Assembly: GCA_938021205.1 (NCBI GenBank)
Contig: CALIGI010000082.1
Location: forward strand, 1,111 to 65,110
Direction: 5' to 3'
Length of the DNA stretch: 64,000 bases
From: an uncultured Pseudanabaenaceae cyanobacterium
GTDB lineage: Bacteria; Cyanobacteriota; Cyanobacteriia; PCC-9006; JAAUQQ01
The first letter of the stretch is position 1. The number at the start of each line of letters is the position of its first letter. Below are positions 1 through 64,000 of the stretch, in pieces. Under the pieces are notes generated by a model. That model was not told the origin of the DNA. It saw nothing but the letters and a program-made list of their open reading frames with translations, and did not search any database. A program made the position numbers and the translations under genes.

Positions 1-37
1 TCTCCCCTCTCCCTTAGGAGAGGGGCTGGGGGTGAGG
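1..37. repeat. G/C-tract stem-loop dispersed repeat (copy at window edge)
   Basis: A 9-bp stem CCCCTCTCC / GGAGAGGGG with loop CTTA (4-25) is followed by CTGGGGGTGAGG. Related hairpin plus GGGG-tract modules occur at 17166-17218, 22333-22420, 23373-23457 and 40688-40725. Confidence 0.55.
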
Positions 38-115
38 ATGCCTTGTCTCTTCTCGAATTCAGGCTAGTCCCAGACTTCAAAACAGTTAAGACAACCCGTT
101 AAGAACGCATTTTCC

Positions 116-484
116 ATGACCCCAGTTCACACCATCCGCGTTCATGATCGCCAAAAAGGCGTTGAGCATACGGTCCGAGTCCCTGAAGATCGCTATATCC
201 TCCACTCCGCCGAAAGCCAGGCCGTAGATTTGCCCTTTGCCTGTCGCAATGGCGCTTGTACGACCTGCGCTGTGCGTATTTTGTCCGGTGAAGTCTATCA
301 ACCCCATGCGATGGGACTGTCTCAGCCCCTGCGAGACAAAGGTTATGCCCTGCTTTGTGTGGCCTGCCCCCGCTCAGATTTAGAGGTAGAGACCCAGGAT
401 GAAGATGAGGTGTATGAGCAGCAATTTGGTCAGTACTTTGGCAAGGGCAAGGTGAGCTACGGTATTCCCTTGGAAGAAGAGTAA
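116..484 (+). CDS. plant-type [2Fe-2S] ferredoxin-like protein
   Basis: 122-aa ORF with cluster-ligand pattern CRNGACTTCAVRILSGEV ... LLCVACP. Confidence 0.85.
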   Translation: MTPVHTIRVHDRQKGVEHTVRVPEDRYILHSAESQAVDLPFACRNGACTTCAVRILSGEVYQPHAMGLSQPLRDKGYALLCVACPRSDLEVETQDEDEVYEQQFGQYFGKGKVSYGIPLEEE

Positions 485-580
485 AATATGGTGCTGCGAT
501 CGCGGTGGGCTCAAGCTCAGACAATTCTCACAGCCCTGCACTCGCCAATAAACAGTGCTAAGTGTCGAGAAAGCCTGGAA

Positions 581-1129
581 ATGTACCGTAGTATGCCTCG
601 TTGGGCTATGGCACCGTTTATTGCGCTCTCATTGGGCCTTGCTCTTCTGCTTACGGGCTGTCAGAAAAATTTAGCCCCCCAGGATGCTTTAATGACCGCT
701 ACGGTCCAGCAGATCATCAGCGGTAACACCCTAGAAGTCATTGTGCCTAGACTGGCAACTAACCAAATCCAGCGCGTGCGTCTCATTGGCTTTGATGCGC
801 CGACGCCAGCCCAGCGCCCCTGGGGAAAGGAAGCTATGGATTTTCTGCGCCAGGTGGATAAGGAAGCCATTCAGTTGGAATTTGATCAAGAGCGCCAGGA
901 TTCCTATGATCGTCTCCTCGCCTATGTTTGGCATAACGGCGAGCTGCTCAACCTGAGCATTGTGGCTGAGGGTCATGCCCTAATGGACGCTCGCCTGCCC
1001 AATATTCGCTACGAAGATGAGCTGCGCCGAGGGCAGGAATCAGCAAGGCTTCAAGGCTTAGGCATTTGGGATCCGGCTAATCCCATGCGCCAGACGCCGG
1101 ACGAGTTTCAAGAGCAGCGACCCAAGTAA
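581..1129 (+). CDS. thermonuclease (SNase-like) family lipoprotein
   Basis: Lipobox LLLTGCQ after a hydrophobic N-terminus. SNase-like motifs are present: GNTLEV, RVRLIGFDAPTP, DRLLAYVW, EGHA. The ATG at 581 is preferred over the ORF-track start at 488. Confidence 0.75.
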   Translation: MYRSMPRWAMAPFIALSLGLALLLTGCQKNLAPQDALMTATVQQIISGNTLEVIVPRLATNQIQRVRLIGFDAPTPAQRPWGKEAMDFLRQVDKEAIQLEFDQERQDSYDRLLAYVWHNGELLNLSIVAEGHALMDARLPNIRYEDELRRGQESARLQGLGIWDPANPMRQTPDEFQEQRPK

Positions 1130-1254
1130 ATGACGAGAATTAAATTAGACCTTCCCCCCCTTTCAAGAGGGATTGCGGGATTAATAAATCCTTGTTTCTA
1201 GGTGACCCTTAGGCTGTCACCCCCGTTCATCCCTTTACAACTCTTGCTTTAAAG

Positions 1255-2091
1255 ATGCCTACCCCCGAAGAGCTTCAACGTTTTCTCGATATTGCAACAG
1301 AGGCTGCCATGGCCGGTGGCGCAGTCCTTCAGCGCTACTATGGTCAGCTGACTTCCGTGGAGGAAAAGGGGCGTAAAGGGGACTTAGTGACCAATGCCGA
1401 TAAAGAATCGGAGGTGGCTATCCTGGCGGTGATGCGTCGCCATTTGCCCAGCCATGCAATCTTGGCTGAGGAGTCGGGGGAGAGCGCCGATGCTGGAGAA
1501 AATGATTACCTTTGGGCGATCGATCCGCTAGATGGCACGACGAACTATGCCCATCAGTACCCCTTCTTTTCAGTCTCCATTAGTCTTTTGTTTAAAGGGG
1601 AGCCTGTCGTGGGCGTGGTGTATGCACCCTTCTTTAATGAGCTATACCAGGCTGCCAAGGGATTGGGGGCGTTTTGTAATCGCAAGCCCATTCACATCTC
1701 CGCAACTCCCGATTTGGCCCAGAGTCTTTTGGTGACGGGATTTGCCTACGATCGCCACCAGACCGATGACAATAATTACGCAGAGTTCAATCGCCTCACT
1801 CACTTAACCCAGGGGGTCCGGCGCGGAGGCTCCGCAGCAATGGATTTAGCATTCGTGGCCTGTGGTCGCCTAGATGGCTATTGGGAGCGAGGGTTGTCGG
1901 CTTGGGATCTCGCTGCGGGAATAATTTTAGTAGAAGAGGCAGGGGGTTGCGTTACAGCCTACGATCAATCACCATTCCAAATCTTTTCAGGACGTGTACT
2001 GGCGACCAATGGCTCACTTCACCAGGAGCTGAGTCAAGTCCTTATGGAAACTCGCCCATTGGGTCATCCGGATCAGTACCGATATTCCTAG
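1255..2091 (+). CDS. inositol monophosphatase family protein
   Basis: Motifs EESGE, WAIDPLDGTTNY and WDLAAGIILVEEAGG. Confidence 0.9.
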   Translation: MPTPEELQRFLDIATEAAMAGGAVLQRYYGQLTSVEEKGRKGDLVTNADKESEVAILAVMRRHLPSHAILAEESGESADAGENDYLWAIDPLDGTTNYAHQYPFFSVSISLLFKGEPVVGVVYAPFFNELYQAAKGLGAFCNRKPIHISATPDLAQSLLVTGFAYDRHQTDDNNYAEFNRLTHLTQGVRRGGSAAMDLAFVACGRLDGYWERGLSAWDLAAGIILVEEAGGCVTAYDQSPFQIFSGRVLATNGSLHQELSQVLMETRPLGHPDQYRYS

Positions 2092-2537
2092 AGAAGTTTG
2101 GTAGCGTTATTTTACGTAATATGGGGATGGCTCTCATGCTTGAGGCCTCAGTACTTCAGCTCAAATAATTTTGCTCAAGTGCTGTTTTTGGCGTTGCAAC
2201 TGTCAAATCTAAGGCGATCATTTGCTAGGTTCATCGCCTACAATGCTCCACAGGTTAATGCGTTCACTGTGTTTGTCAGGGCTCTTTATGGCTCCTGGGT
2301 TACCCGTTATGGGGCCGATAGATTTGCTTCTATTTCTATCTTAGGCAGAGTATAAGCCATTACATAGTTGGCAGTGGACAGCGACTGTTCCATCCCCATT
2401 AGATAATGGCTTGATGGGATGAAACCATTGAATGCCGTAGGGTTGCCCAGGGCGATCGCTGGTGCATTGATTGACTAGGCTCGCCAGCATCTAGAGAACT
2501 CCACGGTTTCACTCCAGATTCAGCAAGGGACACATAA

Positions 2538-3584
2538 ATGTCTTTCGAGATTAAAAAAGGCCTCTACAACCTCGACACCTTTGAAGACCACCACGCTGCC
2601 CTGGGCCTGCCGGTGAATGCTGATGCTTCCCAAGTGCGGAAGCGATATTTGAGAATTGCTCGGAAACTCCACCCAGATAGCATGGTGGGCAGTAGTGCCC
2701 AAGAGAAAGCCCGTGCCACTGAGGTGCTTTCTAAATTGGTGAACCCAGCCTATGAAATGCTTTCTCAGGACAAAAATCGAAAAGAATACTTGATCCTCAC
2801 CCGCCTCAAGGGTCAGCAAGTGAAGCAGCAAAAAGATAGCCTTACGAGTGGCTTAGGAGAAGAGGCCAAGAAGTTGTTTAAGGCCCCCAACGTGGACGGT
2901 GCTTACAAGCAGCTTGTCACGCAGCTAGCAGATCAGCAATTTGATGAGCTAGACAAGATTGTTGATGTGGTTGGCAGTCTTAGTGAGTTGAATTTGGTTT
3001 ATCTTCTACGCCAGCAGGGGAATGCCATTCCCAAGGCGGCGGCCAAGTCTGCCAGCCCAGCTTCTCGTCCTGGACAGCCTCCTGTACCTGGCATGGGCCG
3101 TTCTCCCATGCCCGCTGCTAATGATAAGACCACCATCATTCAAACCCAGGCTCATCAGATGTCCTTGGCCGATGGCTACCTGAGGCGGGCAGAGGAATAC
3201 TTGCGTAAGAAGGCGCTGTCCCAGGCCATTTTGGAGCTGCGTGATGGTCTCCGGGCAGCTCCGAAGGATAGTCGCTGCCATAGCCTCATGGGGATTATTT
3301 ATTTGCAACAAAACCAAGCCACCATGGCAAAGGTCTCCATTCGCAAGGCTTTGGAGTTGAATCCCAAGGATTTGCGGGCGATTGAAGGTCGTCGTAAGCT
3401 ATCCACCATGGGCCATAAGATTGAGCTGAGTGGTGAGTCAAACAATGTTCCCCCAGCGGGGAGTAGTAGTGGAGCATCTGCGAAGGGCCGCTCCAAGACC
3501 GGAACCAAATCTAACGCTAAGTCTAAGGGAGGTGGCGGTCTATTTGGCGGTATCTTTGGGGGTGGCAAAAGTAAAAGAAAGTAA
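2538..3584 (+). CDS. J-domain (DnaJ-like) protein with C-terminal TPR and a Gly/Lys tail
   Basis: J-domain signature HHAALGLPVNADASQVRKRYLRIARKLHPD. TPR-like segment YLRRAEEYLRKKALSQAILELRDGL...AIRKALELNP. Confidence 0.8.
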   Translation: MSFEIKKGLYNLDTFEDHHAALGLPVNADASQVRKRYLRIARKLHPDSMVGSSAQEKARATEVLSKLVNPAYEMLSQDKNRKEYLILTRLKGQQVKQQKDSLTSGLGEEAKKLFKAPNVDGAYKQLVTQLADQQFDELDKIVDVVGSLSELNLVYLLRQQGNAIPKAAAKSASPASRPGQPPVPGMGRSPMPAANDKTTIIQTQAHQMSLADGYLRRAEEYLRKKALSQAILELRDGLRAAPKDSRCHSLMGIIYLQQNQATMAKVSIRKALELNPKDLRAIEGRRKLSTMGHKIELSGESNNVPPAGSSSGASAKGRSKTGTKSNAKSKGGGGLFGGIFGGGKSKRK

Positions 3585-4816
3585 TGGTCTATCAGCCCCC
3601 TTTGGGAGCGCGGGATTTATTGCCCGTCGAAGTTGCTCAGCAGCAGTGGATTGAGTTGCGTTTGCGCTCGGTCTTTGAGTGTTGGGGGTATCAGCGTATC
3701 GTGACTTCGACGTTGGAGCGGCTGGATACCCTCATGGCAGGTGGGGCGGTCAAGCGCCAGAGCCTGTTGCAAGTGCTTTCGAGTGATGATGGTGAGCTTG
3801 GGTTGCGTCCTGAGCTGACAGCTTCCATCGCTCGGGCTTCGGTGACGCGCTTAGCTCAGGCTCCAAGGCCTTTGCGTTTGTTCTATCTGGCTAATGTGTT
3901 TCGGCGTCAGCAGGAGCAAGAGAGCTACCAGGCTGGGGTGGAATTGCTCGGTGCTGGGTCGGTGATGGCCGATGCTGAGACGCTGTTATTGGTGAGTGAT
4001 TGTTTGGATGCGTTGGGTCTTGCTGCGTTGGATGGACCCAGCCCCTGCACAATTATTTTGGGTCAGGCTGCGTTAACGAAGTCATTATTAGTGCCTTTCC
4101 CCGAGGGTTTGCGAGGCAAGGTTTTGGGGGCGATCGCCCACCTAGACCGCCTTGCCTTAGAAACCCTAGACCTTAGCCCAGCTCTTAGGTCTAGAGCCCT
4201 GGCCTTGATGGATCTCCGAGGTCAGCCTGAGACAGTGCTGACAAAGCTCCAGAGCTTTGACTTGAATGATGCCCAGCAGGCGATCGCCCAGCGCTTATCC
4301 CAGCTAACGGAGTTGTTGGCGTCACGACTGGGTAATGCTGGGCCAGCCATGATCCTCGACCTCAGCCTGGTGCAGACGTTTGATTACTACACCGGCATTG
4401 TCTTTGAAGTGGCCTGTGGGTCTGGTGGCACCAATGATGTCGTGGCCCAGGGGGGACGCTATGACCAGCTTTTAGGTTTCTATGATCCCCAGCAGGAGAC
4501 CTCTCCCGGCATTGGTTTTAGTTTTGAAATTGAGCAGCTTCAGCAGGCGTTGCAATTTGCTGGGACATTGCCCCAGTCCACAGGGACTGTTGATTGGTTG
4601 GTTGTCCCTAGGACAGAGAGTGATCAGCAAGCTGCCCTAGATCAAGGCGAGAAGCTGCGCGGTCAGGATCAACGGGTGGAGTTGTATTTGGAAACAGGCT
4701 CGGATGCGGCGGCGGTGAAGGTCTATGCCCGGAGTAGAGCGATCGCTAAAATTGCTTGGATTACGGCTGGTCAAGTGCCTGAAGAAGAGGTCTTGACCGA
4801 GCCAGTTGATGGCTAG
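3584..4816 (+). CDS. hisZ: ATP phosphoribosyltransferase regulatory subunit (HisRS-like)
   Basis: N-terminus PPLGARDLLP, ELTASIAR, and a class-II aaRS-like core FDYYTGIVFE / GGRYDQLL. Overlaps the previous stop by 1 nt (TAATG). Confidence 0.8.
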   Translation: MVYQPPLGARDLLPVEVAQQQWIELRLRSVFECWGYQRIVTSTLERLDTLMAGGAVKRQSLLQVLSSDDGELGLRPELTASIARASVTRLAQAPRPLRLFYLANVFRRQQEQESYQAGVELLGAGSVMADAETLLLVSDCLDALGLAALDGPSPCTIILGQAALTKSLLVPFPEGLRGKVLGAIAHLDRLALETLDLSPALRSRALALMDLRGQPETVLTKLQSFDLNDAQQAIAQRLSQLTELLASRLGNAGPAMILDLSLVQTFDYYTGIVFEVACGSGGTNDVVAQGGRYDQLLGFYDPQQETSPGIGFSFEIEQLQQALQFAGTLPQSTGTVDWLVVPRTESDQQAALDQGEKLRGQDQRVELYLETGSDAAAVKVYARSRAIAKIAWITAGQVPEEEVLTEPVDG

Positions 4817-4900
4817 ATTTGGCAGCGTCCATCGGCCCCAGGCTGTAAGACTGCGATAGATTGATTAGCGAGAGGAAGACCTTCTAAGGGGGAAAGCACT

Positions 4901-5125
4901 TTGGCCTTTTCAATTGTGACGGATGTTTGTGAAGGAGTGGCAGATTGCGTGGATGCCTGCCCTGTAGCTTGTATTGACGAGGGGCCAGGTAAAAATAAGA
5001 AGGGAACTAATTGGTATTGGATCGATGCTGCGACCTGCATTGATTGTGGGATTTGTCTTCAGGTCTGTCCGGTAGAGGGAGCCATTTTGGCTGAGGAGCG
5101 GCCTGATTTGCAAAAGACACCTTAG
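4901..5125 (+). CDS. 4Fe-4S dicluster ferredoxin (TTG start)
   Basis: Two Cys clusters: CEGVADCVDACP and CIDCGICLQVCP. A GGGGGA Shine-Dalgarno-like sequence lies upstream of TTG 4901. Confidence 0.8.
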   Translation: MAFSIVTDVCEGVADCVDACPVACIDEGPGKNKKGTNWYWIDAATCIDCGICLQVCPVEGAILAEERPDLQKTP

Positions 5126-5135
5126 GTTGTCTTTT
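5112..5135 (+). terminator. probable intrinsic terminator of the ferredoxin gene
   Basis: AAAAGACACC / GGT(T)GTCTTTT stem with one bulge spanning the stop codon, followed by a T-run. Confidence 0.5.
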
Positions 5136-5473
5136 TTCGAGGGGGAGTTGTGAGCGTTTGGTTGATTTCAGCCAGGCGCTTTTTTATGAATGGTGGATTG
5201 GAGCTGGGGGAGTTGGCTGCGATGGGAGCACCATCATTGATGATCTTCCATCCATTGCTGAAGGCTAAAAACATTGCAGGGAGAGGATTTTGTTTCGACA
5301 CCGATTGTAATTAAACTGTCTGTCTTGGGAGGGAGGCTGGGCATCCTAGAGTTATCGCCAAAGCTGATCACTGCCTGCTTTTATGTGAGTGCATCTATTT
5401 CTAATGCTGCTTCCAGAACGCAAGTTTTGCGAGGAATCAGTTTGCTCAATTCAGCTACCTCACATCATTAGTC

Positions 5474-6499
5474 ATGGCACTTATTGCCCCTGTTCCCACT
5501 CCCATGCTGACGCCCCAGGTCTCGCTGGATTTTTCCATTGTGATTTGCACCTACAACGGTGCGGCACGCCTGCTGGATCTATTTGAAAGATTACGGCATT
5601 GCTGTGGGTTTCGACCCGGCGAGAATGCAGGCATAGAAGCGTATCAACCCATCCGTTGGGAAATCCTGGTGGTGGACAATAACAGCAGCGATGAAACAGC
5701 AGCGGTAGTGCGCCAAGCCCAGCAAGATTGGCCTGAGGATTATCCCCTTCGTTATTGTTTTGAGGCCCAGCAGGGCGCGTCCTATGCCAGGGAGCTTGGG
5801 GTCCATGAGGCCCAGGCAGGGCTCATTGGGTTTTTGGATGACGATAATCTGCCTGCGCCTGACTGGGTCTACGAGGCCTATCGCTTTGCCCAGGAGTATC
5901 CCAATGCTGGGGCCTTTGGCAGCCAAATTCATGGCGATTATGAGGTGGAGCCTGCAGATGAGCTGAAACCGCTACTGCCCTTTCTGGCCATTGTGGAACG
6001 GGGAGCAGAGCCGCTGCGCTATGACTCCATGAAGCGAATGTTACCCCCTTCAGCGGGTCTGGTGGTGCGGCGGGAGGCTTGGTTGGAGAGCATGCCGGAG
6101 ACTTGCATGTTGCGAGGCCGTAATCAGGACAGCATGTTGACCGGGGAAGATACAGAAGCCCTGACCTATTTGCTGCGCTCCGGCTGGGAGATCTGGTACA
6201 ACCCAGCGATGCATTTGTGGCATCGAATCCCCCATTGGCGCTTGGAACGCAGCTATCTGATTCCCTTTTTTCAGGGCATTGGGTTAAGCCGCTATGTGAC
6301 GCGGATGCAGGGGCTTAAACCCTGGCTGCGGCCTTTGGCTCTGCCGGTCTACATCTTGAATGATTTGCGTAAGGCGGTGGTTTTGATTCTGCGTCATGGT
6401 TTCCGCCTACGCGAGAACTTGACGGCTCAGTGTGAGTTGACGTTGATTCTATATTCGTTGCGCAGTCCCTTTTATTTTTGGCGCATGGGCCGAACTTGA
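5474..6499 (+). CDS. family-2 glycosyltransferase (HpsE-like)
   Basis: FSIVICTYNGA, VVDNNSSDET and GFLDDDN (DXD). A close paralogue of the next gene. Confidence 0.8.
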   Translation: MALIAPVPTPMLTPQVSLDFSIVICTYNGAARLLDLFERLRHCCGFRPGENAGIEAYQPIRWEILVVDNNSSDETAAVVRQAQQDWPEDYPLRYCFEAQQGASYARELGVHEAQAGLIGFLDDDNLPAPDWVYEAYRFAQEYPNAGAFGSQIHGDYEVEPADELKPLLPFLAIVERGAEPLRYDSMKRMLPPSAGLVVRREAWLESMPETCMLRGRNQDSMLTGEDTEALTYLLRSGWEIWYNPAMHLWHRIPHWRLERSYLIPFFQGIGLSRYVTRMQGLKPWLRPLALPVYILNDLRKAVVLILRHGFRLRENLTAQCELTLILYSLRSPFYFWRMGRT

Positions 6500-6589
6500 A
6501 TGGTTAGACCGGGCTGAATCTCTAGTCAGCTTTGGGTGGAACTGTCGGGTGACTGCTTGCGGAAAGTTTGTTTTGGACAGAAAACGATT

Positions 6590-7684
6590 ATGAAGTTGAC
6601 GATCGCCATTCCGACTTTCAATGGTGCCCCTCGCTTGGCGAAGGTTCTGGAGCATTTCCAGACTCAGGAGCTGCCCGAAGCATGGGCTGGGGCTGATACT
6701 TGGGAAATTCTGGTTGTGGATAACAACAGCAGCGATGACACTGCTGTTGCCGTGACGCAGCTTCAGGTGGATTGGGCCAAAGGTCCTTGGGGCGATCGCG
6801 TGCCGCTCCGCTATTGCTTTGAACCTACGGCTGGCTTGGCCCATGCGCGTCAGCGGGCGATCGCTGAAGCCAAAGGGGACTGGGTCGGCTTCATCGACGA
6901 TGATAATTGGACAGAGCCCCAGTGGGTCGCTTCGGCTCTGACCTTTGCTGTGGCCCATCCTGACTTGGGTGCATTTGGGAGTCGCATCAAGGCAGCCTAT
7001 GAGGTGGAGCCGCCGAAGAACTTCGAAGAAATCGAAGCCTTCCTAGCCATTCGTGACCATGGTGATAACGAGCATCCTTTTGACCCTGAGCATTTGCAGC
7101 TACCCCCCGGCGCGGGAATGGTGGTCAACCGCCAGCGTTGGCTAGCGACGGTACCAGCGATGATGTCCGTGGTGGGCCGCACTGCCGATACCTTGATTAG
7201 CGGTTCTGATTACGCAGCGCTGCTCTACCTTCACCGAGCAGGCCATGGCATTGCCTATAACCCTGGGATGGTCTTACACCATGCGATCCCAGCGAGTCGT
7301 CTGGAGCGATCCTATCTATTGCCCTTGGCCTATGGCATTGGTATGGCGATTTGTCAGCTGCGTTTCATCAATGCCCATGGGCTGCGCCGTTGGGAGATTG
7401 CTCTACGCACCGTTGTGGGGGGGCTTCGCCGCATCATCATGCGCCTCTGGCAGCATGGCCCAGGCTTGCGAGCCAACCTCAACTTGACTTTCTTGTTTTG
7501 TTTTTATCTGGGAGGGATGTTGAGTCCCCTCCTGGCTGTGGTTCCCCAGGCGGGAACCTGGCTCAATTATCAGCGTGCTCGTTCCTTCACTCATTTTCTC
7601 TTGAAGCTATGGCCACTGTCTCCATCATTATCCCGGCCTACAACGCCGCAGCCACCCTCCCCAGCACCCTTAAATCCGTCCTAG
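6590..7684 (+). CDS. family-2 glycosyltransferase (HpsE-like paralogue)
   Basis: LTIAIPTFNGA, VVDNNSSDDT, GFIDDDN and GAFGSRIKAAYEVEP, which parallels GAFGSQIHGDYEVEP in the upstream gene. ATG 6590 is preferred. Confidence 0.8.
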   Translation: MKLTIAIPTFNGAPRLAKVLEHFQTQELPEAWAGADTWEILVVDNNSSDDTAVAVTQLQVDWAKGPWGDRVPLRYCFEPTAGLAHARQRAIAEAKGDWVGFIDDDNWTEPQWVASALTFAVAHPDLGAFGSRIKAAYEVEPPKNFEEIEAFLAIRDHGDNEHPFDPEHLQLPPGAGMVVNRQRWLATVPAMMSVVGRTADTLISGSDYAALLYLHRAGHGIAYNPGMVLHHAIPASRLERSYLLPLAYGIGMAICQLRFINAHGLRRWEIALRTVVGGLRRIIMRLWQHGPGLRANLNLTFLFCFYLGGMLSPLLAVVPQAGTWLNYQRARSFTHFLLKLWPLSPSLSRPTTPQPPSPAPLNPS

Positions 7685-8547
7685 AGCAAACCTACAAAGA
7701 CTTTGACGTTTGGGTGGTAGACGATGGCTCCAGTGATGGCACTGCTGCCTGGGTTCAGGCCCAGCCTGATCCGCGTATCCATTTGCTGAGCCAGGTGAAC
7801 CGTGGGGCCGCTGCTGCCCGTAACCATGGTATTGAAGCTTCCGAGGGAGCGCTGATTACATTTTTGGATGCGGATGATCTTTGGACGCCAGAGAAGTTGG
7901 CTGACCAAGTGGCTGCCCTGGAGGCTAATGCCCAGGCCATCGTGGCCTATAGCTGGACAGATTATATCGATGTTGATGGACAGTCGCTCTATCCCGGTGG
8001 CCGAGTCAAACATCAGGGTGATGTCTATGCTGCGCTATTTCAGCAGAATTTTATTGAAAATGGCTCCAATTTGATGGTGCGCCGCTCTGCTATTGAGCAG
8101 GTTGGCCCTTTCGATCCTGACTTGGCTTCGGTTCATGACTGGGAGCTGTGGCTGCGTTTGGCGGAGGCGGGGGAGTTTGCCCTCGTCTCAAAGGGCCAGA
8201 TTCTGTATCGGGTGATGCCGGGGTCGATTTCTAGCAATCTCTCTCGCCAGGAGCGCAACCTACGGCGGGTGGTGGATGGGGCCATGGCACGATCGCCTCA
8301 CCGCCTCACCCCTCACCGCCGCGCCAGCCTCACTAATCTGTATCAATACCTCACCTTCCGCTCCCTCAGTCTGGGGCAAACGCGACGGCAGTATCTGCAA
8401 AGTCTGCGCTATTTAATGTTGGCTGGGTTCCATGGGCCGCAGATTATTTGGCAGCGATCGCGTCTCATGGCGATTACCTTGGCCAAGATTGCTTTGGGAC
8501 TGGTTTTGTCTCCGAGGGTATTACGCGATCGCTTATCTCTGCATTAA
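7609..8547 (+). CDS. family-2 glycosyltransferase
   Basis: VSIIIPAYNAA, VVDDGSSDGT and FLDADD. The ATG at 7609 gives a canonical GT2 N-terminus. It overlaps the previous gene by 76 nt. Confidence 0.8.
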   Translation: MATVSIIIPAYNAAATLPSTLKSVLEQTYKDFDVWVVDDGSSDGTAAWVQAQPDPRIHLLSQVNRGAAAARNHGIEASEGALITFLDADDLWTPEKLADQVAALEANAQAIVAYSWTDYIDVDGQSLYPGGRVKHQGDVYAALFQQNFIENGSNLMVRRSAIEQVGPFDPDLASVHDWELWLRLAEAGEFALVSKGQILYRVMPGSISSNLSRQERNLRRVVDGAMARSPHRLTPHRRASLTNLYQYLTFRSLSLGQTRRQYLQSLRYLMLAGFHGPQIIWQRSRLMAITLAKIALGLVLSPRVLRDRLSLH

Positions 8548-8977
8548 ATTGAGCGTTGCCTCGTTTGACATTAATTTGCGCTTAGGTTCTAATGCTTAGC
8601 TCTCGCTTGGCTGTTATTGTTTCTTAAGTGAAAAAACTGATACTGGGCAGTAATCCTGGTATCCCATCGGTTATTCCATCTTGTAAAAGCGGTCGTTACG
8701 AGTGGGGAGCAGCAGAGCCCGAATAAGGCTTGCTTGATTGAGATGCCAGTTGGTTCAATGCGACTTCTATCTCGATTATTCTCTTCGAGCTGGGCACTCT
8801 AGAAGCGAGTTAAGCGATGAAGTTGGCGAAATTATTCGCTTATATATCGTTGTGAGTGGTGCTCCAAAGCAGAATTTTGCTCCGTGACAAGACTTCTGCG
8901 CATTGAGCTTCTAGCATCTTCCCGTTGCTGATTGGTCTCGGATACTTCCAGCTGGGACCTCTGTTTTAGGACAAACC

Positions 8978-11104
8978 ATGCGCTACTCTTCTATCTCTAG
9001 CGATGCTCTCCTCACTTTCATGACGGGCGTTTTGCTGACCAGCAGTCCTGGCTTGGTTCAAGCCCTGGAATTCCCCATTGAGGGGACTGGGATAGATGCG
9101 GCTACCCAAGCTGCTCTTGATGGTTTGGGACTCCAGGCTCCCGACTTTTTGCCCTCGGACAGCTTTGTCCCCGTCATTCTCGCTCCTGAGTTAGCTGCGC
9201 CTGAACTCTCTGAACCGGTGCCCGCTGCTCAAACAGAACCTCCTTCCATCGAACAAGCTCAACAGGCTGAGGCTGATACTGTTGAGCAGATACAGGAGAT
9301 TCAAGCTTCAGAAGCGATTGAGCCTGAGGGTGTCCACCTTCCCTTGGCCGAAGTGTCTGCTGAAATCCTGGCAGAGAGTTTTCTTGCAGAGAATTTTTTT
9401 GCGCAGTCCATTCCGCTACCTCCTGGGACGCCCTCGCTTCCGGCTCCCTTGCCAACACCGGGTGAGCAGGATCGACCGTTTTCGACGGATGAAGTCATTG
9501 ATGGGCCTCAAGCACCTGAGACGCTGCCTGATGAGCTCCCACCTTCCAGCGAGATTTTGCCAACGCCCTCTCCCATTCAACCCGACGATGAAAATGTTGA
9601 GGGTCCTGCCACGATCAATGTCACGGGTTATACCGTTGAGGGCAGCACTATTTTTGATGCGGAGAGGTTAGCTGAAGTTACTGCTCCTTTCACTGGCAAC
9701 GTTTCCTTTGGTCAGTTGCTCCAGGCTCGCTCTGCGGTGACTGAGCTGTATGTGAAGAATGGCTATGTTACCTCCGGTGCCTTCGTTCCGCCTCAAACCC
9801 TAGAAGGTGGCCTGGTCAAAATCCAGGTCCTGGAAGGCAAGCTAGAGGATGTGCGCATCACTGGAAACCAGCGCTTGAAGCCGAGCTATGTGCGCAGTCG
9901 TTTGGAGCGAGCTGGGGCTGAGCCATTGAAGGTGGAGGACTTGCTAGAAGGCTTGAAATTGTTGCAGCTTGATCCGCTCCTGGAAACTATTTCTGCGGAT
10001 CTACAGGCGGGGATTCAGCCTGGCACGAGTTTGCTGGATGTGAAGGTGTCTGAAGTCGATCCCTTTACTGCAACAGTCTCGCTGGACAATGGGCGATCGC
10101 CCAGTGTGGGAAGCTTCCGCCGAAAAATCTCCCTCAATCATGCCAATTTGTTGGGGTATGGTGATGCCCTGAACCTGGCCTACAGCAACACCGATGGCAG
10201 CAATGCTTTGGATTTGGGCTATACCGTGCCCCTCAATGCTAGAAATGGCACCCTGCGTTTTGCCTATGGTCGAACGCGCAGTGAGGTGATCGAGGAGCCC
10301 TTTAACCCGTTAGAAATTTCGGCTAGATCGGTTTACTACGAAGGCACCTATCGCCAGCCTCTATACCAAACGGCTAGTGAAGAATTTGTTTTGGGCTTAA
10401 CTTTTTCTCGTCAGGAAAGCCGCACTGAGCTGGGTTTTGCTGATATTGGTGGATTTCCCCTCTCTCCCGGTGCCGATGAAGATGGCAGAACTAGAATCTC
10501 TGCCCTGCGATTCTTTCAGGAATGGAATAAGCGGAAGAGCAATCAGGTCTTGGCAGCGAGATCCCAGTTGAACCTGGGGACAAATTGGTTTGATTCGAAC
10601 CAAAGCCCCGACGGTGGCCCCGATAGTAATTTCTTCTCCTGGCGTGGCCAGGCTCAGTGGGTGCGTCTGTTGGCTCCCGACACCTTGGCACTGGTGCGGG
10701 GGGATTTGCAATTTGCCGATCGCGTCTTAGTTCCCCTTGAACAGTTTGGTATTGGGGGGCAGAGTAGCGTGCGAGGCTATCGCCAGGATGCGTTGTTAAC
10801 GGATAACGGTTTGCTGGTTTCGGCGGAAGTACGCCTCCCCGTGGCCGTGGATCGGCTGTCCAATTGGGGGACGACGCTACAGGTCGCTCCATTTCTGGAT
10901 TTAGGTCATGGCTGGAATCGGGGGGGGAATAATCAACCGGTGGAAAGGACGCTGGTGGGCACAGGCTTAGGTTTTATTTGGCGTCAGGGCAATAACTTCT
11001 CGGCTCGGGTTGACTGGGGCTTTCCGCTGGTGGATGTGGAGAATGAGGATGATACCTGGCAGGAGAATGGAATTTATTTCTCGGTGAATTACAACCCGTT
11101 CTAA
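8978..11104 (+). CDS. ShlB/FhaC/HecB-family (TpsB) outer-membrane secretion/activation protein
   Basis: Signal-like N-terminus and an acidic/Pro-rich region of about 210 aa. A POTRA-like segment follows: INVTGYTVEGSTIF...KIQVLEGKLEDVRITGN. The C-terminus is a beta-barrel ending in YFSVNYNPF. Confidence 0.8.
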   Translation: MRYSSISSDALLTFMTGVLLTSSPGLVQALEFPIEGTGIDAATQAALDGLGLQAPDFLPSDSFVPVILAPELAAPELSEPVPAAQTEPPSIEQAQQAEADTVEQIQEIQASEAIEPEGVHLPLAEVSAEILAESFLAENFFAQSIPLPPGTPSLPAPLPTPGEQDRPFSTDEVIDGPQAPETLPDELPPSSEILPTPSPIQPDDENVEGPATINVTGYTVEGSTIFDAERLAEVTAPFTGNVSFGQLLQARSAVTELYVKNGYVTSGAFVPPQTLEGGLVKIQVLEGKLEDVRITGNQRLKPSYVRSRLERAGAEPLKVEDLLEGLKLLQLDPLLETISADLQAGIQPGTSLLDVKVSEVDPFTATVSLDNGRSPSVGSFRRKISLNHANLLGYGDALNLAYSNTDGSNALDLGYTVPLNARNGTLRFAYGRTRSEVIEEPFNPLEISARSVYYEGTYRQPLYQTASEEFVLGLTFSRQESRTELGFADIGGFPLSPGADEDGRTRISALRFFQEWNKRKSNQVLAARSQLNLGTNWFDSNQSPDGGPDSNFFSWRGQAQWVRLLAPDTLALVRGDLQFADRVLVPLEQFGIGGQSSVRGYRQDALLTDNGLLVSAEVRLPVAVDRLSNWGTTLQVAPFLDLGHGWNRGGNNQPVERTLVGTGLGFIWRQGNNFSARVDWGFPLVDVENEDDTWQENGIYFSVNYNPF

Positions 11105-11121
11105 ATTGCGATAGGTTGCAG

Positions 11122-11901
11122 CTAGCTAGAGGCGCTGGTGTAGAAGCGCAGGGCAAAGCGCCAGAATTGGTTTGCGGCCACTAGCAATACTGTGGCCAGT
11201 AGACCCGTTGCCATTAGCCAGGTGTTGCTGATTTCCCCTCGCAGGGTTTGGGCCGGAACGGTGGTAAGGAAGGCTACGGGCACAATGAAGGTGAAGAAGA
11301 ATCTGTAAGCCGAGGGGTAGGCCACCATGGGAAATCGTCCGGCAGAGACCAGACCGCGCAGAACTTCTGTGACGTTGTAAACCTTGACGAACCAAATGCT
11401 GGTGGCTCCCAGGACAAACCAGAGGCTGTAGAGAATCAGGAAGCTAGAGGCGATCGCGGGCAAGGCCAGTAAATAAGCTGTAAAAGGCAGGCTCAGCTTG
11501 CTCCCCGCATAGGCAATGAGTAACCCTCCCAGTAAAAAATCTGGCAGACCCCAGAGGGAAAAGCTGCGGGTGGAGAGCCAAAATTGGGAGCTAATGGGCT
11601 TGAGGAGGACAAAATCCAGGGTGCCTTCCTGGACATGGGTGACGATACGGTTGAGGTTCGGAGACAAAAGCGTAGCCGAGAAGCCTTCTAGCAAGGTGAA
11701 GATGCCGACGACCAGGAGGGCTGCTTCCCAGGGCCAACCGTCGAAGCTGTAGCCTGTGCGATAGAAGAGGAAGAGACTGAAGAGGCTGCCCCCAAAGTTA
11801 CCCAGACTGCCCAGGGCAGCCAGGAGAAAATTGAGTCGGTATTCCATCTCGGCGGCGATCGCCGCCCCCCAAAATCGCCCTAGCACTCTGAGATATTTCA
11901 T
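11122..11901 (-). CDS. ABC-2 family transporter permease (multi-pass membrane protein)
   Basis: 259 aa with about 6 hydrophobic segments. The N-terminus YLRVLGRFWGAAIAAEMEYRLNF is typical of ABC-2 permeases. No ATPase gene is adjacent. Confidence 0.6.
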   Translation of the reverse strand: MKYLRVLGRFWGAAIAAEMEYRLNFLLAALGSLGNFGGSLFSLFLFYRTGYSFDGWPWEAALLVVGIFTLLEGFSATLLSPNLNRIVTHVQEGTLDFVLLKPISSQFWLSTRSFSLWGLPDFLLGGLLIAYAGSKLSLPFTAYLLALPAIASSFLILYSLWFVLGATSIWFVKVYNVTEVLRGLVSAGRFPMVAYPSAYRFFFTFIVPVAFLTTVPAQTLRGEISNTWLMATGLLATVLLVAANQFWRFALRFYTSASS

Positions 11902-12026
11902 CTTGCCCGTTGTCTAATACAAAACATAATTGTGTGCCGTGATAATGGGCTGACAATAACGGCCATGGCGCAGAATCATAGCAGTCTCTCTTTGCGCTGG
12001 CCCTTAGACCCTCGCCTTTCCTCCAA

Positions 12027-13130
12027 ATGGTATCAACAGTTCCTGCTCCTGCTTCATCCCTCGCCACCACAGCCTTGCCCCACCTCGCCATTTCCATGGG
12101 AGATCCCGCAGGTATTGGTCCAGAAGTCATTCTCAAGGCCTTGGCCAACAAGGACGTGACCCAGATCTGCGATATCACCTTGGTGGGCTGCGGAGGTTGG
12201 CTCCAATCGACCTATCGCCGCTTGGTCAGTCAAGGGCAAACCGTGGCCGACCCCAACCAGTTCAAGCGGGTGGATATTCCTAGTCAGCAGGAAATTATTC
12301 TGGGTCAGCCCAGCGCTGCCACAGGAGCCGCTAGCTTTGATGCTCTGAATGGTGCAATTGATTTGGCCCTGGCAGGTAAGGCAGAAGCGGTGGTCACGGG
12401 ACCCATTGCCAAGTCGGCTTGGAAATCTGCCGGGCATCATTATCCGGGACAAACCGAGCTGCTGGCTAGCCGGGCTGACTGCGATGACTTTGCCATGGCA
12501 TTTCTGGGGGAGTCACCCCACACCGGTTGGGAGTTGCGATCGCTCCTCGCAACCACCCACATTCCTCTGCACCAAGTACCGACCGCGCTAACCCCACTGC
12601 TCATGACCCGCAAACTAGAGCTGCTCTTGCGCTTCCTCCAAGAGCGCTGTGGTCTCGCCCAGCCCCGCATTGGTATTGCCGGGCTTAACCCCCACAGCGG
12701 CGAGCTGGGCCAGTTAGGGACTGAGGAGCAGGATTGGCTGATTCCCTGGCTAGAGAAGATGCGCCAGCGTCACCCCCAGGCCCATCTCATAGGCCCGGTT
12801 CCCCCCGATACGCTCTGGGTGACCTCTGGCCAGGCCTGGTATGGCTTAGATGAAAAAGGTCAGCGGCTTGACCCCGGTCGCAAAGCGCCTCTGGCTCGGA
12901 CCTATGATGCTTATCTCGCGCTCTACCACGACCAAGGTCTCATACCAGTGAAATTACTGGCGTTTGACCGCGCAGTGAATACAACTATTGGCTTACCCTT
13001 TGTGCGCACTTCGCCGGACCACGGTACTGCTTTTGACATCGCAGACCAAGGCATCGCTCGACCTGAAAGTATGGAATCTGCGATCGCTTGGGCCATTAGG
13101 CTTATTCGCTCAACAGCTTATATTCACTGA
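12027..13130 (+). CDS. pdxA: 4-hydroxythreonine-4-phosphate dehydrogenase
   Basis: [22 protein letters not shown] and [13 protein letters not shown]. Confidence 0.9.
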
Positions 13131-13247
13131 ATCCTCGTCTTCTACGAGAACAAGCCATATCTATTTAAAGGAAACAACAAACTTCAGCCAAATCAACGGT
13201 TCTGCGATGACCGAGACAGGATCTCATTCCTATAATCGCAGTAGACG

Positions 13248-14174
13248 TTGAGGGCGCATCGTCGCAAACCATCCGTGCAATTTCGGGCATCTTTCAGCAC
13301 TGTAGAAGCTGAGACAAATACGGAAAGTATTGGTTTCTCAGAAACATTCCATCGCCAGGGTAAAGCCCTGAGTTGTCTAGGTCTCTATGAGAGAGCTTTG
13401 ACCCGCTATGACAAGGTTTTGGAGCAGGACCGCCATACCCCCGTGGTGTGGTGCGATCGTGGCTATACCCTAGAAAAGCTGGGGCGCTACGACGAGGCTG
13501 CCTATAGTTTTGGCGAGGCCATTACCCTTCGCCCGAGCTATGCCAGTGCCTGGCTGGGGCGAGGGATTATCCATGCCCAGCTCAATGAATCTGATCAAGC
13601 TCTGGACTGCTTTGATCGGGCGTTGCGGTTTGCTCCCAAGGACTATCGCTCCTGGTATAACCGAGGACGGGTATTGGTTATTATGGGTTGCTATCCAGAA
13701 GCGGTGGAGAGCTTTGACCAGGCTTTGGAGCGTAAGCCCCAAAAGCACCAAGCTTGGTATCACCGTGCGGTTTGTCTCTTGGCCCAAAACCAATGGGCTG
13801 AAGCGCTGTCCAGTATTGATATTGCCCTCACTGTGAAGCCTGACTGTTATTACGCTTGGAACTATCGCGGTGCGTTATTCCAACGGATGGAGCGTTTGCC
13901 TGAGGCGATCGAGAGCTTTAAGCGTTCCCTGTCTTATCGCGAAGTCAACCTGGATGCCCAGTGGGGATTAGCACGCTGCCATTATCGTCGGGGTGAGATT
14001 GACCAGAGCTTAGATGCCTTGGCAGCAGCTTTTGAAGTCAATCGTGAGCGCTCCTTAGATCGCTGGCAATCGGACTCAAGTCTTCAGGCCTTGTCCCAGC
14101 ATCCCCGCTTTAAGTCATTACTAAAGGCTTCTCCGGTTCGCGAAGAGGTCACTTTTGGGAGTCGTGGCGCTTAG
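13248..14174 (+). CDS. TPR repeat protein (start uncertain, TTG)
   Basis: Repeated 34-aa pattern: W..RG..L..LGRYDEA...F..A. No in-frame ATG near the 5' end. Confidence 0.7.
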   Translation: MRAHRRKPSVQFRASFSTVEAETNTESIGFSETFHRQGKALSCLGLYERALTRYDKVLEQDRHTPVVWCDRGYTLEKLGRYDEAAYSFGEAITLRPSYASAWLGRGIIHAQLNESDQALDCFDRALRFAPKDYRSWYNRGRVLVIMGCYPEAVESFDQALERKPQKHQAWYHRAVCLLAQNQWAEALSSIDIALTVKPDCYYAWNYRGALFQRMERLPEAIESFKRSLSYREVNLDAQWGLARCHYRRGEIDQSLDALAAAFEVNRERSLDRWQSDSSLQALSQHPRFKSLLKASPVREEVTFGSRGA

Positions 14175-14206
14175 GCTGTTAGTTTTTGGCGCTGTTAGTT
14201 TCTGGC
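14175..14206. repeat. 16-bp tandem duplication
   Basis: GCTGTTAGTTTTTGGC followed by GCTGTTAGTTTCTGGC, immediately after the TPR gene stop. Confidence 0.8.
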
Positions 14207-14693
14207 ATGGTTGCAGGTACATCATTGAAGCCTTTCAATTTGAGGGGACAAAAATAGCAGTCTGTCTTGAGAACAGCAATTGTCTGTCCTAATGAGAGGT
14301 TTTGGTTCCCCGTTGGTCGATTGCTGTTGAGGGCCTGGGAGACAGGGCTATGGGGGACGGTGGGCAGCCGTCCATGGGGGTAGAACTGCCTGATTAAAGA
14401 GGGGTACTAATCCGGATGACCAATTTGCTTGAGTGAAAAATAATACGGTTAATTGAGCCCCGTCTGGGTTCGACATCAGGTTGAGTTTTGGTTCTGCATC
14501 TAGAGAGGTTTTGTCTTTGCTCTAAGCACTGATTTCAGATTGACCTTTCCAAGCCAATCCGTTTTGCCGCAAGTAGAACATTGTCTCGGGACCAGGTTGT
14601 GATAGATTCAATCGCTTGGATCAATTCCTCGACAGTGGAGGTGTTTTTGGTTTATAAGCGAGCCAACTGCACTTCGGGCGAGATTCCCAGTCC

Positions 14694-15083
14694 ATGCCTC
14701 CTGATGATCCCTTTGAACGGGCCGACCAAAAGCGGTTGCGTTTGTTTCTGTATTTAATACCATTGGTCGGAATTGTACCGGCGGGGGTCAATCTGTACCT
14801 CCAACGCCGCCAGTCTTTGCCCAATCCGGAACAACGTCGTCAGCGCCAAGATTTGCAGGTGAGCCGTCAGGCCGTCAGCCTTGCAATGGCTTGGCTGTTA
14901 GCCCTTGCTTTAGTCAACCTGGGTGGACAGCTGGGCGAGACCCCCCAGCTTGGCATCATGCTGTTCAACAGTGTGCTAACCTCGGGCTATTTCATGGCGA
15001 GTTGTTGGCTGATGCTCCAACTAGGGCGAGGCAAGCGCCCAGAGTTGCCAGGATTAGATGCCCTTGGGAATCGACTGCCCTAA
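14694..15083 (+). CDS. small integral membrane protein, unknown function
   Basis: 129-aa ORF with three hydrophobic segments: LFLYLIPLVGIV, LAMAWLLALALV, SGYFMASCWLML. Confidence 0.5.
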   Translation: MPPDDPFERADQKRLRLFLYLIPLVGIVPAGVNLYLQRRQSLPNPEQRRQRQDLQVSRQAVSLAMAWLLALALVNLGGQLGETPQLGIMLFNSVLTSGYFMASCWLMLQLGRGKRPELPGLDALGNRLP

Positions 15084-15165
15084 CCCTTACGAGATAAAAG
15101 GTGTGAGACAATCTGTGCCCGTAACTCATAACGCTCGAAATCGGGCGGCAGGTTCCCCTCGCCGG

Positions 15166-16755
15166 ATGAACCCTAAGACTTCGACACAGAAGTCTGTGGT
15201 GTCTCGGAAGCCTAGCCAGTCTTCGTTGGGAACAGCGGCGGCTTCTAAGCGATCGCGTCGTATTCCTTGGGTTGGCATCACCCTGGCTCTGACGGCTGCT
15301 TCTATGGTTTCTGCCACGGCAGGCGCTTTGTTAGCGGTCTCCCTGTCCAGTACACCGCTACTCCAAAGCCAGCTAAGCGCCGAGGATGCTGCGTTCTTTG
15401 AGAAAAATGGTGGCTCTATTGCCTCGGGTAATTTAAATCTTCCTGGCCTCAATCGTCCCGTTAATATTCTGCTACTGGGGACGAAGGTTCTCACCTCTGA
15501 TATTCCTGAGCTAGAAGGCAAGTCTGAGGAGCTGGGTTACCACGCCCTCGTGAATACGTTTGAGGGACTTAGCGATACGATGCTGCTGCTGCGCTTTGAC
15601 CCAGCGAAGGACAAGCTCACGTTGCTGTCTATTCCTCGGGATACGCGAGCCAATGTGCCAGGCCTGGGCCTGGTCAAGATGAATGAAGCCAACCTGGAGG
15701 GAGGGCCTGCTCTGGCTGCCCAGGCGACTAGTGACTTGCTCAATGGGGCTGGGATTGATCGCTATGTGCGGGTGAATGTCCAGGCGATTGAAAAGCTGAT
15801 CGATGCCATGGGTGGGGTCGAAGTCTATGTGCCCCAGGACATGAAGTATCAAGATGACAGTCAGCATCTCTACATTAATTTGAAGGAAGGGCAGCAGGTT
15901 TTGGATGGTGATAAGGCTATGCAGTTCCTGCGTTTCCGGTATGACAGCAAAGGGGATATTGGCCGAGTTCAGCGTCAGCAAATACTCATGCGTGCCTTTA
16001 TTGAGCAGGCCCTGACGCCTAAGACGTTAGGCAAGCTGCCGAAGGTTTTGTCTATCGTTCGCTCTCACTTGGATACCAATCTTTCGGTTGAGGAGCTGTT
16101 TGCGCTGGTGAACTTTGCCAGCAAGAAGCAGCGCAGCGATGTACAGATGGTGATGTTGCCGGGAGCCTTTAGTAGTCCCGATGACTATGATGCGAGCTAT
16201 TGGTTGCCCAATTACGACGAGATTGACACCATTGCCGAGGGGTATTTTGATGTATCCCCTTCTCGAAATGAGGATTTGTGGGATGACTACTATGGCGATC
16301 GCGGGGGCTACGGGAATGGCCGCAACAATGAGTACGGTGGCGAGCACCAGTTCCGCAATGCGGATGCTGAGCCCAGCGATGAGCTAAGTAATGAGCTAGG
16401 CGGTTGGGACTTGGCAGAATATAGCGAAGGCATACCCACGAACCTGCGCATTTCCATCCAAGACAGTACGGGCAAAGATGCGGTCATCGATACCGTTCTG
16501 GATCAGCTTTATGACGAGGGCTATAACAACTTGTTTGTGCAGTCCGATTGGTCCGAGCCATTGCAGGAGACCCGCATTATTGCGCAGAAGGGTGATATTG
16601 CAGGAGCAGAGGCGGTGAAGCAGTCTCTGGGCTTGGGCAATGTGCGGGTGGACAGTATCGGCGACATTGATTCGGACATTACGATTCAGTTGGGTCGAGA
16701 CTGGTTGACGAAGGTCAACCGCCGCTCAGCTTGGCGCGATATCCCAACTGAATAA
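15166..16755 (+). CDS. LCP (LytR-CpsA-Psr) family protein
   Basis: N-terminal TM segment, then NILLLGT, SDTMLLLRFDP, LLSIPRDT and RFRYD..GDIGR..RQQ. ATG 15166 is preferred. Confidence 0.8.
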   Translation: MNPKTSTQKSVVSRKPSQSSLGTAAASKRSRRIPWVGITLALTAASMVSATAGALLAVSLSSTPLLQSQLSAEDAAFFEKNGGSIASGNLNLPGLNRPVNILLLGTKVLTSDIPELEGKSEELGYHALVNTFEGLSDTMLLLRFDPAKDKLTLLSIPRDTRANVPGLGLVKMNEANLEGGPALAAQATSDLLNGAGIDRYVRVNVQAIEKLIDAMGGVEVYVPQDMKYQDDSQHLYINLKEGQQVLDGDKAMQFLRFRYDSKGDIGRVQRQQILMRAFIEQALTPKTLGKLPKVLSIVRSHLDTNLSVEELFALVNFASKKQRSDVQMVMLPGAFSSPDDYDASYWLPNYDEIDTIAEGYFDVSPSRNEDLWDDYYGDRGGYGNGRNNEYGGEHQFRNADAEPSDELSNELGGWDLAEYSEGIPTNLRISIQDSTGKDAVIDTVLDQLYDEGYNNLFVQSDWSEPLQETRIIAQKGDIAGAEAVKQSLGLGNVRVDSIGDIDSDITIQLGRDWLTKVNRRSAWRDIPTE

Positions 16756-17056
16756 GCTTTTCGAGTAACTTTTCGCGGTGGTCTCCTTGGATTTCAAGGC
16801 GGTCCTCTTTGGTGGCACCGCCGGTTCCACAGAGGTTCTTGAGAGTTTTGAGGAGTTTTTTGAGGTTTTCGTCGCTGAGTTGGAAGGGGCCAATGAGGGT
16901 TACGGTTTTGCCTCCTCTGCCTTTGCGGGAGGTTTGGATGCGTAGGTCATGGTCTTCGGGAGTAAGTTCTTTGACGGGTCGCTCTAGGGCTTCTTCGTTG
17001 CCGAATTCGCGGTAGACGGTTTTGTCTCCTGCTTTGGCTTTTTTCTTTTTTCCCAT
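16715..17056 (-). CDS. translation initiation factor SUI1/YciH
   Basis: RKGRGGKTVTLI, LKNLCGTGGA, LEIQGDHREK and a C-terminal LSGG. Confidence 0.9.
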   Translation of the reverse strand: MGKKKKAKAGDKTVYREFGNEEALERPVKELTPEDHDLRIQTSRKGRGGKTVTLIGPFQLSDENLKKLLKTLKNLCGTGGATKEDRLEIQGDHREKLLEKLIQLGYRAKLSGG

Positions 17057-17165
17057 GGTTTGCGTTCGTGAGCTGGGGCTGGTCTGTGACTATCGTATAG
17101 CGGTTGCTGTGTGCATCTGCTTCGAAAAAAAGTTAGAGGCAAGAAGGCAAATCCTTGGGGACCAG

Positions 17166-17218
17166 TCCCCAAACCCCAGCCTTAGGGACGGAAGTCGTCC
17201 CTGAAGGGTCACCCTCCC
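17166..17218. repeat. G/C-tract stem-loop dispersed repeat
   Basis: TCCCCAAACCCCAGCC followed by hairpin GGGACG-gaagt-CGTCCC. Same family as 1-37 and 22333-22420. Confidence 0.45.
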
Positions 17219-17309
17219 AAGCGTTGGGTTGCTTCGGCATGAATCCTTTGGCGTTTGACCCACTGTTTGCATGGGGAGGCGGATTAGGTCGTGTTTCTAG
17301 GGGGAAGAC

Positions 17310-17342
17310 AAAAAAAGAGCGATCGCCCTTAGGCGATCGCTC
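17310..17342 (-). terminator. intrinsic terminator downstream of psaI
   Basis: 11-bp stem GAGCGATCGCC / GGCGATCGCTC (17317-17342, loop CTTA). On the minus strand it is followed by TTTTTTT. Confidence 0.75.
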
Positions 17343-17414
17343 TTCAAAAAATGGATTCTCAATTGATCAGCTAAAAGGCGAAGAATCGCATTTCAATTGA
17401 TCGATGAAGATCGC

Positions 17415-17513
17415 CTAGGCGTCGACTTCCACATAGAGGAAGAACAGACCCATGGAAGCGAAGGCTGCGATGGCGCAAAGGGGAACGAAAATGCTAGGCA
17501 ACATTGACGACAT
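17415..17513 (-). CDS. psaI: photosystem I subunit VIII (32 aa; below the ORF-track cutoff)
   Basis: Hand translation gives MSSMLPSIFVPLCAIAAFASMGLFFLYVEVDA. It matches the PsaI core LPSIFVPL...MGL.FLY.E. Confidence 0.8.
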   Translation of the reverse strand: MSSMLPSIFVPLCAIAAFASMGLFFLYVEVDA

Positions 17514-17700
17514 AATTTTCTTAAACCTGGAGTACGGCAAAAGGACGGTCATTAATTAGGAGTCTACTTCGAAGCTTTCTGGACTAGGGGCAGGATAAAG
17601 ATTCTTAACAAAAGAAATCTTAATAATCAAACCATTGAGGAATCTGTTTAAACTACGCTACTGCTTAGGATTTCTTCACTTCAAGAGAGGTCGTATTCGC

Positions 17701-18186
17701 ATGACTCAAGACATGGTGACCCACCCCGGTGATCCCTTTGTGGGCAACCTGGCCACCCCCCTTAACTCCTCGGAATTTTCCAAGGCGTTTATCCGTAATT
17801 TGCCCGCTTATCGTAAGGGACTCTCTCCTAGCCGTCGTGGCTTGGAGATTGGTATGGCCCATGGCTATTTCCTCTACGGTCCCCTAGCATTGCTGGGTCC
17901 CCTGCGTCATGCTGACGTTGCGGCGACTGTAGGCATCATTGGCACCGTTAGCTTTGTGATGTTGTTGACCATTGCCATGTCGCTTTATGGCGCTGTGACC
18001 ACTGCGCTTCCTGAAGCCACGGTCACGACTCCTGAGCCTCCCGCGCTAGATCGCGATGCTTGGAGTGAGCTGGCAGGTGGCTTCTTTATCGGCGGTTGTG
18101 GCGGTGCTGCTTTCGCTTATTTCCTCTGTCAGACTCCCCATCTGGACCTGCTACAAAGCTTGGCCAGTGGTGTCTGGTCTTCGTAG
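17701..18186 (+). CDS. psaL: photosystem I reaction-centre subunit XI
   Basis: FVGNLATPLNSSEFSKAFIRNLPAYRKGLSPSRRGLEIGMAHGYFLYGP. ATG 17701 is preferred over the ORF-track start. Confidence 0.9.
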   Translation: MTQDMVTHPGDPFVGNLATPLNSSEFSKAFIRNLPAYRKGLSPSRRGLEIGMAHGYFLYGPLALLGPLRHADVAATVGIIGTVSFVMLLTIAMSLYGAVTTALPEATVTTPEPPALDRDAWSELAGGFFIGGCGGAAFAYFLCQTPHLDLLQSLASGVWSS

Positions 18187-18327
18187 GACTTTCTGAATGA
18201 TGAGTTCGAATTGTCAGTGTTTGAAGATAATCTTGGTCAATTGGATAGAGACGCATTTTTAAGGCTGGTCTACTAAGTTTCCTGGGTTTGTGGCCCTTTG
18301 AGGGCTGAGTTTCGAGCTCGTTATTTA

Positions 18328-18367
18328 AATCCCAGGAGAGGTCTTGCCTTTCCTGGGATTTTGCTTT
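18328..18367 (+). terminator. intrinsic terminator of psaL
   Basis: AATCCCAGGA / TCCTGGGATT 10-bp stem followed by TTGCTTT. Confidence 0.7.
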
Positions 18368-18557
18368 GGTGGGCCACTGGAATGGTCGTTACAAGGTATT
18401 GCTTTTGATGTTGGAGCGATGGCTTTTGGCGTGATTGCGTCTGTTTAGCCTTCGATGTGCATGGAATTGGCCTGGGGGCATTTGCGTTTGGGATTTTTTG
18501 TGTTTACATATAGCCCTGCCGACGATTTAGGCCAATGACTTAGGGGGAGGTGAGCAT

Positions 18558-18839
18558 ATGGTGATTCTGTGCAGTTTGTTGCTGGGTGCTGGATTAGGTG
18601 CCAGTGCGGTCTATTGCCTCTTGGACAGTCGTATTGATTCCTATCGAACTCGCAATCAAGATTTGCGCCATCAGCTCAACGATATGCAGCGCAACTTTGG
18701 CGATCGCCTCCACGACAATTTGAGCCAGCAACGTTTTGACTATGAAGCGGAGATCAAATTGCTTAAGGGTCAGCTCTTCCGCGCGAAATTCCGTGGGAAC
18801 AAAGGTACAACGGTGGATGCCAAAGCAAAGGTCAGTTAA
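18558..18839 (+). CDS. small membrane-anchored coiled-coil protein, unknown function
   Basis: 93 aa. N-terminal TM segment ILCSLLLGAGLGASAVYCLL, then a charged helical region. GGGGGAGG Shine-Dalgarno-like sequence upstream. Confidence 0.55.
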   Translation: MVILCSLLLGAGLGASAVYCLLDSRIDSYRTRNQDLRHQLNDMQRNFGDRLHDNLSQQRFDYEAEIKLLKGQLFRAKFRGNKGTTVDAKAKVS

Positions 18840-18862
18840 TTCATTTTGCTCGCCCTATTGAT

Positions 18863-18908
18863 AAAGCCCCGGTTTCCAGCGCGACAGATCTGCTGGGACC
18901 GGGGCTTT
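18863..18908. terminator. bidirectional hairpin between convergent genes
   Basis: AAAGCCCCGGT ... ACCGGGGCTTT outer stem with a nested CCAGC/GCTGG stem. T-rich on the plus side. Confidence 0.6.
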
Positions 18909-18957
18909 GGTTTGGATGCTGATAGCTGCTGTAAGGCTGATAGCAGCAATGGTGGGG

Positions 18958-19794
18958 CTATTGGGCATTTCCCTTAAGGAAGTCCACCAGACTCTCCAGG
19001 AAGCTCTCGCTGAGGTCATCGGCCTCATTCTCAGTGGTTGCTTCACCCATGAGGCTGCGGCTGGCTGCGGCTACCATGGGTACTTCCTCAGCAATGCCTA
19101 CCAAGATGAGGCGGAAGGCGATGCGACGGACTTCATCGAGATCCATGCGCAGTTGTTCAGCAACGCTGGAGAGAGACACCGTTCCGTTGGTAAATTCCCA
19201 CATTTGCCATTCCAGTTTATTGAGCTTGAGGTGGGGCTTACCTTCAATGGCGCTCTCTAAGGTCGAATTGCCCTCCGGCAGTTTCTCTTCTAGGGCATTC
19301 CAGTTCTTTAGGACTCGCAGGGCACCTAGGGTGACCTCTGTGGGCAGCATCATGTGCCCTGTCATCTCCTGCATGGGCATTTTTACGCCGCTCTCAAACT
19401 CAAACTGGCCCTGACTATATTCAAATAGGGCACAGACCTGGCGCATAACCTGGGTGTAAAAGGTTAGCTTGAGCTGCGCTGGACTGACCTGTTCGCGAAT
19501 CTTGAGGTAAACCCCTAGAGGGACGACGAGGGCACTAAATTGTTGGATTTGCTCCTTCGTAATATTTTTCAGAAGGTTCTTGCGATGAAGCAAGCGCAGC
19601 AGACCATTGCCATCGCTGTAGCTGGAGGCGGAGACAATGCGGCCTTTTCGCAGCCAGATGTAGAAACTGCGAGCAGGTTTGCCGTCACCTTGGGCAGTGG
19701 TCTGGAGGGTGAGCTGTCCCGTTTTATTGCCCTGTTCTAGGAACTGAAATAGCTCCGGTAAGGAAAATTCTGCAAGTTGCCCGGTAATGGCCAT
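18958..19794 (-). CDS. PATAN/DUF4388 domain protein
   Basis: N-terminus ITGQLAEFSLPELFQFLEQGNKTGQLTL...FYIWLRKGRIVSA is the DUF4388 pattern, the same fold as the N-termini of the PatA-type regulators at 58403 and 60346. Confidence 0.75.
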   Translation of the reverse strand: MAITGQLAEFSLPELFQFLEQGNKTGQLTLQTTAQGDGKPARSFYIWLRKGRIVSASSYSDGNGLLRLLHRKNLLKNITKEQIQQFSALVVPLGVYLKIREQVSPAQLKLTFYTQVMRQVCALFEYSQGQFEFESGVKMPMQEMTGHMMLPTEVTLGALRVLKNWNALEEKLPEGNSTLESAIEGKPHLKLNKLEWQMWEFTNGTVSLSSVAEQLRMDLDEVRRIAFRLILVGIAEEVPMVAAASRSLMGEATTENEADDLSESFLESLVDFLKGNAQ

Positions 19795-19842
19795 GGCGCT
19801 GACTTAACTCCGACTGCGTTCCGATACTGAATTTTTGCGGGG

Positions 19843-19874
19843 CGATCGCTTCACAAGCTTCCGCTGGAATCGCC
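19843..19874. repeat. 32-nt HIP1-centred dispersed element
   Basis: GCGATCGCTTCACAAGCTTCCGCTGGAATCGC. Related copies at 20834-20849 plus 20904-20923 (split), 21631-21662 (inverted) and 29165-29196 (inverted, inside a CDS). Confidence 0.6.
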
Positions 19875-20246
19875 ATGTTCCGGTAGGACTAGGCCCCGAA
19901 AACTAGCGAAATAGCAATGTCAATGTAAGCGCCCCCATTGTGGGCTGTGGCCTTGGGGCTGACAAGGGGTTGGGCTAGAAATTAGGTCGGTTTTACGGAC
20001 TCTTTGGATCTAGGGTCAGTTCCTGTGGAGATTGGTTGAATCTCCCGATTGCTGCCACTGACCAAGGGGAATCTGCTGGGGAGCAGGAATTTACCTTGGC
20101 GCGTTTACGTTGAGGTCACGATAGCAAACCCATTCCAAAAATTGGGAGATCTGTGCCCAAAAACTTCTGAGGGGAGAGAACTGGGCAAAGATATGGGGTT
20201 GTAGTCCCTCGCGATTTCTAGTTCGGTTTGCGAAGCGATCGCTTGG

Positions 20247-20786
20247 CTATACCGCAACGCCCTGCATCAAATGCTGAACCAGCGCAATGATGGCCTGGGC
20301 GACGGAGCCTTGTTCGTTGGCGTTGACGATGACGATGGGGGGCTGGTGCTTGGAGTCGAGATAGCCAAGGGCCAAGGCGACGTTCTCCGGTGCCCAGGCC
20401 CCTTCGCAGTCCGTGTGGGTCATGCCGATGATCATTGGAATATGGGCGCGCTGACGCATGAAGCTGAGGATGCGCCGGGCATAGCGGAAGTCCTGGGGCC
20501 TATGGGCGGCTACAAGCAGGATGTAGGCATGGGCCTTGCGGATGAGGATGTCCCACATGAAGTCAAAGCGAGACTGACCGGGGGTGCCGTAGAGGTGCAG
20601 GGCCATGTCCGGGGCAAATTGCAGGCGGCCAAAGTCGAAGGCTACAGTGGTGGTGCGCTTCATCAGGGCAGTTTCGTCGGTGGCGGTGCGATCCGTATCG
20701 ACGACTTCGATTTCGCTGATGGTGCGGATGAAGGTGGTTTTTCCGGCTCCGACGGTGCCGGTGACCACAAGACGCATGATTTCCAT
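20247..20786 (-). CDS. small Ras-like GTPase (MglA/CvnD-type ATP/GTP-binding protein)
   Basis: P-loop GTVGAGKTT, switch II YGTPGQSRF, and a G4-like MTHTD. Confidence 0.8.
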   Translation of the reverse strand: MEIMRLVVTGTVGAGKTTFIRTISEIEVVDTDRTATDETALMKRTTTVAFDFGRLQFAPDMALHLYGTPGQSRFDFMWDILIRKAHAYILLVAAHRPQDFRYARRILSFMRQRAHIPMIIGMTHTDCEGAWAPENVALALGYLDSKHQPPIVIVNANEQGSVAQAIIALVQHLMQGVAV

Positions 20787-21016
20787 GGCAGGCCCCTTAG
20801 TTCGTGACTATGGTTGGGTAATGGGAGGGTTGGGGCGATCGCTTCGCAAACTTTCCGAGGAAGCCACTGTCCGCCATCGCTTATGGCAGACTGTCGCCTG
20901 CGTAAGCTTCTGCAGGAATCGCCCAGGGGCGGCCCGAGATTCGGCTTGACGTCAGAATCTAGCTAGGACCGAGATGCGCTGAGGATGAGAGAGGAAAAAG
21001 GCTGAGGAGCAAGGGG

Positions 21017-21388
21017 CTACATCAGGGCTAGCTTGAGTTCCGCAAGGGCACGTTTGATTTCTAACATCAGTAGACCTTGCTTGGCCGCCTGGCTAGCCAG
21101 GACCAGGAAGACCGCATCTTCGCCGCAACTCGTGAGTACGCCGTAGCCCTGGTCGCCTTCCACGTAGATACGATCAATCTGTCCACGGGATAGCTCCATG
21201 CCAATGCGCTCGGCTAGGGAAAGCATGGCAGCAGACATGGCCGCGACCCGTTCCTCATCCATGCCCGCAGGCAATGTGGAGGCCAGGGGTAAGCCATCGG
21301 GAGTCACAAGGGCTGCGCCTTGGATATCACTGGTGGACGTTACGAAGTCTTGGAGAACGCTGCTCAGCTTTTGGGTGTTGATGGCCAT
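21017..21388 (-). CDS. Roadblock/LC7 (MglB-like) domain protein
   Basis: 123 aa. DIQGAALVTPDGLPLAS...AAMSAAMLSLAERIG...VLTSCGEDAVFLVLA is typical of Roadblock/LC7. Confidence 0.8.
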   Translation of the reverse strand: MAINTQKLSSVLQDFVTSTSDIQGAALVTPDGLPLASTLPAGMDEERVAAMSAAMLSLAERIGMELSRGQIDRIYVEGDQGYGVLTSCGEDAVFLVLASQAAKQGLLMLEIKRALAELKLALM

Positions 21389-21874
21389 GGTGGGTCGGAG
21401 TCAAAGATAGGGCCGTCTGGCTCGGGCTCGGGATGCGTCGCAGACGTGGCGATGAACCGGAAGACTGGCTGACAAATAGAGAAGGCCGGGCTAGGGAATG
21501 CCCTGGTTTCCCTCTGATTAATCAGGCTGTCTAGATGACTCTAAAAGTCGCGCTTACAACTACTCAGGCTAGAGTCGCCTATAGGATGCCTTTAAATGCT
21601 CCGAAAGTATATAGGACCGGAGAATCAGCAGTGATTCCTCGGTCAGCTTGCGAAGCGATCGCACTAAGCGGACAGTTCTCCTGATCATGCCCAGGCTGGG
21701 ATGGCGATGCGACGTGAGCCGAGATACATATGGCTAGCGCTTACAAGAGAGGCTGGCTTTGTAGGGAAACGATGAGCTGGGATTGAACCATTTGCTGAGG
21801 TTGTCAGATGAGGTTTATGTGACCTATGGCGACATGACCGATAATGTTGGAAATAGTATTTGGATGCCTTTCCC

Positions 21875-22309
21875 ATGACCCTATCCGTCGGCACTCAGGC
21901 CCCCAACTTTAGCTCCACTGACGAAGCAGGCCAACCCATTTCCTTGGCAGACTTCAAAGGTAAAACCGTCGTCATGTACTTCTATCCCAAGGACGACACA
22001 CCGGGCTGCACCAAGCAGGCTTGCAGTTTCCGCGATGCTGAGGCGGACTATTCCAGCAAGGATATTAAGGTTCTGGGCGTGAGCATGGATGATGCGGCTT
22101 CTCACCAGGCTTTCAAGGAGAAGTACAGCCTGCCTTTCACCCTTGTTGTGGATAAAGATGGTGCAATTACCAAAGCCTATGACGTGGAAGGCGGTGGTTA
22201 TGCCAAGCGCGTTACCTACATTATTGATGGTGAGGGCAAGGTTGCCCAGGTGATGGATTCGGTGCAGACCGCGACCCATGCGGCGGATGTTTTGGCGGCG
22301 TTGGGTTAG
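21875..22309 (+). CDS. peroxiredoxin, BCP/PrxQ type
   Basis: VVMYFYPKDDTPGCTKQACSFRD. Confidence 0.9.
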   Translation: MTLSVGTQAPNFSSTDEAGQPISLADFKGKTVVMYFYPKDDTPGCTKQACSFRDAEADYSSKDIKVLGVSMDDAASHQAFKEKYSLPFTLVVDKDGAITKAYDVEGGGYAKRVTYIIDGEGKVAQVMDSVQTATHAADVLAALG

Positions 22310-22332
22310 AGGCAAGAGGCGAAATTAGATTT

Positions 22333-22420
22333 TCCCCTTTGGTGAGGGGGATGTGAGGGGGATCGGCTGTTGGACTTGCCCTAGCTAGATCCCCCAAACC
22401 CCCCTTGGAAAGGGAGAGCG
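22333..22420. repeat. palindromic MITE-like element of about 88 bp
   Basis: Two hairpin plus G-tract arms (CCCCTttggtgAGGGG-GATGTGAGGGGGATC ... GATCCCCCAAACCCCCC-TTGGAAAGGG). The reverse complement aligns along its length with 23373-23457. Confidence 0.7.
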
Positions 22421-22453
22421 AGTCAAAGGACAGGATTAATAAAGTCTCTTTTT

Positions 22454-23287
22454 TTAAGTTGGCAGGGTGCCAAAGAGCCACAGCGATAAGACAAAATCTG
22501 CCATAAAGACTCCGATCCAAATCATCACAACCGCTGAGGTGGCTGACTCTCCAACGCCCTTTGCGCCGCCCCAGGTGGTGAGGCCCCAGCTACAGCCCAC
22601 CACCGAAACAATCAGACCAAACACCAGTGCTTTGAGCAGTACCGCGAATAGATCGCCCAGGTTTAAAAACGAGTTTGCAGCCCCCAAAAATGTTCTGGGT
22701 AGTTGTCCATAGGCTTGGTAGGCGATCGCCGTTCCTCCCAGCATTCCAGCCGCGATCGCAAACATCGTCAAAATTGGCAGCATCACACAGGTGGCCACGA
22801 CCCTGGGCACCACCAGATAATCCACCGGATCAGTGCGCATCATCAGCAGTGCATCGATCTGCTCCGTGACCCGCATGGCCCCCAGCTCCGCTGCAAAGGC
22901 CGCGCCGACTTGTCCCGCCACCACCCCCGCTGTCAGGACTGGGGCCAGCTCCCGGCAAAATGCAATGGCAAAGGCTCCCCCCACGGCTTCTAACGCGCCT
23001 AGCCGCGACATCTCGCGCGCGGTTTGCACCGTGAAAATCATCCCGGCAAAGCCATTAATCAGCAGCACTGCCCCGATGGCATTGGGTCCTACTTTGACTA
23101 AATGCTCCATGAGATTTCGTCGTTGTAGCTTGCCCTTGATCAAGCGTAGTAAAACTTGGCCGCCTAGCAATCCAGCTATTCCTAGCCTTCGGAGTCCCTT
23201 TGGGGCAGTGCCTTTGAGGCGGGGGGCGGGCGGGAGATTGGGGGAGCGATGTGTCTTGTTGGGGCGAGGGGGGCGGGGAAGTGCCAT
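22454..23287 (-). CDS. mlaE: MlaE-family ABC transporter permease
   Basis: VGPNAIGAVLLINGFAGMIFTVQ, REL.PVLTA, AAELGAMRVTEQIDAL and DPVDYLVVPR. Confidence 0.85.
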   Translation of the reverse strand: MALPRPPRPNKTHRSPNLPPAPRLKGTAPKGLRRLGIAGLLGGQVLLRLIKGKLQRRNLMEHLVKVGPNAIGAVLLINGFAGMIFTVQTAREMSRLGALEAVGGAFAIAFCRELAPVLTAGVVAGQVGAAFAAELGAMRVTEQIDALLMMRTDPVDYLVVPRVVATCVMLPILTMFAIAAGMLGGTAIAYQAYGQLPRTFLGAANSFLNLGDLFAVLLKALVFGLIVSVVGCSWGLTTWGGAKGVGESATSAVVMIWIGVFMADFVLSLWLFGTLPT

Positions 23288-23372
23288 GGCGATCAGGCTG
23301 GAAGCCTATGGGGCAATTCCGCAGGGAACTTGCCTAAGAAAAGGAGATTGATGAATCTTGTGATTTGACTTG

Positions 23373-23457
23373 CTCCCCCTTTCTAAGGGGGCTTGGGGGA
23401 TCTGGCTCGGGCTATGTCAACAGCCGATCCCCCTCAATCCCCCTTGACTAGGGGGAA
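23373..23457. repeat. palindromic MITE-like element (inverted relative to 22333-22420)
   Basis: CCCCCTTTCTAAGGGGGCTTGGGGGATC ... GATCCCCCTCAATCCCCCTTGACTAGGGGG. Confidence 0.7.
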
Positions 23458-23491
23458 GGATGAATGGTCGCTTTTTAAGGGCGATCGCGGT

Positions 23492-24379
23492 TTAGTCTGT
23501 GGCATCTCCTATTGCATCTGCAGTGGCGGTCTCCTCGCTCGTTTCGGCAGATGCACCGTGGTTGCTATCCGAGGCAGTTGCTGAGGTTGAAGTTGAAGTC
23601 GCCATGGCAGCGGCTGTATTGACAGCTTTTTGGTCTTTCCACTTCTTGAGATAGGTCGTCCCTACGACTAGACCAATGATGCCAAGACTGTAGAGACCTA
23701 AGGGGCTAGGCATCCAGAAGTACCCTTCGATGTGGTTGAGCTGACCGGGTAGCATGTGCCACACCATGCCGTTGGGCAGCGCTTCACCGGCGATCGCATT
23801 GGGACCCCGCAGTTTGTACTTCGCTCCCCAGGGAGCATCGACATGGAAGTCCAGGTTGAGCAGATTGCCAGGATTGACCAACATGCCTTCATCTTCTGAG
23901 CTGATGCCTAGACTGCTCAAGTCCACGTCTAGGGTGAGGTGATTGCGCAGGAGAAGGAGCCAATTGGCCTGTTGCAAGCTCACTTGGGCACGGACATTAG
24001 GAGTGTCGATTAAGTCTGAGGCGGCGGGCTGACCTTCAAAGAAGCGATTGAATTTTTTGACAAAGTCCTTGTCGGTGGTGAAGGGGATGTTCACCTGGAG
24101 TTCGCTATTGGAGATGCGTTGGGTGTTGCCCTGGAGCTTGCGTGCCCGTTCGTCCAGGCTGTCGAGCCATTGCTGGGCGCTGATGCCGTTGATGGCGGCA
24201 AGGCGATCACCCAGCTTCACGGTTTGGGTAATTTGCCCGGAATGCTGGTTGTCGAAATGAATGCCCACGTCATAGTTGACGCAGCCGGAGAGCAGCAGTG
24301 CGACTAGGCTGACTAAAATGAAATTTCGCAGCTTGACGAGTCGCTTCAGGGACAGTTTTACGTTCGACAGCATGGGCAT
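23492..24379 (-). CDS. lipoprotein with C-terminal TM anchor (DUF3153-like)
   Basis: Lipobox LLLSGCVNYD, a late TM segment LGLYSLGIIGLVVGTTYL, and a Ser/Thr/Ala-rich tail. The family name is from memory only. Confidence 0.55.
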   Translation of the reverse strand: MPMLSNVKLSLKRLVKLRNFILVSLVALLLSGCVNYDVGIHFDNQHSGQITQTVKLGDRLAAINGISAQQWLDSLDERARKLQGNTQRISNSELQVNIPFTTDKDFVKKFNRFFEGQPAASDLIDTPNVRAQVSLQQANWLLLLRNHLTLDVDLSSLGISSEDEGMLVNPGNLLNLDFHVDAPWGAKYKLRGPNAIAGEALPNGMVWHMLPGQLNHIEGYFWMPSPLGLYSLGIIGLVVGTTYLKKWKDQKAVNTAAAMATSTSTSATASDSNHGASAETSEETATADAIGDATD

Positions 24380-24573
24380 TGGCTCGGTGTTGGGTCGAGC
24401 GGATTGGGGTCAAGTATGCTCGCTTTGTTGATTATTACCTATGGTGATGGCGACCTGGGACTGGAGTTGGCTTTCGTCATGTTTATTGTCCCGCTGGTAT
24501 GACTGGGCTGGCTGATGGGGTCGCTACAATGCCATAGAACAATGCCATAGACGGTGAGTGAAATTTCAATGCC

Positions 24574-24756
24574 ATGGCCCACGGCAGGAACAAGAAAAAG
24601 AAGCCGACGAAGTCGAATTTGCCGAGTAAGGTTTGTGTGGTGTGCGATCGCCCCTTTGAATGGCGCAAGAAATGGGCGGACTGTTGGGATGAAGTGAAAT
24701 ATTGCAGCGATCGCTGCCGGAGACGTCCAGCCCAAGCGGAGTCCGATGATGGATGA
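24574..24756 (+). CDS. DUF2256-type small zinc-binding protein
   Basis: [44 protein letters not shown]. Confidence 0.75.
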
Positions 24757-24903
24757 CTGAGGGCGCGAGTTTATTTTTTTGAGACTTGAAATAGCCGTAC
24801 AAAACCGCTTCCGTAGGTTCTGAGTTTATTTCTGTTGCAAGGAACACGACGGCTCTAATTTTAGCTCGTTACAATCTCGGCATATGAGTTCGGAATATGA
24901 GCC

Positions 24904-25176
24904 ATGTCTTCCACCCCAAAGTCTCTACCCGCGAATTGTCAAACTTGTCAGGTCTGCGGTGCGTCCATTGATAGTGAGGACAAGGTTTATTTTAACTATG
25001 GCCCGACCGGGAGTCGGGAGCGCCTCTATGCTAGAGTCTGCCGATTTGCAGCGGCAGCAGGCTGTATTAATGAGGGCGATCGTCAAGTGACGGCTGATGA
25101 TAATTATGGCAAAGCAGGTTTTGGCCTAGCCCCCCCGGTCTCTGAGCCGTTCGATATTGATCGGCGGGCGGCTTAG
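24904..25176 (+). CDS. hypothetical Cys-containing protein
   Basis: 90-aa ORF with CQTCQVC ... C...C. Its composition is more protein-like than the overlapping 24884 frame. Confidence 0.4.
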   Translation: MSSTPKSLPANCQTCQVCGASIDSEDKVYFNYGPTGSRERLYARVCRFAAAAGCINEGDRQVTADDNYGKAGFGLAPPVSEPFDIDRRAA

Positions 25177-25190
25177 GAATGAGAATGACA

Positions 25191-25850
25191 TTAGACCGTT
25201 AGGCTGTGCAAGCGACTATACGCCAAGCTCTCCATGGCATTGTGGAGGTGGTTTATGTTCAGCTTGTCGCTGGCTGTAATGCTCAGACTGCTGCGCTCTA
25301 GGGTTGCCGTTGGCTTGAGGATAATCCCCTCTTCAACAGTGGCACGGGCTCTGTACTCCAAGCCGATGGCCAAGTTCGTATGAGTGCTGGGTTCATGGAT
25401 GGCTCGGCTCAGCGGTTTAGTGGCATTATCAATATGAGCCAAATTCAGCATCCGATTGAGTTGGCCCAAGTACTCCCATTGATGAATGCTTGGCGGCCAG
25501 GATTGTCGTTCGGCTTATAGTTGGGTTGTCTCTACAACAATTATTTTGAAAGTTCTTGGCGGAATGCGAACAGCGACAGCGGTATCTGAGTTGCGTTGGC
25601 ATTGCAGCGGATGGAACGATTTGTTGGGGTAAGACCAGTGAGGTTTTGCTAGGGGTGTTTTCTGGAGGCCAGCAGATCGGCGATACGCTGGATGCACTGC
25701 TGGGACTGGTGACTGTCGATCTGTAAGTGCTCCAGGGTCTGAGCAGGGCGGTCAAAACATGACGTTGTGCGACAGCATCGGTCTGCCTCGTTGCATTTGC
25801 AGTCGTCTCTTTGGAACAATTGATAGGCGTTTGTTTGTTCTACTTTTGCC
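25191..25850 (-). pseudogene. possible decayed gene (three coding-like pieces in different frames)
   Basis: Hand translation of the minus strand gives three coding-like pieces. They are ...TLEHLQIDSHQSQQCIQRIADLLASRKHP*, then QNLTGLTPTNRSIRCNANATQIPLSLFAFRQELSK*, then ...QSWPPSIHQWEYLGQLNRMLNLAHIDN...SLTV*. Each is in a different frame. Confidence 0.25.
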
Positions 25851-25853
25851 GCA

Positions 25854-26447
25854 ATGAGTTTTGTGCAGCCCAGCCCTAATCCATCCCTTGTCCTCTCCGT
25901 CGCAGAGCTGAAGGTTTTGCTGAAGTTACTGGGGCAGGTTGATTATTGTGCGCCTCTGGAGCAGTTAAAACCGAGCGCTAAAGTGGCTAAGCGTGAGCTG
26001 ATGGCGATCGCTCAATCCCTACAAGCTAATGCACTGATCGTCTACCTCAGCCAAATTGAACGTTTTGCCATAACCCAGCGAGGGCGGATGCTCTTTCGGC
26101 TGGAGATGGCAGCCCGTCCCGTGACACCGGATGAATGGCGGGTGATGCAGTCCTGTCGAAAAGGAGCGATCGCGGTGGAGCAAATTTCGGCGAAAGTTCC
26201 CCAGTCGGTTCGCCAGGAGTTGTTGAAGAATCTGGAGCAGCGAGAGTTCATTAAGGTGACGGAGCGAGCGGTGGCGGATGTTCAGTTGACCCAGGCTGGG
26301 CAGGCTTTCTTGCGCAGCTATCGACCCTGCGGTGGCCAGGCTGTGTTGAGCTTGGACTTGCTGACAAATTATTTGAACTTCATGTCTCTGGCTTTGCCGG
26401 GTGATGGTGAAACTGAGTTGATGCCCCAGACTAGGGCGATCGCTTGA
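25854..26447 (+). CDS. hypothetical protein
   Basis: 197-aa ORF with normal composition. No motif recognised. Confidence 0.5.
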   Translation: MSFVQPSPNPSLVLSVAELKVLLKLLGQVDYCAPLEQLKPSAKVAKRELMAIAQSLQANALIVYLSQIERFAITQRGRMLFRLEMAARPVTPDEWRVMQSCRKGAIAVEQISAKVPQSVRQELLKNLEQREFIKVTERAVADVQLTQAGQAFLRSYRPCGGQAVLSLDLLTNYLNFMSLALPGDGETELMPQTRAIA

Positions 26448-26576
26448 GGTCTGCTCTTCTCCAGGACTCCTGAGCTAGAATGAGTCTTTGTGAAGTCTTG
26501 ACTGTTATGGGATTCAGCTTCCGTAGATATTGGCTAAGCTAGCAACTACAAAGGGTTACCTAGGAGATTTTAAGCA

Positions 26577-27272
26577 ATGCCCATGTTGTCCGCAGCTCAG
26601 TCTCAACCTACCGAACGGGCTGAATTTATCCGCAAAACTTACATCCACCTGGCTGGTGCTATCGCGGCGTTTACCTTGCTGGAAGTGATCTTTTTCAATA
26701 CCGGCATTGCTAACCTTCTCGCAAATCTCATCTTTGCCAGCGGTGGGATCGGATGGCTGGCTATTATGGGAGGCTTTACGCTCATTGGCTGGTTGTCGGG
26801 GGGTCTAGCTCGGCAGGCCAATAATGAGGGCTTGCAGTACCTTGGCCTAAGCCTATACGTATTGATTTACTCGTTAGTCTTTATTCCGTTACTGTTTGTT
26901 GCCACAAATTATGCGGATAGCTCGGTATTGCCAACGGCTGTCATTCTCACGCTATGCCTGTTTGCTGGCCTCACGCTAATCGCTTTTACCACTCAGAAGG
27001 ATTTTTCGTTTCTGGGTGGTTTCTTGCGAATTGGTGGCTTTGTGTCGATCGGTTTTATCGTTTGTAGCGTTATCTTTGGATTTCAATTGGGTCTACTGTT
27101 CTCGTTGGGGATGGTGCTTTTTTCTGCGGTCGCTATCTTGTACGACACCTCGAATGTCATGCGCCACTACGCTGTCAATCAGCATGTAGCGGCTGCACTG
27201 AAGTTATTTGGTTCTGTTGCGTTGTTGTTCTATTACATTCTGAGCATTTTGGTGAGGATGAACCGCCGTTAA
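26577..27272 (+). CDS. Bax inhibitor-1/YccA family membrane protein
   Basis: FIRKTYIHLAGAI, seven hydrophobic segments and a basic C-terminus. Confidence 0.85.
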   Translation: MPMLSAAQSQPTERAEFIRKTYIHLAGAIAAFTLLEVIFFNTGIANLLANLIFASGGIGWLAIMGGFTLIGWLSGGLARQANNEGLQYLGLSLYVLIYSLVFIPLLFVATNYADSSVLPTAVILTLCLFAGLTLIAFTTQKDFSFLGGFLRIGGFVSIGFIVCSVIFGFQLGLLFSLGMVLFSAVAILYDTSNVMRHYAVNQHVAAALKLFGSVALLFYYILSILVRMNRR

Positions 27273-27295
27273 GCGACGGCTTGCTCAAGGTTTGT

Positions 27296-27334
27296 AAAAA
27301 GCCAGGCAGGAGAATTCTCCTGCCTGGCTTTTTT
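27296..27334. terminator. bidirectional intrinsic terminator
   Basis: Perfect palindrome GCCAGGCAGGAGAATTCTCCTGCCTGGC (27301-27328) flanked by AAAAA and TTTTTT, between convergent genes. Confidence 0.85.
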
Positions 27335-27362
27335 GTTCTTGTGCTTGTTGTTTCTCAGTTAC

Positions 27363-29201
27363 TCAAGGCTTGAGGGCCATTCCATTCTTTTCTCGGACTT
27401 GGGCATTAGAGTCTTGGGATAGTGATTCAGGTAGAGTTTGCACCAGGCTATAGTCCACGGGCGATCGCGTCAAACTGTCCGCATAATTCTGATTGAGATA
27501 GTCACTGTATTGCGCTTCGCCTCGCAGGTGGCGATTGAAAAAGGCCAATCCCATGGCTTTGAGCCCTGGCTGGGCGAGCTTGTTGTTGGGACCTAAAAGA
27601 CTTTCGGGCAGGGCGACAACTTCACTGCTGCCGTCATCTCCAATGAACGTGAAGTGGGTCCCGTTATTGACGAGGAGTAGATATTTATTGGGGGTTTTCA
27701 GCCATTGAAAGGGCTGAAGCTGTTCGGGTAAGGCTGGAGCCACGTAGTCATGGGTACCTGCCACGAGCATCACGGGAATATTCAAGGGTTCTAGGCCAGC
27801 GCGGCCAAAAATCTGGCTGGTGAGGGGGTTGATTGCCAAGACGGCTGTGACGCGCTTATCCCTCGTTTCCAGGGATATGTCTTGGGGGAGGTCCAGGATG
27901 CGGCATTGAAGGGGGATGGAGATGTTGAGGCTAAATCGGCTCACTTCTTCGGGACAGTAGCGGTTAAGTTGTGGTCGATTGATTTGTGCTCCCCCTGCAG
28001 CGAGGGCGGTGTAGCCTCCGAGGGATTGACCTGCTACGCCGACTGCTTCTAAATCGAGATTGGCTAGGGCAGGGTTTGTTTGAGCCCGTTGGGTGAGATG
28101 GTCTAGGGCTGCGGTGATATCTTGGGGACGCCGCAAGAGTTCCCTGGCACTGGGGGGAGCTGCCAGGCCGCTGAGGAAGCGGCTGAAGCGATCGGTACTG
28201 GTCTCGTTGTGCTCAAGGACTAGGACTGCATAGCCGTAGGAGGTCCAATGCTCGGCGAGGTAAGCGAAGGTGCGACGGTTGGAGCCTAGTCCGTGGGAAA
28301 GCACGATGATGGGAGTTTTAGGAGCCGCTGTTTCACCATTGATGGAGAGCGGGGAGATGGGTCGTTTGGGGATGTAGAGGTCTGCTAAGGAAAAGCTAGG
28401 ACGACTCGGTGTGCGAAAGGTGAGGGGCTGCCTGCGCCAGGTGAGGGGGCCGGGCTGGGTGAGGTTCTCGAAGCGGCGGGCTGTGGGGAGGCGATCGCGA
28501 TTGGCCTGTTCCTGGATTGCTCGAATGACCTCAGGGCGGCGGATGTAGAAGTCAGAGTTTTCGCTGATGAGTTCCAGCGCTTGGGAGACATCCAGGGTAA
28601 GACGCTTCCTGGGATATTGCCGCACGATGTTGAGCAAGCTGATGCCATCGGGATGGACCGAGGCTGCGAGAATCGTTTCTTGAAGTAGTTCGGTGCTACT
28701 GCGAGGGGTAGCCCCTGCGATTGAGTCATTCTCGATGATTAAGCTGCCTAGGCGGGCTAGTAAAACATCCCCTTCAGGTAAGGCCAAAAATTGAGATAGG
28801 GCGGTGGGATTAAAGTCGAAGCTGGTCTGGAGAAGGGCGCGCAGAGATTCGATTTGGCCAGGTTTGCTGGCAGCTTTGACAAAGCCTAGGTTGGCAGAAA
28901 CCTTGCCTTCATTGGCGAGCAGTTCCAAGTCGGCCAGGGTTATGTCAAAGGAGATGGACTTGAGGGTGATGTTGATGGCTTCGGCGGCCAGGCTAGGGCA
29001 AGGTATGGCCAGGGCTAAGCTGGCAAGACTCGCTCCTAGGAATTTTCCTAGCGCTTTCCTGGGGGCTAGGCTCAGAAATTTTGTCAATGCGAAATTCTCC
29101 TGATCTTTCTCCTGACTTTGGAGTGCGAGGGAGTTGGATAAATGGGAAGAGAGAAGCTGATGCAGCGATTTCTGGGTCAGCTTTCGAAGCGATCGCGTCA
29201 T
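27363..29201 (-). CDS. alpha/beta hydrolase with N-terminal DUF1400-like region
   Basis: HGLGSNRRTFAYLAEHW and the nucleophile elbow GQSLGG. A signal-like segment LASLALAIPCPSLAAEA is present. Confidence 0.75.
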   Translation of the reverse strand: MTRSLRKLTQKSLHQLLSSHLSNSLALQSQEKDQENFALTKFLSLAPRKALGKFLGASLASLALAIPCPSLAAEAINITLKSISFDITLADLELLANEGKVSANLGFVKAASKPGQIESLRALLQTSFDFNPTALSQFLALPEGDVLLARLGSLIIENDSIAGATPRSSTELLQETILAASVHPDGISLLNIVRQYPRKRLTLDVSQALELISENSDFYIRRPEVIRAIQEQANRDRLPTARRFENLTQPGPLTWRRQPLTFRTPSRPSFSLADLYIPKRPISPLSINGETAAPKTPIIVLSHGLGSNRRTFAYLAEHWTSYGYAVLVLEHNETSTDRFSRFLSGLAAPPSARELLRRPQDITAALDHLTQRAQTNPALANLDLEAVGVAGQSLGGYTALAAGGAQINRPQLNRYCPEEVSRFSLNISIPLQCRILDLPQDISLETRDKRVTAVLAINPLTSQIFGRAGLEPLNIPVMLVAGTHDYVAPALPEQLQPFQWLKTPNKYLLLVNNGTHFTFIGDDGSSEVVALPESLLGPNNKLAQPGLKAMGLAFFNRHLRGEAQYSDYLNQNYADSLTRSPVDYSLVQTLPESLSQDSNAQVREKNGMALKP

Positions 29202-29383
29202 CGGTTGAGACCTGCTGTGAAGTCGCCTTGAGGTGCCTGAGTTTGGAGGGTTCCTATGGGATCTAAACCAAATAGGTCACAGATGTAGCAATAGGAACGG
29301 ACTAGTCGTCGTCGGGCTAGCTTGCGGCGATATAACCTAAATTTCGATCTTCTCAAACTTTTTCCCCATCGTCACGAGCAAAT

Positions 29384-29415
29384 TTTTTGTACCTGGGAGT
29401 TTTTGTACCTGGGAG
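29384..29415. repeat. perfect 16-bp tandem duplication
   Basis: TTTTTGTACCTGGGAG repeated twice. Confidence 0.85.
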
Positions 29416-29471
29416 CTTGGGGCCTTGATGCCCTCTCAATATGAGTACTCTTGATCGCGGATATCTGGACC

Positions 29472-29503
29472 AAAAAGCCCACCGCAGGTTGATGTGGTGG
29501 GCT
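29472..29503 (-). terminator. intrinsic terminator of msrB
   Basis: AGCCCACC / GGTGGGCT stem (29476-29503). On the minus strand it is followed by TTTTTGG. Confidence 0.65.
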
Positions 29504-29596
29504 CAGATTAGATGACGCCTATCTCTTGGGATGAGCTACGGCTGTGATTAGCGACAGGTCCAGTATTGGGCGCATCTCCATTCCGTTGTGGCTTGA

Positions 29597-30013
29597 TTAG
29601 CTGCCGCTAGCAGGCTCAAAGCGTAGGGAGACGCCATTCATGCAGTAGCGCTGCCCCGTAGGCTTGGGACCGTCTGGGAAGACATGGCCGAGGTGACCAC
29701 CGCAGTTGCTGCAATGGACTTCGGTGCGGACCATGAAGAGGGTGCGATCGCTCGTGGTCCCCACTGCACCCTGAAGCGGGTCGTAGAAGCTAGGCCAGCC
29801 CGTACGACTGTTGAACTTTGTTTCTGCATCAAACAGCTTTTGGTCACAGCCTGCACAGTAGTAAGTGCCAGGCTCATAAGTTTTATCGAGGGGGCTGCTG
29901 AAGGCGCGCTCGGTGCCATGCTTGCGCAACACACGGAAGGCTTCGGGAGACAATTCCGCTTGCCATTCCGCCTCGGTTTTTTGGACGGGATACTGTTCGT
30001 TGTTGTCTGCCAT
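29597..30013 (-). CDS. msrB: peptide-methionine (R)-S-oxide reductase
   Basis: YYCAGCDQKLF, GWPSF and HCSNCGGHLGHVFPDGP. Confidence 0.95.
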   Translation of the reverse strand: MADNNEQYPVQKTEAEWQAELSPEAFRVLRKHGTERAFSSPLDKTYEPGTYYCAGCDQKLFDAETKFNSRTGWPSFYDPLQGAVGTTSDRTLFMVRTEVHCSNCGGHLGHVFPDGPKPTGQRYCMNGVSLRFEPASGS

Positions 30014-30649
30014 GAAGTTGAGAAGGTTAATGCGCGGGACGGTTCAGGAATGAAGGCTGGGTAATGCGACAAAAGAGAACTGTCAATTGGCAGTCTACTC
30101 AGCAGCAATCCCTTGCTCTATCTACGTTGAGTCTAGCAGGCGTGGCTAATCTCTGCCCGGTCGAAAACCGGAATGGACTAGGGGCTTATTACTAAATCTT
30201 TGAGAAAAAATAAAAATTGCCAAAATCATCTCAGGGCAAGTTTTTGAAGAAAAGGATTTAATCCTTCACCAGAGCGTTTTTTCCTTATTTCCCTTGGGCA
30301 ACCTGCAAATAAGGCCAGTTCACCTAAGGGACGTTTTATCTAAGTAGCCAAGCGTTGGAATGGAGACTCTTCGCCCGAGATTCATATTGCGTTTTGTGTG
30401 GATTTTGACTCGGATAGGCATCCTTGCGACAGCTCAGCCCCTTATGCAAAAAAGTCTCTAACCGCCATTACAACTTTGCCAGTTGCAGTTGATTTTTCTG
30501 CTTGGGAGCGGTGGCGGACAGCGAAACATTGGCTCAGGTTCCTCCTGTAGAAGCATTGCCCCATGCTGTTTCAGACACCGCCTTTTCTAGGTGTGTTGAG
30601 GTCCTTCTACACAAGTTCTACAACGGCTTTTTTATCCGGTATTTACGCT

Positions 30650-32080
30650 ATGTCCTCCCGGTCTATCTCCCTCGCTGCCCTTTCCTGTTTGCTGCTGGTT
30701 AGCGGTACGGGCTGTTCCCAAATCTCCAACCTGTCTTCCAGTAAGGCGTCGGAGTCCCTTGAGGGGGCGCTGACCGAAACGATTGAAGAAGCTCAAGCTG
30801 CTACCACTGGGGTAGAAGCGGTAGAGGAAATCCCTGAGGTGATTTCCCAGGCTGGCTACGTCAAAGCTGCTGAGGAAGCCAGTGCCCGCGCCCAGAACAA
30901 CGCCAAGACCGCTGTGACCCGTGCGGAATGGACCCAGGTGGATGGGGACTGGCAGCAGGCGATTAATAACCTTGAAGCGGTGGGTGAGGATGCGGCTGAG
31001 TACGGTGAGGCCCGTACTAAGTTGGCCAGCTATAAGAATAGCCAGGCTGCCGCATCCAAAAACTATCTGTCAGCGGATGAGGCCCGTTACGACATCTTGA
31101 CTACTTCTCCGGTTAACGATGCGGCTAAAGCTGGGACCTTTGAAGCAGATGCTCGCCAGGTTCGTGAATGGCTGTATAAAGGGGAATTTAAGAAGGTCAA
31201 TACGCTGCTGCGCAGCAGCGTGAGCAGCAATCGCCGCACCAGCAACGGCATGATGTACGCGGATGCTGTGTTAGTAAATGTTTTTAATGGCCCTGGCGTT
31301 GTGGCTTCTCCCAAGTTGATGACCCAGCTCAACAAGTGGGTTGAGGCTGAGCCTGAGAATGCCATGGCCTATGCTGTTCGCGCTTACTCCAATCAGGCTT
31401 CCATCACCTGGACTCGTCTCTTTCTGGTGCGTCCCGATGACTCCCGTGAGAGCCTGGTTCCTGAGATTTCCGTTCAGCCACTGACGGTTAGCCTCATGGA
31501 TGCTGAGGTTGCCTTGGAGCTAGAGTCTGGAAATCGCTTGGCGCATCTTGCCAAACTGCGAATGGCAAAGATTATTGGTTTAGGCCAAGAAGAGACAGAA
31601 GGAGCAGTGGAGCAGGCAGACGAGTTCGCCTTTTTTGAGCCCAATTACTTCGAGACTACGTTCAAAGCAGCGAAAGCGGCAATGCCCAGTAGCTACGAAG
31701 TTGTGCAAGAGAAGGCACAGTATTTACTAATTCTGGACCGCTCCGGGGCGCGTGCGCTGGAATACCTACGACCCGTTGCAGCCTCTGCGCCTGCAAATAG
31801 CGCAGTTCCGATGCTAATTCCTATGATCCATTTCATGATTGGCAGCACCAATGAAATTATGGCTGAGCATCTCCAGAAGCCTGATGTTTGGGATGAAGTC
31901 CAAAAGAATGCGGAACGTGCCATTTCGGGTCTTCCAGAGTCTGGACTTTTCCCCGCTTGGTATGCTTACATGGCATCCCGCTCAAATAATAGCGAAGTTG
32001 CTAATAAGTATATGCAGATTGCCATGAACAACGGCGGCGAGAGCCCCTTGGTTCAGTCCTTCCTGCGCATGATGATGTAG
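30650..32080 (+). CDS. lipoprotein, unknown function
   Basis: MSSRSISLAALSCLLLVSGTGCSQ lipobox. The remainder is helical with no recognised motif. Confidence 0.6.
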   Translation: MSSRSISLAALSCLLLVSGTGCSQISNLSSSKASESLEGALTETIEEAQAATTGVEAVEEIPEVISQAGYVKAAEEASARAQNNAKTAVTRAEWTQVDGDWQQAINNLEAVGEDAAEYGEARTKLASYKNSQAAASKNYLSADEARYDILTTSPVNDAAKAGTFEADARQVREWLYKGEFKKVNTLLRSSVSSNRRTSNGMMYADAVLVNVFNGPGVVASPKLMTQLNKWVEAEPENAMAYAVRAYSNQASITWTRLFLVRPDDSRESLVPEISVQPLTVSLMDAEVALELESGNRLAHLAKLRMAKIIGLGQEETEGAVEQADEFAFFEPNYFETTFKAAKAAMPSSYEVVQEKAQYLLILDRSGARALEYLRPVAASAPANSAVPMLIPMIHFMIGSTNEIMAEHLQKPDVWDEVQKNAERAISGLPESGLFPAWYAYMASRSNNSEVANKYMQIAMNNGGESPLVQSFLRMMM

Positions 32081-32165
32081 TTGCAACTTATGTCCCTGCC
32101 TAAGTCGTCAGCTTTGACTGCTTAGGGCGATCGGTTCCTGGCTTTGGCTGGGAGCCGATTTTGTC

Positions 32166-33629
32166 TTACGACTGCTTAAACCGCTCCTTCGCCTCATCAA
32201 AGGCCGAGCGCATCACCCCCTGAATCTTCTCGGGGTCCGGCGTTTTACCGCCCATGAGATCGCCGAAATAAACGCAGGCGCTCTCACCCAAGGCCCAGGT
32301 ATAGGCCGCAGCCCAGGATGCTGCTACAACACTGCCGAAAACCGGGATAAACTTGACCAGCTCCCGCCCGATCACCTGGGCCAGGAATCCTCCGGCAATA
32401 CTGCTAACCACCCCGCCCGCCTGGGATGGGCTAAGGGTTTGGCCGTAGAGTTTGCCGAGTAATCCCACCATGGAAACCTGGAGGGCTGTGAGCACTGGCA
32501 TGGTGGCGAAGGGCAAAGGCACGGCGGCGGCGGTGGCGGCCATGATCGAGAAAGCTGATATGTAGCGGCGGCCTACGTTGCGATAGAGGCTACCCAGTTG
32601 CTCATTGACATCAGTCTGTTCGTTTAGCAACTGCTCTAGGGCACGGGATTCGGCTTCGGGGAGTAGCGCTGCGAGGCGATCGCGCAATTGCTCTAGTCCA
32701 TACAAAGCTGGAGTGTATTCGTCCTCTTCTAGAGTGAAGTCCAGCAGTAGTGCCTGGTCGTAGAGCCCGGCAAAGTCTTGTTGGATGGCTGCGAATGCAC
32801 GGGTGACTGCTTCAAAGGTTGGCGGATAGGCAGGGTGATCGTCCCGGGGACTGGGGTAAAGTTCGTGGAGGCAGGTGACGGCTAGGAAGATGGGAATGGC
32901 GGGGTAGGTTGCCCGGAGGGTTTGGGCGATTGCTCGTAGGCTATCCGTGGCGAAGTCGTTGATCTTAACCGTCAGAATCAGAATTCTTGCGCCTTGACCT
33001 TCGCCTTCTAATTCCGTTGTCAGTTCCCCGAGGATGTCCTCGGTGGACTGGCTGGCATCACCCAAGCCCACGGTATCGGTGAAGATCAGCAGGGGCAGCT
33101 CGTCTGAGGGGTAGGCGTAGCGTTGGGTGTGCTGGGTATGGGGTCGGTAGCCCTGGCCGATAATTTCGGCAGAAACTCCTGTGAGGCCTCGCACAATGGA
33201 ACTTTTGCCGGTTTGGGGCTTGCCGATGAGTAGGGCTTCGGTGGTGGGTAGCTCGGTGCGGACAGCGGCTAGAATCTCGGCGACTCTGGCTTCACTGACA
33301 TTGAGATAGTCGTTGAACCAACCACTGGCACTGCCACTCACTTTTTGCGCAGTACTGCCGACCTGTTGGGCAACTTCCTGAGCCTGTTTGATAGGGAGGC
33401 GTTTCTTGAGCGCTGTTGGGATTGCGCCCAGGGGAGGGATTGCCTTGACGATGAATTTGCTGAGTTTTTGCCAGGTGGCGGGTGGTTGACCGGAATTTGG
33501 ACCAGAATTTGGACCGGCATTGAGACTGGCATGGGGGCTAGGTTCGGTGAGCTCCTTAGATGATGAGGGCTCGGAGTTCATTGTGTTCTGGGAAATGTCT
33601 TCCGTCATGACAGCCACGCTAAGAGCCAA
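32166..33629 (-). CDS. GTP-binding protein with C-terminal DUF697-like membrane domain
   Basis: P-loop GKPQTGKSS and DTVGLGD. The C-terminus has hydrophobic Gly-rich segments (GGVVSSIAGGFLAQVIG, VFGSVVAASWAAAYTWALG). Confidence 0.7.
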   Translation of the reverse strand: MALSVAVMTEDISQNTMNSEPSSSKELTEPSPHASLNAGPNSGPNSGQPPATWQKLSKFIVKAIPPLGAIPTALKKRLPIKQAQEVAQQVGSTAQKVSGSASGWFNDYLNVSEARVAEILAAVRTELPTTEALLIGKPQTGKSSIVRGLTGVSAEIIGQGYRPHTQHTQRYAYPSDELPLLIFTDTVGLGDASQSTEDILGELTTELEGEGQGARILILTVKINDFATDSLRAIAQTLRATYPAIPIFLAVTCLHELYPSPRDDHPAYPPTFEAVTRAFAAIQQDFAGLYDQALLLDFTLEEDEYTPALYGLEQLRDRLAALLPEAESRALEQLLNEQTDVNEQLGSLYRNVGRRYISAFSIMAATAAAVPLPFATMPVLTALQVSMVGLLGKLYGQTLSPSQAGGVVSSIAGGFLAQVIGRELVKFIPVFGSVVAASWAAAYTWALGESACVYFGDLMGGKTPDPEKIQGVMRSAFDEAKERFKQS

Positions 33630-33787
33630 AATCCTTATTCTGATTATCGGATTTTGGTCTAGGTCTGGCTAGGGGGCTTATCCGAATTGAGGAGGAGTAG
33701 CATCACGAAAATTTCTATGGTGCTAATCACGGTAATCAATCGCAAAGGAGGCCTGGAGATATAGATATCCCTAATCTCGGGGGTGCC

Positions 33788-33806
33788 ATCACAAGATCTT
33801 CACATT
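33788..33806 (+). promoter_or_regulatory. TCACA-N6-TCACA direct-repeat box A, with a -10-like TAAGGT at 33814-33819
   Basis: ATCACAAGATCTTCACATT. There are 9 nt between the second TCACA and TAAGGT. The box lies 50 nt upstream of ATG 33856. Confidence 0.6.
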
Positions 33807-33855
33807 GGTTCTTTAAGGTGGACCCATAACCAAAGAGAATTTGAGAGCAAGAGCC

Positions 33856-34020
33856 ATGTCTGGTTATCCTGATTGCCCTTGCTGCTCCTATGAACTCCTT
33901 CGCCATGTGAGCGATCGAGGAACGGCTTGGTTCTGTTCCCATAGCTATCAAGAAATACCTGTATGGAGCCTATCCGATGGCTTGAAGATCTCTGCTATTG
34001 GAGCATCACGAAAAGCATGA
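33856..34020 (+). CDS. small Zn-ribbon-like protein (54 aa), copy A
   Basis: Hand translation gives MSGYPDCPCCSYELLRHVSDRGTAWFCSHSYQEIPV... It is a paralogue of 41922-42101, and the fourth Cys is replaced by Ser. Confidence 0.6.
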   Translation: MSGYPDCPCCSYELLRHVSDRGTAWFCSHSYQEIPVWSLSDGLKISAIGASRKA

Positions 34021-34367
34021 TGGAATTACGCCCCTGCGATCTCACCCGGCAGCCGACTACGCTCGGTCAGATCGTTGATGAATTTGTCAGTAGTTGCCCC
34101 ACCCCCATCTATGGGGATATCTTGGCTCGTCCGGTGGTGCGTCGCTATTTAATTAACTATGTTTTGCAGCGCATCCAGTGGGAGCTGCCTCCGGGGCTAC
34201 TGCGGGTGGATGAGACCCAGCCAGAGATGGCACGGCAGGATGTTGTCGCCTTTCGCCAATATGTTGAATGCGCGATCTACTGGGGCATGGAGGAGATTAT
34301 TCGCGATCGCCTCGACCTATCCCTGAGTGAGAGCCACAACAGCCTCGCGATCGGATCTGGGGGCTAA
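34017..34367 (+). CDS. uncharacterised 116-aa protein, copy A (paralogue of 42098-42457)
   Basis: ATGA start/stop overlap with the upstream Zn-ribbon ORF, as in copy B. The shared core is EFVSSCP.P.YG...RPVVRRYL..YVL.R.QWELP..LLRVDETQP...YVECAIYWGMEEIIRDRLDLSL. Confidence 0.75.
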   Translation: MMELRPCDLTRQPTTLGQIVDEFVSSCPTPIYGDILARPVVRRYLINYVLQRIQWELPPGLLRVDETQPEMARQDVVAFRQYVECAIYWGMEEIIRDRLDLSLSESHNSLAIGSGG

Positions 34368-34675
34368 CCTTTAACCCGTTCTCTCTCTGGTCTACCGCTT
34401 CCTAACGTTGCCAATGCCAAGGAGTTGAGGCTGAACCAACTAAAACCTGCGTAGAATCTGTTCGCAGTTCTCTGGGCTTGGTGAATTTAGCGACTCTACC
34501 CCCTGCCAAATCCCTTCAGTGGATATTTGAAAAGCGTCTTTGCTCCTAGGGTCAGTCAGTTGAATACGGAGTCTAAGCACCCTTGGGGAGAGAGCGACGA
34601 CTTCTCGCAGTGATTGTGCAGTTTGGCTAGCTTCCCCAAACATTCTCTAAAACTAAATTTGCTGAGTAGAGCCCC

Positions 34676-34858
34676 ATGAACATTGATCAAGAGCCCACCG
34701 CAGCAGCATCCTACGCTCGCACGTTAGTTGCTCGGGGCTGCCCCCAAAGGCTTGCTATTGTGGTTGGCACCATCTTGGCGAGAACCGACAACGCTCTGGA
34801 ATACACCCGCCAAGAAAAAGAACTGATTGGCCAAGCCTATGGGCATTTGGCTCGGTAG
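34676..34858 (+). CDS. hypothetical small protein
   Basis: 60-aa ORF only. Confidence 0.3.
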   Translation: MNIDQEPTAAASYARTLVARGCPQRLAIVVGTILARTDNALEYTRQEKELIGQAYGHLAR

Positions 34859-35065
34859 TTGAGGCCCGGTGAGCTGTTCTGAAGAAAGCAACATCTGGAA
34901 TTACATGAGCCCATTAAAGTCAGACAATGTGAGTGAGCTTCTTGTGACGTCCTAGTCACGGTGGGGACCTCTTGATCAAATGTTGACGTTCACGATAGAG
35001 CTAGTGAGGCTGGATCATAGGCTTGGAGGCTGTCAAACCTATGCGAGTTTAGAGATCTCTACACT

Positions 35066-35250
35066 CACAAAAGAAAGGGCCAGTCTAAGGAATTAGACTG
35101 GCCCTTTCTTTATATTCAATAGCCTATATAGTCCAACGATAAAAGTTGGGATGGCTAGTGGGATTTATACAACAAACAGTCAGTAAGTTAGCCGTTTTAT
35201 AATCCTCAAAAGGAGGTTTGGCCAACAAGATTTAAACAGTTGATTTGTCT
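35066..35250 (-). ncRNA. candidate small RNA (box C promoter to terminator, no ATG ORF)
   Basis: Box C at 35272-35290 points leftwards and the terminator at 35110-35071 closes the unit. I found no ATG in the intervening minus-strand sequence. Confidence 0.3.
35071..35110. terminator. bidirectional intrinsic terminator
   Basis: Perfect 16-bp stem AAGAAAGGGCCAGTCT / AGACTGGCCCTTTCTT with loop AAGGAATT. T-rich sequence follows on both strands. Confidence 0.8.
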
Positions 35251-35271
35251 CTTACCTATTGAACCTCACGC

Positions 35272-35290
35272 AATGTGAAGATCTTGTGAA
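35272..35290 (-). promoter_or_regulatory. TCACA-N6-TCACA direct-repeat box C (minus orientation)
   Basis: The minus strand reads TTCACAAGATCTTCACATT. Possible -10 hexamers are TTCAAT (35263-35258) or TAGGTA (35258-35253), so the spacing differs from boxes A, B and D. Confidence 0.5.
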
Positions 35291-35505
35291 TAGGCCAATC
35301 TAAATGCAGACCATCGAAATTTCATGGGACCGGAGAGACTGGTACCAAACTCGCTAGGGGCTGGGGATGACCCGGCTTTATTGAGCCAAGGTAGAGTCAC
35401 GGCAATGCGGTTACATTCTTAAAACTACATTTAACTTCATGTTTCGTAGTGGGTTTGTGAGATTTCTAGACGGATACTTAAAACAAGCTAAATAATTTGG
35501 CTCCT

Positions 35506-37506
35506 ATGAAGATTCTGGTAGTCGAGGATGATGAAGCCTTTTCTGCTTTAGTTGAAGCTGCTCTAGAAGAACAGCATTACCAAGTGGATCGGGTGACTGA
35601 TGCCCAATCTGGGTGGGATTGGTTGGATGCCTATGAGTATGATTTAATTCTGCTGGATTTGATCTTGCCCGGTAAGGCAGATGGACTTTGCTTTTGTCGA
35701 GAGTTGCGGGCCAAGGGCGATCTTACGCCGGTTTTATTGATGACGGCGAATGAAGCCCAGTCCATTAAGGTTCAAGGATTGGATGCGGGGGCTGATGATT
35801 ATTTAGTTAAGCCTTTTGATTGGGCTGAGTTGTTGGCGCGAGTGCGTGCCCTATTGCGTCGGGGCCAGGATTCCCTGTCTCCCCTATTGGTCTGGGGGAC
35901 TTTAGAGTTGGACCCCAGCAGTTGCGAGGTGGTGTGCCAAGTTCAGCCGAATCTGTCCGGGGCAACTTCAGTGGGAACGGGGCCAAAAGTGCTGGCTCTC
36001 ACGGCTAAGGAATATAGCCTGTTGGAATTGTTGCTGCGTAATCCCCATCGCATTTTCAATGCGGGAGCATTATTGGATCGCCTGTGGGATTCCGAGGAGG
36101 CTCCATCGGAAAATGCAGTGCGAGCCCATATCAAAGGACTCCGCCGCAAGCTTAAGCAGGCGGGAGTTGGAGACCCTGTGGAGACGGTGTATGGCCTGGG
36201 CTATCGTTTGCGGGGGGCTCCATCCCAGGCGGAGGAGCCTTTTGCTGGGGCAGAGCAATCTGGTTCAACGGATCTTGCGGCGGAGTCTCCAGCGGGACAG
36301 CCTACTCCGGAGCCTTTTCAGCAGCAGCTTGAGCGGGTATGGCAGCGAGCCAGAAAAACCTATTTAGAGCAAGTGACGGCCTTGGATGGCATGGTGGAGC
36401 GTTTGCAGCAGCAGTCTACGACATCCTCCCTGTTCTTGACTCCAGAGGATTGGCAGCAAATGCGCCGTCAGGCCCATAGTCTTAAGGGGGGGCTGGGTAG
36501 CTTTGGGCTTCATGGGGCGGCGGCGGTGGCTGCCCAGCTCCAGGACTTAGTTGAGCCTGCCCTGGATGAGGGTAGCAAAAGTAGCGATGACTCAGGTGCT
36601 GTACCTCCTGCAGGTGGAGTACTACAGCCTCTCTTACTCCAGTTGCGTCAGGCGCTGGAAGCTGCTGTCACCTTGCAGCTAGAGCCTTTGGCACCGGATC
36701 CTCCAAGCCCCCCAGAGCCTTTAGGCCAATGTTGGTTGGCCACGACTGATGCTGCCCTAGTAGAGCGCTTGACGGCGATCGCGGTCAGCTCAGGTATTAC
36801 CCTAGATTTCCTATCATTGGAGGATTCTTTGGAGCGTTGCTTGCTCCCTCGGGAAGATGGCCTCTCCGCAGGGGGGGGAGCTCCACCCCAGGTGGTGATC
36901 TGGGATTTGGCGACAGTCCAGAGTGTTGCTTTAGAGCGTTTAGGAGGATTGCCTTGGATTGCCTTGATTGAAGGAGATTCTTTGCCCCAGCGAGTCAAGG
37001 CAGTCCAAGGCGGTAGCAGTTGCTGTGTGGATCGCCTTGCTGGCAGTGAGGCAATCATGGAAGCAGTCGCGGCTCAGTTGCAGCGGCTACGCCAAAAACA
37101 GTTGGGGGCGGCTAAGCTGCTGGCAGTGGATGATGATGCTCCGCTATTGAATCTGTTGGAAGGGATGTTGCAGCCCTGGGGGGTGGAGGTGACGCTGCTG
37201 AGCCAGCCTGAGCAGTTTTGGCAGGTGCTCCAGAAAACCCAGCCGGACCTGTTGCTGTTGGATGTGGAGATGCCTGGGGTCAATGGTTTAGACCTCTGCC
37301 GAGTGGTCCGTCAGGACCCTCAATGGTGCCGATTACCGATCTTGTTCCTCTCTTCTCGGCGGGATGGCCCCTTGCTGGAGCAGCTTTTTGCAGCGGGGGC
37401 CAGTGATTTCTTGAGCAAGCCAGTGACGGGGGAGATGCTGGTGGCTAGGGTCAGGAATTGTTTGGAGCAGTCTGCATTGGGTCAACCTCAGGTGCTGCTG
37501 TCATGA
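35506..37506 (+). CDS. multidomain response regulator: REC, OmpR-type winged helix, Hpt, receiver-like domain, REC
   Basis: REC1: KILVVEDDE...LILLDLILPG...LLMTA...YLVKPF. wHTH: LTAKEYSLLELLLRNPHRIF...VRAHIKGLRRKL...VYGLGYRL. Hpt: QAHSLKGGLGSFG. C-terminal REC: LLAVDDD...LLLLDVEMPG...FLSS...FLSKPV. Confidence 0.85.
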   Translation: MKILVVEDDEAFSALVEAALEEQHYQVDRVTDAQSGWDWLDAYEYDLILLDLILPGKADGLCFCRELRAKGDLTPVLLMTANEAQSIKVQGLDAGADDYLVKPFDWAELLARVRALLRRGQDSLSPLLVWGTLELDPSSCEVVCQVQPNLSGATSVGTGPKVLALTAKEYSLLELLLRNPHRIFNAGALLDRLWDSEEAPSENAVRAHIKGLRRKLKQAGVGDPVETVYGLGYRLRGAPSQAEEPFAGAEQSGSTDLAAESPAGQPTPEPFQQQLERVWQRARKTYLEQVTALDGMVERLQQQSTTSSLFLTPEDWQQMRRQAHSLKGGLGSFGLHGAAAVAAQLQDLVEPALDEGSKSSDDSGAVPPAGGVLQPLLLQLRQALEAAVTLQLEPLAPDPPSPPEPLGQCWLATTDAALVERLTAIAVSSGITLDFLSLEDSLERCLLPREDGLSAGGGAPPQVVIWDLATVQSVALERLGGLPWIALIEGDSLPQRVKAVQGGSSCCVDRLAGSEAIMEAVAAQLQRLRQKQLGAAKLLAVDDDAPLLNLLEGMLQPWGVEVTLLSQPEQFWQVLQKTQPDLLLLDVEMPGVNGLDLCRVVRQDPQWCRLPILFLSSRRDGPLLEQLFAAGASDFLSKPVTGEMLVARVRNCLEQSALGQPQVLLS

Positions 37507-37739
37507 TGATTTTAGGAGGAGGGTCGATGTTGAAGACGGGTGATGAATTCAATGGCAGTTTTGGGAGTCCCAGGAAAAAGGGCTTTTGAGATGGGTCGGG
37601 AGAGCAGTGGATGGTACGAGCCTGTGGGCTCACCTTGTGAGACCTGCCGTTGCCATTACTGCTGATTTTTGGGCTCTGGTTTTGATGATTGATGCGCTAT
37701 TTTCGCTTTGGCTTTGGCCCGTCCCCGTAAAATCCTAGG

Positions 37740-40466
37740 GTGTCTATGGCTCTCAATGAACCCAATCAAATATTTGCGAATATCGCCTTAAAGATCCGCC
37801 AGTCCTTGAATTTAGAGGACATTTTGGAGACGGCGGTGGCGGAGGTGCGCCAGTTGTTGGGCTGCGATCGCGTGCTGATCTATCGTTTCTATCCCGACTG
37901 GAGTGGTGTCATTGCGGTGGAATCGGTGGCGAGCGCTGAGCTTTCGATTTTGAGCCGTGTCATAAAGGACCCTTGTTTTGAGCAGAGTTGGTTGAAGCCC
38001 TATCGGGAGGGACGGCTCCAGGCCACCGCAGATGTTCAGCAGGCGGGCCTTCGAGATTGTTATGTGGAATTCCTAGGGGAGTTTCAGGTGCGGGCCAATC
38101 TGGTGGTGCCGATTCTCTTGGGCGATTGCGCTGAACCCCTGTGGGGGCTGTTGATCGCCCACCATTGTCAGAAGCCTCGTGTTTGGTCTGAGGAAGATGT
38201 TCAGTTACTGAAGCAATTGTCGGACCAGATGGCGATCGCCATTCAGCAGGCTTTGTTGCTCCAGCGCACCCAGGCTGAGCTGGTCGAACGTCGCCTGGCT
38301 GAGGCCAATTTGGAGGAGAGTGAGGCGCGCTTTCGTCGCCTGGCGGAACAGGCCCAGGATGTGATCTATCGCTATGTGTGGCAGCCTGAAGCCCAGGTGG
38401 AATACATTAACCCAGCCATTACGACCTTGACGGGCTACACCCCTGGAGAATTTTATGCCTCGCCGGAGTTGCTGTTTTCTCTGGTGCATCGCGAAGACTT
38501 GAAGCAGTTTCGTCAGCAACTTTCGCCTCAGCTCCAGAGTGCCGATGATGATGTGGAGCCCCAGCCCCGGTTGATCGTGTGGCGCTGCCTCCATAAGGCA
38601 GGCCACGTGTTGTGGGTTGAGCAGCGTTGTACGCCCCTGCGGAATGAAGCGGGAGAATTGGTGGCGGTGGAAGGGATTGTGCGGGATATTCGCGATCGCA
38701 TGGTGGATTTGACTCCTTCGCCCGCTGCCTCAGTGACTGAGGCCGGCTTGTCTCAGCTTGGGTTTGGTGCGGACGCTAGAAAGCGGCTGTGGCAGAGTCT
38801 GCGGGAGCCATTTTCTAGCCTAGCCCTGTCTCGCTATGCCAGTGCCAGCGTTATGGTGGGCATGATTTTTCTGGCGGAGGGGCTGCGTCAGGGGGGGCTA
38901 TCGGCTGCTAGCCAAATGCTGGTGCTGTTTGTCGGGCTGGTGCTAGCAGCCAGTGGAGGAGGATTGCAGGCAGGGGTGATGGCCACCCTCGCCCTCTGGC
39001 TATATCTCTTGGTTACGCTGGTGTTGGATGGAGCCACGGGGCGGACGGATTGGCCGCTATACCTGGCGATTTATGGGCTTGCCACGGCCATCGTGGCAGT
39101 GGTGGTGGGGCAGACCAAGGATCGCAGCCTTTCAGCCGATCAGGCCTTGAACCAGGTGAATGAAACTCTTGAACTGCGGGTGCAGGAGCGGACTGCAATC
39201 TTAGATCGCACCAATAATCAACTCCGAGAGGAAATTGAGGAGCGGCGGCGAGCCCAGGCGGCTCACCAGGCCGCAGAAATAGAATTGCAGCAGCTCAACC
39301 AGGTTTTGGAGAGTCGGGTCTTAGAGCGTACAGCGACCCTGGCAGCCTCCGAGGGACGGTGGCGCAATTTCATTGATACCGTGCGCTTGTTGGTTGTGGA
39401 TATCGGTGTGGATGGCCGAGTGAACTATGTCAATCCCCATTTCCTGACCCTGACAGGCTATGAAGCTGAGGCTGTGATTGGCTGCAATTGGTTTGAGACC
39501 TTTGTGCCCCGCCACCAGCTCTCCCAAACTCGGCAGATTTTTCAGGAGTTCCTGGATGAGGGCTTCCATTCCTATTTCCCCACGGTTATTTTGACGGACT
39601 CGGGCGAGGAGATCGTCGTGGCCTGGAATAACACGCTGCTGCACGATGCTGCTGGTCAGGTCCAGGGCAGCCTCAGCATTGGTGAAGATATCACTGAACG
39701 CTATGCTGTCTCCCGGATGAAGGATGAGTTTATTTCCGTGGTGAGTCATGAGTTGCGTACACCACTCACCTCCATTCATGGTGCTCTGGAACTGTTGGAT
39801 TCTGAGGTGGTGCCGCTGGAGTCGGAGCGGGGCCGTCAGGTATTGGCGATCGCCGCCGAAAATTCCCAGAGGCTGGTGCGCCTCGTCAATGACATCCTTC
39901 AGCTAGAGCGCTTGGAGTCGGGCAAGATCAACCTGAATCAGAATGTCCTGTGCAGTACTGAGGTCACGGCCCGAGCCCAGGAGCTGATGCAAATGCTCCT
40001 AGAGCGCTCTCAAATTCAGTTGGTTGTGGAGGATCCTGGTCTAGAGTTGTGGGCTGATGGCGATCGCATCATTCAGGTGCTGACTAATTTACTAGATAAC
40101 GCCATCAAGTTCTCGGAAGCGGATGGCCAAGTGAGCCTTACCGTGGAAGCGGCAGCTTCCCCCACGGTTCCGGGGCAAATGATGGTGTTGTTTAAGGTGA
40201 GTGACCAAGGTCGGGGGATTCCCCTAGATAAGCTGGGCAGTATCTTTGAGCGCTTTCACCAAGTGGATGCCTCGGATTCCCGTCGGCGTGGCGGCACGGG
40301 ATTGGGATTGGCCATTTGTCGCAGCATTGTCCAGCAACATGGCGGGCAGATTTGGGTGAACAGTACTTTGGGCCAAGGGAGTCACTTTTATTTTGTTTTG
40401 CCGTCGCAGCCTGAGGGAAAAGGCAAAATGCTGGAGGGCCAGAGATCCCCACCAAGCTCTACCTAG
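37740..40466 (+). CDS. sensor histidine kinase (GAF, PAS, 4-TM block, coiled coil, PAS, HisKA, HATPase)
   Basis: H-box VSHELRTPLTSI, N-box LTNLLDNAIKFS, G1 DQGRGIP and G2 GTGLGLAICRSIV. A hydrophobic block lies mid-protein. No C-terminal receiver. An alternative ATG is at 37746. Confidence 0.9.
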   Translation: MSMALNEPNQIFANIALKIRQSLNLEDILETAVAEVRQLLGCDRVLIYRFYPDWSGVIAVESVASAELSILSRVIKDPCFEQSWLKPYREGRLQATADVQQAGLRDCYVEFLGEFQVRANLVVPILLGDCAEPLWGLLIAHHCQKPRVWSEEDVQLLKQLSDQMAIAIQQALLLQRTQAELVERRLAEANLEESEARFRRLAEQAQDVIYRYVWQPEAQVEYINPAITTLTGYTPGEFYASPELLFSLVHREDLKQFRQQLSPQLQSADDDVEPQPRLIVWRCLHKAGHVLWVEQRCTPLRNEAGELVAVEGIVRDIRDRMVDLTPSPAASVTEAGLSQLGFGADARKRLWQSLREPFSSLALSRYASASVMVGMIFLAEGLRQGGLSAASQMLVLFVGLVLAASGGGLQAGVMATLALWLYLLVTLVLDGATGRTDWPLYLAIYGLATAIVAVVVGQTKDRSLSADQALNQVNETLELRVQERTAILDRTNNQLREEIEERRRAQAAHQAAEIELQQLNQVLESRVLERTATLAASEGRWRNFIDTVRLLVVDIGVDGRVNYVNPHFLTLTGYEAEAVIGCNWFETFVPRHQLSQTRQIFQEFLDEGFHSYFPTVILTDSGEEIVVAWNNTLLHDAAGQVQGSLSIGEDITERYAVSRMKDEFISVVSHELRTPLTSIHGALELLDSEVVPLESERGRQVLAIAAENSQRLVRLVNDILQLERLESGKINLNQNVLCSTEVTARAQELMQMLLERSQIQLVVEDPGLELWADGDRIIQVLTNLLDNAIKFSEADGQVSLTVEAAASPTVPGQMMVLFKVSDQGRGIPLDKLGSIFERFHQVDASDSRRRGGTGLGLAICRSIVQQHGGQIWVNSTLGQGSHFYFVLPSQPEGKGKMLEGQRSPPSST

Positions 40467-40687
40467 GCCCAGAAATGCTCCAAGAACAGCCTAAAAACTG
40501 CCCAGAAACCAGCAGAGCGTGGGGATTAGGACTGTTGGACGATTGGCCAGGGGAGCATTCCAGGTATAACGTGAGTTCGATAATTCTTGGGCTGTCCTCA
40601 CCTGGGTTGAGCTCAACAGGAGAGCCCCTAGTCCTTGGGGAAAAAGGAACGTCAAAATCTCTAAAAGCCTTGTGATTTTGCGTTCGG

Positions 40688-40725
40688 CTCCCTTCTCTCG
40701 TTGGAGAAAGGCTTAGGGGATGAGG
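40688..40725. repeat. G/C-tract stem-loop dispersed repeat
   Basis: CTCCCTTCTCtcgttgGAGAAAGG followed by CTTAGGGGATGAGG. Confidence 0.5.
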
Positions 40726-40830
40726 TTGTTTCTGTGTCTGTCGAGTCGAACTCAGGTCGGAATAGAAATCCCATGCTTAGAGACTGCTCTGAGCATGGGA
40801 ATGGGGTCAATCAATAGAGGTTAGAGGATA

Positions 40831-41211
40831 ATGACAAAACGAATCTTGATTATTGATGACGATGATGGCATTCGCGACATCGTTGCCATTTCGCTGGAGG
40901 CTTTAGCTGGATGGGAAGTCCTCAAGGCAGATTCTGGGCCAGCGGGGGTGGAACTGGCTCGTTCGGCTCAGCCCGACGGGATCTTGCTGGATGTGATGAT
41001 GCCAGGCCAGGATGGTATGGAGACCTTGAAGCAGCTCCAGGCTCAGCCTGAGACCTCTGCCATTGCGACGATTTTTCTCACGGCGAAGGCTCGCTCCAGT
41101 GAGCAAAAGCGATTATTAGATTTGGGCTGTGTGGGGTTAATTACGAAGCCCTTTGAAGTGCAAAAGCTAGTTCCGCAGATTTGTGAATTGTTGGGATGGC
41201 TCCTGCCCTAG
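40831..41211 (+). CDS. single-domain (CheY-like) response regulator
   Basis: ILIIDDDD, ILLDVMMPG, FLTAK and ITKPF. Confidence 0.9.
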   Translation: MTKRILIIDDDDGIRDIVAISLEALAGWEVLKADSGPAGVELARSAQPDGILLDVMMPGQDGMETLKQLQAQPETSAIATIFLTAKARSSEQKRLLDLGCVGLITKPFEVQKLVPQICELLGWLLP

Positions 41212-41293
41212 GTGCTCAGGTACCGCCGCCTTGGTCCGAATGGCTTTCCTGGCTGGCCTACTGAATCTAGGCGTATATGTCAGTGCGGTTGGG

Positions 41294-41312
41294 ATCACAA
41301 AATCCTCACAAT
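41294..41312 (+). promoter_or_regulatory. TCACA-N6-TCACA direct-repeat box D, with a -10-like TAGGCT at 41320-41325
   Basis: ATCACAAAATCCTCACAAT with a 9-nt spacer to TAGGCT. It lies about 90 nt upstream of ATG 41401. Confidence 0.55.
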
Positions 41313-41400
41313 CTTTTTCTAGGCTGAGGATTGTTGTGTTTCTTAGGGCAAATTTTTGGTAGAGGGCAAGTCACAAGCTCCGTTTCGCTTTGAGCGAGAA

Positions 41401-41793
41401 ATGACGATCTCGATATTGGAGAAGCAAGATGTAGCTGCACTGCAGGCGCTGAAGCAATTTTTGCTAAATATGCCCGGACCGAAGGCGATTGAGACTGTTT
41501 TGGTTCAGGCTGTTTGCTACTGCGCGGAGGAACGTCCAGAAGCTTTTAACTGGGTCGTTGCCCATGCTGCTCAGCTAGAGCCAGAGCTGCGACTGGAGCA
41601 GTGGGCTTACAACTTCGTGGTGAACGCCTTGGCGCAGAAGGGCTGTGTTGTGGGGCGAGAGTTTCGTTTTGAGCAACAGTCGGACTCCAGTCAGTTGCAA
41701 TTACATCTAGAGGCTATGGTCCGACAGATTCTCTGGGAGAACTGCTCCCAGGGGGAATGGTTGCTGCTGAATCGTTTGTTTGGGATTGAGTAA
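41401..41793 (+). CDS. uncharacterised 130-aa protein
   Basis: ORF with normal composition preceded by box D. No motif recognised. The ORF-track start at 41356 is a TTG. Confidence 0.55.
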   Translation: MTISILEKQDVAALQALKQFLLNMPGPKAIETVLVQAVCYCAEERPEAFNWVVAHAAQLEPELRLEQWAYNFVVNALAQKGCVVGREFRFEQQSDSSQLQLHLEAMVRQILWENCSQGEWLLLNRLFGIE

Positions 41794-41846
41794 ACTCAGG
41801 TGAGTTTTAGAGGGATAGTCGGTTCAGCACTATGGCTGACAGAACC

Positions 41847-41865
41847 ATCACAGGATCTTCACATT
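41847..41865 (+). promoter_or_regulatory. TCACA-N6-TCACA direct-repeat box B, with a -10-like TATAGT at 41873-41878
   Basis: ATCACAGGATCTTCACATT with a 9-nt spacer to TATAGT. It lies 57 nt upstream of ATG 41922. Confidence 0.6.
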
Positions 41866-41921
41866 GTTTCTTTATAGTTCAGTTAAGAACAAAACGAGAT
41901 GTGATTGGGGAGAAAGTTTAT

Positions 41922-42101
41922 ATGTCTGGATATCCTGCTTGCCCCTGCTGCTCCTATGAGCTTCTGCACCGTGTGAGTGCTAAGGGGTCTATCTGGTTCT
42001 GCTCCCATTGTTATCAAGAAATGCCTGTGGTGGATGTTAGCCAGTATCGGCTTTCTGGAACTTTGGTGTCACAAATTTCGAGAGGTACGCGGAAGTCATG
42101 A
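41922..42101 (+). CDS. small Zn-ribbon protein (59 aa), copy B
   Basis: MSGYPACPCCSYELLHRVSAKGSIWFCSHCYQEMPV, with CxCC ... CxxC intact. Confidence 0.65.
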   Translation: MSGYPACPCCSYELLHRVSAKGSIWFCSHCYQEMPVVDVSQYRLSGTLVSQISRGTRKS

Positions 42102-42457
42102 TGGAATCGACGTCTAGGGATAATGTTAGTGATAGTGCTCGTGCCCAGGATCGCATGACGCTGGGAGAGATCATTAATGAGTTTGTCTCCAGTTGCCCCT
42201 CGCCTCTCTATGGCGAAGCTCTGTCCCGCCCTGTGGTGCGTCGTTACTTGGTTGACTACGTTCTGAAGCGGGTTCAGTGGGAGCTACCGTCGGAGCTGTT
42301 ACGGGTGGATGAAACCCAGCCTGGTTCTGCTGCCCAAGATGCCATTACCTTTCGCGAATATGTGGAATGCGCCATTTACTGGGGCATGGAGGAGATCATT
42401 CGCGATCGCCTTGATCTGAGCTTAGTTGATGATGGATATCCGAATCCTGCGGCCTAG
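42098..42457 (+). CDS. uncharacterised 119-aa protein, copy B (paralogue of 34017-34367)
   Basis: ATGA overlap with the Zn-ribbon ORF. About 68 of 89 aligned residues are identical to copy A by hand count. Confidence 0.75.
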   Translation: MMESTSRDNVSDSARAQDRMTLGEIINEFVSSCPSPLYGEALSRPVVRRYLVDYVLKRVQWELPSELLRVDETQPGSAAQDAITFREYVECAIYWGMEEIIRDRLDLSLVDDGYPNPAA

Positions 42458-42511
42458 GGGGCTGTGATTCTCCTATGTCGATTCTAGATTGAGCCGAAGC
42501 ATCGAGCTGGA

Positions 42512-43588
42512 CTATCGCCGATAGGTGCTGCCATCGGGCATGGTGGCTCCAGCTAGATCCGCACCGTTGAGATTGGCACTGCTGATTTCTGCGCGAATTA
42601 GAATTGCCTCAGTGAGGTTCGTTTGGGATAGGTTTGTGCGGGCAAAGTAGCCCTCGGAGAGGATGCCGCGTTGAAGATTCACACCGGTCAAATCTGCACG
42701 GCTGGCATCGCAGCGAGCCAGCTTGGCATCTACCATTACTGCCCCAATGAAGCTGCCATGCTTAAGGTTGGCATCTGCCAGGGTGACGGAGGTGAAGTCG
42801 CTGTTGTTGGCCTGGGCACCAATGAGCTTGGCGCGGTCCAGGCGGGCGTTGACTAGGCTAGCGTTATCTAGGATGGCTTCGCTCAGGTCTGCCTCGGAGA
42901 GTATCGCTCCAGTCAGGTTTGAACCGCGCAGGTTTGCACCGCGCAGATCTGCTCCCCTCAGGGTGGCATCGGCTAGGTCTGCCTGGCTGAGATCTACACG
43001 GGCCAGGTCCGCACCGGATAAATTGGCCCCCCGTAGATCCGTCTGGTGGAGGTTGGCCCCGCGTAGATTGCTGCTGCGATTGCTGCCTTCTTCTCGTAGG
43101 TTGGCCCCGCGTAGGCAGGCCCCGCTGAGGTTGGCTCCGCTGAGGTTGGCATTGCGGAGGTCGCAGTCCATGAGGTTTGCATCTAGCAGGTTTGCCAGGG
43201 TGAGCTGGGCGCTGCGCAGGTCAGCTCCCTGGAGACTACTGCCATGGAGATCGGCGTTATTGAGACGGGCGCTGACGAGTTTGGATTGGTTGAGGTTGGC
43301 TCCGCTGAAACGGCTGTTGCTCAGGTTGGCTTCGCTGAAATCCACACGGGTGAGATAGGCCATCATAAAGTTGCCGCTACTGAGTTCCGCTTTGGCAAGG
43401 TTGACGCCGATGAGGTCAGCCTCCAGCAGGTCTGCACTACGAATACGGATGCTCTGGAAGTTGGTTTTGCCAGTGGCATATTGCTGGAGGAGTTGCTTGC
43501 TGTCCATTAGGTACAGGGATGGGGAAGGGAGTTTGAGCGAGCTTGGGACGGGTTTTGGCGAGGAATAGATGGTCGGTCCAGAGGGCAT
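42512..43588 (-). CDS. pentapeptide repeat protein
   Basis: Long run of A(D/N)L..-type pentapeptides, for example ANLSGANLSGACLRGANL and DLRGANLSGADLARVDLSQADL. Confidence 0.9.
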   Translation of the reverse strand: MPSGPTIYSSPKPVPSSLKLPSPSLYLMDSKQLLQQYATGKTNFQSIRIRSADLLEADLIGVNLAKAELSSGNFMMAYLTRVDFSEANLSNSRFSGANLNQSKLVSARLNNADLHGSSLQGADLRSAQLTLANLLDANLMDCDLRNANLSGANLSGACLRGANLREEGSNRSSNLRGANLHQTDLRGANLSGADLARVDLSQADLADATLRGADLRGANLRGSNLTGAILSEADLSEAILDNASLVNARLDRAKLIGAQANNSDFTSVTLADANLKHGSFIGAVMVDAKLARCDASRADLTGVNLQRGILSEGYFARTNLSQTNLTEAILIRAEISSANLNGADLAGATMPDGSTYRR

Positions 43589-43683
43589 GGGGTCAACCGA
43601 TCCTGGGCTGGGAACTCTGAGGTGTCTCGTGGATGCTCAGGCGGGGGATGATTGTTGAGGGGGGAATGCCCAGATGTGGAGGG

Positions 43684-45075
43684 TCAGGGATAGAAGGGGC
43701 GGAGGGCGCGGGCGATCGCTCCGGCGGCATTGCCATATTCATCGCTGGGCATGAGTTGGCAGGCCATGAGTTGGAGCTGTTCATCGAGGCTGTCGTGGCT
43801 TGTGAATTGTTCCATTAACCGCAGCGTTAAATCCCCGAGGGTTTCGGTTTGGAGCTTTGACCAGTCTCCGCTGGAGTTGAGGTCGAAGGGATAATACAAG
43901 GTCGAAAACAGCAGAATTTTGACCCGTAGGGGGTTGGCATAGCGCATCAGTTCCACCCGTAGCTCGGCGAGGCCTTGCCAGTCTAGGGATTGGGCTTGCT
44001 GCTCTACTGGGTTTGGATTGCCCTGGGCCGAATCGGTTTGTGATGAATCGGTATAGTCTGGGTTGTCCCATTGCTCTGGCGCTCGCTCGCTAGCGGGGGG
44101 GGCATCGAGGGGCTGTTGACTGGGCGATGTGGTTAAGTTTTCTCGCTGAAGACGATTACCCTGATCCCCGTCGATCCCCATGGGAATCAGCACACCCGTC
44201 GGTTCTGGGGTGTCGTCATCGTCGTAGAAGCCCAGGGGAATGGGGTCGACACCGCTTCCTGAGATTCTTTCAGGACCCGTGCTGAAGGGGTCTTCTGTTG
44301 AGTAGACCGCTTGAGTCGGGGACTGAAGTTCAGGGTCGGGGGCTGGCTGGCTGGTTGAGAGTTGCTCCAGGGGAGTATAGAGTTGGTGGCATTCTCGCTG
44401 AATGAGCTGGGCTACCAGCTCATATTCCATTTGCCGGTTTAGGGTGACCACCACATTGCGCAGGGCGCTGTGCAGAGCCTCCTCGTTCGCAGACATTTTG
44501 TGGAGCTGCTTGAGTAAGTTGGTGAAGCGGAAGCGACCTAGCATGACAGGATCATTGCTCCATTCGCCGCTACACACGGCATAGAGCAATTTCTTGATGC
44601 GGGTGGCGCTGGGGGATTGTTCTAGGGTGGCTGAAATTTCGTCGTAGGGGAGTGGGGGGAAGGGATTGCTATCGGCATCGATAGACCGTGTCTCGAAGGG
44701 GGAGAGGCGTTGAGCCGCAGGTTCGCTGGGGTTGAAGCCGTCTAATGAAGCCTCGGAGGGGAGGGCTGCTGCGCTGCTATCGCCTTGGTAAGCCTGTCTC
44801 GTAATCTTGAGCAGGGTGCGGCCTGCGGGAATAAAGGCTTTGCTTTCTGGGGCTTGGCTAAGGGCGCGACGTAGGGCCTGCTTGAGTTCTTCGAAGCTGC
44901 TGTAGCTGCGGGTTAGGTCCTGGACAAGATCCCGAAGACGGTAGAGATCGAGGAGATTGAGATCCTCGGGCCAACGGTTTTGATTTGCGGCAAAAGCAAG
45001 CTGGTGAATCTGTCGGCGCTCAGCCTGGGATTCCAGTTGTTGGGCCACTTCGTCGAGAAGCCAGGACGGTACCAT
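43684..45075 (-). CDS. uncharacterised protein with three copies of a helical domain of about 80 aa
   Basis: Internal repeats are anchored by RQIHQLAFAANQNRWPEDL...SFEELKQAL, TRIKKLLYAVCSGEWSNDP...NEEALHSAL and LRVKILLFSTLYYPFDLNSSGDW...SLDEQLQLM. Confidence 0.65.
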   Translation of the reverse strand: MVPSWLLDEVAQQLESQAERRQIHQLAFAANQNRWPEDLNLLDLYRLRDLVQDLTRSYSSFEELKQALRRALSQAPESKAFIPAGRTLLKITRQAYQGDSSAAALPSEASLDGFNPSEPAAQRLSPFETRSIDADSNPFPPLPYDEISATLEQSPSATRIKKLLYAVCSGEWSNDPVMLGRFRFTNLLKQLHKMSANEEALHSALRNVVVTLNRQMEYELVAQLIQRECHQLYTPLEQLSTSQPAPDPELQSPTQAVYSTEDPFSTGPERISGSGVDPIPLGFYDDDDTPEPTGVLIPMGIDGDQGNRLQRENLTTSPSQQPLDAPPASERAPEQWDNPDYTDSSQTDSAQGNPNPVEQQAQSLDWQGLAELRVELMRYANPLRVKILLFSTLYYPFDLNSSGDWSKLQTETLGDLTLRLMEQFTSHDSLDEQLQLMACQLMPSDEYGNAAGAIARALRPFYP

Positions 45076-45688
45076 AAGTTATTCGCGATTGCTCCCTTTG
45101 GGTTGCTGGGCTGTATGACCCAGAGTTATTTGGATAACCCTAAAACCGATTGCCCCGGTTTGTTGGTCATAGCCGGGCTCAATATTCAGAGCAACAGGAC
45201 GTTAAACCGAGCGGAAGGCGTGGATTGGTGTTTCCGAGACAAGCCTTCGTGGATAAAGGTGGCGAGGAAAAACCAATGGTTGTAAATGCCTTTGCCTGAC
45301 GCGTCACTAGCGTGACCGAAGCTATGGCAAGTCGTGTCCTGAGACTAGATGAACTCCCAATAATCATACTGAGTTCTGGGGGGAGCTGCTTTGAAAGTTC
45401 CTAGAAGTTTGGTTGAAGAGATTCTTTCGTTGGTGAGTTTGACGTCCCCTTGGTCGGTTTGCAGGTTCGAGGTGGGTGTGAACCATGATGCGTACAGATG
45501 AACTGTAAATATTGGCAGATTGTTGCTTGTTGGCAGCTCGTTAGATCGAATTTAGAGTAGCCAGGCAGTCCGTATGGTCCGGTTGGGCGGGTTGGCCTGC
45601 TGAATCCCAGCGTCGCGGGAGATGACGTGGGGATTTGAGGGCTGTATGGGCACTGGGGGCGCTGGAGCGGCAATGGCTTGATTGTCTT

Positions 45689-45717
45689 GGGTTGGTTGGG
45701 TGGTGGTTGGTGGTGGG
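45689..45717. repeat. (GGT/GGTT)n G-tract
   Basis: GGGTTGGTTGGGTGGTGGTTGGTGGTGGG. Confidence 0.7.
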
Positions 45718-45751
45718 CGATCGCACATCCTCTTGGGATTGTTGGGGGATT

Positions 45752-45788
45752 AAAAAAATAGAGGGACAGGTCATAACCCTGTTCCTCT
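45752..45788 (-). terminator. intrinsic terminator of the adenosine deaminase gene
   Basis: The minus strand reads AGAGGAACAGGG-ttatga-CCTGTCCCTCT followed by ATTTTTTTA. Confidence 0.65.
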
Positions 45789-45813
45789 ACAACGTACAGA
45801 AAATCCTAGGGAT

Positions 45814-46854
45814 TTAGCCTAGCGGGCTGACTACGCCAAGTTCTGGATGCAACACACTATTCAAAATCGTTTCGGGGCGAGCCTTGTGATTCCAGGCAAA
45901 GGCATGCTTGAAGGCTGCGTCCTGGCAGGCTCGTAGCTGTTCGAAGTTGATGATGTTGTGGGTGAGTAGGTTCTCGTATTCAAAGGGCAGGCGCACATTG
46001 TGCAGACCCGCATTGTCCGTGCAGATGGCAATGTCCACGCCCGCTTCAAAGCAGCGATCGAAGACGACCTTGAGCTGGTCTAGACTTTCCATTGTCCCCG
46101 TCTGTAAATAGGTAGTGGGGCAGACTTCCAGACATTGGCCACGAGCGGCGACATCTTTGAGCAGCTCAGGATACAGCAGGGGGATCTGGATGCCGTGGCC
46201 GACCCGTTTGAGGTAAGGCAGTAGCTCGGGGAAGCAACCCTCGGTGGTTTCAAAGAGGTGGCCGGTGGTATTAATGCCTCGGGCCAGGGCGTATTGGTAC
46301 AGCTCAACAAATTCGGGCAGACGCTCTTGATATTCTAGATTGCCGCCCGCTAGGTCTACGCCACAGACATATTGGGGGAATTGGACAGCCAGGTCGATCA
46401 TGGCTTTGTTGACCTCGAAGGGGAGCTTCGAGTGCATGCAAAGGATCTGACTGTTGACGATGGGGTAGGGCTGGTTTTGGCTGGCCTCGCCCACCACTTG
46501 GATGATTTCGGCGGTGGCATCGATGCGATCGCTCTGGCTCAATTCCTCTGGGGTACGCAAGTAAGGGCTATAGCGCAGCTCTAGATAGGCTAAGTTTTCA
46601 AAAACATAGGCTCCTCGCAACAGGCGGTAGATGAAATAGGGCAGGGTGTCTGCCGTTTGCACCTTCTCAACGATGGTGTGGAGTTCCAGGTATTCGTCCA
46701 GGGTGTTACGAGGACGAGTGTAGAAGTCTTCAAAGTCGGCGTAGTCTTCAAACTGGGTGGACTGGCCCGGCTCATTGCGCTGGAAGTAGCGCCACAGAAT
46801 GCGAGGGACAACGGAGCCGCCGAGGTGGCGATGCAGTTCTGCGTATAGGGCCAT
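45814..46854 (-). CDS. add: adenosine/adenine deaminase family protein
   Basis: ELHRHLGGS metal-binding HxH, VDLAG, TGHLFE and ICTDNAG. Confidence 0.8.
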   Translation of the reverse strand: MALYAELHRHLGGSVVPRILWRYFQRNEPGQSTQFEDYADFEDFYTRPRNTLDEYLELHTIVEKVQTADTLPYFIYRLLRGAYVFENLAYLELRYSPYLRTPEELSQSDRIDATAEIIQVVGEASQNQPYPIVNSQILCMHSKLPFEVNKAMIDLAVQFPQYVCGVDLAGGNLEYQERLPEFVELYQYALARGINTTGHLFETTEGCFPELLPYLKRVGHGIQIPLLYPELLKDVAARGQCLEVCPTTYLQTGTMESLDQLKVVFDRCFEAGVDIAICTDNAGLHNVRLPFEYENLLTHNIINFEQLRACQDAAFKHAFAWNHKARPETILNSVLHPELGVVSPLG

Positions 46855-47236
46855 GGTCTCTTTCTCCTAACAAGATGAGCAGTGGTGTAATTGCGATGGA
46901 GCTGTTGCAAAAAATGACTGCGAAAATCGCAGCCTGTGGACAGCAAGGAGCTTGGTTAACTGGAAAGTTCTAGGGGCCGTAGCGGTTGTGATGGACGTAA
47001 ATGCCAATACGATTTGTCGTCAATCAAGTGCGCCAATGAAGATTGGCTAAGCAGAATCCGCTAATGCGTATTTAAGAAATGCTAACGCAGGGAGTGAATC
47101 TTTGTTCGGTTATGAAATTAAACCTCTGGGGGGTCTGACCCTAGGATCACCCCGGTGCATCTATGTTCCTTGGCTTACGACCTATGGCGATTGATAAATC
47201 TTCGTGACGAAACCGTTGTGAAGCCGTACGGCACTG

Positions 47237-48013
47237 ATGTTGAGAGATTTTATTAGAGATATGAGCCAAACTAACCCTGATCCCGCTGCCCAGCCTCCGC
47301 TGCAGTCGTTTCCTGCCAATGTTCCGCCTACGCCGGAGCCCACCTATGAAGTGGTCCAGGCGGCGATGTTTCAAATGTGGGATGCAGTTAATCAGTTGAG
47401 CGAGATTCCGCCGCCGCCCTGCGAACGCTATCGAGTGACGATCTTTGGCTCAGCGCGGCTTAAACCCACAGACCCGCTCTATCAAGATGTCCAGCATTTG
47501 GCCCGGGAGCTGACCCGCATGGGCTGCGACATTGTCACCGGGGGGGGGCCAGGCTTGATGGAAGCGGCCAATCAGGGGAGCGTCGATGCTGATCCCCATA
47601 ATCAAACCCAGTCCATTGGTCTGCGCATTGACTTGGATTTTGAGCAACATGCCAATCCCTTTGTCGAGCAGTTGCATAGCCACCGAACTTTCTTCTCACG
47701 ACTGCACCACTTCGTTTTGCTCTCCAATGCCTTTGTTGTGGTGCCCGGTGGTATCGGCACGGCGCTGGAAACGCTGATGGTGTGGCAGCTCTTGCAGGTC
47801 AAGAAGCTTAATCAAGATATGCCGCTGATTATGGTGGGGGATATGTGGAAGGGGCTGGTGGATTGGGCGAGTCATTCCATGCTGGGAGCCACGCCCCAAA
47901 TGGCCAGCCCGGAGGATATGGAGATTCCTCGCTGTGTTTCGACGATGGAAGAGGCGATCGTGGCGCTCAAGACTTCCAAGTCCCTGTGGGAACACAACTG
48001 TAACTGTGGTTAG
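47237..48013 (+). CDS. LOG family protein (TIGR00730-type nucleotide phosphoribohydrolase)
   Basis: TIFGSAR, GGGPGLMEAAN and VVPGGIGTALE. An alternative ATG is at 47261. Confidence 0.8.
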   Translation: MLRDFIRDMSQTNPDPAAQPPLQSFPANVPPTPEPTYEVVQAAMFQMWDAVNQLSEIPPPPCERYRVTIFGSARLKPTDPLYQDVQHLARELTRMGCDIVTGGGPGLMEAANQGSVDADPHNQTQSIGLRIDLDFEQHANPFVEQLHSHRTFFSRLHHFVLLSNAFVVVPGGIGTALETLMVWQLLQVKKLNQDMPLIMVGDMWKGLVDWASHSMLGATPQMASPEDMEIPRCVSTMEEAIVALKTSKSLWEHNCNCG

Positions 48014-48553
48014 GTTGTTCGGTTAGCAACTTTTTCGAGCTGAGAAACCCTTGTGAGGATTGAGCTATGGCCTTTGGGACTGTCGCATATTGGGCCATGC
48101 CGCTGATGGCTGGGTTGTCCGGATTCCCGTGAAACGGCTGAGTGCTTGGGGGATTGATCCTGGGTAAACTGTCTGTAATACCTTCGACATACTAGAACTT
48201 TGCCCTGGCGTGACTGCTGGGGCTTTTTCTTGGAACATTGCTCTGGGCACCAATCTCTTCAATCATGGGGCAAGCCTAGGTCAGGCTGGGCGATCGCACT
48301 GGTGCTGAGTATGGAGACTTTGACTTCGCGATCGCGAGCTACGAAAGCAGAGCCCAGGGAAAATATTGGGTTTTGGATGGATAATTGAAGCTGGTGAGGC
48401 ATTGGGGGACGGGTTCCCCGTGATGTGCTGTTTCCTGGTTTGCGGCTGATAGAGCCATCTCCATCTCTGGCCCATTCTCCGGAAAGTTGAATTTTTCTGT
48501 TGTATGGCTGGCCTTAAGGAGTTGCTCAGAATGAATTCGAATCGGCTAGTACT

Positions 48554-49297
48554 GTGACCTATTTCTTGCCTGCAATCTTGACGCTTTTTAATGCTTTGCC
48601 CCTGGGGCTGACTGCTAGGGGGCTGCGTAACTTTGTTGAACGCGGCTCTTGCAAGGTGATTCCGCCCCTGTGCAGCCTGGCCGATAGCCGCTGGATCTCG
48701 TGGAATTTGTTTTTGGCGCTGATTCCTTTGGTGCTGAGCTTCTGGCTGTTTCGTCGTGGGGCTGGGCGGAAGCGATCGCTCCTATGGTGGTCGACCTTTC
48801 TGGCCTATATGGCTTTTTTGCCCAATGCTCCCTATTTGCTGACTGACATTATCCATTTCGTTAAGTCAATCAATTATGGCTATTCCATTTGGGTGATTGT
48901 CTTGTTAGTGTTGCCGATGCATTTCGTGGCGATCGTTGGAGGCTTCCAGGCTTATGTGCTGGCGTTGATTAATCAGCAACATTACTTGGTGCGCCAGGGG
49001 GCGGCTCGCTGGGTTAATCTAGCGGAGCTGATGACTCATGCCCTCTGTGCTGTGGGGATTTACTTGGGTCGTTTTGATCGCCTCAATAGCTGGGATTTGG
49101 TCCAAGATCCCACGGCAGTTTTCTATCGGCTTCTGTATACCCTCACGGCTAAACGACCTGTGCTGGTGACATTCATTACCTTTGTGATTATTACGGTACT
49201 TTACTGGGTGATGAAGCAAATTACCCTGGGCTTAGTGCTGCGTTATCGACAGCTCAAAGCAGGTGATCCCTATGGTTTGAAGGGGACTTCTTTGTAG
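48554..49297 (+). CDS. DUF1361-like integral membrane protein (GTG start)
   Basis: WNLFLALIPLVLS and LPNAPYLLTDIIHF. Multi-pass membrane protein. Confidence 0.55.
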   Translation: MTYFLPAILTLFNALPLGLTARGLRNFVERGSCKVIPPLCSLADSRWISWNLFLALIPLVLSFWLFRRGAGRKRSLLWWSTFLAYMAFLPNAPYLLTDIIHFVKSINYGYSIWVIVLLVLPMHFVAIVGGFQAYVLALINQQHYLVRQGAARWVNLAELMTHALCAVGIYLGRFDRLNSWDLVQDPTAVFYRLLYTLTAKRPVLVTFITFVIITVLYWVMKQITLGLVLRYRQLKAGDPYGLKGTSL

Positions 49298-49305
49298 GGG
49301 GGAGT

Positions 49306-49339
49306 CTGCTGGGGGAGGCGGTGGCGATCGCCCCAGCAG
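49306..49339. terminator. hairpin between convergent genes
   Basis: CTGCTGGGG / CCCCAGCAG stem around a HIP1 site. No clear U-tract. Confidence 0.35.
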
Positions 49340-49346
49340 GGTCAAG

Positions 49347-49922
49347 CTAAATCCCTAGTAGCTCGGCCATTACCACAGTCTCCGATTCCCTCAGCGTTGC
49401 AAGCCGTGAGGCAGATAGCTGAGCAGTGGCTTGGCTGTCGACTAGTTGATCGGGATTGAGCAAAAATTGTAGAGGTTGCTCCGCATTGGCCGTCGTCATG
49501 CCATCCACACATTGGATTTCATAGGTCTTTGGCAGGGGCAATAGCTCACTCTCAGCTAGGCGACAGAGGGAGGGGGGTGAATCAATGGGGAGCGTAATGC
49601 GGTGCTCCTGTTGTGTAGTAGGGATTGATAAGGCGGTGATGATCAGAGCAATTTGCTGCCGAGAGGCTTGAGCATGGGAGGGGGAGTCGGGCTCTTCGAT
49701 GCGGTTAAAGATTTGCCGATCTATGGAGACGACTGGCAAGATATCTTCCTGGAAGTTGATGTATCGGAGCGGGCAGCAGTCATGCTCAAAGACGATCGCT
49801 CGCTGAACAGCATCAATGGGTATGAGAAAGCCCATGCCACGCATCTTGAACGTGATGAGCTGTTGCTGGACCTCGACTTTGCGATCGTTGATGCGGGGAA
49901 GGCGAGCAGCGCGGGTGGCCAT
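49347..49922 (-). CDS. CheW-like domain protein (divergent, downstream of cheA)
   Basis: LITFKMRGMGFLIPIDAVQRAIVFE...ILPVVSIDRQIF...IALIIT follows the CheW beta-strand pattern. Confidence 0.6.
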   Translation of the reverse strand: MATRAARLPRINDRKVEVQQQLITFKMRGMGFLIPIDAVQRAIVFEHDCCPLRYINFQEDILPVVSIDRQIFNRIEEPDSPSHAQASRQQIALIITALSIPTTQQEHRITLPIDSPPSLCRLAESELLPLPKTYEIQCVDGMTTANAEQPLQFLLNPDQLVDSQATAQLSASRLATLRESETVVMAELLGI

Positions 49923-50028
49923 GGGTTTTGTGTCAGAAATGGAATGTTAGGGGCAGGGCTTTCCACCTAAAGAAATGCTCAGGCGAGAAAGGGGTGGAGC
50001 GATGCCCCTAGGGAAAATGGATCATGGA

Positions 50029-53000
50029 TCAAACGATTGCGAGTTCCGGCAATGCCTGGGAATTGCCAAACGATGCAGATAGTTCGATCAATTGTTCCAA
50101 GCTTTGCAGCAGTTGAGTTTGCTTGAAGGGCTTGGAGAAGTAATCAGCGGCTCCCAGGCTCATGGCGAGCTGGCGATGCTTGTCTCCGCTGCGGGAGGTG
50201 AGCATGACTACGGGAATGTCCTCGCAGTTTGGGAGGCTCTTGACCTGGGCCAGGAAGCCAAAACCATCCAGGCGAGGCATTTCTACGTCGCTCATGATCA
50301 CATCAGCGGTGATGCCGCTCTGGAGTTGGTCGATCGCATCTTGCCCATCCTTGGCCTGTTCCACGTGGTAACCCGCTTTTTCCAGCGTGATGCTGAGGAA
50401 GCGGCGTACGTTGATGGAGTCGTCGATGACGAGTACCGTACGTTTGTTGCTGATTGCTATGGGGAGGGCCAAGTTTTGCTCATGCAAATCCTGGCGCTGG
50501 GCATCGCGCAATACCCAGCTCATCAGTTTTTCCATTTCCACTAGGGGAACGACGCGGCCATCGCCCAGGACAACGCAGCCAGAGAAGCCCTGGGGTAGAC
50601 TGATTTTGCCTTCTACGGTTCGGGTGGTGACTTCCTGCTCACCCCAATAGCGATCGCATTCAATGGCGTAGGGTTCGTCTCCATGGGTCACGATCAGGGC
50701 GGAGCTTTGATCGATGATGGGAGAGCTTTCTGTTTCTAACTTAATCAGGGGGCGGACGAAGTGGAGCCAGTTCTGAAGGCGTAGTAGGGGAACGGTGTAG
50801 CCCTGCCATTCCAATAGGTCTTGCTCAGCAGCCTGTACAATTTTCTGTTGTTCTAACAACAACATCTCTTCGACGATATTGGCTGGAAACGCCATGACCA
50901 TGCCTTGGCATTCCACGACCAGCACTCGCGTCACCGAAAGAGAAAGGGGCACGGTTAGGGTAAAGGTACTGCCTTGACCGGTCTTGGTTTCGACGGTGAT
51001 GTCTCCTTGGATGTCTCGCAGGTTGCTGCGGACCACATCCATGCCGACCCCTCGACCGGAGAGGCTCGTGACTTGTTCGGCGGTGCTGAAGCCGGGCTCA
51101 AAGATGAGATTGACCAGCTCTTTGTCGCCCGAGACCTCGATTTCGGCAGGCGTCAGGCCCATGCTGAGTACCTTGCTGCGAATCTTCTCTAGGTTGATGC
51201 CTGCACCATCATCTTGGATGGTGATGGCGACTTGGTTGCCGCGATAGCTCGCGCCAATTTCGATATTGCCTTGGGGCGTTTTGCCTTGGGTGATGCGAGT
51301 CTCGCGGTCCTCAATGCCGTGGTCAAAGCAGTTGCGTAGCAGGTGCATGAGGGGATCTTGGAGCGCCTCAATAATGGTGCGCTCAATTAAGGTGTTGCTG
51401 CCCCGGACCTGAAGATCCACCTGTTTGTCATGGGCCATGGAGAGCTCCCGCAGTAGACGAGGGAAGCGATCGGTGATGGCGGACAGAGGGCGCATCCGCA
51501 TCTGGTTCATGCCCACTTGGAGTTGTTGGGCCGTGCGGTTGAGGCTACGAGAGACGGTTTCGGTTTCTCCCAGGGCTAGTTCGATATCGCTGGTCACTTC
51601 CTGGATTTGTACGACGCTGTCGATGATTTCCTGGGAGACGAGGTGCAGTTCGCTATATTGATCCATTTCCAGCAGGTCGAAGCTGTTGGATAGGGACTGA
51701 GTGCTTGGGATGGGGGTTGAGGGGGGTGGGGTCGTGCTTGGGTTTGCAGGGGTGGAGTTGTTGTGGGTGTTGGAAAGTTGTTGGGTGGCACCGCGATCAT
51801 AGGATTGGCGCAGGATGTTGTTTGCCTGGTCTAGGGACTTAACCCGTTGGTTGAGTAGGCCAAATAAGGTGCTGAGGTAGCCTAGTTGTATGCCCAAGCC
51901 GTTGCGATCAGTGGTGAGTTCGCCGAGGAGTTCTCCGAGGCGCTCTAACTTGCGCACGGAGACGCGGATGCTGGTGTCTTGTCCGGTGGTCGAGCTATTG
52001 TCATGTTCGTCAGTTGAGCTATTGTCAGCTTCTGACTCCGTCAATATGCTGGAGGTGAGCTGGGCGGCTTCTTGGGCGATCGCGTTGTGGTTCACCCCAG
52101 GTTCTTGAGGTGGTTCTGCTGTGGTGGGATTGGTGCTGTTAAAGTCGGCTAGCTCCTCTAGGTCAAAGGCTTCGTCGTTGAGAAAAATGCTGACTAACGT
52201 CTCTGCATCAAGGGCTGTCGGTTCTGAGCTTTCGGCTTCTGACGGCAGATCCGTCGCCGATGCCGGGAGAGGGCTAGGTTCAATTTTGGGTCTAGTCCCT
52301 GGTTCTGAGGATGCTTGGGGCGCTTCTAGGTCGTTCCCATTGGCCTGTTGAAGATCAGGTTGCTCTGTGCTTGAGAACGCGGGAGATTCTTCTAGGGGCA
52401 GATTGTCCGTGATTACTTCGTCTGCTTCTGGGGATATGACTGCTGCGGCTGGGGCTAAGGCGATCGCTTCAAGGCTAAAGTCCTCTGGCGTCATGCCCTC
52501 AAAGAGGCTGTCTAGCACGGCTTCATCAGCAGAAGCGATCGCCTCCACGGATATCTCAGGGGTGGGAGTGGTGGCGGTGGGAGCAGAGTCGTGGGTTGTA
52601 TTGTGCTGTGGGCTTGGTGATTCTGGGGACTGAGATTCTGGGGGCTGGGTATCCACAAGTCCCCCTAGGTTCAATAGATCCGCGAGGGAACTTTCAGTGT
52701 CTAAGCAGTCAGCTAGACCTGAGAAATTGGATGGTTCAATGCTCTCTCCCAAGTCTTCGGGGAAAAGGTCTTGAATTTGAGGGGCTGGCGTTGGTGTCTC
52801 TGATGATTCAGCTAGACTAGTTGTGTCAGCATTTTTGCCTGGCTGATCGGTCTCTTGGGTTGATGTGATCGCTGCTTTGATCGCTTGAGGCAAGAGAACA
52901 GTTTCCGGAATGAGCCCCGCTTGACCCACCAGGACGAGCCCATGGCTGCGTCGCAGGGGCTTGAGCACAGCTTGACAAACCTCCACGAGGTCACTTTCAG

Positions 53001-53661
53001 GGCAGTCGGTACAAAGCTGTAAACCGTGGTTACAGAGGGCGATGAACGGGCTGATTTCTAGCATTTCCCCCAGGCTGCCCATTTCTGCACAGGCGATGAG
53101 AAATTCCTGGCGGAGTAACGGGAGATCAGGATCCTGGATTGCCCCTTCAAGACGATCTAGGCAGGGACCAATTTCACTTTCAAACAGCATGACGCCCATG
53201 TCGCCACCCGCATCGGCCGCGAGACTGGCCTGCTCGTCAGCAGCAGTGGGGTCACCGAGGCGATCATATAGTTGGTCAAGCAACGGCTGGGTGTTGGCTT
53301 CAAGCCAGCCTGCATCAATACCGGAGCGCTCCCGGTAAAGCTCCAACATCTGGCTCATGCGATCCACTGCGCTGAGGAATAGGCGTTCGAGTTCACCTTC
53401 GGGCTCATAGCGTCCTCCCTGGAGGACTTTGAAGAAATCCTCCAAGCGATGGGCGACTTGGCTGAGTTCATGGAAGCCCATTAAGGCGGCTCCACCCTTG
53501 ATGGAATGGGCGGCTCGCAAGATTCCATCAATGGCTTCACGGGTGAGTTTTTGTTCGCCCAGTCCCAATAAGGCTGACTCGATGGTGTCCAGATACTCCT
53601 GGGCTTCCTCCAGGAACTGGAGGCGCACTAGCCATTCTTGATCTGACATTTGCTCCGACAT
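50029..53661 (-). CDS. hybrid CheA-type histidine kinase (Hpt, long acidic/Pro-rich linker, dimerisation, HATPase, CheW-like, REC); PilL/HmpE-like
   Basis: Hpt AAHSIKGGAALMG, N-box HLLRNCFDHGIE, G1 DDGAGI and G2 GRGVGMDVV. C-terminal REC: VLVIDDS...IMSDVEMPRLDG...MLTS...FSKPF. Confidence 0.9.
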   Translation of the reverse strand: MSEQMSDQEWLVRLQFLEEAQEYLDTIESALLGLGEQKLTREAIDGILRAAHSIKGGAALMGFHELSQVAHRLEDFFKVLQGGRYEPEGELERLFLSAVDRMSQMLELYRERSGIDAGWLEANTQPLLDQLYDRLGDPTAADEQASLAADAGGDMGVMLFESEIGPCLDRLEGAIQDPDLPLLRQEFLIACAEMGSLGEMLEISPFIALCNHGLQLCTDCPESDLVEVCQAVLKPLRRSHGLVLVGQAGLIPETVLLPQAIKAAITSTQETDQPGKNADTTSLAESSETPTPAPQIQDLFPEDLGESIEPSNFSGLADCLDTESSLADLLNLGGLVDTQPPESQSPESPSPQHNTTHDSAPTATTPTPEISVEAIASADEAVLDSLFEGMTPEDFSLEAIALAPAAAVISPEADEVITDNLPLEESPAFSSTEQPDLQQANGNDLEAPQASSEPGTRPKIEPSPLPASATDLPSEAESSEPTALDAETLVSIFLNDEAFDLEELADFNSTNPTTAEPPQEPGVNHNAIAQEAAQLTSSILTESEADNSSTDEHDNSSTTGQDTSIRVSVRKLERLGELLGELTTDRNGLGIQLGYLSTLFGLLNQRVKSLDQANNILRQSYDRGATQQLSNTHNNSTPANPSTTPPPSTPIPSTQSLSNSFDLLEMDQYSELHLVSQEIIDSVVQIQEVTSDIELALGETETVSRSLNRTAQQLQVGMNQMRMRPLSAITDRFPRLLRELSMAHDKQVDLQVRGSNTLIERTIIEALQDPLMHLLRNCFDHGIEDRETRITQGKTPQGNIEIGASYRGNQVAITIQDDGAGINLEKIRSKVLSMGLTPAEIEVSGDKELVNLIFEPGFSTAEQVTSLSGRGVGMDVVRSNLRDIQGDITVETKTGQGSTFTLTVPLSLSVTRVLVVECQGMVMAFPANIVEEMLLLEQQKIVQAAEQDLLEWQGYTVPLLRLQNWLHFVRPLIKLETESSPIIDQSSALIVTHGDEPYAIECDRYWGEQEVTTRTVEGKISLPQGFSGCVVLGDGRVVPLVEMEKLMSWVLRDAQRQDLHEQNLALPIAISNKRTVLVIDDSINVRRFLSITLEKAGYHVEQAKDGQDAIDQLQSGITADVIMSDVEMPRLDGFGFLAQVKSLPNCEDIPVVMLTSRSGDKHRQLAMSLGAADYFSKPFKQTQLLQSLEQLIELSASFGNSQALPELAIV

Positions 53662-53851
53662 CTGAATCTGGCATCCTAAAACGGGGTGGGCGAAAACGGG
53701 TGAGCGAAGATTTGACTAGGCGCGCATTGGAGGCATAGGACTGGGCGGCGATCGCCCTAGCCCAATTGTCAAAAGGGAGTCCAGAACTCGACAATCCATG
53801 GCCATGGGGATGGCCTCTCAGTCTCGAGTTCCTACCTTGGCGAGGCATAAA

Positions 53852-56704
53852 TTAGCCTGCACCTTCCTCCACCTTGAATGCATTAACCGAACATTGAAGC
53901 TGCTCGGTGATTTCCGCTGTCGCCTGCAAAGAATCTGAGACATCTCGGGAGGCATGGGAGGTATCGGTGGAGACCTGGGCTACATCAGCCATCATCTGCT
54001 TGACCTGCTCAGATACGGTGGCTTGGGTAATGGTTTCATTCGAAATCAGTTGAAAGGTGCTGTTGACCTCGCGGGAGACCTCCAGGACTTGCTCCAAACT
54101 CTGTTTGGCCTCTTCCACAGATCGCGTGCCTTCAACGACTTGGCTGGTGCTGGTTTCCATTGCTTCTACAACGTTGCTGGTTTCAGTTTGAATCGCCGCA
54201 ATGATTTGTTCAATTTCCTTGGTTGCTAGGGCAGACTGGGCAGCTAGGGCACCCACTTCTTCAGCAACTACAGCAAAGCCTCGACCTTCTTCACCAGCAC
54301 GAGCCGCCTCGATACCGGCATTAACGGCCAGGAGGTTGGTCTTCAAGGCAATTTGGTTGATCAACTCAACCACTTTAGAAATCTGCTGGGAGGATTCGCC
54401 TAGGCGCTTCACCTGTTTCGCGGTGTCCGCTACGGTTTGGCGAACCTGGGAAATACTCTTTACCGTGCTTTCCATGGCTTCACCACCAGCTTTGGCAGTG
54501 GCCTCAGCTACTTGGGAGGCTTGGGCGGCTTCGGTGGCTTGTTTCGCAACGTTTTGGAGACTGCTAGTCATTTCCTCAATGGAGGCCAGGGTGACATTGA
54601 TTTGAGTGGCCTGCCCAATGGCGTTTTGGGACAACTGACGAATAGATTCGCCATCGCTGTTTACTGAGTCATTAACCTGGGTGGATGCCTGTTTCACCTG
54701 GGTTACAACGTCGCGTAGGTTTTCCACAATGGCATTGAAAAAGTCAGCCACAATGCCAATTTCACCATCGGTGATTTGAGCTCGAACGGTGAGGTCACCG
54801 CTACTGGCTCCTTCTACATCAGAGAGCAGCGTGAGTAGTTCTCGCTGAAGGTTATCGTTCTGCTGCTTGGCTTGCTTGGCTTGCAGTTGGGCTTGCAAGA
54901 AGCTTTCCACGGAGTTGAGTGAAAGGCCCAAGCGGTTGGCAATTTGGGTGAGCTCGGTAATGTTGTCTTGAGTCCAATCTTGAGCTTCGTCGCAGGTTTG
55001 GAGGCTGAGCCAGCCATAACACTGGTTGCTCACCATGACGGGTGCCCAGAGGCAGGACCGCACTTTTAAGGCTTGGAGCTCCTCTTTGAGTTCAGTGGGA
55101 AAGTCTGCTGCGGCAAGCTGTCTGTAGGCCTGGCAGCTCTGGTGCTCTTGGAATTGGGTAAATTGGTCGCTGGATAGGGCTGAGAGGTCTTGACCTCGGG
55201 CGTTGCTCAAGTGGGGTTTGACGGCTTCAGCGAGGATACTGCTACTGCCGTTGGGACCTGTGATTCGAGCAAAGATGACGCGATCGCCTCCCATCTGCTG
55301 CTGAATCTCCTGGAGGGCTTTCTCCAGCGGACCCGCTAACTCCTCGGTGTTTTGCAATCGAGTAATCTCGGCTAGCATTGTCTCCAAACGCGTATTAGAT
55401 TCCTGAGTCGTCAAGAAGCTTTGGAGCTGGCTACTCATTTGGTTGATGTTCTGGCCGAGCAAGACCAGCTCGTCTCCCTCATCCGGAACAGACAAGCGAG
55501 TCTCAAATTGACCTAAGCCAATTTTTTCTACTACCTTCGCTGCCTGAATGACCGGTTTTGTCGCTTGGCCCGCGAGATAAACCGCAATGAGACTGATGAT
55601 TCCGGTTACCGCCGCAGTCCCCAACAGCAGAGTGATGAGCAACTGGCGCTGAGACGCAAAAATGATCTCCTTATCAGTGCTGATCATGGATGACCACTCT
55701 AAGTCTGGGAGATCAGGCGTGGATGAGAATGGGTAAAAGCTCGCCAGCTGATCACTGCTGCTACTCTGATTCACGGTGGAAACGCTGTCTGCTTGGCGCG
55801 CCTGCCATAGCGCTTCGAGTCCCCCAAAGCCTTGGGTCAGCGGGATGCCAACTTGCTTTGAATCCAACGCTCCAATGATGGACCCATGGGCATCAATAAT
55901 GTAGGGCTGCTCACCATTTTTATTGAAGGTCGACAGAATTGGATCGAGGGCACTGGTTGGCATGCGGCTTCGTGTCACGCCAATCATTTCGCCGGTTTCG
56001 CTATCAAAGATTGGAGCTGCAAAATAGATCGCTACCTCACCTGTTGTTGGGGAAATTTGCGGTTGGCTAATGTAGGGCTTTTGTGTCTTAAAAACTGTTT
56101 GAATGTAATCTCGATCTGCATGGTTATCGAGGATTTTGCCATCCGTAGACTGGGCAATGACATCCCCCTGTAAATCGAAGGCCGCGATACTGGTGTATAC
56201 GCCGTAAGTCTGACGGTAAAATTCAAGTTGCGCCTGTTTTTCCTCGAGCGTCAGACTGTTGCGTGCGCTAAACGTGGATAGAAAAGGAAGCTGAGCGATT
56301 ACCTGAATATTGTTATAGCGATCAACCATAAAGGCATTGGTACGCTCAGCCATGCCGGTGGCTCGCGCAAGGGAGGCTGCGGTTAGCTTTTTTTCCAGTG
56401 CATTTGCACTGAGATTGTAGGCAAAGCCACCTAGCGTCAGCGTGGGTAGAGCCGCTAGGAGCATGGCTGCCAGCGTCGCCTTTCCCTTCAAACCTAGGCG
56501 TTTTTGGGGAGCATTTTGGCTACGCATAGCTCGTCCCTGATTGAGGGAGGCTTGGGGGAGCTTGGAAGCGTTGCTCAGGTTTGTAACCACATCCGTTGCA
56601 ATGGCTTGAAACTCCTCTGGAGCAGGAGTGAGTGGGTCTAATTCTGGAATGTTCGCCGTTGTATCTGTAGCTTTATCTGGGTGGACTTCGTTGGAGTTAA
56701 CCAT
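53852..56704 (-). CDS. methyl-accepting chemotaxis protein (2 TM, periplasmic sensor, HAMP, GAF, MCP signalling domain); PilJ/HmpD-like
   Basis: Hairpin-tip motif [30 protein letters not shown] segments [19 protein letters not shown] and [23 protein letters not shown]. The GAF lacks a CH bilin motif. Confidence 0.9.
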
Positions 56705-57092
56705 GTCGTAAAACCTTGAGTGGAATAACTATTCAAGAAAAATTGGGAAACGCAAAAAGCGCTAAACGAGATTGAGCTACGCCAGGATTTTGTCCTCAGG
56801 CATGGCCAAACAAGTGTTCTGAAATAAGTGATTTAGGGGGCCGTCCCTCACATGCCTAAACAGACGTTCTCCCCCCAGGAAGGCTCTGCTAGGTCTCTGA
56901 GTGAGCCAGACGGGAGGAGACTCTGCCTGGCAGTTCATAGCCTGTTGCTCAGATCCATTGGGACATTCGTACTCTTTCGAAGGAGCTAAGGCAGACGTTG
57001 ATCTGAATAGCAATGGTTTTAACCAGTGAGACTATTGCCATTACCAACTTTGCGGCTTGCCCTGAGGTGCACCCATGATTATCCATAGTCTT

Positions 57093-57111
57093 TTTCCACA
57101 AACTGTGGAAA
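57093..57111. promoter_or_regulatory. perfect 8-3-8 palindrome in the cheW-mcp spacer
   Basis: TTTCCACA-AAC-TGTGGAAA. Confidence 0.4.
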
Positions 57112-57159
57112 GCTTGAAATAACTGTGCAAAAACTGGAAAAACCTTGGGGTAAATAGAG

Positions 57160-57828
57160 CTATGCTTGATAGCCGCTGTAGCTTGAAATCGCTACTGCAT
57201 CTAGGACTAGAAGCTTTTCATCATTTTGTGGAATACAGCCCTGTATGTAGGGGATGAGCCCTGGAGAAAGCTCGTTGTCGATAGCGGATTGAATCAACTC
57301 TGTGGAAAATCGGGTAACGCCTTGAACTTCTTGGACAGCTAGGCCGATGGGCTTATTGTTTACTCTTAGGATTGCCAAGTGGTATTCGGGCGATCGCGGA
57401 TCTAAAGGCGTCAGGCCAAATAACTGAGGCAAATCCAATACCCAGAAGATTCGACTCCGGTGATTGAGCAAGCCCATTACAGCAGCAGGCATATTGGGCA
57501 TGACCGTCAAACGCTGTTGAGGGATGACCAATACTTCTTGGGCCTGGTCAGTATTGATAGCAGCCAAAGTGTTGTCATCCAATCGCAGGCGGATATGGGG
57601 ATTACCAGTGGACTTGGTGCTGGATCCTCCCTGGAGCGCAACGGTGGGAATGGAAGCCAAGGTAATCTCTGTGGCTAAGGCAACGGTGTCGTTAACGGCA
57701 GTGTCTCCCACTGTTGTTGTCTCTGCGATCTCTTTGTTGCTGACAGCTTCACTTCCATCCCACTTTGCTAGCGCCAAGTCTGTTGCTAAGGCTTCTTGTT
57801 CAAGCCCATCATGCGTAGAATTCACCAT
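57160..57828 (-). CDS. CheW-like coupling protein (PilI/HmpC-like)
   Basis: QEVLVIPQQRLTVMPNMPAAVMGLLNHRSRIFWVLDL...LAILRV...IGLAVQEVQGV. ATG 57828 avoids overlap with cheY. Confidence 0.8.
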   Translation of the reverse strand: MVNSTHDGLEQEALATDLALAKWDGSEAVSNKEIAETTTVGDTAVNDTVALATEITLASIPTVALQGGSSTKSTGNPHIRLRLDDNTLAAINTDQAQEVLVIPQQRLTVMPNMPAAVMGLLNHRSRIFWVLDLPQLFGLTPLDPRSPEYHLAILRVNNKPIGLAVQEVQGVTRFSTELIQSAIDNELSPGLIPYIQGCIPQNDEKLLVLDAVAISSYSGYQA

Positions 57829-57835
57829 GGTTGCC

Positions 57836-58198
57836 TTACCCCACGACGGAAGTAACTGCATTGACGATCTCTTCCTTGCTGTAGGGCTTGGTGATATAGA
57901 TTTTGATGCCTTGCTTCATGCCCCAGAGGCGATCGAGCTCCTGGTTCTTGGACGTACAAGCAATGACAGGCAAAGTCTCAGTTTTGGGATTCTTCTTGAG
58001 GTTGCGGCACAGCTCCAGCCCGCTCATGCCAGGCATCACAAGGTCGGTCACCACCAAGTCAGGCTCAATGGACTCTAGCTTTTGCAAAGCTTCATTGCCG
58101 TTGCTGGCATCAACAACGAGGTGACCTGCTTCCTGGAGGTAACCGGTCATGAGTTCGCGTTCGGAGGCGGTGTCTTCGACGAGGAGAATAGTAGCCAT
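57836..58198 (-). CDS. CheY-like single-domain response regulator (PilH/HmpB-like)
   Basis: ILLVEDT, LVVTDLVMPG, ACTSK and ITKPY. ATG 58198 is preferred. Confidence 0.9.
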   Translation of the reverse strand: MATILLVEDTASERELMTGYLQEAGHLVVDASNGNEALQKLESIEPDLVVTDLVMPGMSGLELCRNLKKNPKTETLPVIACTSKNQELDRLWGMKQGIKIYITKPYSKEEIVNAVTSVVG

Positions 58199-58402
58199 GG
58201 TTGATCGAGTTTTAATTTGAATGCTGGGATGTGGAGAGAGGTGATGCGGTGAGCCAAGCCCTGCAAAGGCTTTCAAAGTTGTGGGTTTTGCCCAAGACAA
58301 ATCAAACTGACTCAGAGGCAAGCTATTGGATGACCTTTGCTGCAAAGGCCACGCGATAACCTGCCCAATGCAGGAAATACTTAAAACTTGCAGTTAATGA
58401 AC

Positions 58403-59722
58403 TTAATCGCTTAAGTAACGTAGGACAATTTGGAGCAAGTCTTTTTGAGTGAAGGGTTTAGTTAGGTAATCTGTTGTGCCAGCCATTTTGGCCCGGGCAC
58501 GGTCTAGGAGGCCTTTGTTACCAGTTACCATTACGACAGGGATATGCTTGAGCAAAGACGATTTTCGAATCATCGTGCAAACCTGATACCCATCCAAGGT
58601 GGGCATACTGGCATCCAATAGAATTAGATCTGGTTTGATTGAGATGATCTTCATCAACGCCTTTTGAGAGTCGTCGATCATCGTGATTTCAAAAATCTCT
58701 TGCTGAAGAAATCGCTGAATTTCTCGCAGCACCGTAGGACTGTCATCAATGCAGACAATTTTCCAGGTGCGTTGTTGGTTGCTGTCACGATTGACGTTAA
58801 GGAAGCCACTATCCGATGTGGAGCCATTACTGAGCGGGCCTGAACGAGGACCTCCACTAGAGGAAGGCGCACTGGGTGGGGATGCCTTGATGTAGGACTG
58901 GTTCAAGCGAGGTAGTTGATCATGGGGACTCAGCGGCTCCCGCAGGATAATGATGCCTTCACTAATCAGGGGCGAAAAGCGGCGGCAAAGGGCCAGTTCA
59001 TCCTGTTGCAGCAGCATGGCAAGCTGTCGGAAGTTAAACCCCAGCAATAGGCGAGACAGCTTGTCAGCCATATGAGGTGAAAGCTTTTGCCGAGCACGTT
59101 CTTCCCCAATCAGATAGGGACGCTGATAAGGGGAGCTAATGCGGGGGGCCATTGCATTCCACTGGTCCAGACGTTCCCACATCCGAGGCCAGAGTATGTC
59201 CAGTTCAAGTTGACAAATGCTGGGGAGCTCACCCATGGAATTGGTCTGGACTTCGTAATTCCCTTCAGGCAGTAGCAGATAGCTTTCGAGCACTTCTGCT
59301 GACATCTTGCTGGCTAAATTGGCTAAAGAAGCCCCATCACAATGCCCTTGATTGACTAGCCAGCGCAAGGCTTGATAGTCGGCTGTGAAGTTTTCAGGTG
59401 GCGTTTCCTGCTCCATCTGTCTGACCTGACTCCGCAGTTCATTGTTGGAGAGGTCAGACATTTGAGGTAATCCTTTGAGGTGGCGTTCTAAGCGCTCAAA
59501 GGGGTCTGCACTGTTGGTGGCATAAACAAGTTGGCCCCGTTGGACGTAGATGAACCACTCAAGAGTGGAATCTGCTACATGCAAACAGCCGCTTGTTATT
59601 GCCGTGAGTTGGTCAACTAGCTCTGCAGGAGAGCAATGGGTTGGGGCGATACAGGTTTCCTGCATTAAAGGTAATCCTTGCACTGGAGCGTTTATGGCAC
59701 CCTGCTCTGCAAGTAGAAACAA
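58403..59722 (-). CDS. PatA-type response regulator (PATAN N-terminal domain plus canonical REC); PilG/PixG/HmpA-like
   Basis: PATAN: LEWFIYVQRGQLVYATNSADPFERLERHL. REC: VCIDDS, LILLDASMP, MVTG and LTKPF. Confidence 0.85.
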   Translation of the reverse strand: MFLLAEQGAINAPVQGLPLMQETCIAPTHCSPAELVDQLTAITSGCLHVADSTLEWFIYVQRGQLVYATNSADPFERLERHLKGLPQMSDLSNNELRSQVRQMEQETPPENFTADYQALRWLVNQGHCDGASLANLASKMSAEVLESYLLLPEGNYEVQTNSMGELPSICQLELDILWPRMWERLDQWNAMAPRISSPYQRPYLIGEERARQKLSPHMADKLSRLLLGFNFRQLAMLLQQDELALCRRFSPLISEGIIILREPLSPHDQLPRLNQSYIKASPPSAPSSSGGPRSGPLSNGSTSDSGFLNVNRDSNQQRTWKIVCIDDSPTVLREIQRFLQQEIFEITMIDDSQKALMKIISIKPDLILLDASMPTLDGYQVCTMIRKSSLLKHIPVVMVTGNKGLLDRARAKMAGTTDYLTKPFTQKDLLQIVLRYLSD

Positions 59723-60286
59723 ACCTGACTCGAATAATTAGTGAGAGATCTCAGCGTTACTTTCGTTGGACTATTTGAGGTTCAGCGAAGAGATTATGCT
59801 TGATCTTTCTGTTTGGTGGAACTGCTATTGAAGCCTTTTGTAAAGAGGAACACAATAGCAGGCCATTAGTTGATGCTTAGTTTTAAGATGCCCGTATTTA
59901 GCTCAATATCTCTATCGTTTGAATGATCTAATTTTATATCGTTTTTGGTTGGCTTTATAGGTGGCTGATATTCCTGCAGTCCATTAATCTGTAAGGCCCA
60001 ACCTCTGATGATTGTTTGCTCTGTGAGATTTTGATGGCTCTCCTGGAACAATTGCAAATGTTGAATATGAACATCTCTAGCCCTCTAAAAGAGCATTAAC
60101 CCTTCAAAATTTGTTAATCCACTCACCCTTTAAATACTAGGCCCTAGGAGAGCCTTTTGATTTGTCATAAGGTGTAGAGATTTTAAGCATATTCTATGTT
60201 GCTCTAATGACTTATCTAAGGTCTCTAAAAAGATACTTCTTGTTGTGAATCAAGTCTCATTGTCTTGATTCACCAGGCGTAATAAA

Positions 60287-60310
60287 CCCCATCACATATT
60301 TTGTATGGGG
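60287..60310 (-). terminator. weak intrinsic terminator after the PatA-like paralogue
   Basis: CCCCAT / ATGGGG stem with a 12-nt loop. The minus strand continues TTTATT. Confidence 0.35.
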
Positions 60311-60345
60311 CTTCAGTGGGGGATGTAGAGTCAGGTTACGAAGAG

Positions 60346-61653
60346 TTAGTTACTCAAGTGTCGGAAAATGAGCGCTAGCAAATCCTTTGCACTGTAAGGG
60401 CTTGCTAACGTATCCGTTGCACCAGCCATTTTGATGCGGGCACCGTCAAATAGTCCTTTCTTAGAGGTCACTAAAATGATGGGCGTATTTTTTAGTAGAG
60501 GGGACTTTCGCATCAGGGTACAAAGCTCATAGCCATCCACTACGGGCATGTGAGCTTGGAGAAAAACTAAGTCTGGAGGATTGGTTGTGAAGGCTGATAA
60601 GGCCTGGGTGGGGTCTGGGTGCTGCTCAATTGCAATCTCAGCATCGGCAATGAGTGGACTAATTGCATTGACGAGTATTTCGCCTGGATCAACGCAAGCC
60701 AGCCGCCATGTTGCTGTGGTCGTGCTATCAATACCAAGGGTATCTTCAGACGGCTCTGCTGAGGCTAGGGGGCCAATTTGAATGGCGGTGTGCTCTGGTT
60801 CGTCATTCTCAGCTTCAAAGGGGTCCTGATAACTTTGCCTTGCTGGTTTGAAGAAGCTAGTGGGGGTGTCGCTGTTGGGGTAAGGCAGTTTGTCGAAGGG
60901 GCTTAAGGGCTGGCGCAGCAAGATAATCTGATCCGCCATGAGGGGATAGAGGCGCTGGGCAAAGAGCAACTCGTCTTGGCCGACGATGGTACCCAGTTGA
61001 CGGAAGTTGAAGCCGACGAGCAGTTTGCTGAGCTGCTTGACTCGGCGCTCCTTGAGGCGAGTTAGGGCCATGCTCTTATTGGCGAGGTAAGGGCGCTGGT
61101 AGGGCGAAAGTAAGTGGGGAGCAAGACTATGCCAGACTTTGAGGCGTTCTTCCACTCGCTGAATAAAGGGCTCTAGGTTGAGCCGGCAATAGATTGGGAG
61201 GTTAACGAGGGAGCATCGCTCGACCTTGTAGTTGGCTTCGGGGAGCTGAATATAGCCTTCCATTACCTCCGCTGTAATCTTGCTGGCAAGGGTTCCAGCT
61301 GTGATGGAGTCTACGTACAGCTCGCTGACAGCCCAGGAGAGTGCCCCGTAGTCGCCACAGATTCCTGTTGTGTTGTATTGGGAGCGGTAGTCTGCTTCGT
61401 GGCCAAAGCGGTTGCGCATGTCATTGCGTACTTCTTTGGTAATGCTAGGGACAATGTCTGCGAGACCTCTTAGGTAGCGTTCCAAGCGTTCGAAGGGATC
61501 AGCACTGTTGCTTGCATAGATCAGCTGTCCCTCTCCAAAATAAAGGTGCCAGGTAATGGCGCGATCGCTGATGCGCACATAGCTACTACTCATGTCCGCT
61601 ACATCAAGCAGCGCTCTGGGATTGCAATATTCAAATGCAACGGCGGTTTCCAC
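60346..61653 (-). CDS. PatA-like protein with degenerate (pseudo-)receiver domain
   Basis: PATAN: ITWHLYFGEGQLIYASNSADPFERLERYL. Receiver: ACVDPGE (versus IDDS), LVFLQAHMP (Asp replaced by Gln) and LASPY (Lys replaced by Ser). Confidence 0.85.
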   Translation of the reverse strand: METAVAFEYCNPRALLDVADMSSSYVRISDRAITWHLYFGEGQLIYASNSADPFERLERYLRGLADIVPSITKEVRNDMRNRFGHEADYRSQYNTTGICGDYGALSWAVSELYVDSITAGTLASKITAEVMEGYIQLPEANYKVERCSLVNLPIYCRLNLEPFIQRVEERLKVWHSLAPHLLSPYQRPYLANKSMALTRLKERRVKQLSKLLVGFNFRQLGTIVGQDELLFAQRLYPLMADQIILLRQPLSPFDKLPYPNSDTPTSFFKPARQSYQDPFEAENDEPEHTAIQIGPLASAEPSEDTLGIDSTTTATWRLACVDPGEILVNAISPLIADAEIAIEQHPDPTQALSAFTTNPPDLVFLQAHMPVVDGYELCTLMRKSPLLKNTPIILVTSKKGLFDGARIKMAGATDTLASPYSAKDLLALIFRHLSN

Positions 61654-61965
61654 AGGCGAATCCTATTCTTAGCGGTTGCGCAATATAGAGACCTACGAGA
61701 GACCCCACGATTTCGGTAAACCCTTGGACCCAGATAGAAGCTGCGATGGGAAAAGACGGAATGTTGTCTCAACCCTTTGGTGATGTCGCACTCCTTTAAT
61801 ATGCCCGGAGTCGGTGGGAACTAAACCCTCTAACTGAGGACGGTTTGAGAGTGATTCTACACAGAACTCTGAATGTGTGAAACTTTAGACTGAATTAAAT
61901 GGGAGTGGATCCAAATCTTGTCTGGAATGCTTTGCATCTGGTCTCAATTGATATTTTGCTCTACT

Positions 61966-62012
61966 ACAGGGTGAAGACTCTCTGGGAGATTTGGCGACAG
62001 GGTGAAGACTCT
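61966..62012. repeat. 16-nt perfect direct repeat, 31-bp period
   Basis: ACAGGGTGAAGACTCT at 61966-61981 and 61997-62012, in the divergent promoter region. Confidence 0.85.
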
Positions 62013-62247
62013 TGGGGGGCTGTGGTGTCTGCCCCTTGGAGCAGTGAGTGGCCTGATGGATTCGGGGGAAAGGCTTAAGTTGGGTTACGATGCCCCAGTT
62101 TAAGTTCACTTGGCTGTTTTGTACGTGCTTGCTCGGTGTGGGCGTATTGCTTGACTTGAGTTGTTATGCGTTTCTAACCTGGTCTGGTTCTAGGGGTGGG
62201 GGTATGTTAGATATTGAGATATGTAACCTGCACGTGAAATATCAAAC

Positions 62248-62862
62248 GTGGCCGATTTGTCACCAGAAGATTTTGAGAGGCTTCAGGCCAAGAATAGGCC
62301 TGAAAATGTTGCCTTGTCCTGCCCTGTGGATCTTTCCACAACGGCGGAAGGGCGGCAGCGTGATTTATGCGCGTCTGTGACGATCCCCTGTGGGACAGAG
62401 ACGATTTGGCAGATTTTGACCAATTATGATTGTCTGGCGGACATTATTCCGAGCTTGGCCGTGAGCCGCCGGTTGCCCCATCCTGATGGAGATTCTGCTG
62501 GTGACAGGGGCAAGGTCCGCTTAGAGCAGGTTGGCTCTCAGAAGATTTTGAAGGTCAATTTCTCTGCTCGGGTTGTCCTGGATATGGAAGAGGACTATCC
62601 CAGTGCGATCCATTTCGCCATGGTCGAAGGGGATTTTAAGCATATGAAAGGCTCTTGGAAGCTGGAGGCACTGGAGAGTGCGGACGATCGCCCCCAGACT
62701 CGCCTGTCCTATTGTTTGAGCATTTTGCCCAAACGCACCATGCCGGTTCGTATGGTGGAAAGCCGGTTGAGCCAGGATCTTGCGATTAATTTGCAGGCGA
62801 TTTATCAGCAGGCGATCGCCAGCACTGCTGCTGGTGATGTTGAGCTATCCCCTGTGGTTTAG
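62248..62862 (+). CDS. SRPBCC (cyclase/dehydrase-like) family protein
   Basis: IWQILTNYDCLADIIPSL, FSARVVLDMEE and MVEGDFKHMKGSWKLE. Confidence 0.6.
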   Translation: MADLSPEDFERLQAKNRPENVALSCPVDLSTTAEGRQRDLCASVTIPCGTETIWQILTNYDCLADIIPSLAVSRRLPHPDGDSAGDRGKVRLEQVGSQKILKVNFSARVVLDMEEDYPSAIHFAMVEGDFKHMKGSWKLEALESADDRPQTRLSYCLSILPKRTMPVRMVESRLSQDLAINLQAIYQQAIASTAAGDVELSPVV

Positions 62863-62882
62863 GCCTGTGGCTGACTCACCCC

Positions 62883-62934
62883 ATAACAAGCCCCTCTATT
62901 CATACTTCAGGAAGTGAATAGAGGGGCTTGTTAT
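62883..62934. terminator. perfect 20-bp-stem hairpin between convergent genes
   Basis: ATAACAAGCCCCTCTATTCA-tacttcaggaag-TGAATAGAGGGGCTTGTTAT. No clear U-tract on either side. Confidence 0.5.
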
Positions 62935-62987
62935 GATGATTTGTTCCCTAGGCGCAGCTTGAGTGTGAGCTTAGATGGCTCTAGCCC

Positions 62988-64000
62988 TTACTGAGCTTGG
63001 ATGACCACGTCGCTGGCATCAACGGGCTCAACCTTGCCTTCGCGCTCTAGCACCAGTTGGAGCATTGCTGTGGCTTCTCCACGGGTGGCGGGTCGTGTGG
63101 CCTCTAGATCTGTGGTGCTGTTGGGGTTCACCACGAGGCCTTCCTGGAGGGTTGCAGCGACTTGACCTTTGGCCCAGTCTGGAACGCCTTCGATGTTGTA
63201 ACCATTGAGGATGGCATCTGGATCTTCTGGAGAGGTGAGGTTCAAACCACTGGCCAGAGTCACAAAGACCTGCCAGCGAGGAATTTGCTCACCGGGGCGG
63301 AAGGCTAGGCCGCTGTCGGTGGCATAACCGCTCATGAATCCGGCGTTGCTGGCCCCTGCAATGCCCTGGGCTGCCCAGAACGTTTCGTCGATGTCATCAA
63401 ACTCGCTAGCAGCGATGGCAGCATCGCCGTTGGCCTGCTCAGCCTCGTTAATGAGAGCTGCAAATTCGGCACGGGTCACGGGAGCATCAATGTCGAATGC
63501 TGCCGCTGCTTCGCCTGTGCCATCGGGGGTGGGCAAGGCACCAAAGCGTTCTGCCTCGGTGAGGGACTGAGCAAAGGGAGCGACCCAGGAATCTGCCGCG
63601 ACTTCGGGAACGCTTGTATCTAGGGCTTCGGAGGCGACTTGAAGGGGAGCCGCTGCTTCTGTTTCGGGAGGAGCTGTTTCGGGGGTGGTTGCTTCAGGAG
63701 GAGTTGCTTCAGGCTCAGGTGTGGGAATGGTCGCTTCAGTGGTGACAGCAGCTTCAGTGGGCACTTCAGCCGCATCTGTTCCGGAAGCAGCTCCAGCAGC
63801 GATCGCTCCTCCAGCAGCGGCGACACCAGCAACTTGACCTCGGCTAGGCAATAGGCTCACGCCGCTGTCTTTGTCACCCAGAGCATTGCCAAGGTTGGCA
63901 GAAGGAGAGGAGAGTTTACCTGTATTGCCTGCAACCTCGACGGAGGCTTTGTCTAGATCCGTTTCTACCTTTGCTTCGCCATTGCCGGTTGCGATCGCGA
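62988..64000 (-). CDS. SLH-domain protein (5'-partial; ORF open to the window edge)
   Basis: SLH-like repeats: FDDIDETFWAAQGIAGASNAGFMSGY...FRPGEQIPRWQ and VPDWAKGQVAATLQEGLV...TRPATRGEATAML. Hand translation shows no stop between 63860 and 64000. Confidence 0.7.
   Translation of the reverse strand, partial: AIATGNGEAKVETDLDKASVEVAGNTGKLSSPSANLGNALGDKDSGVSLLPSRGQVAGVAAAGGAIAAGAASGTDAAEVPTEAAVTTEATIPTPEPEATPPEATTPETAPPETEAAAPLQVASEALDTSVPEVAADSWVAPFAQSLTEAERFGALPTPDGTGEAAAAFDIDAPVTRAEFAALINEAEQANGDAAIAASEFDDIDETFWAAQGIAGASNAGFMSGYATDSGLAFRPGEQIPRWQVFVTLASGLNLTSPEDPDAILNGYNIEGVPDWAKGQVAATLQEGLVVNPNSTTDLEATRPATRGEATAMLQLVLEREGKVEPVDASDVVIQAQ

Follow-up and report, generated by a model that had tools for sequence, protein, structure and literature searches.

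Two PatA-type genes lie side by side in the window (the whole 64,000-nucleotide stretch of DNA analysed here, from an uncultured Pseudanabaenaceae cyanobacterium), and the reading we favor, with a probability of roughly 70%, is that one of them encodes a functional, phosphorylation-independent PatA-type regulator, in which a pseudo-receiver from an old upstream tandem copy is joined to a PATAN output acting on the pilus motor. In cyanobacteria, the chemotaxis-like systems steering type IV pili have PatA-type regulators as their output. In this protein the receiver carries active-site substitutions that are fixed among its orthologues, it retains its fold and is under purifying selection, and the loci of its relatives form an evolutionary series. 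An earlier note on this DNA had described a phosphorylation-independent PATAN protein, a description now supported at the levels of sequence, structure prediction and evolution.

Gene and domain organization

The open reading frame and its paralogy to the adjacent PatA-type protein, both put forward in the earlier note, are borne out by translation and BLASTP. The two genes and the parts of the pseudo-receiver gene are as follows.

60346..61653, (-) strand: pseudo-receiver PatA-type gene, 435 aa, GTG start (open reading frame and translation)
61653-60904, (-) strand: its PATAN region, approximately aa 1-250
aa 251-314, (-) strand: its disordered linker (AlphaFold2 pLDDT <50 at 259-314)
60711-60349, (-) strand: its receiver, aa 315-435
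58403..59665, (-) strand: canonical PatA-type regulator, the 'downstream' copy, 420 aa from ATG (MQETC), with D, D, D, T and K intact

Seven orthologues share the GTG start and the N-terminal sequence VETAVAFEYC of the pseudo-receiver protein. The longest reading frame of the canonical copy begins at a TTG at 59722, and its database form (P0016) has 420 aa. Against that longer frame (58403..59722(-)) the pseudo-receiver protein aligns over its full length with 39% identity in 438 columns (BLASTP, E=1e-108), which is far above chance and identifies the gene as a paralogue of its neighbor. The Pfam Response_reg profile (PF00072) scores 56.9 bits in the pseudo-receiver protein, above the cut-off of 30.2, and the DUF4388/PatA_N profile (PF14332) scores 15.5 bits, under its 25-bit cut-off; the PATAN of the canonical neighbor scores 46.9 bits. 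Residues 2-260 are nonetheless about 45% identical to the neighbor and the protein nests within PatA-type clades in the tree, so that PATAN membership is assigned from homology and tree nesting rather than from the profile threshold. The PATAN motif quoted in the earlier note is present in both proteins, as YATNSADPFERLERHL in the canonical copy and YASNSADPFERLERYL in the paralogue, and the motifs YA-NS-DPFERLER, SPYQRPYL and GFNFRQL are common to the pseudo-receiver protein and PixG/PilG/HmpA-type proteins. The PATAN departs from canonical copies at 40-60% of consensus positions, and, given this divergence and the profile score, its binding partners may have shifted.

The canonical gene heads a PatA-CheY-CheW-MCP-CheA operon, which we call Hmp/Pil-like from gene order and domain content only, and not as a typing to Tax1/2/3 or Hmp. 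The remaining genes of the region are listed below.

62248..62862, (+) strand: SRPBCC (Polyketide_cyc) gene, divergent
57836..58198, (-) strand: single-domain CheY-like receiver, 120 aa from MATILL (orthologues 120 aa)
57160..57861, (-) strand: CheW (Pfam CheW, 1.3e-23)
53852..56704, (-) strand: MCP with dCache, HAMP, GAF and MCP-signal domains
50029..53661, (-) strand: hybrid CheA with Hpt, HATPase_c, CheW and a C-terminal receiver
49347..49922, (-) strand: divergent CheW-like ORF that ends the operon (Pfam CheW 2.4e-4, below cut-off)
48554..49297, (+) strand: DUF1361 gene, the right boundary of the operon in the window

Active site and fold of the receiver

The receiver motifs that had been paired in the earlier note are found as quoted: CIDDS of the canonical copy corresponds to CVDPG in the paralogue, LILLDASMP to LVFLQAHMP and LTKPF to LASPY, with the Thr retained (MVTG vs LVTS). 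These substitutions hold in an alignment with E. coli CheY and PatA-type receivers (MAFFT), in which CheY D12 corresponds to D322, D13 to P323, D57 to Q366, T87 to T396, Y106 to T415 and K109 to S418. The altered codons are the following.

60685..60687, (-) strand: Pro323, in place of the second acidic-pocket Asp (CheY Asp13; alignments)
60556..60558, (-) strand: Gln366, at the phospho-acceptor position (CheY Asp57; CheY alignment and the end of beta3 in the AlphaFold2 model)
60409-60411, (-) strand: Thr415, in place of the aromatic switch residue Tyr106 (alignments)
60400..60402, (-) strand: Ser418, in place of the conserved Lys (CheY Lys109; alignments)

The loss of Tyr106 is an additional observation, absent from the earlier note.

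In the AlphaFold2 model the domain is a regular (beta-alpha)5 receiver that matches solved receivers with a TM of about 0.9 and an rmsd of 1.4-1.7 A (Foldseek). Residues 362-366 (LVFLQ) form beta3 with Q366 as its C-terminal end, and neither the CheY alignment nor the model places another Asp at the acceptor position. The domain keeps the receiver fold but lacks the acceptor Asp, one metal-binding Asp, the phosphate-binding Lys and the aromatic switch residue, and because these four active-site residues are lost the CheA-type kinase of the neighboring operon should be unable to switch it. Phosphorylation at a residue other than the canonical one, or from an atypical donor, leaving the protein switchable, we consider very improbable: Asp322 and Thr396 are retained at the Asp12 and Thr87 positions, but what is missing, and consistently so, is the acceptor Asp, one metal ligand, Tyr106 and the Lys that contacts the phosphate, the model has no Asp at the end of beta3, and in PixG the change of the acceptor Asp to Ala alone abolishes phosphotransfer (PMC11181946). 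We infer that the pseudo-receiver has no capacity for phosphorylation in vivo.

Origin of the gene pair

Comparison of the locus among relatives reveals a series of arrangements. A single canonical copy is present in another genus (L023/L024) and two canonical tandem copies in a sister genus (L022); a pseudo-receiver copy together with a canonical copy is seen in the window and at L001, L002, L003, L019 and L021. On two distant contigs (L017 and L018) the pseudo-receiver copy stands alone between the SRPBCC and DUF1361 genes, the latter following it directly, and the chemosensory operon is absent from the locus. The SRPBCC gene is the conserved left neighbor of the upstream PatA copy in all contexts seen. 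From these rare intermediate gene arrangements the successive steps of the transition can be dated and put in order.

In the tree the pseudo-receiver clade has support of 100/100 and a stem of 1.15 changes per site; it joins the canonical upstream copies (95/90), and the canonical neighbor gene sits in a separate downstream clade (96/92). Synteny and tree show that the pair of PatA-type genes stems from an old tandem duplication, and both by position and by phylogeny the pseudo-receiver copy corresponds to the older upstream copy, which related genera retain in canonical form. The tree and an AU test reject the adjacent gene as the source of a recent duplicate (p=0.0155, a value that is indicative only, as the group to test was chosen with the tree already in view), and a tree in which the pseudo-receiver clade is the sister group of the downstream-type copies as a whole is not rejected (AU p=0.11).

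Conservation and selection

The earlier note had suggested a survey of orthologues for the acceptor Asp, and Gln is found in its place in all eight. They belong to a single genus of uncultured Pseudanabaenaceae or stem from metagenome contigs, and a D-P-Q-(T/S/L)-S pattern is fixed in them down to 55% identity. Pro323 and Ser418, marking the losses of the second Asp and the Lys, are invariant, and the Thr87 position varies, with Thr396 in the paralogue, Ser in P0010 and Leu in the RM1_1_8 copy. Among 134 PatA-type representatives compared, the pattern was not found in the other 127, and the canonical D, D, D, T/S, K set is intact in 112. All of the genomes compared are uncultured MAGs or metagenome contigs, and in these the pseudo-receiver copy is limited to the GTDB genus of the window, where four of the five genomes have it.

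Synonymous sites are near saturation throughout the gene (dS 0.8-1.3). The pseudo-receiver domain has a dN/dS of 0.006-0.008 at a dS of about 1.25, compared with 0.002-0.009 for the receiver of the canonical paralogue in the same genome pairs, and its PATAN has a dN/dS of 0.04-0.06. Purifying selection as strong as that on the canonical receiver argues for a functional pseudo-receiver and not a decaying copy; the domain is a pseudo-receiver in that its fold is kept and selection acts on it despite the loss of the active site (AlphaFold2, Foldseek, dN/dS). It is a natural experiment, a receiver without four of the six signature residues that is constrained like its phosphorylatable sister, and being equally constrained it must do something else, for example bind a partner or fix the PATAN in one state.

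That the paralogue is instead a duplicate in decay, on its way to a pseudogene and without a separate function, is scarcely credible. Its catalytic residues are lost, and the RM1_1_8 orthologue has a frameshift between PATAN and receiver (where assembly coverage is just 5.8x) as well as further degeneration of the receiver (Thr87 to Leu, Pro110 to Gln). However, the open frame is whole in seven of the eight orthologues, dN/dS is 0.006-0.06 over all domains at saturating dS, conservation extends to the start codon, the leader and the position of the terminator, and the copy is retained at the two loci from which the neighboring operon is gone; moreover, a dS of about 1 excludes that the close orthologues are recent transfers of one allele. 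We reject the pseudogene explanation on the dN/dS values and the intact frames.

Divergence of the pseudo-receiver is unevenly distributed. The share of canonical consensus that it retains is 0.17-0.20 in alpha1, beta2 and alpha2 (0.20 in alpha1) and 0.78 in alpha4, and alpha3 and the alpha4-beta5-alpha5 region are near the canonical consensus. Canonical receivers dock on kinases and Hpt domains via the alpha1 (alpha1-beta2-alpha2) face, and the pattern singles out the alpha1-alpha2 face as open to change when docking on a kinase is no longer required. In our preferred reading the pseudo-receiver copy goes back to the upstream gene of an ancient tandem hmpA/pilG-like pair; a burst of change in the genus of the window was concentrated on the alpha1-beta2-alpha2 face, and purifying selection has since frozen the copy.

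The same pattern bears on whether the pseudo-receiver, instead of acting on the pilus motor, serves as a non-phosphorylatable decoy or scaffold that tunes the chemosensory system, through the Hpt/P2 of CheA or a heterodimer with the canonical paralogue. Its gene adjoins the operon in six loci, its alpha3 and alpha4-beta5-alpha5 elements would suit such a role in staying close to the canonical consensus, and self-interaction and mutual competition among PatA-type proteins have been discussed for Synechocystis (bioRxiv 10.1101/2021.06.11.447907; PMC11181946). We nevertheless regard this as unlikely, since the alpha1 face, by which canonical receivers dock on kinase/Hpt, is the most remodelled part and the L017 and L018 orthologues persist with no operon at the locus. 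Their persistence also weakens, as a necessary role, the competing with, scaffolding or localising of the canonical paralogue that the earlier note had raised.

Flanking sequences

Three non-coding elements flank the pseudo-receiver gene.

60284..60313, (-) strand: terminator-like hairpin AAGCCCCAUAC...GUGAUGGGGUUU, then AUUA, 33 nt past the stop codon
59666..60345, (-) strand: AT-rich spacer between the PatA-type genes, 680 bp, presumed promoter of the canonical operon
61654..61845, (-) strand: conserved non-coding leader/promoter region 5' of the pseudo-receiver gene (alignments A3, A4)

The hairpin is followed by UUUAUUA, and RNA folding gives it a centroid energy of -14.1 kcal/mol with a z of only -1.4. 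Strong hairpins occur right after the stop codon at L001, L002, L019 and L021, unrelated in sequence but conserved in position. The earlier note had given the gene its own terminator, and of this the hairpin and its conserved position in four orthologous loci stand, but a scan for consensus terminators made no call after the pseudo-receiver stop, the loop of the hairpin being beyond the limit of the scan. Where the same note placed an AT-rich control region, the spacer is indeed AT-rich, with a GC content of 0.374 at 59750-60249 vs about 0.50 in the flanking genes, and the gap in front of the canonical copy measures 516-850 bp at the same four loci. In the window the pseudo-receiver gene adjoins the operon, separated by the terminator-like hairpin and the spacer, and it is truly isolated at L017 and L018. 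It is plausible from the conserved hairpins and spacers that the gene is a separate transcription unit, and in our preferred reading it would be transcribed by itself.

The conserved blocks of the leader include GGTTTAGTTC-N18-TATTAA and GGGTCTCTC-GTAGGTCTCT-TATTGCGC...AAGAATAGGATTCGCC, with long invariant runs despite the near-saturated synonymous sites of the gene (dS 0.8-1.3), and its conservation likewise speaks for independent expression. The leader matches no Rfam family, and RNAalifold predicts a 10-pair hairpin only, with no compensatory change or covariation; given these outcomes a structured RNA is unsupported. It is possibly a conserved protein-binding or promoter sequence. A bolder scenario, which we hold to be doubtful, is that living members of one small Pseudanabaenaceae family preserve all of the steps by which a pilus regulator switched by phosphorylation became independent of a kinase, from a single canonical gene to a tandem canonical pair, to an upstream copy whose active site is dead and whose kinase-docking face is remodelled, and to an orphan that outlives the chemosensory operon, and that the orphan has taken over control of pilus polarity via a new leader element of about 190 nt and not via a kinase.

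Relationship to known systems

The class of PatA-type proteins without phosphorylation and its origin by duplication are known from earlier work, in which Han et al. (bioRxiv 10.1101/2021.06.11.447907) reported that orphan PatA-type regulators were duplicated from chemosensory ones and lost phosphorylation, and we found nothing in the literature on this specific tandem pseudo-receiver beyond that general statement. The window gene is a new, genus-restricted example of the evolutionary pattern they described; its practical value is limited, as the class itself is not new and none of the carriers is in culture.

Among the closest parallels are two orphan PatA-type proteins from Synechocystis sp. 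PCC 6803, PixE (Slr1693) and LsiR (Slr1214), which like the window paralogue combine a PATAN with a receiver. Their receivers are regarded as phosphorylation-independent (bioRxiv 10.1101/2021.06.11.447907; PMC11181946), PixE being described as non-phosphorylatable whereas PixG requires phosphorylation of Asp326 (PMC11181946), and they too arose by duplication of the PatA-type gene of a chemosensory operon (bioRxiv 10.1101/2021.06.11.447907). The PATAN by itself binds PilB1/PilC and is the output (bioRxiv 10.1101/2021.06.11.447907), as it is for PixE and LsiR (bioRxiv 10.1101/2021.06.11.447907; PMC11181946), and by inference the window paralogue is likened to these. Its PATAN would be the output and would bind the type IV pilus motor PilB/PilC, with activity set by the amount of protein or by partners binding the conserved pseudo-receiver and not by phosphorylation. 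The probable target, PilB and/or PilC, is an extrapolation from Synechocystis PixE, LsiR and PixG, which belong to a different PatA subclade. There are also clear differences, in that PixE and LsiR, according to Han et al. (bioRxiv 10.1101/2021.06.11.447907), are of Tax2-type ancestry and are encoded apart from chemosensory operons, whereas the window paralogue is the upstream copy of a tandem pair and in most genomes lies beside the PatA-CheY-CheW-MCP-CheA operon. Its combination of Pro13, Gln57, Thr/Ala106 and Ser109 was seen in no other clade sampled.

Its nearest relatives in the tree are PixG/PilG/HmpA-type proteins, the canonical heads of chemotaxis-like operons, with which it has architecture and family in common; the acceptor Asp of PixG is phosphorylated by its CheA (PMC11181946), and the window paralogue is without that site. 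Among the structural and sequence matches of the receiver (Foldseek) is FrzS of Myxococcus xanthus (PDB 2i6f/2gkg; 21% identity), likewise a pseudo-receiver that works independently of phosphorylation, in a protein regulating type IV pilus motility and polarity. The relation ends at the receiver fold. FrzS has its receiver fused to a coiled coil and is not known to have a PATAN domain. Lastly, PatA of Anabaena/Nostoc sp. PCC 7120, the eponymous PATAN-receiver protein, is set beside the window paralogue by description and has the same architecture, but acts in heterocyst patterning and not at a pilus locus. Its receiver is dispensable, with a receiver-less patA complementing the patA mutant (cited in bioRxiv 10.1101/2021.06.11.447907 and PMC11181946).

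Tandem PatA-type genes and the receiver active site

Two adjacent genes of the window encode PatA-type proteins, each with a PATAN region and a receiver domain:

60346..61653, minus strand: pseudo-receiver PatA-type gene, 435 aa, GTG start
58403..59722, minus strand: canonical PatA-type neighbour, 439 aa from TTG (database form 420 aa from ATG at 59665)

The canonical gene is followed on the same strand by genes for CheY, CheW, an MCP (dCache-HAMP-GAF-MCPsignal), a hybrid CheA (Hpt, HATPase_c, CheW and receiver domains) and a weak CheW-like ORF; the DUF1361 gene beyond them is convergent. A SRPBCC (Polyketide_cyc) gene, divergently oriented, and a gene with an SLH domain lie upstream of the pseudo-receiver gene. 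The operon order matches that of cyanobacterial PatA-CheY-CheW-MCP-CheA systems controlling type IV pili. We note that the MCP (53852-56704, minus strand) combines a periplasmic dCache with a cytoplasmic GAF domain.

The two PatA-type proteins are 39% identical over their full length (E=1e-108), and the motifs quoted for them in the earlier note are all present, in register, in the pairwise alignment. Pfam receiver scores are 56.9 bits for the pseudo-receiver protein and 88.5 bits for the canonical neighbour, and the PATAN/DUF4388 profile scores 15.5 bits (below the cut-off) and 46.9 bits (above it), respectively. When aligned with E. coli CheY, both the canonical neighbour and the 120-aa CheY-like protein encoded next to it show D,D,D,T,K in full. 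The same alignment bears out the residue losses reported for the pseudo-receiver protein, with Gln366 at the acceptor position (Asp57), Pro323 at one acidic-pocket position (Asp13; Asp322 is retained at Asp12) and Ser418 at Lys109, as well as the retention of the conserved Thr (Thr396 at Thr87); Thr415 is at the Tyr106 position. In the AlphaFold2 model (pLDDT 76 on average and about 70–86 in the receiver blocks) the receiver is a regular (beta-alpha)5 fold whose beta3 comprises residues 362–366 (LVFLQ), so that Gln366 sits exactly at the place of the acceptor Asp, and solved receivers match the domain by Foldseek with TM of about 0.9 and rmsd of 1.4–1.7 Å. A different Asp at the acceptor position, which the earlier note named as a refutation, is therefore not what alignment and model show.

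The source genome is a 4.2-Mb MAG, 79% complete, encoding about a dozen PATAN proteins, and among those read only the pseudo-receiver protein and one protein of contig C33 have a degenerate receiver. The latter (locus L015, minus strand, 456-aa frame) is degenerate in a different way, with Asp-Ser after beta1, His as acceptor and the Lys kept, and has a long branch in the tree. A stand-alone PATAN/DUF4388 protein lacking a receiver domain (278 aa, PF14332 93 bits) is encoded at 18958-19794 of the window, minus strand.

Distribution and selection

A search of 5.8 billion proteins recovered only seven full-length orthologue clusters (90–55% identity) plus a single split copy, with orthologues of the canonical neighbour coming next at 38–41% identity. 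The missing Asp is a property of every orthologue, all of which read V/I-D-P-(G/D), F-(L/V)-Q-(A/T) and L-(A/D)-S. Canonical residues are present in 112 of 134 full-length PatA-type representatives, D-P-Q-(T/S)-S in seven, each from the pseudo-receiver clade, and other, unrelated degeneracies in about 15. A separate, well-supported Pleurocapsa-like clade (representatives P0027, P0028, P0029, P0069 and P0078), with Asn, Glu, Ser or Asp as acceptor and Gly or His at position 87, has independently lost phosphorylation residues too.

The named genomes with the pseudo copy are uncultured Pseudanabaenaceae MAGs and 'Synechococcales cyanobacterium RM1_1_8'. Within the window's GTDB family (8 species, 3 genera) it is confined to the window's genus, where 4/5 genomes have it; the completeness of the remaining one is 68%.

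Compared with its two closest genomes (dS about 0.8–1.3), the window gives a Nei-Gojobori dN/dS of 0.006–0.008 for the pseudo-receiver domain and 0.002–0.009 for the canonical receiver in the same genome pairs; for the PATAN region and linker of the pseudo copy it is 0.04–0.06 and 0.06–0.14. The degenerate receiver is thus strongly constrained. The GTG start and N-terminus are also kept in seven orthologues, and together with the low dN/dS these rule out a decaying gene. The RM1_1_8 copy is an exception: its frame is shifted between PATAN and receiver, and it carries further substitutions; its coverage is 5.8x, and the frameshift could therefore be a sequencing error.

Which receiver surfaces have changed

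Conservation within the pseudo clade is 0.74–0.96 in every receiver element. The share of positions at which its consensus equals the canonical consensus is 0.20 in alpha1, 0.17 in beta2, 0.18 in alpha2, 0.58 in alpha3, 0.78 in alpha4 and 0.50 in alpha5. In two-component systems receivers dock on the kinase/Hpt mainly through alpha1 and its adjoining loops. The remodelling of the alpha1 region would agree with release from a kinase, and the kept alpha4-beta5-alpha5 side with a continuing protein-protein or interdomain role.

Gene arrangements and origin

Loci of the window and of other genomes or contigs, arranged as a series of gene contexts
L023, L024: SRPBCC, then one canonical PatA-CheY-CheW-MCP
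L022: SRPBCC, upstream PatA with canonical residues (separate PATAN and receiver ORFs), downstream canonical PatA, CheY-CheW-MCP-CheA
Window, L001, L002, L003, L019, L021: SRPBCC, pseudo-receiver PatA, canonical PatA, operon
L017, L018: SRPBCC, pseudo-receiver PatA, DUF1361; about 10-kb operon absent

L022 is from the complete 6.1-Mb genome of a sister genus. Its upstream copy (9001-10313) is divided between a 283-aa ORF with PATAN only and a 154-aa receiver ORF that overlaps it and has all canonical residues; the gene may be truly split, or the long reads may carry an indel error. A third PatA-type protein of this genome, P0023, is partly degenerate (Gly12, Met87). In L017 and L018, Logan contigs with distant orthologues, the equivalent of window 49347-59722 is absent before DUF1361, and the gaps between the pseudo-receiver gene and DUF1361 (137–345 bp) contain no operon remnants; the operon has been cleanly deleted or relocated.

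In the maximum-likelihood tree the pseudo clade (100/100) groups with the canonical upstream copies (95/90), and the window's canonical neighbour with the other downstream copies (96/92). The branch leading to the pseudo clade (1.15 changes per site) is about ten times as long as neighbouring internal branches. A single clade of pseudo copies and window-lineage neighbours is opposed by the AU test (p=0.0155), and a sister relationship of the pseudo copies to all downstream copies is not rejected (p=0.11). The duplication thus predates the genus; the upstream copy then changed fast and became fixed.

Proposed role

Chemosensory PatA genes have repeatedly been duplicated to give orphan PatA-type regulators, several of which have lost phosphorylation residues (Han et al., 10.1101/2021.06.11.447907); the pseudo-receiver gene is one more case of this kind. 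Among the Synechocystis PatA-type regulators, the PATAN domain of PixE by itself suffices to reverse phototaxis (10.1101/2021.06.11.447907) and PixE is treated as non-phosphorylatable, while localisation and action of the chemosensory PixG require phosphorylation of Asp326 by PixL (PMC11181946). By analogy with these proteins, the pseudo-receiver protein most likely regulates the pilus motor as a PATAN protein independent of a kinase, and its activity would be set by transcription, as it is for LsiR, or by a partner binding the conserved pseudo-receiver, as PixD binds PixE. That it serves as a decoy or scaffold for the neighbouring chemosensory system is possible but less favoured, because the receiver is altered most in its docking face and the gene persists without the adjoining operon in L017 and L018.

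New here are the clade itself, in which the loss of four residues is fixed, and its descent from the upstream gene of a tandem pair in a PatA-CheY-CheW-MCP-CheA locus, together with the set of intermediate gene arrangements and the conserved leader. The finding is solidly documented in silico and of moderate-to-low surprise for a specialist.

Transcription signals and a conserved leader

The stop codon of the pseudo-receiver gene is followed, 33 nt further on, by a hairpin with UUUAUUA after it. Strong hairpins, unrelated in sequence, stand at the equivalent position in orthologous loci, and two of these are textbook terminators. The spacer preceding the canonical gene is 516–850 bp in all tandem loci, and in the window it is AT-rich (GC 0.37), as the earlier note described. 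Expression of the pseudo-receiver gene independently of the operon is therefore plausible.

About 190 nt 5' of the pseudo-receiver gene (leader, 61654-61845, minus strand) are near-invariant in five orthologous loci, in contrast to the close-to-saturated synonymous sites. The conserved blocks include GGTTTAGTTC-N18-TATTAA and GGGTCTCTC-GTAGGTCTCT-TATTGCGC...AAGAATAGGATTCGCC; TTTAGT-N18-TATTAA is a possible -35/-10 pair, and the leader also contains the direct repeat GGTCTCT-N5-GGTCTCT. Rfam gives no match to the leader and covariation no support for a structure; in front of the canonical upstream copies of L022 and L023 the leader is weaker or absent. Two copies of a further direct repeat, GAGTCTTCACCCTG, lie 31 bp apart in the divergent SRPBCC/PatA promoter region (window 61966-62012, minus strand); L002 has kept one copy at the corresponding position (9678-9691), and L001 has near-copies.
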